Assembly (NCBI GenBank): GCA_002633005.1
Contig: NMRA01000016.1
Span: 734,628-798,627 of the forward strand
DNA length: 64,000 nt
Source of the DNA: Phoronis australis
Lineage: Eukaryota; Animalia; Phoronida
Direction: 5' to 3'
Positions 1 to 64,000 of the stretch are shown here, one piece after another. The position numbers and the translations under genes are program-made. How positions within the stretch are numbered: position 1 is the first letter of the stretch; each line of letters starts with the position of its first letter. The notes beneath the pieces are model-generated. The model saw only the letters and a program-made list of their open reading frames with translations. It was not told the DNA's origin and ran no database searches.

Positions 1-3000
1 ACCTCATTATCACTGTCATAAGTCCTACTTGAAATGAACCATGTCAGTGAAATGAAACTCAATCCCACCTACTGACAGTCACCAAGTATGTTAGGGCATG
101 GGTTATGGGTGAGTGATTCGAGTTGCAAAACTGGGGTAAATAAGGATTAAGGAATGAATTTTGTGGGCCAACTAGAAAAATAAGTTGGCTACAGAGAAAC
201 GCAATTACCTAAGCCATAGTCTGAGCACTAAATTTTTCAGGACCAATTCAGTAAATTTTTGTTCAGGCTGCACACAAAAATAATACTGGTCTGTGAAAGC
301 TTAGCCAGACATCAAGTGTTCTGAACAATACCAGTAAGGATTTAAGTCACTACTGTAATTCATGATAACTAAGCTATATCAGCATAGTTCGTGAGTATGT
401 ACTCTGTAGGCCTACTGATACCTGGTCCAGACTACAGAGGGCTTCCAATGAGTCACAGAGCCTGTACAAATGCCTCCAAATAAATTGTGCATACAACAAC
501 TCGATTCTCGGAATAACATATTCAACGTTTAAATGTCAAATATGTGAGCACGTCAAGTGAAATCAGGGTGTTCTACCGCAGCCGAGACGAGGTGCCAATA
601 CCAGGTACAAGGGGGATAGCCCAGGACTAAGTAGTGACACCCTAGCAAAGGTCATAAGGGCAGAAAGAATGCTGATTTCACTAGCAATAAACACCAAGGT
701 TTACTTTATTATGTATCAAGAATGACAACATAACCTTTCAAAACAGAACAAGGGCTTGTGTCACAAAGGACCTCACACTGACACTTCAAAAAAAACTTTA
801 ACCCAAGATGATCTATTTTGATAGAGTCTAAACAACTAAACTTCAGAAATTTATCTTTCTGACTGCAAAGTATATGACACTGTCCAGGCCACTGCAGTTT
901 TCTAATTCAACAGATCAACACAATGGGGGTAAGCCATAAATCTTACCAAGCATTGTTGCCATGGAAACAGTGAATGAAAGATTGATTGGTAATTAGTTAT
1001 TGTTAAAATGTTTAGCTAGTCCAGACCCATTGCAAGACCACAGGAAACTAGTTGACCTCTGTCCAAGAAGACTGACAAATGAGTTTGAGTCAAGAACAGT
1101 AAATCATGGAATTAAATGCTTATCTAGGTAAGTCACTCAGGCAGTGTTGTGCTTGAGCTTGGAATTACGCTTAATCTCAAGATGGTGTACGTGAGAATTT
1201 GGAATTACTATTTGTTCATTTAAAAGCAGTCAGAATAAAGGATTTTTGTATTTATCGGCATTTTCATTTTTGCCCAAACTAGTGTCACAGAATCAGAGGA
1301 ATAAGTGAACGATTAATTAATCATTTGGTGAATAAAGTGGACAATGCCAGTTGAAAAAACACCAGAGTGAAGTTTGGCTAACATTTACACTATTTATCAA
1401 CATATGATTGATTGATGTATGTAGTGCAATTTCTTGTCAACATGAACGTGATTACTTAATTGAACTTCTCACGTATACTTGGACATTACATACATGATTT
1501 TGAGACCAAGCAGAATTCCAATAAACAACACAACAACACAGTCACTTGCGTTTTCAATTTTGTGTCTTCACAGTGGCTATTAGGCAACGGGCAATTTGAT
1601 ACCATCACTCCTACAAAATTACTGTCAAACAGCTTTCAAGAACATTATAGTTGTTAATGCAAGAGGTCATAAGGAGTCTACTTCCCAGTAACTCCAACTA
1701 CTAACCTTAAGGTGGTAACCTCGAGCTACGATATACTTAGTATCTATATATCTCCTACAACATAAATCTCACATCCTTTCAGAGTACATGGCTTGCAGCG
1801 AACAAAGTACACCATAGTGACTGAACAGTTAAGACAGGGCATTGGTGACACCATTAAGGAGTGAGAAAGCAATCCACTACCAGCTACAACTTGAGATGAT
1901 CTCTCACACATTAAGCGCTCAGCTAATCACAAGCAAGAGGACTTCAACAGGAAAGTTACGGCAACATGACATACAAGCAACTGTACTCAACATGTTCAGG
2001 TCTGCTGGGATTCTCGGGGTGGAAAGTAAAATGACCTTCAGACTATGTAAACCACAGCTGCTTCTCAAAGAATGTCGCATGCTAATGAGCTATTAACTTA
2101 ATTAATACACCATAGTTTTCAGTAAGACTTCAACCTGATCAGCATAAAAAACATACAAAACCACAAACTTCTATAGGCCACAGACAGAAAGGTCACCATC
2201 ACAGACAGACCAACACCATCCAACTAGTTGTCAAACCGCCCGATGGCAAAAGAGTATTATATGGACCGACTCTCCACTTGGCAGGCTCCAGGGCTTGAGG
2301 TTCTTGTATGCTCACAGCAGTGAACAAGCCAGCTGACTACACAAGACATGGAGGATGGTTCACTGACTGATTGAGCTAACGACTTCCACATGCCAGAAAA
2401 CCATATATGGAGAGGGCAACCCCCATGTAGTGTGCTTTTATGCCAATAGGTTTCGCTAGTNTTGCAGCGAACAAAGTACACCATAGTGACTAAACAGTTA
2501 AGACAGGGCATTGGTGACACCATTAAGGAGTGAGAAAGCAATCCACTACCAGCTACAACTTGAGATGATCTCTCACACATTAAGCGCTCGGCTAATCACA
2601 AGCAAGAGGACTTCAACAGGAAAGTAACGGCAACATGACATACAAGCAACTGTACTCAACATGTTCAGGTCTGCTGGGATTCTCGGGGTGGAAAGTAAAA
2701 TGACCTTCAGACTACGTAAACCACAGCTGCTTCTCAAAGAATGTCGCATGCTAATGAGCTATTAACTTAATTAATACACCATAGTTTTCAGTAAGACTTC
2801 AACCTGATCAGCATAAAAAACATACAAAACCACAAACTTCTATAGGCCACAGACAGAAAGGTCACCATCACAGACAGACCAACACCATCCAACTAGTTGT
2901 CAAACCGCCCGATGGCAAAAGAGTATTATATGGACCGACTCTCCACTTGGCAGGCTCCAGGGCTTGAGGTTCTTGTATGCTCACAGCAGTGAACAAGCCA

Positions 3001-3685
3001 GCTGACTACACAAGACATGGAGGATGGTTCACTGACTGATTGAGCTAACGACTTCCACATGCCAGAAAACCATATATGGAGAGGGCAACCCCCATGTAGT
3101 GTGCTTTTATGCCAATAGGTTTCGCTAGTTATCGTGACCACACAGCTGGACCAGGAAGCACCAAGATGAATGACTAAGGAGGTGTACGAGTGTGTCATTT
3201 GTGAGCTAAAATGTGATTTGTGAAATTTTAAGTTCACCGATAGTTTTCAGTGTGATAATAATCAATCCTTATAGAGCAAGTGCACTTCACAGGACTGGAT
3301 CTAAGATATCAGCTAGGTAAAACATTAATTATATAATGTGCCAGTTTTTTGAAGGATAGAAATCAAAAGCGACTACTCCAGAACCATAAAATGGCATCAT
3401 TTTGGGAGCTCTTTAGATTATGAAACCAAGAAAATTTCAGAGAGTATAAGCAGTCATGACATGCAACCAAATCAATAACACAAGTTAAAGTTTCAAAAAA
3501 TGACTTAAAACTGTCATGGTCAAATTTACACCCATGACAGAAATGATTTCTGCCAAGCTTTAACACATTTCGTATGAATCAGGAGTTTTATCTTTTGTAA
3601 TAAGCAGACTTAATTTTTAAGTGATGGTGTAATTTTAATTTTTTTCTGAAGTTAGAACATTGATGAAACAGGCTCTCATATCTAA

Positions 3686-4231
3686 GGGTACGTAGGACCC
3701 TAGAAAAATATCAACATTTGGCTTGCTCCCAAACATAGTATCTCATAAATGACAGATCAGATTGATACGAAACATTCGCCTATAATGCTTGAAGCACTTT
3801 TCTGCAAAACTGTGTTAAAAATTGCTTTTAAAATGTTCCGCTTTTGCCTTAGGGGCTATCAAAAACGAGACTCTCATGATATTTATGAAAAAAATTAAAG
3901 ATTGCATACAACAATAATGAAATATATTAGAAAATTCTAATTGTAGCAATTTTGATTTTACTTTGGGAATTAACAGCCAATGAAATTTTGTCACAGCGTT
4001 GTTTTGCTACAAAATCAACGTAACCTTCTGTGTTGCGAAATTTTACTAAAAACCAATGGTCACATGATCCAATCAATGGCAGATTGATAAAACAGTTAAA
4101 AATTGAAGACTAAAGGCTTTCTACTTGCAGAGAATATTATATACTTTTATAGACTGGGCTGCTTTTTATAGTTTTATAGATGTGTGGCTGAATGTGCAGA
4201 TTCAGATTTATAAATCGGGTCTCACGTAACC
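3686..4231. mobile_element. Degenerate non-autonomous DNA transposon (Kolobok-like ends)
   Basis: Imperfect TIR gggtacgtaggaccc versus reverse complement ggttacgtgagaccc; flanks ctaa and tcaa resemble a decayed TTAA TSD. Confidence 0.3.
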
Positions 4232-6081
4232 TCAAGTCAGTTTCTTTAGCTTAGACATTAAGAAATAACACCGAGCTTGACTTACAAATACATAGCTGAG
4301 TAATAACAAGTAGTGCTGGGATGACAATTGAATTAAAATGGATGACATGCACTTTTAATGTGATTTTGATGATCTTTCCTTAGTGCTCACGGCGACTGTG
4401 ATGGGTATATTGGTAATACTGTAGATATTTATTTTACAATCTGAAAACTTTTCTTTATGTTATTATCGTCTTTATCATTCTCCTGCAGAACTTTTACGAT
4501 AGCTGTCAAAGCTCGAAAATGTGTTTTAAAGTTGTACTTCACACAGAACAGGGCTAAAGTAAAATTAAACTCAACTTTTCAATGACAATGGTAAACGCTT
4601 TTGAACGGGACGCTTTCAAGTAGCAAATGTAGTGAGTGGTCGTGTGGACCGAACCTCGCCGTATGCAACAGCAAAGAATCAGCTCTTCTCAAGGTCCAAA
4701 ACAGCGGTAATTCAAGTAAGGGAAAAGCCGACATCAGTGTTATAAGGGCACGTGATCTAAATCAAACTTCGTTCCTGGACGGTGCGGGGGATTTATAGCA
4801 ACTTCAATACATTGCATACAAAGTCATTGTTCTCACATGGATTAAAGTTGAGCGTGGTGGGAACTAGGGAACGCTGTGATTCCCAACAGAGTTCCGAACA
4901 GAGGCCACTGTGCCATGTACTTCTCAGTGAAATTTTTTTGCGAATACTTAAGAGCATAATTGAATAAATTTCCATAAAAATGGTGTGTTAAATAACATAA
5001 TTTCCATAAAAATGATTATTAAAGGATACATTTAAATACGGTAACGTAATTTCCATCACAGTGCGAGATAATTTCCATGAAAATACTTCAATCAACATTC
5101 ATTTCCATAAAAATGGTCAGGTAAAGAGTACAGTGAACACTAGACAGGAAAATGAGACTGTACATGCAGCTAGATCAAAAACATTGTATAGCGTCATGAT
5201 TCTAAAAAAAAAAATAAGCATTGGGGCTCAAAATGTGAATGTAGTCGTGAAATTTGAGGGCGGTGTGACTCACCACGCTCTAAAAAGCTTGGTGAGTATT
5301 TAGCATTTTCCTTAACTCTTTAGATGAAGAACAATTAGTGAAACAATACTGTTTTTTAAAGTTGATCCACAATCATTCTGGAAACATATGGAAAAGTGAC
5401 GAACATACCAATAAAGTCAGCTGTTTTATGACAGACATCAGAAAGGTAATTGGCAGGTAATTACTGCTCATTTATTATTCATCAGCATTTTAAAGTTCCA
5501 GGCTTTACAGTATACCTGGCCAATGCTTTTAAGAAGACTTAAGTTATTAATCCCGTGAGTCAAAATGAAACGTTCGGCAAAAAAATGGTAAGATTTCATA
5601 ATTATGAGAGTTATTTGGGCATTTTATGTGATTGGCAGTTCAATCATAAGTTGAAAGAAAACTAAACATCGCATGTGGTAAAATCTCACCAATTAAGACA
5701 CAGTATGGCCGACAAGAGAAATTTTATCTTAATATATTTTTTCCATAAAACAATATCACCAAATTAAAGGCTTCCCATGATCAAGTTATGTAACATAGCT
5801 ACCATCAGACAAAATGAGGGCATTCACAACAATTTTATTACAAGTCCTTGAAAAATTAAAAAGGCGTTTTTGGCAATCAGTTTTCTTCAAAAACGGCGAG
5901 ATTTTACCACAGCTGCTGAACGTGTGGAAAAATGATCTAATGTCCCCGTAACTCGGAATTTTACATTCAATTACATCTGCCATTTTCACATCGCAGGTGT
6001 AACTGAATGTCACGTCGGGTCTAGAATAATTCTGCTGTCTAACACAAAACACACATCATGCAATTAATAAACTTGGCTTAC

Positions 6082-6390
6082 CTTCAACCCACTGCTACTG
6101 CTGCCAAATCCCTTATGTGAGTTCTTGAACGATTTGCGTGGACTACGAGGACTTGGTGACGACTTGCCAGGAGGTGGCGATGCTGGAGGTGTTCCTGGAG
6201 AACCAGGGCGTACCTTGGGGGAGCTGGGGCGGTGCTTGCTGCCATTACCCGTGGCATGGGCCATAGTGATGGGCTCACCGCGCAGGATCTGCCGCAAATT
6301 GTCCTTGAGAGCATGCTGGGTCTCCGACTCACTGAGCCAACGCAGGAACAGTTCATCAACTTTGGATTTTAACAACGGTTTGAGCGACAT
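6082..6390 (-). CDS. PPP2R3B: First coding exon of protein phosphatase 2A regulatory subunit B'' (PR70/PR72 family); gene continues beyond the left edge
   Basis: MSLKPLLKSKVDELFLRWLSESETQHALKDNLRQI matches the PR70 N-terminus (LQPVLKMKVDELFLYWLSEASTQRMLQDCLRRI), followed by a Pro/Ser-rich tract. ATG at 6390, phase-0 donor AAG|gtaagc after 6082, upstream acceptor ttttttcag| at 6437/6436. The vertebrate A and B paralogues cannot be separated for an invertebrate gene. Confidence 0.85.
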
Positions 6391-7957
6391 TATCACAGTT
6401 TCTGGAATGTGTCAGTAGATGCACAATTGCATTGACCTGAAAAAACACCTAATATATCTTTATTTATGACTCAACTAAATAAAAATACACCGCTCGGGCA
6501 TTTTTGCATTTTGCAGTAGACATTTGCACCTTGCGTGTTGGCATACTTCCATTTGTTACATTTTTTTGAATGCAGGCAGCTATAGGTTGTTTATGAAGCC
6601 GACGACTTCCGCACCACTGAATTTGGGGATGCTTTGTTTTGGCGAGCTTACTTCCCATTTTGAGACCTGGAAATTTTGCAAGGTCACATTTGGTGAGTTG
6701 ATGTTACGCGCTAAGCGTCAAGCCCCGAACTAGTCAAATTTACCAAATTAAAAGATGCTACATTAGTAATCAATGCTAAACACCTGGTAGAGTCTTGCCC
6801 AGCTTTTTATAGGCTAAGGAGCAACCTACTGGATGGCACTGTTACATGCCTACAACATATAGTGCATGGCAACAAATGGAAACGTCTGTCCGTTTTCCTA
6901 AAGGAGACTGGCAGACTTGAAAACTTTCTTCACGAGGAGCCATAGTTGGGGTCTCGTGCCTTTGCTCAGGTGAATTGTGCAATGGGCCTAACCATGAGGC
7001 CTGCACACGTCTGATGCACCGCAAATGACATCAGACCACCTGCACTGCTTTTTTTTAATCACTGCTAGGACATGAAGTTTGGTAATTATGTTGACATAAG
7101 AAAGACAAAACCCCGTGTTACTCATGGTGCTAATCCATATGGACAGAAATTGAAAATCTCTAAACAAACAATGATGATCTTCATACAATAATTATTTGTT
7201 GATTCTACAAAAGTGACGCAAGAGAGTTTTAGATAAAAATGAAACGACAAAGGACAACTAGTTTATTTCAACACCCAACAGACAGCAGTATCTATCTTTA
7301 TGTTTCAATACATATTCGAGAAATATGACGCCAAAATTACCCATGTCCGAATCTTCACAATCCAAAAATTCAGTTTTGGCTTAAATTTCAATGGATTATT
7401 CCAAATTTTAGAGAGTGTCTCGAACTGGAAGATTTTTACTACTTCTAAAAGGTTCATGTATTGTACATGTTGCTGTTAGTGTAAACAATGATTTTAGAAT
7501 CTCACGTCATTTATAATGTTGATGCTTTTTCACGACAACAAACAGCCAACCCAGGACTATACTTTGATGTACAAATAAGCAGCCAAAAAATCTTTGATTT
7601 TCAAGAATCTCTACATTGCACTTCGTCAATCACAGCTTTCAATTTTTTGCATAAAATTATATGAAGCAGGATTTCACATTTTAATGTATTACACACACAG
7701 CAGTGTTGTTTGTTGATGAATTTCGTGTTCGTGTCACGAGCGGGCTGTTTTTAAGATGGTGAGAGACATTTTACAAAAGACGGAGAATGATGCAAGAAAA
7801 TGACATTTATTACAATTAGATTGTTTTTCACTTAAACGGTTGCAGCGGGCAAGGTGAGTGTTGGTTGACTCCCAGATTTTGCAAGCACCCCTGCCCTGCT
7901 CTACATGTTGATATAAGTTTTACGGCCAGGTGATGAGCAGAACTACCAGGGCTGTGT

Positions 7958-8740
7958 GAAATTTCAGGGTATTGTACACAATATGACGACATTGACTTAC
8001 ACATATGATTTCGGTATTGTTCAATTCCTTGCAACGTTATCTTTTTAAAAATACAACAAATTTTTTCCTACCCCGCTCCCTTAGTATTTTATCGTGAAAT
8101 TTCTGCTCGCACTATTTCCCGGTACTCGGTAGTAACACCGCCATGTTGGAATGGAAGGAGTCACCTGGCGGTCAAAAACTGAACCAATCTACCGACTTTT
8201 GCAGATTGTCACTTTTCATTCAAATTGACCGAGACCCGTCTATCCCCTGCCTGAGTTACGGTCCCAAAGGTTCGAATTCGACCTATGGTGACCCTGGTAC
8301 GCATCTGCTAGCAAGAATCCACGAAAAAGCTGAGGTTGTTTTTGAGGTCCAACTTGGTGAAAAGGGTTTCACTTCAAACAATTTTCGTGCAAAAATGGTC
8401 AAATGGTCACAATTTGGAAAAGTTGAAATGACGCAACTTGTTTCTCCATATTATGTCGGGAAAACTTTAGCAGGAATCTCGCGCGGGCAAACACCATTCA
8501 GAATCGATGATGCTGTTTCATTCATTAACAACAGGTGTCACTGTAATCTTGAGTTGAGCTAACATGGCGTTGTCAATCGGGAAATAGTGCGAAACGAAAT
8601 TCGACGATAAAATACGGAGGAAACGTGGTAGGGGATACATTCATATATTTTTGGAAAGATAACGATGAAAGGAATCGAACGATAACAAAATCATATGTGT
8701 AAGTCACTGTCGTCATATTGTAAATAATTACAAATTTCGG
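7958..8740. mobile_element. Old foldback/MITE with ~190-bp degenerate inverted repeats
   Basis: 7958-8148 aligns by eye with the reverse complement of 8560-8740 (caatatgacgaca(t/g)tgacttacacatatgattt ... tcgcactatttcccg ... cgccatgtt). No TSD recognised. Confidence 0.7.
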
Positions 8741-9187
8741 GTTCTAACAGAGCACAACACAGTGGCACCTAGCTGTATTTCGACGATAGTCTTCATTCAG
8801 TTACTGAGTTATCAGTTAGCTGGCTGGCTAGTGATTGTGCCTAGCAGAGGACCACCAGTCTGTTACCTAGGCAATGCAATCGTCCAGTAGTACTCAAAAG
8901 CTATCCCTGAGGTGGCTAATTGTCTGCAGTTTTCTGGCCGTGCCATTCCAGAACACTCCAGACCTGGAGTTTGCGGTTTGAGCGGGACTGAGTTTGGAGA
9001 CTTTAATTTAATTCACAAATTGCTGCAACACGATCTTCTGGAAAAAGTGTGCACGTAAAAATCGCAGGCAAACACTATCTACAAAACTTACGCAGTGAAC
9101 CGCTGTAAAATACGTACAAAGCTCACATCATCACAAAAAGTATTTCTTGAAAAGTCGTCTCTCTTTTCCGTGGAGAAATGTTAGCGG

Positions 9188-9215
9188 GGCCGCCATCTTA
9201 CCTTGAGAGTATTTG
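9188..9215 (-). promoter_or_regulatory. Probable end of a non-coding first exon of the PPP2R3 gene, with a YY1-type motif
   Basis: Minus strand reads ctcaag|gtaagatggcggcccc: a consensus donor overlapping AAGATGGCGGC in locally CpG-richer DNA. The acceptor at 6437 needs an upstream exon. Confidence 0.45.
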
Positions 9216-10599
9216 ACGTTTTTAAAATCGTAAAATGAATATTGATAAGCTTTTTAACAAAGTCAATAAGCATGCATAATTAATTTTCTTTTAGTTTGCA
9301 TTCAAATATATTCACATTAAAAAAAATTTTGAAATCGGGTAATCTGGATCAACTGTACTGAGAGTAACTTAGTTCATTTGTTAACCGATAGGTGAGCATT
9401 AGCGTCTGCTCTGGCGATAGCAGGCAGACCGAAAGGCCCACCGCAATCAAGCTCATGCTCCGCACCAACTATGACAGTTTTAAAATACCAGTTAGTACTT
9501 TGGTTAGCACTCCAAAAGTAGCCGGATAACAAACAGACTATCAGTTGTTCTCGTTTTTGTTGATCTCCATTGGTACACATAGCCTTGTATACTACCAAAA
9601 TACGACAGCTCTTCATTGTCATTGTTTGCGGCCGGCGCACTGACTCGGGACAATTGGAATATCTGTTGGCGTCAAAATTCCGAAATTTCGATCAACGCAT
9701 ATTCATTAACGAACCGGATTAAACTATCGTGTTTACTTGTTGTCCACGCAGTATGAGCGGAGAATAATTTGTTCAAATCGTCTACAATAGTAAATCAATC
9801 CAGTTTTATTAACGAAGTTCCTAATTTTGCATCAGTGTTATTTGGCCAACTTTTCCAAAATTCTATCATTCCTTGGTAACAGAAGATGGAATCTAAACCC
9901 TTGTGATGGTACAAACTACATGTACATGTAATTGTCCGACCGAGGCAAAGTGAACGTTGAAGCCAGATTGTTAGAGTTAATAAGGTGTTTTAAGTCTTCC
10001 ATCTTTGGATTGTTAAGTGGATAGGAATAACCCCCTTTATTAATATAGCAGCCTAGAAAGTGAAACATCTTATAAAAAAGGTTCAACATACCTTTTCAAA
10101 ACTAATGGCATTGTCCAAGATCTCGATGGTAAGCCTATTGAGTGAACTCCTTTCTATCGCACTGATAAAAACGAAGCTCCAGAAAACAGATGTACCTGAC
10201 CGCGTCTAAGCACCGACCGTGGACTAACCTTAGGGTGTAAGCTATTATTGAATTTTTTCAACATTTTGAATTTGGCATTCAGTAAATTTTTGCTTTGACA
10301 CCGAGAATCAACTCCTGCGTTGAATTTTCAATATTATTGAAAAAATGGGAATCTTTTCATGCAGCGCCCCCAAGTTTAAAGAGGTAAGTAACTAGTATTC
10401 ATTCTCATTAATGATTCGTTTTCATTATTTATCATTGAGAATGAATAGGTATTTATGGGCTGTTAAAAGCTCACTGGAATCTTCCGATATGTTATTAGAA
10501 AATATGCACGTAAAAGAGAACCTTATTCCTGGATTTTCCGTAGATGAGCGCACACGATGAAACGCCTATGGGCGTTCATTTGGTGTTACAACTTCTGAT

Positions 10600-10645
10600 G
10601 TCAAGTGCCAAATAGTGGGGCGTCAAGTGCCAAATAGTGGGGCGT
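10600..10645. repeat. 22-bp tandem duplication
   Basis: gtcaagtgccaaatagtggggc occurs twice, exactly. Confidence 0.9.
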
Positions 10646-12439
10646 TTATTTGGAAAATGCCCTCATAAAGCCCACTCAGCGTCAACTTTTTGCTGCAAAT
10701 TCAGTTTTGTGAAGCATTTATCATTTTTAAAAACGAACAAGGTGGTGACGAACTATGCATTTATACACATAAAATTTAAAAATTAAGTTTTACGTAAAGA
10801 GATGTGAAACGTTGACCTCGGGAAGGCAATCATCTTTTTAGCCAGAGCCCGGTATAAGCGGGGGGGGGGGTATTTGTACGGCAAATCTGGATTACCAGGC
10901 CAAAAATTGAAAATCAAGTACACGCCACTTTCATACCAAGAGGTACAATCGATTTTGTTCCAAGTCAGAAAGAGGGCATAAATGACCATACTTGTGCCTC
11001 ACCTGTTTCTGCCCATTCGCCTTTAAAATCTTAAAGGGGTTCTCTCCTGTAATAAAAAGTGATAGCAACCCTGACCTATTCAACGGGACATCTGTCATGG
11101 CCTACTCAAATTCGAATAAAATGCTCAAATTTCCCACCCGCTGTTTCTCAGTTGTATGCAACTCATGACTAGAATTTTAAGTTTTGTCCTACTTAACAAA
11201 TTCACACTGTAGATTCCACACAGCTGTGGATACTATCGAAGAATCTATAGACTACCACAAGCAACGCATCGTCGACTGTAGAGGTTAACAAGGCCCACTG
11301 ATAGAATAGAAAATATTGTACACTTGACGGCATGGAACCAACAGGGACCAAGCGAAGTACTCCAATGCGCCAGAACAAATTAAAAGTCCCGTTATCATAC
11401 AACTAATTCAATCAATGATCAACTCACTTTCTTTTTTCCCTTCGGAATGCTTTGGGTTCATTAGAAGCGTCTTGTCAAGTGCATTGATCTATATCCATCA
11501 TTCAACACATGAATTGAGATGAAAGTAAGGCGTACAGTGCGATTGTGGTCTATTCATCTTCACACGGGTTTTCCCTGCAGTCATTTCCCAGAACTTTGCA
11601 GGAGAATATGTCGATGATGAACTGAACAACGTAATGCACACATTTGGTTTAGGCTACTATTACCACAGAGGTAAAAGAATACTAAACCTTGTTTTTATGA
11701 TTTCAACCAATCCTCGTTCCGTCACCTCCTAATGCATCATTTGCGTCAATCTTCAAAAAAAAGCAGCAATCGACTAATAACGCAGACTCCCTATCTCACA
11801 AATTGGATATTACGGTCCTTGGTGGGTGATCTTTTCTCGCAGTTGTTAATTTCATAAATAGTTGGAAAGCATGGCATGAAATTTTGAATCATGTGTAAGA
11901 ACGAAGTAGTTATAATAATTACATTCTGCGTCGGAATGTTTGTGCACTAATCATTCAAAGACGGAAATTGCTCACGCATCGTTCGGCAAAGTTTGACTAT
12001 TTACAAGGAATGGTAGAATTTAGTTTGGGTAAAAAACTAAATTCCATAGAGAAGAGAAAATTGTAAAGTCGTCCACACTGGCGACCTCCCTCACCAACCC
12101 ACGTGGACAGCGCTTCCAAAGAAACTTCTTGGTTTATAACTGTAATAACTCGTAACGTGTTATGGTTGGCAGGTCTTTAGTTAACCAACAACATGTCTCT
12201 TCCAACATTCAGGACCTAACTGTAATAGGAAGTAACAGTATCATAGTCATAGAATCCGTTGATATCATGCTAAGAGCACTCCTACAGGACACTCAGATTC
12301 AACTCGTCAGAGATGGGCATAATTGGGTGGGATTATAATAACTACTTTGTTCTTACTCATGAAATCAAAATTTTATGCCATATGCTTTACAAGCGTTTAT
12401 GGAATTAACAACTTTATTTCGTAAGAATTGAAGTAACGT

Positions 12440-13990
12440 TTAAAGATATGTTGTTAGCACTTTATTTTGCAAACTCTGGGTCTCAGTGCCTGGGAGCTCA
12501 GTTTGAGCTTGAATGGGTTTGTTGTAAAAGTGAAAACATTGGACCAAATGACACATGCTATTACCTGCCGTACAGGTGCTCCCAAAAGCCTGCCGGCCTT
12601 TGAAATTGAAGTAACTCGAGTTGAATGTGCCTGGAAATTGAAGATCAATTCTGGTTGCAGCCATACTCTCTTTGAACCGTCATGCTAGAACAAGCCATCA
12701 CAGTCTTGCGAGGTCTGGGAACTCAGAAAAAGGTGTTTCATTGATTGACTGTTCTACTCAAATATGATCTAAGGCACAGCAAATAGCTTTTTGTTATCGT
12801 TGAAGTGTACAATGAAAAAGGCCTTTGGTTTGAGCCCTGCAATGGGGATGTCAATCTTGTCTCCAAAGCCTGTTACTAACGTGGGGTTTATTTTGTGCCA
12901 CTCCGAGCCTTTGGCGATTGTAGTCAACGCAAACAGCATTGGCTGTTTCTGGGACAATTCTGTCAGGGGAAAAATTTCATTGTCCGCCAACGATGATATG
13001 TATGGCGGGTGGTATGCCGACAAGGATGGCCTGTTGTTGTTCATAGTAGCGTATACTCTCTTGGCGTTAAGAGGGCCCTCAAAAAAGGTCTCTGACTTGT
13101 TAAACGCGGCCCAGTTGGTCTTTGTTGTCTGTTCCCAAGATGAGCTTTGATATCTCGGCTCTCCTTCCGGCCTATGGCCTTCTTGTGTAGTGCCTTGTAG
13201 AACTTGCGACCAAACCTGTTAATGACCTTGGCGTTGGCTACTATCAAGTTGCCTGCCTTCGTATGGCCTTGCAGCACTCGGGGCAGGACGTTCCCACGTC
13301 TGTTATACGAGATGGCAGTATTGGTTTGGCCAATAAGCACCACGGACTGTTCCACCTAGGGTAGGAGCCCCTTCGGGTCATGTTACTTTCCCTTATGCTG
13401 AGCTCTCACTAATTTCTGCCAAAGGCTGCCGAACGGGCCCATAGTATCCAGCAGGCACTGCTGCACATATTTATAACTGCCCTCCGCAACGGCCACTGGC
13501 TTGTGAGACGGCGGTGGCAAATCCCCATCGAGGGGCTTCATTGTAAGCTCTAGTTGTGTTGGACAGAGTGTGTGATCGGGTATGGACTCTTTCAGAGCTG
13601 TACTGGGCAAATTCTCAGTAGAGTGCTTGGTAACGAATGGTCTTTCGACAGTGACCACTGCACCGAGTTGACTGTGGCCAGAGGGTCAAATCTAGCCACT
13701 TCAGAGGGTGGTAATATGAGTCACCCTCCGAGTCACCCTGATCACAGGCCTCATGGGCGCTGGATTCTCGACGGGAATCATCGTCAACAGACTCAGTCTC
13801 AGAGTCTTACCCCAGACCTACAATATCATTTGGACCTGAGCCCAGAGTCATTAACGGACATTGAAAGGGAGTCATTGCAAGCGGATACACCGCCGCCTGC
13901 GGATAGAACGGCGTCTGCGGATACACCGCCAGACATGGATAAACCATTTCGAGCGTCTAAAAGACTCTTGCTTTCGCTTCATTAGCTGCC
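12440..13990 (-). mobile_element. Degenerate DIRS/Ngaro-like (tyrosine-recombinase retrotransposon) gag and RT fragment
   Basis: Broken ORFs YKYVQQCLLDTMGPFGSLWQ and EQSVVLIGQTNTAISYNRRGNVL...FGRKF resemble the DIRS gag pattern (Q..vLDa.GPL..LW; EQs..L.G.....iS..RR..vL; lFG.kF). Faint RT motifs follow (TRIDLQ, VSFG, FT...P). Many stops and frameshifts; no recombinase seen. Confidence 0.5.
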
Positions 13991-15625
13991 ATAATAAGGT
14001 TACCCCCCAAAAGTGCTTGTAAAATATATTCGAATTGAAGAAGGATGCGTGCGCAGTTTCTGTCTTTTAATGACTAGTGCGCAAGCATTTTGCAATTATA
14101 AAACAGTTCTTCCGTTCTTACGAAATGAAATTGCCGTGTAATTTGCTAAAATCGTAGGCCACGATTTCCAATTTAGCAGACTTTGAAAGGAGTTTTCAAA
14201 TTTTCGTCAAAACTTTTAAAGGTTATCGAGGGTTACAGAGCATTACCATGTTTCAGAGAACTGGATGGGGAATCATTTTTAGCATCTGTCAATAGGGAAA
14301 AAACCGGGTTTTCATACCTATGTACATGTACTTTTTTAGGTTGGAGATTTGATTTCTGGCCATGGGAAGAACGGAAAACAGGATAAAAAATTCAGCCGGT
14401 CATTGAACGCGTCGTGCGTGGTATCAAGCAATAACGAACCGCTCGGTTTTCCCTAAGGCAATCTGAGTAAGGAAAACGTCAATTCGGTTTTTTAACAGTT
14501 GGTGGTCTTAATAAACAATTAAATCGCACAGAAAGCTGGTTTATTGCAAGTGTTTCAATACACCTGGCCATGTAAAATGTTTGCAAATTCCAAACTCACC
14601 TCGTTTCCCGTTAATTCAAGTCACCGACGCAGACACAGGTTAAAGTCGCATGATGTCAAGCATTAAATTAGGATTGTAAGTCGGCGTCTAGACCTGTGGC
14701 ATTTTGAAGTTTTCATAATTTAGGAACCTCGTAGAAAAGTCAACGATCATTAATTCATACAGCCAGAGAGGAAAGAAAAGGCTTTACAAATTATTTATAT
14801 CTCAATTCCAAGTAGCATAGTCGTCACTTACGACAAATTTTTAGCCGAATCGTTCAACTTTTGAAATAAGCGTGGACATTTCGCCTCCAGGCTAATTAAT
14901 TGCGCTTTCTCAGAAAAACCCATGAGACAAGCGCCGCCATTTTAGATTTAAATATAGAGGCAGTGCAAAGTGAATTTTCTACCACCAGAACAATAAAATG
15001 AGTAAGATTTAAATAAAATCACCATTTTGCGCCCAAGATATATTACAGAACTGTTTAGTTAGTTTGTTAGTAAGAAACAAGCAAGTTTGTACAAAAGTGA
15101 TTGTTTTGTAAAATATGGCGATATGAAATTAAATATGTGGTACTCAATCTGTTACGAATGTAATGGACCGATTGAGTTAATGAAACAATGACTACAGAAT
15201 TCATTACAATTCATTTTTTTTTTTTTGAAGAAAGAAGACCATTCGACGAGAGAGCTAGAAATGATGGGTCCAGTGTCAACACAAAATCTTAGGACACTGA
15301 ACGGTTACGCAATGTGTGCAAGTTTCATGTCAATCGTGCAAACGGTAGGAAAAGTCCAGAACCCATGTTGTTTTTGTACCCCAAGACGATTGCTTCAGTC
15401 TCTAGACACGTCTCAGACCAGTCATTAGTAAACATTTCGAAAATGGTCGCCACATCACCATCTTGTATCCAATATTAATGAAAAATGTCTATATCATGCG
15501 AATAATGTACAAGGTCTGGAACCCATGATGGTCTTGTAGCAGACGATTTCTGCAAGCCAGCAACACGCTCCAGTGACGGTAGCGTCGAATAACTCAAGAA
15601 TCGTAAGTCGGGACAAATGTATATG

Positions 15626-15785
15626 CAGGGGCGGATCCAGGATTTTGAGTTGGGGGGATAGGGCAGAGTATTAGCCAGGATTGTGCCAGCAAGACATTCG
15701 CACCCCCGTACTGCCAAGTGGAATCTGGGAGAATTTTAGGGGGGGGGGGCATGGCGCCCTTGGCCTCCCTCTAAATCCGCCACTG
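15626..15785. mobile_element. 160-bp MITE, 5-bp TSD
   Basis: TIR caggggcggatccag / ctaaatccgccactg; flanks atatg / acatg. Confidence 0.8.
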
Positions 15786-16330
15786 ACATGGGTGCCACAA
15801 TCTTCGTACGAGTGTAATTCTTGGCAAGATGTATTCACACATCGAATTTCGGAATTTTCGGATACTTTAAAGGAGTGCGGACTGAGCTATGGCTCCGTAA
15901 ACAAAAAATGAGCGCACAGCACCATCTGAAGCCCCGGTTTAAACCAAAAACAGTAGATCTTGAAGTATGTAGTAAAACCACAGGTGTTGTTCAAATTCCA
16001 TGTCTATCTGGCAAAAAGTGCGGCCTGGGTTCAATCGTAAAGAGAGCTAGGAATGGTCTGTCAATAAGTGAGTGGTCGTCAGAAAATCGCGGCAGGGTAA
16101 TTTGTCATTTCACAATTTTGAAAGACGTTGGGATAACTTCATGGACTGAGACGAACTTAGATATATCAGCCTGAATCGATTTTCAGCTATTGTTTATTAA
16201 ACTAAAATCAGGTATTAGCACGGCATTGGTGAAACAGATTAGGAAAAATGCAATTAGTCTTTTTGGGAGCCATCTTGGATTCCAATATGGCTGAAGACAG
16301 CTATTCTTCTGTTACGGCAACACGTATATG

Positions 16331-16409
16331 CACGGACGGCGTAGCACTGAAAAAAGTGGGGTCTAAAGCTCCCCCCCCCCTCCCAGCCCCTTATGGTGCG
16401 CCGCCCATG
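16331..16409. mobile_element. 79-bp mini-MITE, perfect 5-bp TSD; second copy at 61642-61712
   Basis: TIR cacggacggcgta / tgcgccgcccatg; ATATG on both sides. Confidence 0.8.
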
Positions 16410-16452
16410 ATATGTCCCAGTTAAAACGCATCACTGTCAAATATTTCCTAAT

Positions 16453-16709
16453 CATGCGCGCACCCAGGGGGGAGGGGATGTCGGGGAACTCATTTGGCGA
16501 AGTGGGCAAAAAGGTCCGTCTCAGAGGAACAAAAAGTTCCAGATTTCTCGTTTTCAACGAGACAAAAGTCCACTAAAAAGGTGCTAACGCACAATTCACA
16601 ACTGTGAACGTGGTATCCGTTTTTTTCTTAGTCCCCCGTTTTTTGTTAAGAAAAGGTCCATATCCGCAAGAATTCGAACCCGCTATATTTTAGCCTGGGT
16701 CCGCGCACG
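16453..16709. mobile_element. 257-bp MITE, 5-bp TSD; same family as 62695-62938 and the left end at 56912
   Basis: TIR catgcgcgcacccagg / cctgggtccgcgcacg; flanks ctaat / ctaac; internal aaaaggtcc motifs shared with the 62.7-kb copy. Confidence 0.85.
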
Positions 16710-19700
16710 CTAACGTTAACAATCTTTTTTATCAACCGCGAATGACTTACATCGTAATGGTGGACGGATATATTTAAACCCATAAGATGGCAGCCATACA
16801 TGTACTAGAGTGTCGGATCACGTGTCTCCGTTACTTTTGAAAAGCACACAGAAATTACACTAATGATCAAACTTCCACACGCTCGTTACGGATGCGTTTT
16901 GGTCTTCACGTCACAATAAACTAAATGCCAAAGTTCTAATATGCTGCTGATACACCCCGGAATACACCTGACTTGATCTAATATTTCTACATGAAATCGA
17001 CCTTCACATTATTTTTGTCATTTTCCGTTCAACTTTTGTGCGAATTCAAGATATGTGTTTATCATTCTGTACTCTTAATACTTTATGGTTCATGCAAATG
17101 ATTTTCTAGTCCAAATCCGCGCTTGGTGACCCCTAGGTTCGAGTAAAAACTCTAGAGTTTGAATTCACTCGCGTTTTAAACCTCAGTGATTGGTTAAACA
17201 GTTATGCACGAAAACCATTATGTACTTCATCACAGAAAAATAGACATTCTTCTGGAGTTCGTACAAAAGAAGAACAGAAAATGCAAGAAAAATCGAGTTC
17301 GATCTCTAATAAACAATTCAAATCCCGGGATTTGATTAGACCCGTAGAACGTATAGAGAAAAAGGTTCGAAAATGAGGATCATAAGGATTTGCACTGTAC
17401 GTTTTTCAGGGTCCCGGTTCCTTCCCTGTGGTCGGCTCCTTTTTCTCCGCAAATCGCCAATGTCTCCGTCCCAAAAGGACTGGTATGAACCGTGACGTGT
17501 GTAGAACTGAATAAATTCTAGCTCCAGATAGTGTAGGGCATCACGATACTAAAAATATATCTTTTGTTCTCTGCGTTTCCTTCAGCTCGTTATATTTTTT
17601 ACTCAAATAAAACATAGTATTTGCGTTCGCACAGACTGATCACTGATTAAAATAAAATAAGGTATCCCCATCGGACGTGACAGTACGCCTTCAAAATGTC
17701 ACTTTAAGGGCTTAAGCGATTTTTTCCTTCGAAAGTTGCTGTCGCGCGCCCTAAATTCTACAAATGACTAAATANGTGACGTGTGTAGAACTGAATAAAT
17801 TCTAGCTCCAGATAGTGTAGGGCATCACGATACTAAAAATATATCTTTTGTTCTCTGCGTTTCCTTCAGCTCGTTATATTTTTTACTCAAATAAAACATA
17901 GTATTTGCGTTCGCACAGACTGATCACTGATTAAAATAAAATAAGGTATCCCCATCGGACGTGACATTACGCCTTCAAAATGTCACTTTAAGGGCTTAAG
18001 CGATTTTTTCCTTCGAAAGTTGCTGTCGCGCGCCCTAAATTCTACAAATGACTAAATAGTCTCCATCATGAGAGGGCAGTTGTATTTGGTTTAAGATTGA
18101 CAACCTTCTGACCGCCACTTCATCATATTTCGTGTTTTTTTTTGTAGACCGGCTGACGAAAGGATAAGCGGTCTGTACAGTACATGCACCTTCTATAAAC
18201 AAACCGTTTACTTATTTAATAGTTTATTTCATGTAAACATCACACAAAATCGAAAGTTCAGCAGAACGGAACAAAACAACAATTGATGAACACCGGTTCA
18301 AGTGAACACTCATTGCACGTCGACACCGCAAAGACACTTTCATCTCCTATGGGATTCGCTTGCATATTACATTACTCAAGACGGTCATTTTACGACCAAA
18401 CGAGTATTGATTATCTCTGCCGCGTACGACCGGAGAGCCAACAGCATCTTAATACACTTAGTTTTTGAGGCCTCATCTTCAAGGCAGTTGATGTCTTGGA
18501 GATTTGCAACGACTGTCTGCGCACCATGATGGCTGTCGTGTACATGTATATACTTTTAAACATCATGTTTGCCATTTTAGTTGAAAGCCAACAGCCAATT
18601 ACCATCGGTAAGTTCTGTGGATAAAATCAAATTTTGTCAGCGGTTGCTATTTAAGTCAGACAAAATTTCTTTTGCATGCAGATGATATCGAAACGAAAAA
18701 AGTATATCCATTTTAGGCAAATTGTTTGCAGAGTGCGGTACGTGGGCTCTTCCGATTCTTCAAGTTCGGAATTTTGCAACACTCTTCAACTGTTTTGAAA
18801 GCCCGATGGTCATTCGCTCTCTTAACCTTAATGTAACCAAACTGGTACTAACAATGTGTTTTAAAAATTGCTCTACTGCTGTTACGTATTATGTATTATA
18901 TCATTCTGATACTTGTAGAAAGTTGCATGAACATCAGTTGGCGTAGTGTGAACGTGAGTGTTATAATATTGACACTCTCGAGGTTATTAGCCACAGTTTT
19001 TAAACTGTCTAAAATATTGCCACTAATTACCCGTTTAATTCTCTCGAGCTAAGTAAGTTCTACCTTAAGTGAGCTGAACGCCAACCCCGAATTGTAATGC
19101 ACCCGAAACAGCATGATTATAGACTCTTGGGTTTCTCCATAAAAAGGCCCTGACTTTTAACCCGTTGAAACGAGAAATATTCGGTAGTCATGCACTTTTT
19201 TGACAACAATGGTCGACAATGTTTTTGGCTGCTGGGACCATAGAGTTCACACAACTACTTGGGAGCCATGCGCTCCAAAAAAGGGAAACGACAAGTTTAC
19301 CTTTTCAGCAACTCAGAGTCAAATTATACTAGACAAAAGATATCATAGAAACATTTTGTATATTAGTCCTGCAAGTTTTGTGATGTTGAGTGTTATTCGA
19401 CTTCTAGTGGTCACTTTATTGGTGCACCAACGTAAATTAAAAGGTTAAATGAAACTGCATTCGCCACTATTTATTTGCCAACATTGAAATCTTAATCGAA
19501 GCAGATTGGTGTTCAAAAACAATACCACACTAATCCAATTTTGAATTGTTGCCGAATGAGTCGGCAACTCGAGTCACACTCAATGCGAACACTTGTGTGC
19601 AATTTTCGAAATCACATTTTAGAGTTGGCCAACTCAGATACACTTCGAAGTTTTCTTGAGTCGGTGATGGTTTCGATGTTTTTGCTAAAACAGAACTGAA

Positions 19701-21057
19701 GTTCTATCACGGCAAGGAATATCACGTGACCAATTTTATGAAAGTATAAAGCCTAATTCGATTCTTGCTTTAGTCAGCTAAATTGCGTAAAGTGCAGCTT
19801 TAGTATTCCAAATTAAATTCACTTATTTTTTTAAATACCGTAACATTGGCTTACATTTTTATTGAATTAGTACAATTTAAACTCTTTTTATAACATTTTA
19901 ACTTAAAGAAACCTGGTAACTTCAAACGTGTTCACCTGGATGTGTTTCCCAGTGACTTGCTTGCGAAAGCAAACGAACCTTTTCTGGAAAAATCAATGGC
20001 CTGAGAGGTCAATGAACAACACTGACACTGAAAAATTACATTTGTAAATTGCCTGTGTAAAAAGTCTGTTTAAAGACTGCCCTTCATCAGCTCAGTTTCA
20101 TTTTTTTTTACTTGTCAAGTAAACTTAATTCAGGTGGTCCTACTATGTCTCTCGTGGGGTCACGGGGTGTTTGGTAACTTTTTCGTGACAGTATTATGTA
20201 AGAAAAACAGTGGTTTACATGTATCGACAAGTCTCGTTGGTGTAAGCGTAATCTAACGAGATGTTCCTGAATCAGACATCCTGTTGCGGCCCCAAGCAAC
20301 GTATTTTTCTTCCCATTTCCTATATTTTTCTCTTGTCTCATACCAATGTTGAGTAACTTTGAAAGGCTGTTGAGGGCCAGTTCAAGTATAGCCTGAACAA
20401 TGAAGGTGCACCTACCTTAAATCTCCTTTAAATTTGTTCTCGAAATAAATTTGTAGTATCTTGTTCGTGCTCAAGTACGCTCTCAGTCCATCACTCGGAT
20501 AACTTGTCAATAGGCTAAGCCCTTTCGATCCCTTCCACTTCCTAACAGATCACGAACTGTTTTGAAAACGGTTGCTTCTTAATTACTTTTTGCATTACAT
20601 ATTTAGCAAATAGGCGCATGCACTTCCTTCCGGATATATAGGCGCAAGTTTACAAATACGTAGATGGGCCTAGTAATTACGTGCATAGTTGGTAATTAGT
20701 TCCAGATTTACCAACCTAGTGTACGTTCCTAAGACAACACTTCGCATTTCTAGGCGTCAGCATTGACTAACTATTGTAAACAGACGTGGACGAAGTAGAA
20801 TAGAATTGGGCGTTTTCACGACTTTTAATCTCGCTGCGAGTCAAACGCTGACTTTCAAGTAGTAGATATGCTCGCAAAGGAAAAGAACCCAGGTTAGGTC
20901 ATTACGTATTCTGCGACATCGCAGGGAGGGCTAATTAATTTGAGATTGCCCACAGTGGCCAGTGTCTGCTCAGACTAACCATAAGTTCTTAGAAACTTAT
21001 GGCTGACTGCATCCCAACTGTGTTAAGGGGCAGTTCCCAACCTAAGTTTGCAGGGCC

Positions 21058-21112
21058 CACACGTACGCGCGCGCGCGCACACACACACACACACACGCAC
21101 GCACGCACGCGC
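21058..21112. repeat. Compound (CG)n(CA)n(CACG)n microsatellite
   Basis: Uninterrupted alternating purine-pyrimidine tract of ~55 bp. Confidence 0.9.
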
Positions 21113-24100
21113 CCACCACACCCAGGAGTTCCTGTCCCCAGGTACGTATCTCTTCTTCCTCAAAACGACCTCCTAATCCTGTTTGAAATTCGCCACACAC
21201 ACTCTCTCTCTTCCTCTGTCTCGTTCACGATGCGAATTATACGGAATATGGTGTCCCCAGGGTTGATGTTGTTAGTTGACCTCCAATCGAAATTGAATAA
21301 AAAACATCAACCATGGCATCCTAGTAATTATTCAATATTGATTAAGCTTGGCTGAGGATTATTCACCATCTACGATAAGTATGGCCTGAACTTTAGCATT
21401 GCTCATGACGCCTCCTACACAGTTTATTTGTTCGGTTGGCCTCCTTCGTTTTAAGAATAATTATTTGCCTCAAGACAAATGTACATCTTCTCCATGACGT
21501 CAAGTTCAATTTGACACGTTCGGCGGACTTCAAGCGGGGCCGGTTTCGTTTGTTTTTACAAATGCTTTGTTGTTCTGTCTATTCAAAAGTCCACAACAAT
21601 CCACAACTACTCAGTCTGGTTTACAAGGAATAACTGAAGTCACTCATCTCACCAATTTTGAGGACACGGGTTTGTTTTGATCTGCAGTTATGAAACTTTT
21701 GATATTTCTTAAGGTTATTAGGCGGAGGCATACATGCAATTGTACACATGTACGCCACATTTGATTCAGGGCATGACCTCTTGTTTTACGACTGAACAAA
21801 CTGTGCAAAATACAATAAACGCGTCTAACCTTTCCTCGAATTCTAGTGCCCGGCGAGCTAGTGTCCACGCGCGCAGTTCCAGTTTGTGAAAGAACAGATC
21901 GTGCAGGTTGGACACTGGAAGGTTTTCTCGAATGATAAGCATAGATGCTTTCACTTTCNTACGTATCTCTTCTTCCTCAAAACGACCTCCTAATCCTGTT
22001 TGAAATTCGCCACACACACTCTCTCTCTTCCTCTGTCTCGTTCACGATGCGAATTATACGGAATATGGTGTCCCCAGGGTTGATGTTGTTAGTTGACCTC
22101 CAATCGAAATTGAATAAAAAACATCAACCATGGCATCCTAGTAATTATTCAATATTGATTAAGCTTGGCTGAGGATTATTCACCATCTACGATAAGTATG
22201 GCCTGAACTTTAGCATTGCTCATGACGCCCCCTACACAGTTTATTTGTTCGATTGGCCTCCTTCGTTTTAAGAATAATTATTTGCCTCAAGGCAAATGTA
22301 CATCTTCTCCATGACGTCAAGTTCAATTTGACACGTTCGGCGGACTTCAAGCGGGGCCGGTTTCGTTTGTTTTTACAAATGCTTAGTTGTTCTGTCTATT
22401 CAAAAGTCCACAACAATCCACAACTACTCAGTCTGGTTTACAAGGAATAACTAAAGTCACTCATCTCACCAATTTTGAGGACACGGGTTTGTTTTGATCT
22501 GCAGTTATGAAAGTTTTGATATTTCTTAAGGTTATTAGGCGGAGGCATACATGCAATTGTACACATGTACGCCACATTTGATTCAGGGCATGACCTCTTG
22601 TTTTACGACTGAACAAACTGTGCAAAATACAATAAACGCGTCTAACTTTTCCTCGAATTCTAGTGCCCGGCGAGCTAGTGTCCACGCGCGCAGTTCCAGT
22701 TTGGGAAAGAACAGATCGTGCAGGTTGGACACTGGAAGGTTTTCTCGAATGATAAGCATAGATGCTTTCACTTTCTGAATGCATCGCCAGTGACATGGAA
22801 TTTATTTCAGGTGGAATCGGTTGACCTGTCTTCGAATCTACATCCCGTCCGCCAAACGTGTGTGAGCTTAGGGTAACAGGTTACCTTCTTTAACAATGAT
22901 CAAGTTTCCTAAATATCGAGTGAATGTATTAATAACAAACCCATAAAACTATATTTCTGAAATTCTCGATGACCAAAAAGTCGCATTATGCATATGAAAG
23001 AAATAACCAGTCGTTAGTATTCATGTGGCTGCGTCTTTTCTAATTTTTTATGAAGATCGATGTTATGTTCGCAAACATGAGATTATACTTCTCTATTCTG
23101 TTAGCTACCAAACGTATCTCTGGTATTCTCTTTTCAAGCAGTTTATCCCGAGAACTCAGTTGTCAAATTTGAAAATCAACATTTCTTATTTCTTGATAGT
23201 CGATTTCTCTGGCCCAAATCCCTTAAAACAAAATCTCATGGACGCTTTTGTGGCTAATGGAATAAAGAAACAGAATTTACAAGCTCCACACATAACTTTA
23301 ATGTCAGGGATCTGTTTATCTTCTAGAAAAATCAGTCACGTGATTGCCATTCTAGGTATTCCTTCTCAGTACTTGATGAGATTTCGATCATTTGGGGATG
23401 TTTTAAAAACATGAGTTTTATCGGTGTATTAATATTCAAAACTTATGGACGATATCCGGCACTTGATAACAAAGGTTACCAATGGCCTTCAAACATAGGT
23501 GGAGGTTGGGACCTAATACGTGCGTTTTTTCGTAGTACACATGTGGGCGCGTGTGCGCACTCACACCTGCATTGTGAGTGCTCACAAGCGGGCACGCGCT
23601 TGAGCGTTTTTCCAGGGAACATTTTTCTTACGGAGGTAATTATAACTGAGGTTGGAAATTGATCAATGGAGAATCGATTGGATAATGGAACGATAATAGT
23701 CGTTAAAAAGCAAAGTTGTGAACTGCCACGACTCGCAAATCGCCCAGGCGTCTAAGCCTTTGTGCAAATGAAGGTTTAACTAAGTATTTAATATGAGAGC
23801 GTCACAGTCTAATAGAAATTCATACAGTTACTAGTAATCATGATTATATTCTCCGATACTTTTGCATTGCTTCAGAGATTTAAATATTTTTCAAAAATCG
23901 TTGTATGGAGTGCAAGACTAAACTTCTGACCTTTAAGTCACGTTTTATGAAACAAACGCCTGAAATAATGTGAAAAAAAATCTGACAAACATGTTGAAAA
24001 GATGGGTTAAAAATTGTGTTAGGCTTAAACTTGCAACAATGGAACGCGCTAGAATGGGGTACAGACATTGATAGAAAGAAAATGTACATGTAGAGATAAC

Positions 24101-25369
24101 CAATAACGAAAAGGGAGATGGTGGGAAGCGCGGGTGACTAAGATACAAAGAGCGGGATACGGGTAAATAGGTGGGGTGGGGTTGGAAAATTTCAGTAACA
24201 TTAGTGATACCGTTCCCTCGCAGGGAGGATCGAAGGCAGAGGACCATGTACATCCAATAAGATTTGCAGAAAGAGTGAGACTCGAAATTGAGTCAGCCAA
24301 TGCGGAGAGATAATACAAGTATTGAAGCGTAGAGGCTTTGTATGACTGCGATCCATAAAGTAGCATTCACATTTCCATAACGGTGTTATAAAAAGGTTGG
24401 AAGTACGCGTAAAAGGAGGTTGTCAATTGTCATTTGTAAACGACGGTACAAACTACGATGCCTTCGTGACAAATATTTCGTGCGCGTTATAGATCACTGA
24501 TGGTTCGTCTCATCACACTTCACACAAAAATATACCCGTCGCTGAATTAAGGTATTTACTTCAATGGATTCTTTTGCGCCCTAACTTTGACAGACGACAG
24601 AATTCCGAGATCAATTCTTAAAGTAATCATTATCTTTGGAGTCTCCTGTGGTTAAATTTATTGGATTTGGTGTGACTGTTCTGGTTAAGCCAATTAATAT
24701 AACTAAGTGAAGAAAATCTAACAGAAGCGAAATCAACTCAAGCCCATGCTCCAGCAGATGTTACTTGTGTATTATTAATATGAACTTGTGCTGTAATTAC
24801 TTTTAAGCTTGCTACACGGTTTTATGCGGCGGAGGAGCGCAATTACAACTACAGTTCGAACTCGTCACGCGAGCCCCAGTTTCAAGAAGATTTTGGTGTG
24901 ATGAAGTGCACCCATACGAGTTTTAAATACGTGACATAGACTCATTCCTACCGTATAATTTCGCCTAAAATTTCAACAAAACCCGCGTCTTATCTTGACA
25001 ATGGTACATAAATGGGAATTTGTAGAATTGAAAATCCAATTTATACAAACGTAGCGGGTGGTGAAATAAATTTATTAATTCAACGATGTCACTATATATC
25101 GCTGGATATACAAAACTCCAGTGGTTTCAATTTCGACTTTTTCAATATAGCATTAGGGAAATGGTTTATTTTATTTAGAACGGAGATCTTAATATGTGTA
25201 CATTTTGTCGATGAAGACTAGACTCATTGTTACGCCTGGGTGACATTTAATAAATTTTGGACCAGTGTTGGTTGGCCGTAGTTGACAATGAGCGCTTACA
25301 GAAATAAAATCATGGCAATTGTGATAATGAGTGCTTAGAAAACTAGTAATGCCAGTAAACGCAAGTCGT

Positions 25370-26965
25370 AATGCGCTCAATATCATCAGTCGGGTTTCTA
25401 CCATCCGCGGGAGTCTTAGTCCTTCGCAGAACCCCTTAACAGGCTAGTAGAGCGCCAGTGGCATTTAGTCCATTTATCGGCTGGTTCTTTTGTGTATGTT
25501 GCAATATTGCTACAGGTTTTTCAGACATATTCACCCCAAAGCCTTCTCTGATTCGATTGTTGCCTTGGATATTAAGGACGTCTTCGTCACGATTGTCGCC
25601 TTCACTACCAACTTGTGTGCCAACTGATCTACGTACCAAGCGCACTAAGTACTAGAAACCTTTTACATTCATTCTCAGTTGAAAAGACCCATACCTTCCA
25701 TCCTCTTGACACATAATGTTCTGTTCCATGCAGTGTCTTGCGTTGGAGAACCTCTCCATTCTCGTCTCCCATGGTATCGTTAACTTAACTATCACCATCC
25801 GTTCGGTTTTTTCAGATCAACAATACACTGTCTGGTCGTGGAGTTGCATGTATCCCAATGTGTATCTTGGAAGCCACATACGTCGCTAAAAACGCTAAAA
25901 ATAGACACTGGATGTCACCAGGATGCCTGTCGTGTCCTTCATCTTTGTTGATATTGTCCAAGAGTTTGGTGCTCGAAGTCTTTTTTGGTTTCTTCCAGGC
26001 TTCTTCACACAACCTGCAGCTCTTGACTGCGCCTCCATGTGATCATTCCGCCTGTAACGGACGAGTCGCATGACCATAGAATGTGGCCCAAATTTTCCCC
26101 ACTTTTCACTTTAAGGCAGTTTATGCCACTATCGTTCCCTCAGGTTCGTGGTCGTCGGTGGGATGTCGCGTAGAGCTCTAAGAAAACAAATCAAACGCCT
26201 TCATTCCAGTCTCACGCTATCTCTCCACTTGAACTCCCCTGCTAGAACATCCGTCTCGTTGCTGCTTCTCGACAAACTCCGCGTATCTTCCTCACCACCT
26301 CTACGTGCGGTCGTTTCGGGTTTCTCTTTGAATGTCACTTTCTTTGACCTGCTGTTAAAAGCATATCCTTACCCTAAACTGTCGTTGAACACCATCCCTA
26401 CGATCTGCTGACCTGTGCTGTGGTGCCCTCTGCTCAGTTCTTTCGACGACTGTTGTCGCCGACAAGCTTCTCTTTTGTACTTCAGGGCTCCTGTTCACTA
26501 TGACCGCATTGTCTGGCAAGGTCACCATCTAATTGACACAATTGGCAGAATCAGTTACATGTATGTTAATGTGCATATACTATTCAATCTGATGTTACTA
26601 AAACTTGGTGATACACCTATTCACCACACTACCGTAACCACGTGCTAATCTTGAGCACGCGTCCTCGAACACAAAAAGTGGCCACAATCTCGATAAAAGA
26701 CCACGCTGGTAGTAAAACAAGTTGTCTTGCTAGGTATCCCGCTTCGGTTGATTTTAATCAGCCAGGCTCTCAGCTGCTTTCCAGTCTCTCTAACATTGCT
26801 GTCAACCTCCAAGATTGCATTTTAGACCTTTCCCGAACATTTCACAGATTTTCGGAAGTTGATGCAATTCTTGATCTCATCAGTTCAAATAATTTGGTCT
26901 TTGTAGAGCTCCTTTCTGTATCTCCAAACTCGCTTGAACTCTATTCTCAACCACGTAACTGTTAG
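25370..26965 (-). mobile_element. 5'-truncated, decayed HERO-like (R2-group, restriction-like endonuclease) non-LTR retrotransposon
   Basis: Frameshifted minus-strand peptides in the expected order: KSVKCSGK, QLRAWLIKINRSGIPSK, YQRGLLSRLWPL (RT thumb region), W.D..RLICFLRALRDIPPTTTNL, RYR, then RPDSVL and KLTIPWETRME (RLE motif RPD..L...ELTVPWE.RME), GWKVWVF. Confidence 0.75.
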
Positions 26966-27423
26966 TGCACCTGTATAAGTATCCCGTGCGGTGTGGATAT
27001 ATATCTAAAGAGTGAACGATAGTGTGACATTAGAAATTGTAATCATCTAATGTGACATATGTTTGTAGTGTGTATTTTTGTAAACCATTTTAAGATTACT
27101 AAATGAAAAAACATCAACATCCGTCAAGTCACTTTAACGGTAGCCGACACCCTAAGAACATTAGTCCAACACTAAAATGGCCAACAGGAGTGCAACGGTG
27201 CACCCATGCAAAACCTCTGCGCCATATACGTAATATAAGTTTCATACCATTAGTCATGCGTCGAGCCATCTCAGGAACCTCGCTGGATAAACCAATTCCT
27301 TGTCAAAAATTAAAACAATCAATACATGAAATAAAACGATACAGGGCAGAATTTCCGAAAATAGATTGGTGCCCAGTGGACCTTCTTTGTCAATCCGTTT
27401 TGACAATAATAGGATCTCTCCCC

Positions 27424-27764
27424 TAGAAAATACTTCGCTCGGCGAACGATAGGTGTCGCTATAGGACTTCCTTTCGCTGCTCGCTTCAACCCAGGATTGT
27501 GCTGTAGAACTCTTTTATTGGTAAATAAGACTATTTTAAGCCGTATTTCACATAGTAGAACTTTATCGTATCATTAGGCTAAGTCATGCTTTTGTGTATT
27601 TACAGATCCTCTTTATTCTAATAAAGGCAATCTTTGAAATAACTACATGTTTATTTATGAAGAGGACCAATAAAAGAGTTCTACAGCACAATCGCGGGTT
27701 GAAGCGAGTAGCGGATGGAAGTCTTATAGCGACACCTATCGTTCGCCGAGCGAAGTATTCTCTA
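27424..27764. mobile_element. 341-bp MITE with ~100-bp TIRs and perfect 5-bp TSD
   Basis: 27424-27523 is the near-perfect reverse complement of 27667-27764; ends TAGA...TCTA; TCCCC on both sides. Confidence 0.9.
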
Positions 27765-28281
27765 TCCCCTAAAAACAAAATGACCCCCACACCAATCTGT
27801 GGTGCTCGGGTAGTAGATTCGATCCACATATACAGCTTCTCGCTGCATTCCAATCCTTGTATATACATGTATGAAGGGTACGATTTCTTTCAGTCAATTC
27901 TATAGGCGAAGAACTTTAATTGGACAAAATTAAGTTGTACAATTGACAGTGTAAAACGTGACGTCTCAGAGTCTGATTAGTTATCTGTCTTTTGAACTAG
28001 AGTATTTGATTTTCAACGGAATCAAAGTCCCACTTCTACTTCTATGTATTGGAAAATAATGAATTAGCATTTAAAAGACACATTGCATGTGTGTAGTATA
28101 ATGCTTTGTGATCACGGCTATAGGTCAGAATGGTTGAAAAAATAAAAAAAAGTCTGAATTTAGTTTTAACAGAGCCCATGATCACACAAAGGTCAGCAAA
28201 TTTCTTAAAGTGATGGACAATACGACTGTTGCGTACTTGCATGAGCTCAGTGCGACGATATGCTTACACTCTGTTTCGCAG

Positions 28282-28422
28282 GTGGCTTGTTCGAAACCGA
28301 AGACTTAGAAAAGGCGTTTAGATTGGCAACTGAGCAATGTAACCAGAGACGCTTCCCAAAGTCGTTCAGGATAGTGACTTCAGTCATTGATATCCGCAAC
28401 AGTACACAGTTTGCTTCAAAGT
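28282..28422 (+). CDS. GRIA: GluA-like ATD exon ([16 protein letters not shown]...)
   Basis: cgcag| acceptor, T|gtaag donor, phase 1-1. Confidence 0.85.
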
Positions 28423-31400
28423 GTAAGAAAATATTTCTGTACACTTTATTTTCTTCTTACCACTTATCACAATACTCATGTCGTCGCTGACCAAGCGGGT
28501 TTGTTTCAGTCTTCCAAGTATCTGCTGTCGTAAGGGATGTGTCTAACTATGCTGAAATGTTCGTTAGGGGCGCATTCTGAGCTTGCCTACGGAAATTATC
28601 ACAGTCAGCGAATCACAAGTGTTACGAGGGCACATGATTAGTATTGGCATAATTTTGCAATGGAGCTTACGTAATTGTCTCGCAGCATACACACAAATTA
28701 ACACATTTTGGCCGCAATGCTGCAACTTTCTAATTCATAATTTCACAACACATGTTTTTATAACCATTTTCCAGTTTGTATGATGGCCGAACAGAAAGTT
28801 GTCGTTATCTTCGGTTCAGTGCATCCTTTAACGCAGACAACAATGGAGTCTTATTCCCGGACCATGGGCATCCCTTACATATCTCACAGCCACACGGACG
28901 TAACCACGGGTCGCAACAACGGTTTTCAAATCTACATGAGTCCTGTATACGAGCATGCCGTAATCGATGTAATCAAGCAGCTGGGTTGGAAGCATACATA
29001 TTTCATGTATGACAGTTTCGCAGGTAAATTATACATGTCGTCATCACACACCAGTGCAGGTGATGGCCAAGTGGTACCCGCGATACGGTGCTCCGGTCGC
29101 TATTAAGCATTTGAAACCTCCATAAAACACGACGACAGTGAAACCAGTACCAGAACAATGCACAAAACAAGAGTTGTTAGAAGGACAGGTGCCGTATATT
29201 GAACAAAGGACAAACGCCAGAGAGACCTTTTTAAAACAATTGAAGAATTGTTGTCTTTCAGCAGTATACACATTGCTTTCCATACTGTTCCTCGATGTTT
29301 TGACACAATAACCATTACCATCATGCCTTCAAGTTCAGGCTGAGGTTAAAACTGCATGGTGCGGTGGCCATAGCCTGTCAGCAACGGCGTATTCGCCCAA
29401 CCAAGCGTTGACACAATTAGATATTAATTGTCCCCTCAAACTTCGAACACCATGTAAGAACTTCGTCGATTATGCTGCAAATTGCCATATAAAGTATGTG
29501 CTGAAATGATTGCAACACAAAACTTACATGCATCGCTCCAGGCCTTCACCGAGTTCAACAACTGTATAGCAGTCTGGAACGAGCGGACACGCCGGCGTCT
29601 TCATTCGTCAACATAGAACTGCTGAAGGTATCCGGGCCTGACGACGCTTTGAAGAAACTTTCCAGACTTCATCAGCAGGACCCCAAACGTCTGCGCCGAC
29701 TGCTGGTGGATATGTCGCTTAAAGACACGCAGAAACTCATCACCAAGCTGGTAAGTCAGCCTCCAGGGATACCTTATATGGAGATATGGTTGGAAAGCGA
29801 CGCCAATTTTGGAGGCGATTTTGCCTCCAATTTATAAATCACGATTGTACTGTCCACATTCAGGTGTCATTTTGGATGAGGATCGTTCCTATCTCGATTG
29901 TCGTCTCGGGTGCAAAATTTTCAATGTATGGTTCCCGGCAGGTATACCAAATACAAGAAATAGCACAGCGATTAACGGAAGTGGTACGGATAGTGGAGAC
30001 TTGGATAGGGTACTTCGCCATTTAGCGTAGTATCAGGTTCCCATTTTTTCAGTGGCCCTGCTTTTGCATTGACCAGTTCCCCGGGCGATGGTAATTTCGC
30101 AAAATCTTGAATTTTACACTAGAACACCAACATTTTTGTACAATATTTTAATCTGTATTAGTAATGTTAAATTTTTGTGTTGTTGGAATAGTATTATTAA
30201 AATCTATTGCTCTATTTACACTGACTTCTTATCTATTTACACTGTCACGACGTTTCGGTCGGTCTATTCTCCGGCCATCGTCAGGTATTCCTGCGTTCTT
30301 AGAAGAACGAGCACAGATATGTGGTACATTCATCGTAGTGTGCTTTTTGAGTCCGTGGTGTAGTGGTTAAGGTGTTGGACTCAAATTATCTGTAGTTTCA
30401 GAAGTCGTGGGTTCAAATCCTGCCTTGGACAAAAAATCACACCAAGATGAGTGTACCACATATCCGTGCTCGTTCTCTTCTAAGAACGCAGGAACAGCTG
30501 ACGATGGTCGGAGAATAGACCGACCGAAACTTCTTGACAGTGTAAATGGACAAGAGGTCGGTGTAAATTGACGAACAGATTTTTGAATAATAGTAACACG
30601 CCACCGCCTCAGAGCGGTTTTAGAAAGTCATTGTTGAAATAGGTTTTTGCACAGGAATTCTGAAGCAAATTTGACTTTATCCATCGAGCTCTAGTGAGTT
30701 TATGACAAATACTCAGCCACAATATTTCTTCTTGCAGTACGACCTGAGTCCTATGATGCGCAGTAAGTTCCACACGTTCGTCTCTGGCATTGGATTCAAC
30801 GAGATGAACATAAGCGAGTTTTACATCAAACAAACCAGTCTTAACCTAACAGGAATGCGGATAGTTAATGAAAGAGAGCCTGAAGTTGAACGCTTCTTTG
30901 GGCTGTGGAAGAGAGGAAAAGAACGAGACATCGCCATCTCGGTTGGTAAAGTAACATGTACATGCGATCTATACATAAAACGTTACATATTCTAGTCGAC
31001 AACGTGACCAGGCCAACTCATTGAGTTGGACAATTTCATTACGTCGGGAAAAAGAATCGTAGAGGATCGGCTCTGTGTTCTTCAACTTGATCAGACCATT
31101 GCCGGAGTTTTTTGTTTGTAAGTTGTTTCACTACGCATATTCTTCCAAAATATTTTCCCTCACACTGTCTGATTAGTCCGACACGACTCGGCTTGTGACG
31201 CACAATCAGCTGAGTTGAACATAGACAAATGGTGTACGTAAGTTTCATAAATTGTCAGTGTGCCTGCGGCGTTACAACGCGAGGTAAGCAAAATACAAAA
31301 TTGAGATTAACCTGTGGATACTCATGACGTTTCACTAGTCAGTGTCATCTTAATTACATGCATTTGCAGTTACTATAGCAAACAGAGATTAGCATGCAAG

Positions 31401-34400
31401 TAGGACCAAAACAAAGGTTGGAAAGTATTATACACGAACGATGTACATGTATATTGTACCGACACCAAAACGTACAGTAGGGCAATTCAGAAGCTTCGTT
31501 GAACTGCAGCTGAAGTGATGCAAACACCGCGTTTTGTCGTCAAACACTAACCATTGAAACTAAATATTAATTAATACCATACCGACGTGAGGGCACGTCA
31601 ATGCAACGTTGAAACGACATTTGTAATACCAGCTAAACTTTGTCAAAGTTGGTTGAAAGGGGTCTTCAGCGTAAATCTCCGAGAGATTCTCGGTGATTCG
31701 GTGATGACATTCAAAAATAGTGTGTGTTGTTTTGTAACCGTTAGCTGTGCATGTCGACGCAATGGACTACTTTCTTTTTCAGTACAAAGCTGCTCTCATA
31801 AAAGACTCCGTGTCACTGTTTGACAAAATTCTCTACGACTCCGGAAGCACATTCAAGTCACACCTGTTAAAAAAGCCCACGTCTTGCCTTGAGAATGTCA
31901 CAGCGTGGCAATACGGAAGAGACCTCGCAAGGAGAATTAAGAAGGTACTATGTAGGCTATTTGTTCTTGATTTCACTGGAAACCCTGAAAAAAATCTTCT
32001 ACCTGTGGACAAAGATGAGTGACGTTTATATGTACATGTATTACCTTATCGGGAAGTCTGGGTTTTCAACCGTAGTCCTACAAAAGTTAAATTTAATTCA
32101 GTAAAAGTAAATATTTTCAGAATGAGAAAAACTGTTGACTTTATACCAATTCACGACGGTTAATTGGGTCACGTGAATATGTCTTGTAAGTAAATTTAGG
32201 CAGGAAAAAGAGGTGCATCCAAAGTAAAATAACGGTATAAATCATACGAACAAAATTAATTTTCTTTTGATATAAAGTGTAGACCATAAAATCTTAAAAA
32301 CGCGTTTCTTATCGTTTGTTTTCGTTTTACGCACCTTTTGATTTACAGTTAAAAAAGTCCTTGAAGTCCTAATTTTATATACCCTCGTACAAAACAGGAA
32401 CGAGCATAAAGTATATATGTAGTAATTGAACGCTCCATTTGAATCAGGCCAGCCGTGTCTAATATTTTGAAGTGAGCCAAATTTGGTTATTGTCTCGAGG
32501 TTACATGCAACCATAAAGTATGTAGAAAATTAAATCAATTACTGGACTTACGGATTGAGTTGGCTACGTTGCGTCCTCCTTTCGAGGACTTCGACAGGCC
32601 ACTGAGGTGTCACGTGACTCGTCATGTGGTCCACAGCACAGTTTGCGCGGGATACTCTTTAGTGCCCTATCCCACGTCCTTGGCAACAGAAACCTCAGGC
32701 CCCCTTGTCTGTTTAGGCTAAGATTCTCAACTCTTTCATAAATAGCTTCCTTGACACCTCTCCTGAGCCAATTTTCCTCTCTATCCAGAATTTTGACATC
32801 ATCCAGGGAGAAAGAGTGGTCTGTGGCAGCTATATGACTAAAAACCGCAGAATCATAGCAGTCCCCTTACTAGGTCTACGATGTTGATTGATACGACTTT
32901 TCAACTTTTCAGGGCTTATTTGGTTTCCCCAATGTATACTTTCCCACACCCTAGTTCCGAGCATGAAATGCCATACACCTTTTTTCTCTTTCGTGGTCTT
33001 ATCTTTCACATTCATTAGCTGACTCCTTATATTGTACTAATTGGTTGGAACGCAACAGAAATATCGTGGCCCTTCATATGAGATTTTACCTGGTCTGAAA
33101 TCTATGGCACAAAAGGTAATGTTATCCTAACGTCTCCCCTGTTGTCAGGCTGCGTGTTCTGAGGCATGACTCCGCCATGGTCTACCTTGTGGAATGACCA
33201 CTCAGGATAGCCACATCTCTTTAATACTGTTCTGTTGTAATTCAATTCAGCATCAATGCCCTCCTCCTCAGAGCCCACGGTCCCAGCTTTCTATGGGTTG
33301 CCCAAAATACATAAACCAGAACCTATACTGGTTCGGTCGATCGTAAGCTGTATTGGTTCTGTCACTTACGCTAAATTTATTTCGAGAATCATCTCGCCCC
33401 TGCTTGGCTTGTCTCGACAACATGTAAAGAACACTCAGTCATTCATTAAGTACATAGGAAACCTAGTGATGGAAGAAGATGAGAGCATTACTGCCTATGA
33501 TGTGAGTACTTTGTTTACGTGTGTACCCCCGATGACGCTTTGACGGTTGCGAGAGAACACCTACCGCAGGATAATTCCCAGAGTGATAGAACAACCCTAT
33601 GGATAGACACTATTTGCCAGCTACTGGAGCTAACACTTAAGTCCACTTACTTCTCTTTTGAAGAGAACGTCTACATCCAGTCCAATGGATGTGCCATAGG
33701 CTCTCCTGTTTCCCCGATTGTGGTGAACTTATACATGGAGGACTTTGAGAGGAAGGCGTTAGCATCCTATGATGGAGTTCCACATAGACTCTGACTGAGA
33801 TATGTAGATGACACGTTTGCAGTGCTAAAAATTCTAAAAAGACAGGGTTCTTCGAACACATTAATCAATGTGACACCAATATCAAGTTTACTCAAAAAGA
33901 ATCTAGAGACAACTCTTTACCGTTCCTGGATTGTTTAGTGACTATTGTAGACAGGCGTATTAAGACCAACATTTATACGAGGCCCACTTACACGGACTAC
34001 TATCTTCCGTTTGACTCCATTCACCCTTTGATGCACGCTGGGCGGGATTAGAACGTTAGACTAGCGTGCAAAAACCATCCCCAACACGGAGGAATACATT
34101 GATGATGAATTGGATTACAACAGAACACTATTAAAGAGATGTGGCTATCCTGAGTGGTCATTCCACAAGGCAGACCATTGCGGAGTCAGGCCTCATAACA
34201 CGCAGCCTGACAACAGGGGAGACATCAGGATAACATTACCTTTTGTGCCAGGGATTTAAATCAGACCAGGTTAAATCTCATATGAGAGGCCACGATATTT
34301 TTTTGCGTTCCAACCAATTAGCACCATCAGGAGTCAGCTCATGAATGAGAAAGATAAGACCACGAAAGAGCAAAAAGCAAATTTGGTGTAGTGGCATTTC

Positions 34401-37400
34401 ATGCTCGGAACCAAGGTGTGGGAAAGTATACATTGGGGTAACCAAACAAGCCCTGAAAAGTCGTATCAATCAACAATGTAGACCAAGTTATGGGGACTGC
34501 TGTGATTCTGATGTTTTTAGTCATATAGCTGCCACAGACCACTCTTTCTCCCTGGATGATGTCAAAATTCTGGATAGAGAGGAGAGGTGTCAAGGAAGCT
34601 ATTTATGAAAGAGTTGAGAATCCTAGCCTAAACAGACAAGGGGATGACCTGAGGTTTCTGTTGCCAAGGACGTAGGATAGGGCACTAAAGAGTGTCCCTC
34701 GTTAAGTGTGCTGTGGATCACATGGCGAGTCACGTGACACCGTCACATCGTAGCCAACTCAATCCGTAAGTCCAGTAATTGATTTAATTTTCTACATATT
34801 ATTACTCAATTGGATGACTGGAAGTATTCATCGCGCAACCTTAAAGTATTACGCATATAAACTTGACAATGCCCGAGAAACAACACATATTTAAGCGACC
34901 GTGGAAGTTTGTTCCAGAAAGTGATAGTAATTGCACGCCACTGACTTTTTGCCGAAAACAAGGCAGCTGTGGGAAAAGACTACCCACGAAGGACTATCCG
35001 TGACATAGAGAGTGCGAGTTTTTAGTTGATCCCTCCCTTTAACTTGGAAGGTTGACGCCAGTGCTAGGTGACAGAACGAGGAATGGTTGAAATCATCAAA
35101 ACAGGGTTTATTTTCCTTTTAACAAGCACTGTGTTTCGTTTCGAGACCGAATGTCTCACGTTTGCATTGTCACCAGTCGTTTGTTTTATGAATACTCACA
35201 CCGACGTCTCATTTCAGGCGACATTCAGGAACAACCAGTACTATCGTGGACTGACGGGCTGGGTACAGTTTGATGATGCCGGTTATCGTAGAGGGTTTTC
35301 CCTTGATGTTATTGAGAAGGCACCCAATCCCAGTACTGGCCTAGCAATAGTAAGTATAACAACAATATCTGTGTTATGTGACGACTTTGACGCAGTAACG
35401 GGACAGAACGAGGATTGGTTTACTCACAATAGGGTTTAATTTCCTCCTAATTGCTTTTCGAAAGGAGTCCATAATTCTACGTGCTCGTCAAATAAATTTA
35501 ATTGACAGATACGCTAAAGATACAAATTCGCAAAAGAATCTGAGTAAAACCTGTAAACAGAACAAAAGAGATCGACATTCGGGCTAAGACTCATAGGACT
35601 TGATACATCATCTTTGCACGCGTCTCTGCCAAACCTACATTCAGAAATGCTCAAATTCTTGACAAGGTTTCAGGGCCACTTTACATTTACTTCACTGCTT
35701 ATGTTGATGCTCAAACAGTAGTGTTATTTGAATTTTATTCAAGGTCGCAAAATGGCAATGCCAAGGGACGTCTTACAGCGAGAACCAAAGAAGGGACCCA
35801 TCTAGTTGTTACAGTAACATACGACCTCCGCAAAATTACAGGCCGGGAACCAGCGAGCATCTTGAGAACAAGGAACCGTTGAAAGTCACAACGCACATAG
35901 TAAGATGATTTCTCAACTTACGTTCCAGGTCAAGACGAAAGCGTATCTATCTTTTGTAGTGTGGCGTTCATCCCAATTAGATCACGCCGTGACGACATGC
36001 AACGTTTCCGCAATGACATACAGTGCTTCTAACCCGTTTCCGTCGAAAATAACTTTTGATTTAAACCACGTGACGGAACAAGGACAGTCCACATGCACTC
36101 GCCTTCTGTTAAAAAACGTATCGCAATCAAGTTGGTCTCAGCCCCTGCGGTTCTTTAGAATTAGTTTCTGGGATTACGGAGAAACGGATAAATGGCTACT
36201 TCTTGAGAAGAGGCTCAATAATACGGACATTTTATACGTTCAAAGCATAATGACCCCTGTTACCTGGAAACGCTCTAGTTAGTCAACGTGAAAATTGACG
36301 AAAATCTATTTTTAAGATTATTGTATTTTGCCATCAGTTTAAGGCAGCAAGTGCGAAAAACTCTTCCCCGTAAACAATTTTCAAACCGGAAGAACCTTGT
36401 AATAGATTTTTTAAGGAAAATGACAGAAAAAAGCGGAAAACCAAAGTTGCCTTCCACGGACTATTTATAGGATTTCCAGGTTACGTGAACGTGCCGAGTA
36501 ATATACAATGTACTATCTAGCGTTTGGACACACAACCAGCCTATACGGCTAACAAAGTGACTGGTCTAGACAACTTATCGAGTCTGGTATCGAGCAATAA
36601 CGATTTTCTGATTTTACCAAGCCTGGAAATGGCTTGCAAACTTTGGTACCAGTTGTAATATAATGAACGATCTTAATCAAAAGTTATTCTTGACAGAAGG
36701 TCAGTTCATATGTAGCACCTTCTACGCACCGACGTCGACGGCAACGGTAGTCAGGGTGGAAGACGGCTGAAAAGTGTGCCCACGCGTACACTTTACGAGT
36801 ATATTGCCGTTTCGTATAATGTCTATCCTAGACAAAGATATCTTGTTCATAATTACGTGTATCTACGTGAACAATTGTCAACTTTCGTTACTAACTAGGG
36901 TGACATTCTGTAATATTTTCAATTGTTCTGCAATTTAATTTGCTACTAGGGCGAAAGGGGCTTCTAAACATGCTTGAGTAAATAAGTGATATGGCAAACG
37001 GACTTGAACACGTTTAGCTTTCATATACGCAGTACGGTTACGACCAATCGAATAGGCATGACTGCAGGAGCAAAATAAACATTTGCAATCACTGTTGAAA
37101 TAGCTAGAGGATCGTCGGTTTAGACCATGGTATGTTCTGCAAAAAATTACCAGCTGCGGCGTTGAAATTTACTTAGACCATTTTGACATATTCCTTTTTT
37201 TAAAGTTTCATCAATGTAATCGTATAATGTAGTTGAAGTTGAAACGTGAATTAATTTTCAGGGAGAGCCGTATATGTCTTACAAAAAGAAGAGTGTCGAT
37301 GGAAAACCATTGCATGGCAACGACCAATTCGAAGGTTTCTGCAAGGACCTAGCTGTGGCGTTGTTTAACTATATGGGCTTGACCTTTCTGATCAGGCCGG

Positions 37401-40400
37401 TGAAAGATAAGAACTACGGTCTTCCTGATGAAAACGGGACCTGGGATGGTATGGTTGGAGAACTATTAAGAGGGGTAGGCGCACGATCTCAATCGTTGAC
37501 CATTTAAAATATGTTACTAAAGTTCAGTCGAAAGTTGAGCTGTGGGTAATTGAAAGAGCGAATACATTTTCATGTAACTGAACTAAAGAGCACAAGCATT
37601 AACACATGTTCTAATAAGTTAAAGCCAGTTTCAACGAACACTGCATTATTTCTCACATTTTGTTTTTCAAAGGAAGCTCACTTAGCGATTGCTGACTTGT
37701 CCATCACGTCGCTGCGAGAGGATGCCATTTATTTCTCAAAACCTTTCATGAGCCTCGGCATCAGCATCATGATAAAGAAACCGGCGCCTAAACCACCAAA
37801 CGAATTTTCTTTCCTCACGCCGCTAGCTTACGAAGTAAGTTATAAACCACCCAGTCTGACTGGCTGTTTGTCGGAAATAAGCTCAGTCGAATAAACACGT
37901 AGGTCAAGTAGATCTAGATATGAAATATTTTCCTGAACCAACAGCACATATTTGGTGAGAATATCCATGATTGAACGTAAATAGACCTCCTGTCTCGCAA
38001 TTTATGTGCCAAAGCATTGACATGTAGGCGGTAAGGAAGTTATCCTTGAAGAGCACTTTAACGCCAACGGCATTAACTTCTCAACAATTTTCAATAATCA
38101 ATTTTCAAAAATGCGTTGTCTCATACTAACTTAGCTTTTTTTAATGTGTCTAATATTCTTCGGCACAGACGAACGCCATTGTAAATGGTTGGTCTAACTG
38201 CAGGTTTGGATGTGTATCATTTTCGCCTACCTGGGAGTAAGCGTGGTGCTCTTCTTAGTCAGTCGCTTCAGTACTGACGAGTGGTCTATAGACGACTCCA
38301 AAGAATGCAAGAGTTGCAAGAACGTCATGTCCATATGGAATTGTCTCTGGTTCTCTCTAGGGGCCTTCATGCAACAAGGCTGTGAAATATGTCCGAAGTA
38401 AGACTCTTTCTACACATGACGCGTGCAAAAATGATAATAATTGATAGAAGATGGACGGCGAAGNACATATTTGGTGAGAATATCCATGATTGAACGTAAA
38501 TAGACCTTCTATCTCGCAATTTATGTGCCAAAGCATTGACATGTAGGCGGTAAGGAAGTTATCCTTGAAGAGCACTTTAACGCCAACGGCATTAACTTCT
38601 CAACAATTTTCACTAATCAGTTTTCAAAAATGCGTTGTCTCATACTAACTTAGCTTTTTTAATGTGTCTAATATTCTTCGGCACAGACGAACGCCATTGT
38701 AAATGGTTGGTCTAACTGCAGGTTTGGATGTGTATCATTTTCGCCTACCTGGGAGTAAGCGTGGTGCTCTTCTTAGTCAGTCGCTTCAGTACTGACGAGT
38801 GGTCTATAGACGACTCCAAAGAATGCAAGAGTTGCAAGAACGTCATGTCCATATGGAATTGTCTCTGGTTCTCTCTAGGGGCCTTCATGCAACAAGGCTG
38901 TGAAATATGTCCGAAGTAAGACTCTTTCTACACATGACGCGTGCAAAAATGATAATAATTGATAGAAGATGGACGGCGAAGAAGCTCTGACTCGTAGTTT
39001 GTACGTCTGTGTTGTTGAGCAACCATTGTTCAGTTAGATGAACTTGTAGTTCAGGCTACCAAAACACGAGTTAAAGCGGATTTTAGCCCTCCCTCACAGT
39101 AATAAGATAGAGAAACGTTGCTCAATATAGGATATGTGCTATTATCATTTGGTAAAGCTATGAAGAACCACGAAACCAGCACAGTGAAACAACAGAATCC
39201 GGTATTAGACCATTCTACTCCTTCTTTCAGATCAACTCCTGGTCGTATCGTTAGCTGTGTATGGTGGCTCTTCACGTTGATCCTGATCTCATCTTATACG
39301 GCCAACTTGGCTGCCTTTCTGACCGTCTCCAGAATGAGCTCACCCATCCAGTCAGCGGCGGATCTGGCTGCGCAAACAGTCATCAAGTACGGCTGCATAG
39401 ATTCAGGCACCACCAAAGACTTTTTTAGAGTAAGTCCAATATTCTACTTGCGCAAGCCAACGGTCTGCTTTAATATTGCATTGGACGTTTTAATTCCAAC
39501 ACATGTTGGTCTATAATGAACCTCATACGATGAATGTACCAGGAGGTCTGTCTTCCTACTGTGTACTTCACGTTCGTACGAAATGATTACGGGGCGTGAG
39601 AGAGGAAATACGGGTTGTGACCGGCGAGTTGTGTTCGTGAGAAAAAAAATTGTGTACACGCCTGAATGGTTTTAAAATAATGGGAAGGTTACTAATTATC
39701 CGATACGATTTTTCTTTAGACATTTGCTTTTGCCATGGAAGTTAACTCACCGAGCGTGATTTTCAACCGATAAAAAGTCTACTTGGTCTGTGAACATGAG
39801 ATCCGTTTGGAAACAACAAAAGCTCAACTGAAACTTGACGAAAGGTTTAGGTGTACAGCGCGCTAGTCGAGGTAACTTGTTTGTCAAACTTTACAGCGAT
39901 TTCCACAGCTGTAGGTTAAACTTTCGTTTTCAAAAGATTGGACTTTATCAACGCCTCGTTTCAGAAATCTAAAGTAGCTACTTACGAAAGAATGTGGTCG
40001 TTCATGAGCACTAACGACGATGTATTGATGAAGAGCAATAAACAGGGCATAGAAAAAGTGCGGGAATCGAACGGAAAATATGCCTTCCTAATCGACTCCA
40101 CCACCAACGACTACGTGAGCAACAGAAAGCCGTGTGACACAATGCAGGTCGGAAGTTACCTTAACAGTCAAGGATTCGGTATAGGGATGCCACTCGACTC
40201 CAAGTACAAGTAAGGCTTGTCGTTTTTCATCAATAAACCCATGTCATTCTTTTCAGCTGAAATGAAACACACCCCTCTTGCGTCAAAAACTCAAACATGG
40301 TGCTCGTCATTGACCACCATGACAGTACCACACACTTATTGTCGTTTTCTAAGAACGTTGTAACACCTGAAGATTACAAGAGAAATTAGCTACTGTCAAT

Positions 40401-43120
40401 ATAAATAGGTGGTAGAAATAAACCAACAGATTTTATTGGATGATGTCACCACATCACCACCACAATGCTGTCTTAGGTGTAGAAGACAATTTTAGAAATC
40501 TTTTTGCATTCTTTAATTTACTGAGGATACAACATATTCGTCCTCAGGGAAAGGGTGACCCTTGGAGTTCTGGAAATGAGGGAGCAAGGAAACCTGACAG
40601 AAATGCAAGACTACTGGTGGAAAGGAGACGATATTTGTAAGGATGACCATAAGGTAACTAGATGAATAGTAAAGGCGTTCACTAAGAAAGCCGTCCCGGA
40701 TTACAAGGCGATAGAACTCTCCTTTGCCCTGAGGATAAGAAAGCGCGTGGCCTCGTTTCAGAAATCAGGCACATTTTGTATCTCTCATTGATATCGGGAA
40801 GGCGAAGAGATTCAAATCAGGCATCCATGAGTATTTGTCCAGTGAATCAAACTATCTCACGTTGGAGTTGCACCAACCCACAGTTCACCAGTACTACTTC
40901 TTTGGGAATGGGAGGACGAATAGAGTATTGCAACCGAGAAAAATTTGAACAAAATCAGACAACAACAAACAACATGCGAAACTCTAGTGGCATGAAAACG
41001 ACACAGCAAATGTGCCTGGCGGATGTTTACAGCACTGTGGGGGAAATATAGCGAGGTTTGAATGTTCCTGTGTAATCTGGGAAGGTCCTATTGGTAACGA
41101 AAAAACGCCTATGTCTGTGAGGAGCATGGCGATGACTTATTGGTAAGCCTTACCAATAAGTCATCGCTATAAGTAAGCAAACAAGAGCAGCACAGTAATA
41201 GTAACACAGTATAGTGAATCTTTGAGACAGCAAACTTCAGTGGAGGACACACAGGTATTACAAGTTGCCAACCGAAGTATTTAGGGGAAGTGGTAAATTT
41301 AAGGTAAGCAACAGAAAAGTATTGCATAAGTAAGAGTAAAAAGTACGACACTGATGACACTCAGAGTACTTTGAAAGCATGCGCACAATTCTTCAAGTAA
41401 CGCATTGTGAAAGTGCTAATTTACGTCAAGAAATATGGATTTCGTGTTCATACTTTCAGGAAGTAAAAAGCTTGGCTCTGAGTCTTCCGAAGATTGCCGG
41501 CATTTTTTACATCTTAATTGGAGGCTTAGGGATAGCGCTAACCACCGCTGCTCTGGAAATTATGTTCTACAGAAAGCTTGAGGCTGTTCGCACGGTAAGG
41601 TCAGAGGTTACCATCGTTCAAGGATCAAATTAGGCTATGGTGGGAATATTATCTCACAGGGATGTTTTGTCTTGGAAGGCAATTTGTTGCTATCAAACTT
41701 TCAAACAAGCTACACCCGTGTCGCCACCTGTCTCATTGATGCATAACCACTGTAAAGTGGATGATATGCCATCAATGATTAAAAAATCACGAGGTAAACC
41801 GTCGTTAGTATCAGTAAACAACACAACAAGCCAATAACAATATAATTTAATTAGAGAGATCACCACACATGTTGCACAGGGTCAGAAATGTGCGGTTGTA
41901 CATAATTGAATTCGACGAGCTGTACACTAACAATACGCCTAGTCGACGGCATACATGACAGGAAGTCGACCAATTGCTCTGCAACCTCTGATTTCAGTCA
42001 TCGGAGACGGACGGCAAAAGTGACAATGTCGTGGCAGCAAACAGACTGGACGCGTGCAGAAGACGACTGCCTTCGTCGTCAGTGCCGGCAAGTGATCTTG
42101 CTTAACTTCTTTAGAACAGATTAATAATGCTTCGACTAATCTTAAACGCGAAGAACAGACATTATTTCAAATTTGATTCTAGCTGCAATAAGTTCCTGAA
42201 TTCTGTTAAGGGTTCAATTTCAGAAATGATTTGATTTCAAAGCAGTTTTCTTCATAGTCATTCGACATGGTTAAAAATCACCAAACCCTGAACGGGAACT
42301 TGTACGCTAATTCCTTATCTCTGTTATTGCTTGGTCAAATTAGTAAGAAACGCAAAATATAGCGACGACGTGGATATGACGTACGTTGAAAATTGCCAAA
42401 TGTTTTAAAAGCGAAATTTGTGTTGAAAACGATACGCCGTAAATTATTCCGCCTACAATGTCGAAATGGTTATCACACTTAATGGGGTAATAAACTAACG
42501 CCCTCTATCCAAAAGGTAACGTTGGATTTGGGCCACTCACGGTCATAACATTCGATGATTCCGTTTATTCAATATATACCATTCTGAAGGCAAAAGTTCA
42601 CATTACTCAGTCAGCCAAACTTGCTCTGGGAATGGTTTATAGTGAATAAATCGAAATGTCGGATCAACATGTCTTTGTTTACTTACCGCGCTAATTTTAA
42701 AGTTCGTGCTCATGCTTTGGCCCAAAACAAATGTGATTATTCGTCTCGTGTTGTTCATTATTCAAATTATAGGCTTGAGAAGTGACACTGCATTAATATT
42801 TCGGACAAGGTCCACGAGGTTTGCTTGTCACGATGGATGGCGCTTCGATCGCTGCATACGTGACCAGTATGGCGAACAGAGGAGTTCTACGCGCTTTATT
42901 TGTTACCAATCTCAGTTTAAGCAAAGGTTAAGAACACGATGACGTTGCTTTGAAAAAGCAAACACGCTTGTGAAAAAAAATCATATTGACACCATAACAT
43001 GGTTAAAACGTCTTTAACTTTACCGCGATTCTCTTGCAGTATTCCTACGCAATGCCAACAGGGCAGTTGATCGGATTTGAACCATACATCGTTGCTGAGC
43101 CTGGTCAAACACAAGTATGA
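28282..43120 (+). CDS. GRIA: Ionotropic glutamate receptor, AMPA-type (GluA-like); 16 coding exons found, signal-peptide exon missing
   Basis: Phase-consistent exons: 28282-28422, 28775-29023, 29542-29750, 30738-30941, 31783-31944, 35218-35349, 35744-35899, 37262-37474, 37673-37834, 38204-38397 (or the duplicate 38722-38915), 39231-39429, 39965-40209, 40548-40653, 41460-41594, 41998-42087, 43040-43120. Hallmarks: [70 protein letters not shown]. Confidence 0.95.
28775..29023 (+). CDS. GRIA: GluA-like ATD exon ([14 protein letters not shown]...MYDSFAG)
   Basis: ttttccag| and G|gtaaat; corresponds to FCSQ..GV.AIFG and Y.YDS. Confidence 0.9.
29542..29750 (+). CDS. GRIA: GluA-like ATD exon (GLHRVQQLY...RRLLVDM)
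   Basis: ctccag| and CTG|gtaagt. Confidence 0.85.
30246..30287 (-). ncRNA. Minimal type I hammerhead ribozyme motif
   Basis: Minus strand: tac CTGACGA t ggccgg agaataga ccgacc GAAAC GTC gtg; loop-less palindromic helix III (ACGU). The plus-arm copy (30498-30533) has a perfect stem II (ggtcgg/ccgacc) but TTC in place of GTC. Confidence 0.6.
30349..30431 (+). pseudogene. tRNA-derived head (Leu/Ser-like, long variable region), not a functional tRNA
   Basis: A box TGGTGTAGTGG near 30357, B box GGTTCAAATCC at 30410-30420; acceptor and anticodon stems pair poorly. Confidence 0.75.
30738..30941 (+). CDS. GRIA: GluA-like ATD exon (...NLTGMRIVN...)
   Basis: ttcttgcag|; donor TCG|gttggt chosen to keep phase 0. 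Confidence 0.8.
31783..31944 (+). CDS. GRIA: GluA-like ATD exon ([10 protein letters not shown]...WQYG)
   Basis: tttttcag| and AAG|gtacta. Confidence 0.85.
32522..34834 (+). mobile_element. 5'-truncated Penelope-like element (RT + GIY-YIG, Poseidon-like) with inverted 3' copy at its 5' end
   Basis: [43 protein letters not shown] at 33801-33812, C..C.KVYIG.TKQ.LKSR and [18 protein letters not shown]. 32522-33267 is the reverse complement of ~34088-34797. Flanks gcaaccataaagtat and gcaaccttaaagtat (14/15 TSD). Stops and frameshifts present. Confidence 0.95.
32561..32602 (-). ncRNA. Decayed Penelope pLTR hammerhead ribozyme
   Basis: tggc CTGtCGA a gtcctc gaaag gaggac GcAAC GTA gcca: stems I and II intact, two core substitutions; deleted in the sense copy near 34740. 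Confidence 0.6.
35218..35349 (+). CDS. GRIA: GluA-like ATD exon ([14 protein letters not shown])
   Basis: atttcag| and ATA|gtaagt; GL.G.i.FD..G.R motif. Confidence 0.9.
35744..35899 (+). CDS. GRIA: GluA-like ATD-LBD linker exon (VAKW...[13 protein letters not shown])
   Basis: ttcaag| and ATA|gtaag; open 52 codons; below the ORF-track cutoff. Confidence 0.8.
37262..37474 (+). CDS. GRIA: GluA-like S1 exon (GEPYM...[11 protein letters not shown])
   Basis: ttttcag| and GGG|gtaggc. Confidence 0.95.
37673..37834 (+). CDS. GRIA: GluA-like S1/pre-M1 exon
   Basis: tcaaag| and GAA|gtaagt; [29 protein letters not shown]. Confidence 0.95.
38204..38397 (+). CDS. GRIA: GluA-like M1-M2 (pore, Q/R site) exon, copy 1
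   Basis: ctgcag| and AA|gtaag; [23 protein letters not shown]...FMQQGC. Confidence 0.9.
38722..38915 (+). CDS. GRIA: GluA-like M1-M2 exon, copy 2 (probable allelic/assembly duplicate)
   Basis: Same translation as copy 1, inside a 518/517-bp repeat joined by a single N at 38464. Confidence 0.5.
39231..39429 (+). CDS. GRIA: GluA-like M3/S2 exon (SYTANLAAF)
   Basis: ctttcag| and AGA|gtaagt. Confidence 0.95.
39965..40209 (+). CDS. GRIA: GluA-like S2 exon ([13 protein letters not shown]...PCDTM)
   Basis: gtttcag| and AA|gtaagg. Confidence 0.95.
40548..40653 (+). CDS. GRIA: GluA-like exon equivalent to vertebrate flip/flop ([14 protein letters not shown]...YWWKGDDIC)
   Basis: tcctcag| and AAG|gtaac; phase 2-0. 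Confidence 0.9.
41460..41594 (+). CDS. GRIA: GluA-like M4 exon
   Basis: ctttcag| and ACG|gtaagg; [19 protein letters not shown]. Confidence 0.95.
41998..42087 (+). CDS. GRIA: GluA-like cytoplasmic-tail exon with a GC donor
   Basis: atttcag|TCA, open frame, CCG|gcaagt; read-through stops at 42105. Confidence 0.55.
43040..43120 (+). CDS. GRIA: GluA-like terminal exon [26 protein letters not shown] (class I PDZ ligand)
   Basis: ttctcttgcag| acceptor, phase 0; resembles molluscan GluR tails as recalled (Y.Y....IGF.....T.V); AATAAA at 43494 and 44030. Confidence 0.7.
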   Translation, partial: YSYAMPTGQLIGFEPYIVAEPGQTQV

Positions 43121-44429
43121 CGTATTCCGTGTCCAAACGCAAATTTTGATTGGATCGCCGGATTTATGGAAGAGCCAGCGACCACATGAAGCTGTATGCA
43201 GGACGTTTGTGATGACAGTGATGCGCTTGAAACCCCGTGCAGTGTTATCTTTGAAGTCATTTTTTGGGATGGAAAACTATTGCATGATTTCCACGACGAG
43301 TTAGCGTTCCCAAGGGAAATCGTCGATTTCTTCAGGGAGAAGATTTATCACCGCCAACTTGATTAGTTTAAATTAGAAGTTAGCGACTTCGGCCTGACCC
43401 AGCTAGAATTGTGTGGGTTCTGACGACACCGTTGCATAGGCGGACCCAGGGAAGGGTCTCAAGGGACAGGATCCCTATGTAACCAAAGCGCCTAATAAAA
43501 ACCACGGGAAAATGGAAGATTTCTGTTTTTTATTTCTATAGACCGCTGGGTGCAGTAATCAGTACACTAGTTTTTATTATGATGGGGGGTTTTACTGATT
43601 GATACTGACACAGAATACTCGTCAGAGATCTACAATTGCAGTCATTCAAATTAGACCTTCCCCTTCGTAAAATGTTCGCCTTCGCACTATTAGGCCAACG
43701 ATTGTACTACCAACGACAAAACCAGGAATAATTTGCGTACTCATCATATAGAATAGATTATGTTCTGTTCTTAATATGGAGACGTTTTTCCTCACTCAAT
43801 GTCGATAAACAATTCCTGTCGACATTAACGAATTCCACATAATAATCTTTCTGTTTTAATTTAGTAAGTCCCAATTCGTAAAATTTAGTATCAGAGAAAC
43901 TTACATGACAGCAGTTTGAGAAACATCAGCTGCAGGGGCAAAAAGGCGAAGAACAGATTGGTAGAATTTTTTGTAATAATGATGATTTTGATCCTTTTGA
44001 CAATTTATACGAAACAGTTTGTTTTAAACAATAAAAAATGAAAACTAACCAAGTGTTATCAATTAATATTTCATTTCGTTTGAACGTATCCACCAATATT
44101 TTTGACAGTCTTGATACCTCACTCCTTTGTAATTAACCTTCCAGGGAACAACATGTATTTCAAATGTACATACACATACACAAACTTTTTGCATCCATAA
44201 TTTCCGTTCGTTTTACTGAAATGGACTGTTGACAACATTACGTGAGGGGAGGGTTATCATGCATTCAAGTATAAACCAGCAGTTAAATCAACCGTTGAAA
44301 CTTCAACTAGAACCTAACAAGGATTCTAGTTCTGTTGATGCTGGTCATCAGGAACTCAAGTATTATAGTCGAATCTTTTGCAAGTAGTTCTTTTTTAAAT
44401 ATGGGCAGAGTCCCAGAAATCGCTTGAGC

Positions 44430-44605
44430 ATTACATCTAGGTTCTCATTTACTCTCTTGCATACACTGGCCAGTAAGATCGAGTTCAGAGGAGTAGAAGA
44501 CACATTTTTGCAATGCTCGATTGTCAGCCCCTAAAGTCAGGTTTCGAACCCGGGTCCCCACACGGCCAGGAGACCGAGCTCAAACCACTAAGCCACAACG
44601 TCTCC
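44430..44605 (-). mobile_element. tRNA-derived SINE
   Basis: A box TGGCTTAGTGG (44595-44585), B box GGTTCGAAACC (44550-44540), body motif gagtaaatgagaacct resembling invertebrate SINE cores. Confidence 0.65.
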
Positions 44606-46664
44606 TCAAGCAAATAGTTGCCAATCAAGTGAATGGTACTGATCAAGACGAATGCATGTACTACTATAGGCGTCGCCTGTCTATTGAACCTTTAAAGCTG
44701 GGTTTCGCCCTGTTAGGCCGACTAAAAACGGGAATCAAATTAGGCATTTCCATTCATAAATCAGTCTCATAACAGGCTTCGTCTTGACGTGATTTCCATT
44801 ACCAAGAAGTCCATCAAAACCATCGACAACTCGAGAAAACACCGTCAGCACTGGTCAACTCTAAAATTGTAATGCAAAAATGGCAATATATGCATTACTT
44901 GTAACATGAATTGGCAATGAAAATAGAATCCTACCATGGTAAGGAATGTTTTATTAGAGTAAAAGGCCTAATTCGATTGTCATTCTTTAGTCATCTAAAC
45001 GGCTTTAAACAGCAGCTGGAGACCAAGTTCTGTTGGTAGAATAAATAATTTAACTTCCAAGTAAAGCATGGACCTGTGGTTCGACCACTATTCACGCATG
45101 CAATTAGCACATACGAGTTTGATCATCTACCAATGACAAATCCATAACAGACAAAGAAAATCCTTCAACCTATGTTCAAATGGTTAATTTCCTCATACAG
45201 CTAAACATTTCACACAGGTCACAGTACAACTGACTTTAAATACATGTACCTCAGAAAAGTACAACATAAACAACATTAAGTCACATAATTTAAGTTTATT
45301 AAAAAAATTCAATCTCAAAGAGAAAACCCAAGAAACAAGAAGTGTAACACATAAAAGCTTCAGCATTGGCAGTCCACAGTAAAGGTAGTACGACTGAGGA
45401 AAACCAACTACAATTCAGACAAAAAATCAAAACATAACGGTACTCGCCACTGAAAGCCACATGTCCCAGCAAGATAACAGGAAATTAGTTGTGTGGTTAT
45501 GATGAGCACAAACTATACCGTTTTCATTTATTATTTAATCTTTGTTTCTTTAAAAATATCAAATATTACTTTACTAAACAAAACTGGAGGGTCAAACGGA
45601 ATAATGTAGCTGAGCTTAACTGTTACATGTAAGTTTGAGTTGTTACATGTACACAGAAAAGACTTCAAATGAAGAAGAATCAATTATGCCAGGCACATTG
45701 TTGCCGTGCTTGAGTTTTGTAGAAATACAGGCTGGCTACAAATGTATTGCAAATAATGGATCAAAAGCAGTGTGCTGGCCTGCCGGGTCAGTAACCTGAA
45801 TATGAGACCACATCCACATAGAGCCAATACATGAAAGTTTACTTGTCCCGCGGCAAATCCACTAGCCCCGGTCCACTGGCCCCGGTCCACCGCCCCAGTG
45901 TGTATTTCGAATGCTGATCAAAAGTCCTACAAAGCACCAGACGATTCAGCAACTTTCCCAAATACTTGTGTGAAGTTTCATCCATCAGAAATAACAACCT
46001 CTTTCAGGTCAGCTCTCAATGTCTTGTATTTATCTTAAATATTTTTGCTACCGAGGGAAAGGACGAGTACCTGATCAGGGTCCTGGGTACAGATATTCTT
46101 CGTGTTTTAAGAGGTGGACCTTGAAGCACTGCAAGGATTTTTTCCACCTCGACTTCACAAGTTAGTTTCTGTGGTACTAAGAATAGTCCTCTCATTCCTT
46201 CTAATTACAGTTTCCACCATGTGATCAATCTCCTCTCAATTTTCTTGGGTCCTCCCACATAACTCTATAAAACACATGGAGTTTTTCTGAAAAAAAAATT
46301 GATAATAAAAATTGCATATTTGTCACACAATAATAATTGAACATAAAACAACGTTGAGAACATTGCACTATAAGTCGAAGTAAACAAGTACGGATATTTT
46401 AAGGTTTCAAAAATTATCACTTCTTAGAAATTACTTTATTCGTAGAATTTGTCTCGGGTAAGTGGAAGCATTTGTTAATGCCAATGAGGCTGAACTGGAA
46501 CACACACCACGTATAGAAGTTTTAAGTGAATGTTGAATTGTTGATGGCATTTGAGACTGAAATTAAGCGGAATTTACGACAGAAACAGTACTTCAACTGC
46601 ATAAAACCACGTTCTTATAAATCAGAGCATTGACTTCGTACAAGAAGGGATTATAATTATTCTC

Positions 46665-46812
46665 CATGCTGATAGCTCAGTGGATTAGAGCGTCTGTACA
46701 GTTAACAGTGTCATGGGTTCAAGCCCCGGTCAGGGCCGAGATCTTTTCAGATTTAACTAGAGGTCATGTGGTGTGATCTACACATGGCGTGTACGAAGAC
46801 AAATAATTCTTA
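46665..46812 (+). mobile_element. tRNA-derived SINE-like element
   Basis: A box TAGCTCAGTGG (46673-46683), B box GGTTCAAGCC (46716-46725); anticodon arm degenerate. Confidence 0.6.
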
Positions 46813-47380
46813 ATTATTAGTTCTTCATTGCTTTTTGAAGTCCTGATAATCAATGTGATTGCACTCAGCTGACACCTACTGGTTGAAGTTCCTATTGGAA
46901 GTTGAATTCCTGATGACCGGTATGAATGAACTGGACTTTCTATATTTAGCCAGTCCTGTCACTGGCGTTAAGATAAGCTACATCAACTGAATAAGGGTTA
47001 ACACAAATAACAAAAATCGGAAATAATCAGCATAAAAATTGACCTAATTAAAGAATGACATTGATAGCAAACATCAGCAATACACATGCAGATATTATCA
47101 AAGCAATGAAGCTGACATTCTGACATTAAGTCGGGCTTCAATGCAAAAGAACTAGTGTCTGAGTAAAAACAAAAAATCCAGTTTCTGCAAATTATTTATC
47201 GACAAGTTATTCAGTGCAACAGAAATGGTCAAGTTGTAAACACAAGTTGTAAACACAGAAAAAGAACTGTTCTCAACACAGCAAACTGTACTGCACCGTA
47301 CAGAATGTCACTGTTTAAAACATTTGAATCAATTTGTTCCAAAATTTCCATTGCAGTCAGTTAATGTAATATACCTACCA

Positions 47381-47470
47381 CTATAGTACGTCTCCTTGTA
47401 ACTTCGCTTTTCTCATTTCAGCGAGGCGTACTCTCCACTTTTTCATTTTCTCTTCAGGATCCACAAGTCT
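47381..47470 (-). CDS. RSRC1: RSRC1 last coding exon (RLVDPEEKMKKWRVRLAEMRKAKLQGDVL*)
   Basis: gtttacag| acceptor, TAG at 47383-47381. Confidence 0.85.
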   Translation of the reverse strand, partial: RLVDPEEKMKKWRVRLAEMRKAKLQGDVL

Positions 47471-50400
47471 CTGTAAACAGCGAGATTCTCATATATTTCT
47501 CAAACATCCAGGCTTCATGCTATGGCATTTATAAAACAGCGAGATTCTCATATATTTCTCAAGCATCCAGGCTTCATGCTATGGCATTTATAAAACAGTG
47601 ATATTCTCATATATTTCCCAAGCATCCAGGCTTCTTGCTATGGCATTTATAAAACAGCAAGATTCTCATATATTCATCAAGCATCCAGGCTTCATGCTAT
47701 GGCATTTATAAAACAGCGTGATTCTCATATATTTCTCAAGCATCCAGGTTTCATGCTATGGCATTTATAAAACAGCGAGATTCTCATATATTTCTCAAGC
47801 ATCCAGGCTTCATGCTATAGCATTTATAAAACAGCGAGATTCTCATATATTTCTCAAGCACCCACGCTTCATGCTATGGCATTTATAAAAGGAATAAGCA
47901 TGGGTTCTCAGAAATTGGTCATTTTTCATAAAATATGCCTACAAATGCTTTAAATTCCTAGGCATACTATAACTTCAGTTTGAATATGGAAATTGTGCTT
48001 TTAATTTCTACCTGGAACATCACCAAAATGAATGAAATATTTTCATAGTAGGCAACACACACTGAATACTCCGTCTTGCTGTTTGTAGTGATGGGCTACT
48101 GCAGTTGGTATTATAACATTTACTGGAATCAAAGTTGGACACTTTGACTGGTCAATTTTTTTGTTTTTGATTCATGGCACCAATCAGCTTAATATCTGGT
48201 ATGTTGTTTGTATGTAACAAGGAAAGATGGCCTGTGGGTGAATACATGGCCTGAGTGCCCACTAGTGTCACTTTCTAAGCAAAAATCCATGTTGTAGATC
48301 ACGGTTGGCAAAATAATATGAAGCAAGGTCGTATTTTTAGTAAGATGAAAACTTCTTGCATCAGGGTCAAACAATTAACTGGACGGGACAGGTAGTGAAA
48401 ATTTTGTCACTGAAAAAACAATTGGTCAGATACAAAAAATCTCAAACGAGACACATTCCCTCAGTATTGGGAGGACTATCACCAGAGATCTTGTTTCGTT
48501 TTCATCACTCACAGTTCAGTTTTGGTGGATGTATTACACAGAAATAAGTTGGCGATGAACAATGGCGGCCTAAAATGGTTACACGGCATCAGACATCAAA
48601 GGAAGCATTATCCACGGTTCTTGACGTTTTTCATGCCATATGTTTCTCAAAAGAAATTGTGTTCTGATAAAAGCACACTGATGATTTGAGATGGCGGACA
48701 CCACTTAGTCATATTAAAAGTGACTTTAGTGTGAATCTAAAACTGCAATAAATCACATTTGGGGAGACTATCGGAGTCATACAAGCAATTAGTGGACTCT
48801 ACTGCATCTGATGTAAAATTATAGGAATAAACACACAACACTAAAGACCTCCAGTATCTGTCTCAGTCCCATAACACGAACAGAGACAATTTAAGATGTT
48901 TAAAGAAGACACTGCATGTTACTTTAATCACATTTCTTAAGCTCCAACATGCAGTACAAGCCAAAAGTATTCACTGGCAAAATGACCTGTAATTTCCCGT
49001 CATGATGGCTGGCCAGATGATTGATGAATTCATAGTCAGAGTAGTATTTCCTCATGACCATGAATAAAGGGGAATACACAGGAGAGTTAGTAAGCAGGGC
49101 TTGGAATTACCAATGACAAAAAACGCAGAAACTTTTACGGCCCAAACCATGCGCGCTACCCAGCCTTGAAATGGTCGATGTGAACCTTTCCCCGACAAAA
49201 ATCAGGACTAAAAAAAAATAAAAATAAAAAAACGTTACCACCATCAGTAGCATGCATCTGCACCCTTTTAGCTCGTCCGCCCTCTCCCAACCCACATTTT
49301 TGGCTGCAAAGCCGCAGTATTTGTCGCCGCGGTTTACAACAACACGAGACGCCATTGAAAATCCCACCACGCCATCCCAGATGCCCCGGAAATGTTGACA
49401 ATTTACGTTCCTCCGAAACATAAAGACCAACTTCCGCTTTTCGAGGTGAACGTCGTCTGCAACGCCGCGGTAAGAACGGAATTTGACGCGGAAATTTTAT
49501 ATCAAATCCGATTTTTTTTTACGCGGAAATATAATAAAATGCGCGGACAGAACATTTGAAAAAAGCGGAAATCCGCGTTTCCGCGGAAAATTCCAAGCCC
49601 TGAGTAAGGTAACTAAGATATCACTTAATTATAATTTCGCCACCCTGTTATTGACTGTAATTATTGCTGTAAACAGAATTAGCCTTCATGACAGGAAAAC
49701 AGTATTTTGGCTGATAAGTATCGTCTTGAACCATAAACATTGTATCTGAATATTGTCATTTCAGAAATAATGTACAATCAGTGCACTCTTTTAGAAGTTG
49801 ACAAAATCGTCCAAAACAAGGTGACCACCTTTTCTTTACAAGTACAGTGCGCGCCTAAAATAATGAATTCCCCATCAAGACGCCTAAGTGCAAGCGGAAC
49901 ACATCACCAGAGTTTCTGAAATGATGAGGAAATGTTTTTTGTCCACTTTGGCATGCAATGTACTTTTCAGTAGTGATAGAATATGTCACACAGAGACCCT
50001 TGATTTTCCATTTTCAAAAACTGTTGACATAAAATTTTGCTTTTCCAGTTAAATTAGGGCTGTTCCAGTAAAATCTGTATGGGAGGGGGGTAAGGCACCT
50101 TTTTTCGCACCCACCACCCATATTTTTCATTTATTTCTTCAGCCTACCACCCGTAATTTTTTATAAGTTTGAAATGCAACCACCCATAATTTTTTTTTGT
50201 TCTTGTGGTTGACTGCACAGGCGCTTGAGTTTATCTGTTCCTCCATCACCACTAATGTCATTCATTACTAAGAAAACATATGTTTCTTATATATGGTTAT
50301 AAGCCATCGAGAAATTCGAGCACCTGTGGCTAAATGGTGTTATGGGCATGCCGATGAGGTGATCGGAGGGAGTGAAAAAGTCGGAGCTTTTTGCAAGTTG

Positions 50401-53400
50401 CATTTTTGTTTCAGTTTTTGATTCTGTGCAGATTGTTTATAAAATTTACTAAAAATACCCACCATCAAACATTTATGGCCCAATGAAACAACAACGACCT
50501 GTAAATTTTTATTTTTTTGAAGTACGACCACCAGCCATTTTGAATTTAAATCAAACGCAACCACCCATAAATTTTTATTTCAGTTGCCTTCCCCCCTCCC
50601 ACACAGATTTTGCTGGAACAGCCTTTAGCAAAATTCCGTTTTTCTATTTCAAAGTTATCAATAAAATTAAAACGACCTGAAAATTGTCTTGCTTTTTTCT
50701 GCTGAATCAGGCTGCAGCTTTGTTTTACCGATAACTTGCTGCACGCTATGTTCATTGTATCTCAAAACAGTGAAAACAAAAGCCCATCTTCAGAGAGAAT
50801 GGTCAGTTCATGTCCAGAAACGTGGAATTTGATGGACTGTATTGAGTTCTTAATTTGTGACAAAAGCTAAAAATGTTAGTATCATGGTATCTACGCGAAA
50901 TCAGTTCAAAATTTCTACTTCTGAGAGAAAATAGATTCCTTAAATTCTGTCGGTTATCGTGGAAAATCAGGGTCTCTAGCCACGCTTTCTAAGCGCAGCA
51001 CGATAGCAATACCACTTCTGAGCTACACATCAAGCGTAAACATCACAACTGTGACTTACACTGGCATGGACAACGAAGTCATTCTCTTTGAGAACAAATG
51101 GCTTTATAACAGACGAGGCTACCTTGTCGCTGTGGTCAGTATGACCAAATATGGCGTCGTCATGACTGGACAGCTTAGTCTTCTGGTCCTGGAAGACATA
51201 TATAGACTATGAGAGGGACATCAAACGGACTTGAAAATAAGAAAAATGGCCACTAGGTGGTGCAGAATATGTCAAATCTCAAATTTTGTGAAAAATATGA
51301 TAAGGAATTGCACAGATGAAGAGACAAGCATGAAAAATTAAAATTGTCACTAAGGGACAAACCAGTAAATGGATTTATTTGAAAATTGTAATCAACTGTC
51401 ACCAGTTTCATAGAAACACACCAGTCCGGCTAAATTTTATGAAAATCCTCTAAACGGTTCGGGAGATTCAGCAGCAGAAACTGGATGCTTTGAAATGTCA
51501 TCGTCATAAAATTTCATCCACGCCACATGCAAGCAGTAAAGTATGTGTGTTGCATGTTTGCCATCTAGACACACAACATGTCAATGTTATATTTGATAGA
51601 TTACTAGCAGGACATTGTAGGTTTGGCAACAGTGTGGCTAAGCATTTGTCTAGCTGTTGTGTTAGATTTATTAGCTGTGTCTGGCACCACAGCTTGTCAA
51701 AGTCAAATTGTTATTAACAGGGTTGGAATTGAAAATCTGCTGGCGTCCCCACCATTGAGCACAGTACTTATTAGAAACGAGGGAACACAGCTTGATGGAA
51801 GTGGTTGACAGTTTTTAGATCTTGTTCAATCTGTCACACTTCTGCCTTGAATAAGTGCTATTTTTATTATTACAAATAACCTTTTATGAGAATGTCCATC
51901 AGAGCTTGATTTATCAACCTGCAGGTCGCCAATGCAACTTCACATTGTGCTTAACACCGCGAAGTCGCCACTGCGAGTATTGAAGTTAGACAGTAATTCT
52001 CCCGAAATTCGTTTAAAATTGATGGTGACTTCCAAACTTTAAATCACTATCACTTTTCCTATATTCAACTGGTGAGTATCATGGAAAATGTAATCACATC
52101 CGGAGTCAATTAGTCTTAACCTAGGATGTTGTGCTGACTCACTGAACCTTCATATCAAAGAGTCGCTGTTGATTCGTGAACAAATGGCTCAATATTCGTT
52201 AAACAATAATGTTACATGAAGACAGCTACACCCGTCGCCATGATGTGAGGGTATGTAGTGTCATTCTTACAAGTTGGACTTAGTTTGTGAGATGATGAGC
52301 AGTAGTTGGCTGTGGAACCATTCACTGGTTGTGTACTCACTCATGATGCTTGACTGGGAGTATTTATCTAAACATAAAATGTTCCCTTGAAAAGTGTTGC
52401 CGTTCTATTGCTATTAATGTTATGGTTGGAAATCAATATTTTCTATTAATTCCTGTTTCATAAAAATCAACTAAAATTGTTCAGTATTGTGCAGTGTGTA
52501 ACATATGTCGCGGCAGATTTCCAGAATAGGCTTCCAAAAAGGTAGCATTTCCTTTTATGTGCATACCTGCTGATTAGAATGGCCTGACTTGAATGTGCTA
52601 GGCACAAATCCTTCCTTTTCAATGTTCTGTATTTCTAACTGCCTAGCTGCTTGTTCAGCTGATGTCAACTTGTCCACGGGCAACATTCCCTGGTCCTTCA
52701 ACTTCTGGTCAGCGTCAGCTAATAATGGAAATGGTGTTACATACAAATGTAATACTACAATAATTAACTTTTGATTAGAGTCGCTTTCCCAATAGGAACT
52801 TCGGTTTACCGAAGCTTTGCCAAACTTCGCTTACCTTTCCCACTATATCGCTATGACAACAGATGACGCAGTTCCTTCGTACTGTCAAACGAATATTGAG
52901 TAGTGGGTTCGAGGCTAACTGAAAATTGTTCTCCTGCCATTTACGAGTGTGTCAGTGTCATACTTCATCAGATATAATTTCTTTTAATACACAACAATAA
53001 CAAAGAATACGTTTCGCAAGTCTCACGTGATCATATATCATTGTCATGACATCTATCGATAACTGCGACGAAGCTTGCAGTTTAACTACCGGAGTTATCG
53101 TTTCCCACTTAACGAAACTTTGGTAAAAGCTAAGTTTCCCTTATAATGGCGAAGCCACTTGAGACTACTCTCTGCAAAAAACTGGTCACGTCTTGCTCTT
53201 TACTCAAATTGGTGGAAAACTGACAGTTTGCTCTTGCTCGAGGGCATGCGCAGCATTTAAAATGGACTGCTGGGTCAAGACAATTTTAATACTGAGCATG
53301 CACCTGTGGTCTATTTCATGAAAAGTGACTCCAGTCAAGACTTAACACAAAAGTTTGGTCTTGTGCTCTCACTTCCCAATACAGATTAAAGGCTAAGAAA

Positions 53401-56400
53401 TGAAAAGTGCATCACAGTATAGAAACAATTCTGAAATTGTCTCATAACTAGCACTTACATGTATTTATTATGAGTTGTGTGAAGCATAAATTCATGACTT
53501 TTAAAAGTCACTTTTCATGAATCAAAGAGTGGACAATCACTTCCTCTCAGTACAGAAATCAGTTCAGGTTCAAGTAAAGAAGATTTAAGCCTAAATAAAA
53601 ATTAAGTTCGCTTCTCCTTACCTAACCCAACTGCTAAAAACTTGCCTACTCAGGAAAATTTATAGACAAAATTCCTCTGATTTTTTATGTATTACTGTAC
53701 ATTAAACGAAATGACATTGGTTGAATTATGGAATAAAAGTTGTAACTGTTTACTCTTTACCTGTTTTTCATATTTATGATCACTTGGTGCCCTTGGTGGT
53801 AAGTATAAAACATGTTTTGAGCATTCTTGGACATGATGGCAAAATTGATGTATGAAGTCGTAACTATTTTTTCTCTACCTACCCAGCCGAATGTTAAAAG
53901 TAGGGTCGGGTAAGAACAAACAAAGATAAGACTGGCCCTAGCAGTTAGTGTTTATATTCCACACAGGGTCAAAATCAAGTTAGATTTTTGTTAGAATGCT
54001 GGCGGACACCAGCTTGAAAGTTTAAAAACTGCGCGTTGCTTCCTTGAAAAAATGGCATGGGACGTCAACGTGGAATCAGGCATCATTACATGCTTCAACT
54101 AGCCAGCACATTTCTACAAAGTCATGCCGAAAGAGTGAAAATGGGCTGCACATGCACAGTCCAACTACAGTATTCAGACAAAATGAGCCTGAAATCTCCA
54201 TTATTATGGTTGGGTGGAAGCCAAATTCAGTCACAGTAGTTTTCCCTCATAATTGAGAATGAAGACAAATTAACAAGAAACTTAAGGTGACTGAGGAATT
54301 TTGCAACTGAAATTCCCCCTCCCTCAATAGTTATAACAAGCCATTTTTGCTGTTAAAACAATTAGCTGTCATATGGGGGAAATGGTATTTTGTCTGATTA
54401 TTGATGTCCAGACCTGCTCTGTACATTGTGGGCAAATGGTGACTACTTAAAGAAAGCAACAGTAATTACAATGTAGCAAATACATGTCAATTACCAGCAG
54501 CCTTGAGTGCCAACTGAAGTCGGGCCTTGTTCTGCTCAGCAGGAGTCTAAACAAACAGAAAAATAAAAGGACTATTAGCCAGAGGCAAGTTTCATGGTCT
54601 GTTACTAAGTTCGCAGGTACGTCGCAATGTTTGATGGTTTGTTACTCAGTTCACAGGTCCGCCACATTATCAGCACATGATGATCTACCTACTGCTAATT
54701 AACAATCAGTTTCACGATACTTGTTGGTGATAGCTTCACTGGCCAATATGTATAAGTCTGAATGGATGTCAGCACCAGCCAGGTCATGTCCTAATTAAGC
54801 AGATTTGATTCTTCAGATCAGTCTCTATGAGCTACAGAGTAAGCACAGCAATAATTCGAGTAAAGAAGGTGGAATGAATTTCTAAAATATCTACTCAAAC
54901 TATCAACTCAGCTTATAAATACATTTCCAGGAGCACACACAAACAAATGAAAGCCAGTTCAAAATTCAAAGTTCGAATGCCTTTCAAATCTCAGAAGCAA
55001 AACCAAACTAGGTAAAATTATATGGATACATTCAAAAATTCACAATTTTCAAATTCAAGGGATCATTAAAACGTACCAAGTCCTTGAATCCAGGGATACT
55101 TGTTACAGGATCACTGAAAAACATAGATTTTTATCAAATAATGAAAACTCCTCGACGGAAATGGAATAGAAATAGGAAATATTTCAAGTAGGCTCATCAA
55201 CTATTTTAAGTTTTCAGAAAGAAAACATCCCACAGTCTCTAGATGGAGCAGTGTAAGTTCGCAAAGCACTGCCACCCTTCATTGCGATTCTTTTTGCAGT
55301 TTGGATACAGAGGAGGGTGACAACAGACACTAAAACTTACAATAAAAAGGCCAATAGGGGGCATAACGTTAGTCAAATTTGTCTGAAATTTCCTGAACAT
55401 CCATAGTGAAGTTTTGGAGGTACAGCAGCAGATGCTGGATAGACGGAATGGAATGATGCAAAAATGCACCCACACACAAGTGAGCTCATAAAAATTTGAA
55501 CATTAAAGACAGATTTCACTAGAAAATATGAAACTGAGCTTATGAAGAAATTAAACCATGAAAACCAATAAGAGTCAGATGGAACAATTACAGAGCCGGA
55601 TTAAGGATTCTCAGAGCCTTAAACAAGTAATCAGGAGATAATGATACCTTTGTCCCCAAGGACATCACAACAGTTTTACCCTAAGCACCATAATCAGTTT
55701 TCAACTGAGACAACACCCTAATTTGTAGGGTGACCTCAGTTGCAGCCTAGTTAGCTTGATGATCATTCGGACAATGGACCAAGTAACAAGGCATGCCTAC
55801 CAGAAGGTTCAGTCTTACCTTATTCCAGGTGCTGGGCTGTTAGACGTGTGTCTACTAGTAGTAGCTGACCTGAAAGTATGAAAGACATGATTACTGCAAG
55901 ATTGTACAGTTGCCAGCAGAAACAATATGGATCAATTGGAAGTCATGCTAGCAGCTATCATCCACTAAGTCTCTTTTGACAAATGGCTTGCCAACAATGC
56001 ATCAGTGGTGAAACAGAGTGAGAATTCATGCAGAATGTACTGCAATGCCAATCACAAATGAAGTATTGCTTACCTTTCTGCTGATCGTCGTCTAGACTTT
56101 GACCTGCTTCGTGACCTCCTACGAGATCGAGACGAGCTTCTTGACCTCCGTCTTGAATACCTAGATGAATAGCGGTCATAGCTAGGCGACCTTCGAGACC
56201 TGCTCCGTGATCTCCTTGACCTCGTCTGTGACCTACTCCGTGACCTTCTTGACTTGCTAGCTGACCTTGACCTTCTGGTCCTACTTCCACTTCTGGACCT
56301 CCGGCTCGTTTTGGACTTCTTAGACTTTTTGTGCTTGGAACCTTTGTGCCTTTCACTACTTTTTGACCTGAAATACAATGGCAAGGCCACACAATTGCTT

Positions 56401-56691
56401 TGTGTTCATTGTTGTGGAATTTTTCTCCAAACTTAGAAATCACTACTGACCCGAGTAAGGCACAAGTTGAGACTAATTTTACATGACCTAATTCAAAAGC
56501 TCTGATGTTGTGTAGTAGCTACCAGATACTACCTTTTACTAACTTAAAGAAAAGCGGTATTTAAATTACATGTACAATAATCGTCATTTTCCCGTCATTT
56601 GTTCTTACCTTGATCTAGACCTGTTCTTCTTTTTCTTTTTTGACCTTTTGCGATGGTCGTCACTGTCATCGCTATCTGAATATTTAGACAT
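47381..56691 (-). CDS. RSRC1: Serine/arginine-related protein 53 (RS-rich coiled-coil 1), complete CDS, 8 coding exons, 295 aa
   Basis: Exons 56691-56609, 56367-56074, 55869-55819, 55113-55077, 54546-54495, 52718-52567, 51188-51060, 47470-47381; all GT-AG and phase-consistent (888 nt). RS domain, TPAEQNKARLQLALKAAA (human PPAEQAKARLQLVLEAAA), EIQNIEKEGFVPSTFKS (EIEAIESDSFVQQTFRS), C-terminal KW..RL...R...L.G. Confidence 0.92.
47476..47890. repeat. 59-bp minisatellite, 7 units
   Basis: Unit aacagcgagattctcatatatttctcaagcatccaggcttcatgctatggcatttataa at 59-bp spacing. Confidence 0.95.
49095..49602. mobile_element. 508-bp hAT-like MITE with 6-bp TSD
   Basis: Perfect 14-bp TIR cagggcttggaatt; TSD AGTAAG; empty site at 58601-58620. 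Confidence 0.95.
49991..50978. mobile_element. Older hAT-like MITE hosting the Harbinger MITE
   Basis: TIR cagagaccct(t)gattttcca / tggaaaatcagggtctcta; flanks gtcaca / gccacg (4/6). Confidence 0.7.
50057..50624. mobile_element. PIF/Harbinger-type (Tourist-like) MITE
   Basis: ~40-bp TIR gggctgttccagtaaaatctgt...; TTA TSD; empty site aaattagcaaaa near 59070. Confidence 0.9.
51060..51188 (-). CDS. RSRC1: RSRC1 coding exon 7 (SHDDAIFG...VVHAS)
   Basis: cttccag| and AGT|gtaagt; 43 open codons. Confidence 0.8.
52567..52718 (-). CDS. RSRC1: RSRC1 coding exon 6
   Basis: attag| and CAG|gtatgc. Confidence 0.9.
52778..53160. mobile_element. Degenerate palindromic MITE
   Basis: Left agtcgctttcccaataggaacttcggtttaccgaagc versus right reverse complement agtggcttcgccattataagggaaacttagcttttaccaaagt. 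Confidence 0.45.
53589..53937. mobile_element. Degenerate Zator-like MITE
   Basis: Subterminal ttacctaacccaact versus reverse complement ttacccgaccctact; taa/cta flanks. Confidence 0.4.
54495..54546 (-). CDS. RSRC1: RSRC1 coding exon 5 (TPAEQNKARLQLALKAA)
   Basis: gtttag| and G|gtaatt. Confidence 0.9.
55077..55113 (-). CDS. RSRC1: RSRC1 coding exon 4 (DPVTSIPGFKDL)
   Basis: tttttcag| and TTG|gtacgt; supplies the required phase 2-0 change. Confidence 0.8.
55819..55869 (-). CDS. RSRC1: RSRC1 coding exon 3
   Basis: ctttcag| and AG|gtaaga; 51 nt, frame-preserving. Confidence 0.7.
56074..56367 (-). CDS. RSRC1: RSRC1 coding exon 2 (RS domain)
   Basis: tttcag| and AG|gtaagc; RS dipeptide repeats. 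Confidence 0.9.
56609..56691 (-). CDS. RSRC1: RSRC1 coding exon 1 (MSKYSDSDDSDDHRKRSKKKKK...)
   Basis: accATG; acceptor tttttag| at 56707/56706; AG|gtaag donor. Confidence 0.85.
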
Positions 56692-56942
56692 GGTAGATGG
56701 ACTTGGCTAAAAATAGGAGGAATTAAGTTCGTATGTGTGAGGGTCAAAACAAAAGCAACGTGGAACAGCACTGATATGTGCTCACCTTGTACATCACATA
56801 CAGTGCACTAAATGCAGCAATGCTGGCAAACGGTAAAACAGCCTCTCGAGGGTTCAAAGCAAATCAGAAATACTGTCCTCAATAGGAACAGCAGCCACCC
56901 CGCACCATGAGCATGCGCGCACCCAGGGGGGGGGGGCTCGGA

Positions 56943-57136
56943 GGGCCACTAGGAAGCACGTTACAGGTCAAAAGGTCAAATCGGTCTGATACAGGTTGTG
57001 CTGCCATCTACGAGATAGTAACTTATTTGCCAAATTTCATGAACATCCACCATGCAGCTTGATAGATATCGATGACAAGCTCAAAGTAACAAAAATTTCA
57101 ATAGGGGACTCCGCAGTAGTTGAACTTGACAATAAA

Positions 57137-57175
<39 letters not shown>
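56943..57175. mobile_element. Helentron-associated (HINE/DINE-like) fragment ending in (CA)n
   Basis: aggtcaaaaggtca and ccaaatttcatgaa motifs followed by a CA microsatellite (57138-57174); similar motifs near 15300 and 51250-51470. Confidence 0.35.
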
Positions 57176-57178
<3 letters not shown>

Positions 57179-57350
57179 TGCCGTAACGGGAGAATTTTGA
57201 GTGGATTGGGGATGCATAAATCTCTTAATTTTTGTTATTCCCAGAAAAAATTGACTTGGTCAATACAAGGGACATTTTAAAAAGTTCTGTGAGAATTTGC
57301 TGTTACTTGGGTTGATTGGACAGAGCTGTTTATCATCTATTATGGTTGTA

Positions 57351-59338
57351 CGAGATTCTCATATATTTCCCAAGCATCCAGGCTTCATGCTATGGCATTT
57401 ATAAAACAGCGAGATTCTCATATATTTCTCAAGCATCCAGGCTTCATGCTATGGCATTTATAAAAAAGCGAGATTCTCATATATTTCTCAAGCATCCAGG
57501 CTTCATGCTATGGCATTTATATAAGGAATAAGCACGGGTTCTCAGAAATTGGTCATTTTTCATAAAATGTGCCTACAAATGCTTTAAATTCCTACAGACA
57601 TACTATAACATCAGTTTGAATATGGAAATCATGCTTTTAAATTCTACCTGGAACATCACCAAAATGTATAAATATTTTCATAGTAGGCAACACACACTGC
57701 ATACTCCGTCTTGCTGTTTGTAGTGATGGGCTACTGCAGTAGGTATTATAACATTTACTGGAACCAAAGTTGGACACTTTGACTGGTCAATTTTTTTGTT
57801 GTTTTTGATTCATGGCACCAATCAGCTTAATATCTGATATGTTGTTTGTATGTAACAAGGAAAGATGGCCTGTGGGTGAATACATGGCCTGAGTGCCCAC
57901 TAGTGTCACTTTCTAAGCAAAAATCCATCTTGTAGATCACGGTTGGCAAAATAATAAGAAGCAAAGTCGTATTTTTGGTAAGATGAAAACTTCTTGCATC
58001 AGGATCAAACAATTAACTGGACGGGACAGGTAGTGAAAATTTTGTCACTGAAAAAACAATTGGTCAGATACAAAAAATCTCAAATGACACACATTCCCTC
58101 AGTATTAGGAGGACTATCACCAATGGTCTTGTTTCGTTTTCATCAGTTTTGGTGAATGTATTACATAGAAATAAGTTGGCGATGAAAAATGGCGGCCTAA
58201 AATGGTTAGAAGGCATCAGTCAGGAAGCATTATCCACGGGTCTTGACGTTTTTCATGCCATATAATGTTTCTCATTGTGTTCTGATAAAAGTACACTGAT
58301 GATTTGAGATGGCGGACACCACTGCATCTGATGTAAAGTTAGAGGAATAAACACACAACACTAAAAGCCACCAGTATCTGTCTCAGTCCCATAACACGAA
58401 CAGAGACAATTTAAGATACTTAAAGAAGATACTGCATGTTACTTTAATCACATTTCTTAAGCTCCAACATGCAGTACAAGCCAAAAGTATTCACTGGCAA
58501 AATGACCTGTAATTTCCCGTCATGATGGCTGGCCAGATGATTGATGATTTCATAGTCAGTGTAGTCTTTCCTCATGACCATGAATAAAGGGGAATACACA
58601 GGAGAGTTAGTAAGGTAACTAAGATATCACTTTATTATAATTTCGCCACCCTGTTATTGCTGTAAACAGAATTAGACGTCATGACAGAAAACAGTATTTT
58701 GGCTGATAAGTATCGTCTTGTACTGTAAACATTGTATCTGAAAATTGTCATTTCAGAAATAATGTACAGTCAGTGCGCTCTTTTAGAAGTTGACAAAATC
58801 GTCCAAAACAAGGTGACCACATCTTTATAAGTACAGTGCGCGCCTAAAGTAAATGAACAAAATGACCCAGAATTCCCCACCATGACGCCTAAGTGCAAGC
58901 GGAACACATCACCAGAGTTTCTGAAATGATGAGGAAATGTTTTTTTTTGTCCACTTTGGCATGCATTGTACTTTTCAGTAGTGATAGAATATGTCACACA
59001 AAGACCCTAATTTTTGATTTTCCATTTTCAAAAACTGTTGAAATAAAATTTTGCTTTACCAGTTTTGTAAATTAGCAAAATTCCGTTTTTCTATTTCAAA
59101 GATATCAATAGAATTAAAACAACCTGAAAATTGTCTTGCTTTTTTCTGCTGTATCAGGCTGCAGCTTTGTTTTACCGATAACTTGCTGCACGCTACGTTC
59201 ATTGTATCTCAAAACAGTGAAAACAACAGCCCATCTTCAGAGAGAATGGTCACTTCATGTCCAGAAACGTGGAATTTGATGGACTGTATTGAGTTCTTAA
59301 TTTGTGACAAAAGCTAAAAATGTTAGTATCATGGTATC
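57351..59338. repeat. Copy 2 of the ~2-kb segmental repeat (3 minisatellite units, MITE-free sites)
   Basis: Colinear with 47481-50891. Confidence 0.95.
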
Positions 59339-60211
59339 AGGAAGAGATAACCAGGAAGGGACAACTGTTTTAGCGCATTTTAACGGATATTCAAAAGTGA
59401 TTTCAAAAGTAAATGTTAAAGTCGTCTGGAATCCAAGCATTGTGTTCGAAAGCTTAACTCCTTAGCTATAAAATGACACCACTTTGGTCCCCAAAGACTG
59501 TATATTAATGGCACTAGGATGCTCTGAACATGACTTGTTTTACCCTTAAAAAGATGCCTCTTCCCAGGCATGTACTCGGGCATGATCCTCTTTTTTGAAC
59601 CAACAGATGTCACTTATATATGCAAATGAGGCTCGCATCTCCTACGTCATATGACGTCATACGATGTCATACGACACGAACTTCCAATTTGAACCCTCCG
59701 GTGCCTATAGCGAATGACTTGAAACGCAGTTCTACCTGATTGGGCAGATCTAAGAAAATTAAGAACTCACACAAGTCAATGTTCAAAGAACATTGAATGG
59801 TTTCACATGAAAATACATTTAATTGTATTTGGATGCGCTTGCATATGTGTAAGCGTGGACTTTGTCATTTTGCTTAAATCCAGATTTAGAAGCACTACAT
59901 GTAGGTACGAAATTAGCTGCTCCCGCCACGGGTGGCAGGTGTCGTGGCGTCCGAGTCGCCATAGACCCTATTCACGCCGACAGGAGGCGCGTTCCAAAAC
60001 GAGGCTCGCTACGATAGCTCTGTTAGCTTATCGGCATAGGAGTCTGTGTTTCAGTCAGTGTTGTTCCCCGAACGGCTAGAAAAAATACGGACACGCTTCA
60101 CAATCTCTAAAGACGTTTAGATTCGGAAGCGTTGGGTCGTTGCCATACGCCGACGAAGCAAAATATGTCCGTGTAAAATAAATGTTTTCGAAAAGTTAGA
60201 TCATATTTTGT

Positions 60212-60276
60212 NNNNNNNNNNNNNNNNNNNNNNNNNNNNNNNNNNNNNNNNNNNNNNNNNNNNNNNNNNNNNNNNN
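60212..60276. other. Assembly gap (65 N)
   Basis: Run of N. Confidence 1.
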
Positions 60277-60730
60277 TGTGACTAATTGCACATGACAGCC
60301 ACCATTGTCGAATATGCCTTCAACTCGTCAACAATACGAGCAGATGACCTGGTCCGCGTAGAAAGTATTTTGATCAACAATTTACACGAAAATAGTAACC
60401 CTGCATTCAGCATAATACCTAATCCGTAACACTACGATCGCCGCAATTTGGTCATATTTACTTTTCATATTTCGAACTTAGTTTTCCGAGAAAAATTAAA
60501 CCCTTTTGTCAGACAACTCTTTGACGCCTTAACTTGTTCTCTAATGTAATTTTCTACGTCTGTGTGGTTTAACTGTTGACACATTATTAAAATTCAATAT
60601 CCAGGTTGGACTCGAAAGACCGGCTATTTAACTCACGCAATGTCTACTTTCGCTTTGTTTATCGCAGTGAGCCTCGCTTTGGATTTTAATGTCTGCCGCG
60701 TGAATAGAGTCTATGCATGCGAAATTCGAC

Positions 60731-60820
60731 GAACTAATGCTAGTCGCTGGTCAGCTCCGCTATGATTCATGCGCAATTCCAAGAACTAATGCTACTAGAG
60801 TCGCTGGTCAGCTCCGCTGT
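60731..60820. repeat. Imperfect ~52-bp tandem duplication
   Basis: gaactaatgcta...gtcgctggtcagctccgct occurs twice. Confidence 0.8.
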
Positions 60821-61515
60821 TCATTTGAGACGTGCGGCTTAACTCGAACCTATACCCGTGTTCTGGCTACAAGGTCGTTCTGTTTGACCCAGTTTCGGGA
60901 AAAGTTTATTTTAATACGGTCATTTCCTGAAGATTTTTTTGAAAGATATGATCCCGAAATCCTTGGCCTATAGAGCTGTATCAAAATTCATTGTTGAAAC
61001 ACAGCCACTGGTCCAGCTTCTGCCGCCGGGCGGCTGGGCCGGGGAAAATGCTATGGAACGCGTGTCCCAAAAATGCACACACTTCAACTTGTCTTGCAGT
61101 TCAAGTTCTTTTCCCGTCAATCACTGTGCGCGGATTCTACGCAGGCAGCCAACACCTTATTTTTAACGTGGGTGCGTCACTGAGTCACGACGTGTCCAGC
61201 CTTTGCAGTATGCACGGGAATGTCAAGCAAACGATTCGGTTTAGAAGAACCTAAATTCATTGCACAATACTACTGGGAACTGTGACAAGCATCAAGGAAA
61301 TGCAAATACAATCTTTCCAAATTTACGAGCAATGACTTGAATTTCTTTTTCGATCCGATCTACGGTTTGTAAATTTTTGAATTTCTTTAGTCCAGTTTTT
61401 TTTAAATTCAATACATTCATGAATATCACTGTTATCGTTTAGAGTCCTTCTTTGCGATATGGTGGTCTGATGATGGTTCGAATTTCTGCAAGTCCGTCCT
61501 TCAGCCGTCAACTAA

Positions 61516-62506
61516 GTTCAGTGACGCATCGCCATTTCTTACAAGGCAGCTCCTGTGCTGTGCACGAATGTTTTGAGTTTTTGATGAATTTGAAATCTCA
61601 AATTCCCCTCGTGAGTAGTTGGCAGTGTCATGTCGGAGGTGTATAGAGGGCGCAGCACTGAAAAAAGTGGGGGCTAAAGCCCCCTCGGCCCCCCTGCAGT
61701 GCACCGCCTATGGGCCACTGAAAAACTTAAACTGAATAAAAGGAGAATGCCACCCGATTTAATTAGTCTTTTTTACCTTATTAATTGGTCTATATCCACA
61801 TCGCCTCGCACACGGTCGACCTTATCTTGCCAAGAGGTGTCTCGTAAACCTGTGAGGAAGGTGAGAAACGACGCTAACGACGTCAGTGGTTCATCTGCAC
61901 TAAATGAGAGTGAATGCCGCTATGTTGCGGTGCATCGTTCCCGCTTGTGCGAGCTATGCAACTGCGAGGAAAGTGGGAATATCGTTTTTTCGATTTCCTC
62001 GAGAGTCCGAAATGTTTAGGAAGTGGATCGCAGTAGTGAAGAATGAAAAGTACCCTGTAAATAGCAAGTATGAGGCCGTGGAACATCTCCTTGTCTGTGG
62101 CCTGCAGTGGTCGACAGCCGCGTGAGTGCCTGACGATTCCCAGCTTTCCAAATAACTATCCCCTACGTTCCGTTGTCTGAGCTTGTTCACGGCGCCTCTT
62201 TAGTATTTCTTCATCACTGTATTCCTGTTCGAACTGATAGCCTGTGAAACCTAACGATCCACCTGCGAAGTCTTCGTCGGGACTGATGAGCTCTCGTCTA
62301 AGTCGCGGGTGATTGCGAGTTGCCATGTTGACGTTTATCACTGAGCGTTCTGTTTCAAAATGAATTATTCTCACCCTAACCAATACTTATATAAAATTGA
62401 AACAAAGTCTGTCTCATTAGATGCAATTCGTAATGCCTTTGGAGTGTTCCTGGGTGCAAACATGATTTGAGAAGCCAGCAATGAATAAATCCCTGCGTCA
62501 CCGGCT
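61516..62506. mobile_element. Internally deleted Kolobok-like DNA transposon (THAP fragment and convergent second ORF)
   Basis: Plus 61922-62125 MLRCIVPAC...GISFFRFPRE..FRKW...LLVCG (THAP zinc finger); minus from 62326 ...GYQFEQEYSDEE; imperfect TIR gttcagtgacgca / agccggtgacgca (9/13) flanked by ctaa and ttaa. Confidence 0.6.
61642..61712. mobile_element. Mini-MITE, same family as 16331-16409
   Basis: Shared core gcactgaaaaaagtgggg(t/g)ctaaagc; TSD decayed. Confidence 0.75.
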
Positions 62507-62694
62507 TTAAGTGCAATAAAACTAATTGACGGGACACCGAGGCCGTCGTGTGAGCTCATGCTAATTTAGTGTTAGGTGGCAGAAACTGTTGTGAAACAAC
62601 TCGATTTCCATACCACGGTCAGGTGTTAGGGGAAACTTTATTTATATTTGCATTATTCAAATAATGATTGTCAATGTACAGCTTCTGCCCTGAC

Positions 62695-62938
62695 CATACA
62701 CGCACCCAGGGGGGCTCGGGGGCTCGAACGAGCTAGGGCAAAGTGGCGAAGTGGACAAAAAGGTCCGCCTCTGGGAAACAAAAAGTTCGAGAAAATGAGA
62801 CTAAAGTCCTCTAAATAAGCACAATCGCGCAGTTCACATTGGTGCCCCGTTTTTTTAGCTCACCCGCTTTTTTGTTACCAAAAGGTCCACAACGTCAGAA
62901 ATTCGAGCCTCCCATATTGAAGGCTGGGTGTGAGCATG
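62695..62938. mobile_element. 244-bp MITE with perfect 5-bp TSD
   Basis: catacacgcacccag ... ctgggtgtgagcatg; CTGAC on both sides. Confidence 0.85.
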
Positions 62939-64000
62939 CTGACGGTGCTGTGAACAAAGCGGAATCTGAATTCGCGGCCCCGACGAGTAAGTAGATTTGC
63001 AGTTTCGTAGCTAATTCACCAACATACAAGACGTGCACATTACTTTGGCTCACTAGTATAGTATTTTCCTGACTGGAAGTTTCGTTTCCAACTTTGGTTG
63101 GTTTATGTTCGTGATGTCTGATCAGTTTCCGAGCCACTGGTCGGGATAACGAGTCAATCCGGCCGGCCGCGACGGGCCTGACCGGGCTCCGAGCCACTGC
63201 CGGGCCAGGATAACGAGCGTTTTGCGTGTTTAGAACTCAAAAAATCAAAATTCTAAACAACACAGACTATGTTCTCCTGTCTGTATCTCACGGAAAAATA
63301 CTTCGAATTTATCTCCGAAAAGACCCCAAACTCCTGCTACGGACCTTATTGGAATGCCGAGCCGTTGTAGGCTACGGCCTTGTCCAAATACCAATAAATC
63401 CGTAACAGCGAAATAAAACAACACGTTTTTATACGAACTAGGTGTATTTTTAAGGGTTTTGCATCGAAATTTGATGATTTATTGGTGTAAAACGATGAAT
63501 TCAAGCGATAAGCTGACACCAGTAACCCGTGTTGTGAACTGCTGAACAGACTGCGTGTGAAACCAATTACGTCATTGGATAATTTCAAAACCTCAGTCTG
63601 CCGTCAGGTGTCAGGTAATGCAACCGCGCGTGCCGTTATGGAGTAGAACTACTCGATCTAAATTGATACAAATTAGGTTGTTTTTGGTTGGTATGCTCCT
63701 TTAATACGCTCTGCAAAATTTTTGCTGTACAAATTTTCTCGAATTTTCGAAATACATTTATGAATGGTTAAGTGTACATTTTCAAGAGCGCTTAGACGAC
63801 CTATGCTGCAAAAACGGAGACCCTAACAACAATTGTCCTGGTCAGGGCCCTCAAATGGTAAACCATACACTGATACCGAGTTTTCAAAGTTCTCTTAAGT
63901 TTTCTCTCTGATCAGTATTCGAAGTCTTTCCTTTTTGTCTTTCCCCATCCCCACACCTTTGTCGGTTGCCATGGTTTAACCCTGAGGCATGCAATTTTTT

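Follow-up and report, generated by a model that had tools for sequence, protein, structure and literature searches.

An intron of a plus-strand ionotropic glutamate receptor gene of Phoronis australis (Pfam ANF_receptor and Lig_chan on the flanking exons) carries a foldback sequence in which a tRNA-like segment stands beside a hammerhead ribozyme motif. It lies in the window analysed here, the whole stretch of 64,000 nucleotides from contig NMRA01000016.1. SINEs are familiar as LINE parasites, and in 2024 Pol III-headed parasites of LTR elements were reportedly described. A preliminary description of the locus had proposed a SINE mobilised by Penelope-like elements (PLEs), which raises the question of how this sequence was inserted and what kind of unit it represents.

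Anatomy of the insertion

The span 30192-30630 is a single insertion, made up of an inverted arm, a tRNA-derived head, a hammerhead body and a tail, and enclosed by a target-site duplication:

30180-30191, plus strand: target-site duplication, left copy, 12 bp, AT-rich, with one mismatch to the right copy
30192-30348, minus strand: inverted arm, 5'-truncated and head-to-head, without head and tail
30349-30431, plus strand: tRNA-derived head, present family-wide
30356-30366, plus strand: A box
30410-30420, plus strand: B box
30432-30596, plus strand: body, to the first fixed 3' end (about 30595-30597)
30597-30630, plus strand: optional tail of ~35 nt with a small hairpin, to the second fixed 3' end (30630-30632)
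30631-30642, plus strand: target-site duplication, right copy, 12 bp, pairing with 30180-30191

The arm was delimited by self-comparison and by a sharp edge in contig depth at 30192. As first described, it is an inverted copy of the body placed directly 5' of the head: 30192-30348 is complementary to 30432-30591 at 88-89%, in two blocks. The right end of the element had been placed at 30625; read ends and the 12-bp duplication move it to 30630. The score of this duplication was equalled by none of 300 random zone pairs, and its length is a measurement on one copy (30192-30630) only.

The tRNA-derived origin of the head and its A and B boxes were confirmed, with a weak match. The head aligned end to end with the Rfam tRNA model at 23.4 bits (gathering score 29, E 0.23), and each box has one mismatch to the consensus printed in the available text of PMC8969392. 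A 4-bp hairpin occupies the position of the variable arm (30389-30402). The head is not a functional tRNA, and ARAGORN called no tRNA in it.

Family copies and the mode of insertion

Other copies were studied through public contigs of one sample (X1-X3; X1-X4 are one sample, which may be the one the window came from) that were aligned to the locus, using the best-supported of the records at least 80% alike. Summed contig depth was 33-38 on the flanks and reached the thousands and tens of thousands at 30192-30630. Relative to the flank it was ~480 on the head, ~650 on the tail and ~1,500 on the 3' body, figures that are good to an order of magnitude and are not copy numbers. At that resolution the copies of the family number at least in the hundreds, and their 3' part is over-represented. 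The tail, at first called unique, occurs family-wide in these contigs, and the window itself holds one further copy:

40313-40476, plus strand: old, diverged, headless copy of body and tail, still with its start codon and the initial half of the hammerhead core

The proposal that many copies have the head fused to the body was upheld, as depth was continuous across the junction and seven of the eight longest X1 pieces listed cross from head into body. These observations bear on the alternative that a tRNA fragment was captured just once, between two solo pseudo-LTRs (pLTRs). Such an event would account for the head being exactly the unduplicated spacer at this locus, and capture between pLTRs is reported in the available text of PMC3846280. 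However, the head is itself high-copy and runs into the body in contigs from other loci, and we regard a one-off capture as hardly credible.

Inverted arms of variable length, as had been anticipated, were found, with head-to-head junctions at many different points. In one table, 7 of the 15 joints listed (57 in all) connected the left arm with the main copy, at 30347, 30348, 30358, 30370, 30395, 30542 and 30607. In a second, 8 of the 15 listed (20 in all) were strand switches, in eight different places; the two tables overlap, many contigs being counted in both. One inverted arm starts within the head (30360/30388), and in one contig the tail lies on the inverted arm. The 5' junctions cluster at the start of the head (30347-30360), and the best 6 of several hundred rows per run had no shared DNA upstream of it.

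At the 3' side, two end points recur. The ends behind 30583 in 21 (X1) and 24 (X3) contigs share ~14 letters, to about 30596, and then diverge, and at 30630-30632 there are 16-19 contig ends per position with unrelated flanks beyond. Past 30630 the contig ends agree at only 0.40-0.46 (best 6 rows per run of several hundred). A LINE-type 3' end, that is, an A-rich or simple-repeat tail without inverted arms, was not found in the family.

Variable head-to-head joints combined with two fixed 3' ends are the insertion signature of PLEs, which the available texts of PMC8557442, PMC3846280 and PMC8969392 describe. Moreover, the distance of ~35 nt between the two 3' ends matches both the optional PLE tail of 30-40 bp (PMC8557442 and PMC3846280, as far as their accessible text goes) and the two internal reverse transcription start sites of Poseidon_Ac (PMC11167929). 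The duplications given for Adineta in the available text of PMC3846280 are 8-10 bp, compared with 12 bp here. Taken by itself, this copy resembles a foldback with ~150-bp inverted repeats, and an ordinary MITE with a spacer that is tRNA-like by chance would look the same. In the family, however, arm length and junction vary, including the arm that starts inside the head, the tail is on one side only and depth is 3'-biased. Barring assembly artefacts, the variable junctions therefore refute the MITE reading and leave it a minute residual probability. PLE-type mobilisation is, in our view, highly probable.

The hammerhead motif

A motif scan placed a hammerhead in each copy of the body:

30246-30287, minus strand: minimal type I hammerhead with intact core, predicted cut after 30249
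30495-30536, plus strand: main-copy hammerhead motif, with decay of helices III and I that is confined to this copy

The left-arm motif has an extra nucleotide before helix II, a helix II with 5 of 6 bp paired, a loop-less palindromic helix III and a 3-bp helix I. It retains the full core, from 30284 to 30249 on the minus strand, as had been reported, and this intact core is antisense to the host transcript. Shuffling the arm 20,000 times never produced the combination of core, 5 of 6 bp in helix II and 3 bp in helix I, and the window contains no other instance of it. No Rfam hammerhead model matched at the element. An Rfam match to mir-181 there was rejected, as it reflects only the foldback hairpin.

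In the right arm the core is decayed after GAAAC. These defects are peculiar to this copy, since 94-97% of contig depth differs from the right arm at 30497, 30531 and 30534; conservation of the core across the family thus held, most copies being intact and the right-arm changes forming a minority of contig depth. In X1, 25 places vary at 15% or more, of which 22 are listed and the other three are changes from G, one of them at 30351. No A, C or T of the core therefore varies at that level in X1, and one unlisted G>T may fall on a core G. In the A and B boxes, likewise, no A, C or T position had a variant at 15% or more in X1 contigs. With regard to stem II, the perfect pairing first described is present in the right arm but is peculiar to it, as 93% of contig depth and the left arm have a C.A mismatch. 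Compensatory changes, suggested earlier as a source of support, were not seen among the contig-depth variants, in which individual copy sequences are not separated.

This motif resembles the metazoan PLE minimal hammerheads of PMC4209133, whose available text describes the same extra nucleotide before helix II, a G-C first pair, a loop-less palindromic helix III and a short helix I, and also notes opposite-strand pairs 100-700 bp apart. It differs in the C.A mismatch of most copies and in that no covariation was shown, and we treat it as a predicted ribozyme. The same text reports that minimal hammerheads are inactive as monomers, and the loop-less hammerhead of this element is predicted to be inactive as a monomer too. 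Because cleavage would part the promoter from the 3' ends, uncut RNA should be the source of full-length copies. Insertion without a need for cleavage is described in PMC11167929.

A type I hammerhead with palindromic helix III, in a unit within the size range of retrozymes, could also point to a non-LTR retrozyme or a tandem unit like Sm-alpha, in which dimeric hammerheads cut arrays and the monomers circularise and re-insert; Sm-alpha joins a tRNA-derived promoter to a hammerhead (PMC6765202 and PMC2770079, in their accessible parts). Tandem arrays had been listed among the expected signs. However, there is no array at the locus, the ends are fixed rather than permuted and lie away from the cut site, and none of the joints listed (15 of 57 and 15 of 20) was head-to-tail, in short-read contigs, which can hide arrays. 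This explanation appears improbable.

A reading frame through the hammerhead

The body also contains the beginning of an open reading frame:

30447-30630, plus strand: start codon and frame of ~61 codons through the hammerhead to the 3' end, with two frameshifts and a stop in this copy

The ATG at 30447 lies 15 nt past the head; both arms have it, as does the old copy at 40.3 kb. In this copy the frame is interrupted by stops and a 2-nt insertion, which are minority states (against 96% at 30231, 97% at 30569 and at least 69% at 30474), and once these changes are set aside the frame is open throughout. A 60-codon open frame in one of three frames would occur by chance in ~7% of cases. Several contig records show whole-codon changes, such as a -3 deletion (30301) and a +1/+2 insertion pair (30447-30448). 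In-frame polymorphisms at 15% or more in X1 comprise two synonymous changes and one that is not, too few to show selection.

A protein search with the 34 codons of the left arm yielded four matches among 1.84 billion representatives (E 5e-7 to 4e-5), in a type of search that, through gene calling, favours copies that kept the frame. All four begin at the same Met, with 74-79% identity. Each is an unnamed ENA prediction, 62-135 aa long; their C-termini are unrelated, and no Pfam family was recognised in them. For P0121 and P0124 the similarity extends to the end of the tail, for P0122 and P0123 it ceases near the first 3' end, and all diverge thereafter. Between P0121 and P0124 there are three indels, all of whole codons. 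It is likely, judging from these sequences, that the body is the start of a PLE gene, that is, a pLTR, because the frame runs through the ribozyme and the relatives share the Met and the two end points. Published pLTRs include the ORF start (PMC11167929; PMC3846280 in its available text).

Further searches did not extend the frame. A longer-protein search, which was a weak one, gave no match, the ESM Atlas no usable match, and locus searches with P0121 and P0124 nothing real, the one match being of low complexity (36%, in an actinomycete). When viral and metagenome contigs were scanned for the pattern, 1 and 4 matches resulted; none extends past the pattern, and they are put down to chance. 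A GIY-YIG PLE family sharing the 3' body, which the preliminary description had predicted, was not found in the protein and locus searches, nor was an RT/GIY-YIG ORF linked to the pLTR or a full-length parent.

Transcription

RNA data (X5-X8) came from samples other than the contig sample. From each of three RNA-seq samples with the same species label, 385-475 reads aligned to the family; they lie in both orientations, and 0-4 of them are 99% alike. There was no clear pile-up of starts or ends in the RNA reads, with one cluster, 6 of 11, at 30572. The A and B boxes would be used by Pol III, as their sequence suggests; T-runs occur at ~30580 and ~30618, short of the 3' end, and transcription by Pol III would have to continue through them. 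Pol III RNA is a poor mRNA.

In each of the RNA runs X5-X7, 24-34 reads had ~15 letters in common 5' of 30348. Two DNA contigs have 2-6 extra letters at the same place, one of them ending like the RNA leader. The shared letters may stem from a single expressed locus, or be a leader or the last part of an ORF lying upstream.

Origin of the element

If the body is the beginning of a PLE gene, the copies could be solo pLTRs that a PLE with a captured tRNA-type promoter has shed from its 5' end, and on balance we favour this view. Within PLE-type mobilisation it is more likely than a free-standing SINE. The full scenario, in which a PLE captured a tRNA promoter as its 5' end and, because its enzyme starts within the first few hundred bases, sheds units of promoter plus start sites that spread by themselves, has a probability of roughly one in three.

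Its steps can be outlined as follows. The RNA would begin at or just before the head, as the clustered 5' junctions suggest, and, given the boxes, would be made by Pol III. A PLE protein would bind the body, the counterpart of the opening codons of the ORF that encodes it, and nick AT-rich DNA with a stagger of ~12 nt; reverse transcription would then begin inside the RNA at one of the two sites ~35 nt apart. The two ends and the duplication are observed, and the enzyme is assigned by analogy with Poseidon_Ac (PMC11167929). Two truncated cDNAs, presumably, are then joined to give the head-to-head structure that is seen. If the monomer hammerhead is inactive as predicted, head and start sites would remain on one RNA. 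Short copies would keep both and could be amplified again in trans, like a SINE.

The alternative of a free-standing SINE, in which a tRNA head was fused once to a PLE pLTR or ORF start and then amplified from short Pol III masters in trans, is tentative. It accommodates all of the PLE signature equally well, and is also in line with the clustering of 5' junctions at the head start, the shortness of all four database relatives, the absence of a shared continuation at the top contig ends (the same best 6 rows per run) and the invariant box positions in X1. Non-autonomous PLE derivatives are known besides, namely MRC1 (PMC8557442) and retrozymes (bioRxiv 10.64898/2026.07.22.740005), according to the available text of each. 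On the other hand, the start codon, the open frame and whole-codon indels have been kept across relatives that are ~20-25% apart in protein. In addition, a parental pLTR lacking the head and having a different 5' end was not encountered, depth being continuous over the head/body junction. Thus, of the initial proposal, the PLE-mobilised part stands by virtue of the insertion signature, whereas the independence of the SINE is weakened by the conserved start codon and open frame. Shed pLTRs and a free SINE are not exclusive, since the shed unit holds both promoter and start sites.

If shedding from a PLE is correct, a SINE would have been born from the 5' end of its helper rather than by borrowing a LINE tail, which would be an undescribed route and possibly an explanation for elements of the Sm-alpha type. 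At ~280 bases and in hundreds of copies that share two fixed ends but differ in their head-to-head joints, the unit documents PLE priming in compact natural form and could serve directly as template in the existing in vitro PLE assay. With it, the origin of pLTR inversions and tails and the purpose of the minimal hammerhead become testable.

Relation to known elements

The closest structural likeness is to endonuclease-bearing PLEs with hammerhead pLTRs (Poseidon_Ac, PMC11167929; Adineta Pen2a, PMC3846280 in its available text; Penelope), which also show a head-to-head inverted truncated copy, an optional tail of 30-40 bp, a duplication of ~10 bp and a minimal hammerhead that overlaps the ORF start. 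The element differs from Poseidon_Ac, Pen2a and Penelope in that its 5' part is a tRNA-derived segment with A and B boxes, and no ORF-bearing copy was found here. The two PLE promoters described in the available text of PMC8557442 overlap an intron.

Sm-alpha and Sj-alpha of schistosomes share the order of a tRNA-derived Pol III-type head followed by a hammerhead, and a high copy number. In contrast, their hammerheads are canonical and in tandem, and the accessible parts of PMC6765202 and PMC2770079 mention neither PLE-type ends nor an ORF start. Non-LTR retrozymes of animals (PMC7229834; bioRxiv 10.64898/2026.07.22.740005) and MRC1 (PMC8557442) are, like this unit, short, non-coding, related to pLTRs and thought to use PLE enzymes. 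They are defined by tandem repeats, with no tRNA head reported in the available text of these sources, whereas the element consists of dispersed head-to-head insertions. The TRIMp3 elements Cassandra, Helenus and Ajax (PMC10886601, in its accessible text) have a Pol III promoter derived from a small RNA in the terminal repeat of a retroelement that does not depend on LINEs. These are LTR elements with duplications of 4-5 bp, and the present element would be their PLE counterpart. A tRNA-headed unit with PLE-type ends has not been reported in the literature covered, to which Repbase Reports and most subscription journals are external.

The neighboring PLE and other features of the window

A PLE is present 2 kb from the element:

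32522-34834, plus strand: decayed PLE with an inverted arm of ~750 nt, RT and GIY-YIG-like remnants and a tail of 36-39 nt

It has a duplication of 15 bp (32507-32521/34835-34849). Its RT piece scores under the Pfam cut-off, and no GIY-YIG family match was obtained. The layout is the same as that of the element, as had been stated, but the ribozyme type agrees only in part: the left-arm hammerhead departs from the core at two positions, and part of the right-arm hammerhead is deleted. As a partner this PLE was rejected, its best local match to the element being ~22 nt with no shared sequence beyond, in agreement with the earlier remark that it need not be the partner. In its terminal repeat (32522-32620, minus strand) an ATG again lies just 5' of the hammerhead. 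Its frame continues through the hammerhead in the register that the element has with respect to the core, and a splice-donor-like site lies past the hammerhead.

Two further tRNA-like heads with A and B boxes occur at 44270-44610 (minus strand) and 46665-46990 (plus strand). In both, 230-270 nt on, there is a common motif of ~35 nt with the first hammerhead heptamer (12-nt exact match) and a hairpin, and neither has a clean second hammerhead half. They are possibly decayed elements of the same design. Four other foldbacks without a clean hammerhead core (7971-8728, 27424-27764, 11841-12413 and 50058-50623) are probably ordinary MITEs. A multi-kilobase repeat with a 59-bp minisatellite is found twice, ~9 kb apart (47475-51000 and 57351-59340). 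Finally, adjacent near-identical duplications (97-100%) at 1793-2761, 17492-18060, 21143-22259 and 37943-38954 are possibly assembly artefacts from uncollapsed alleles.
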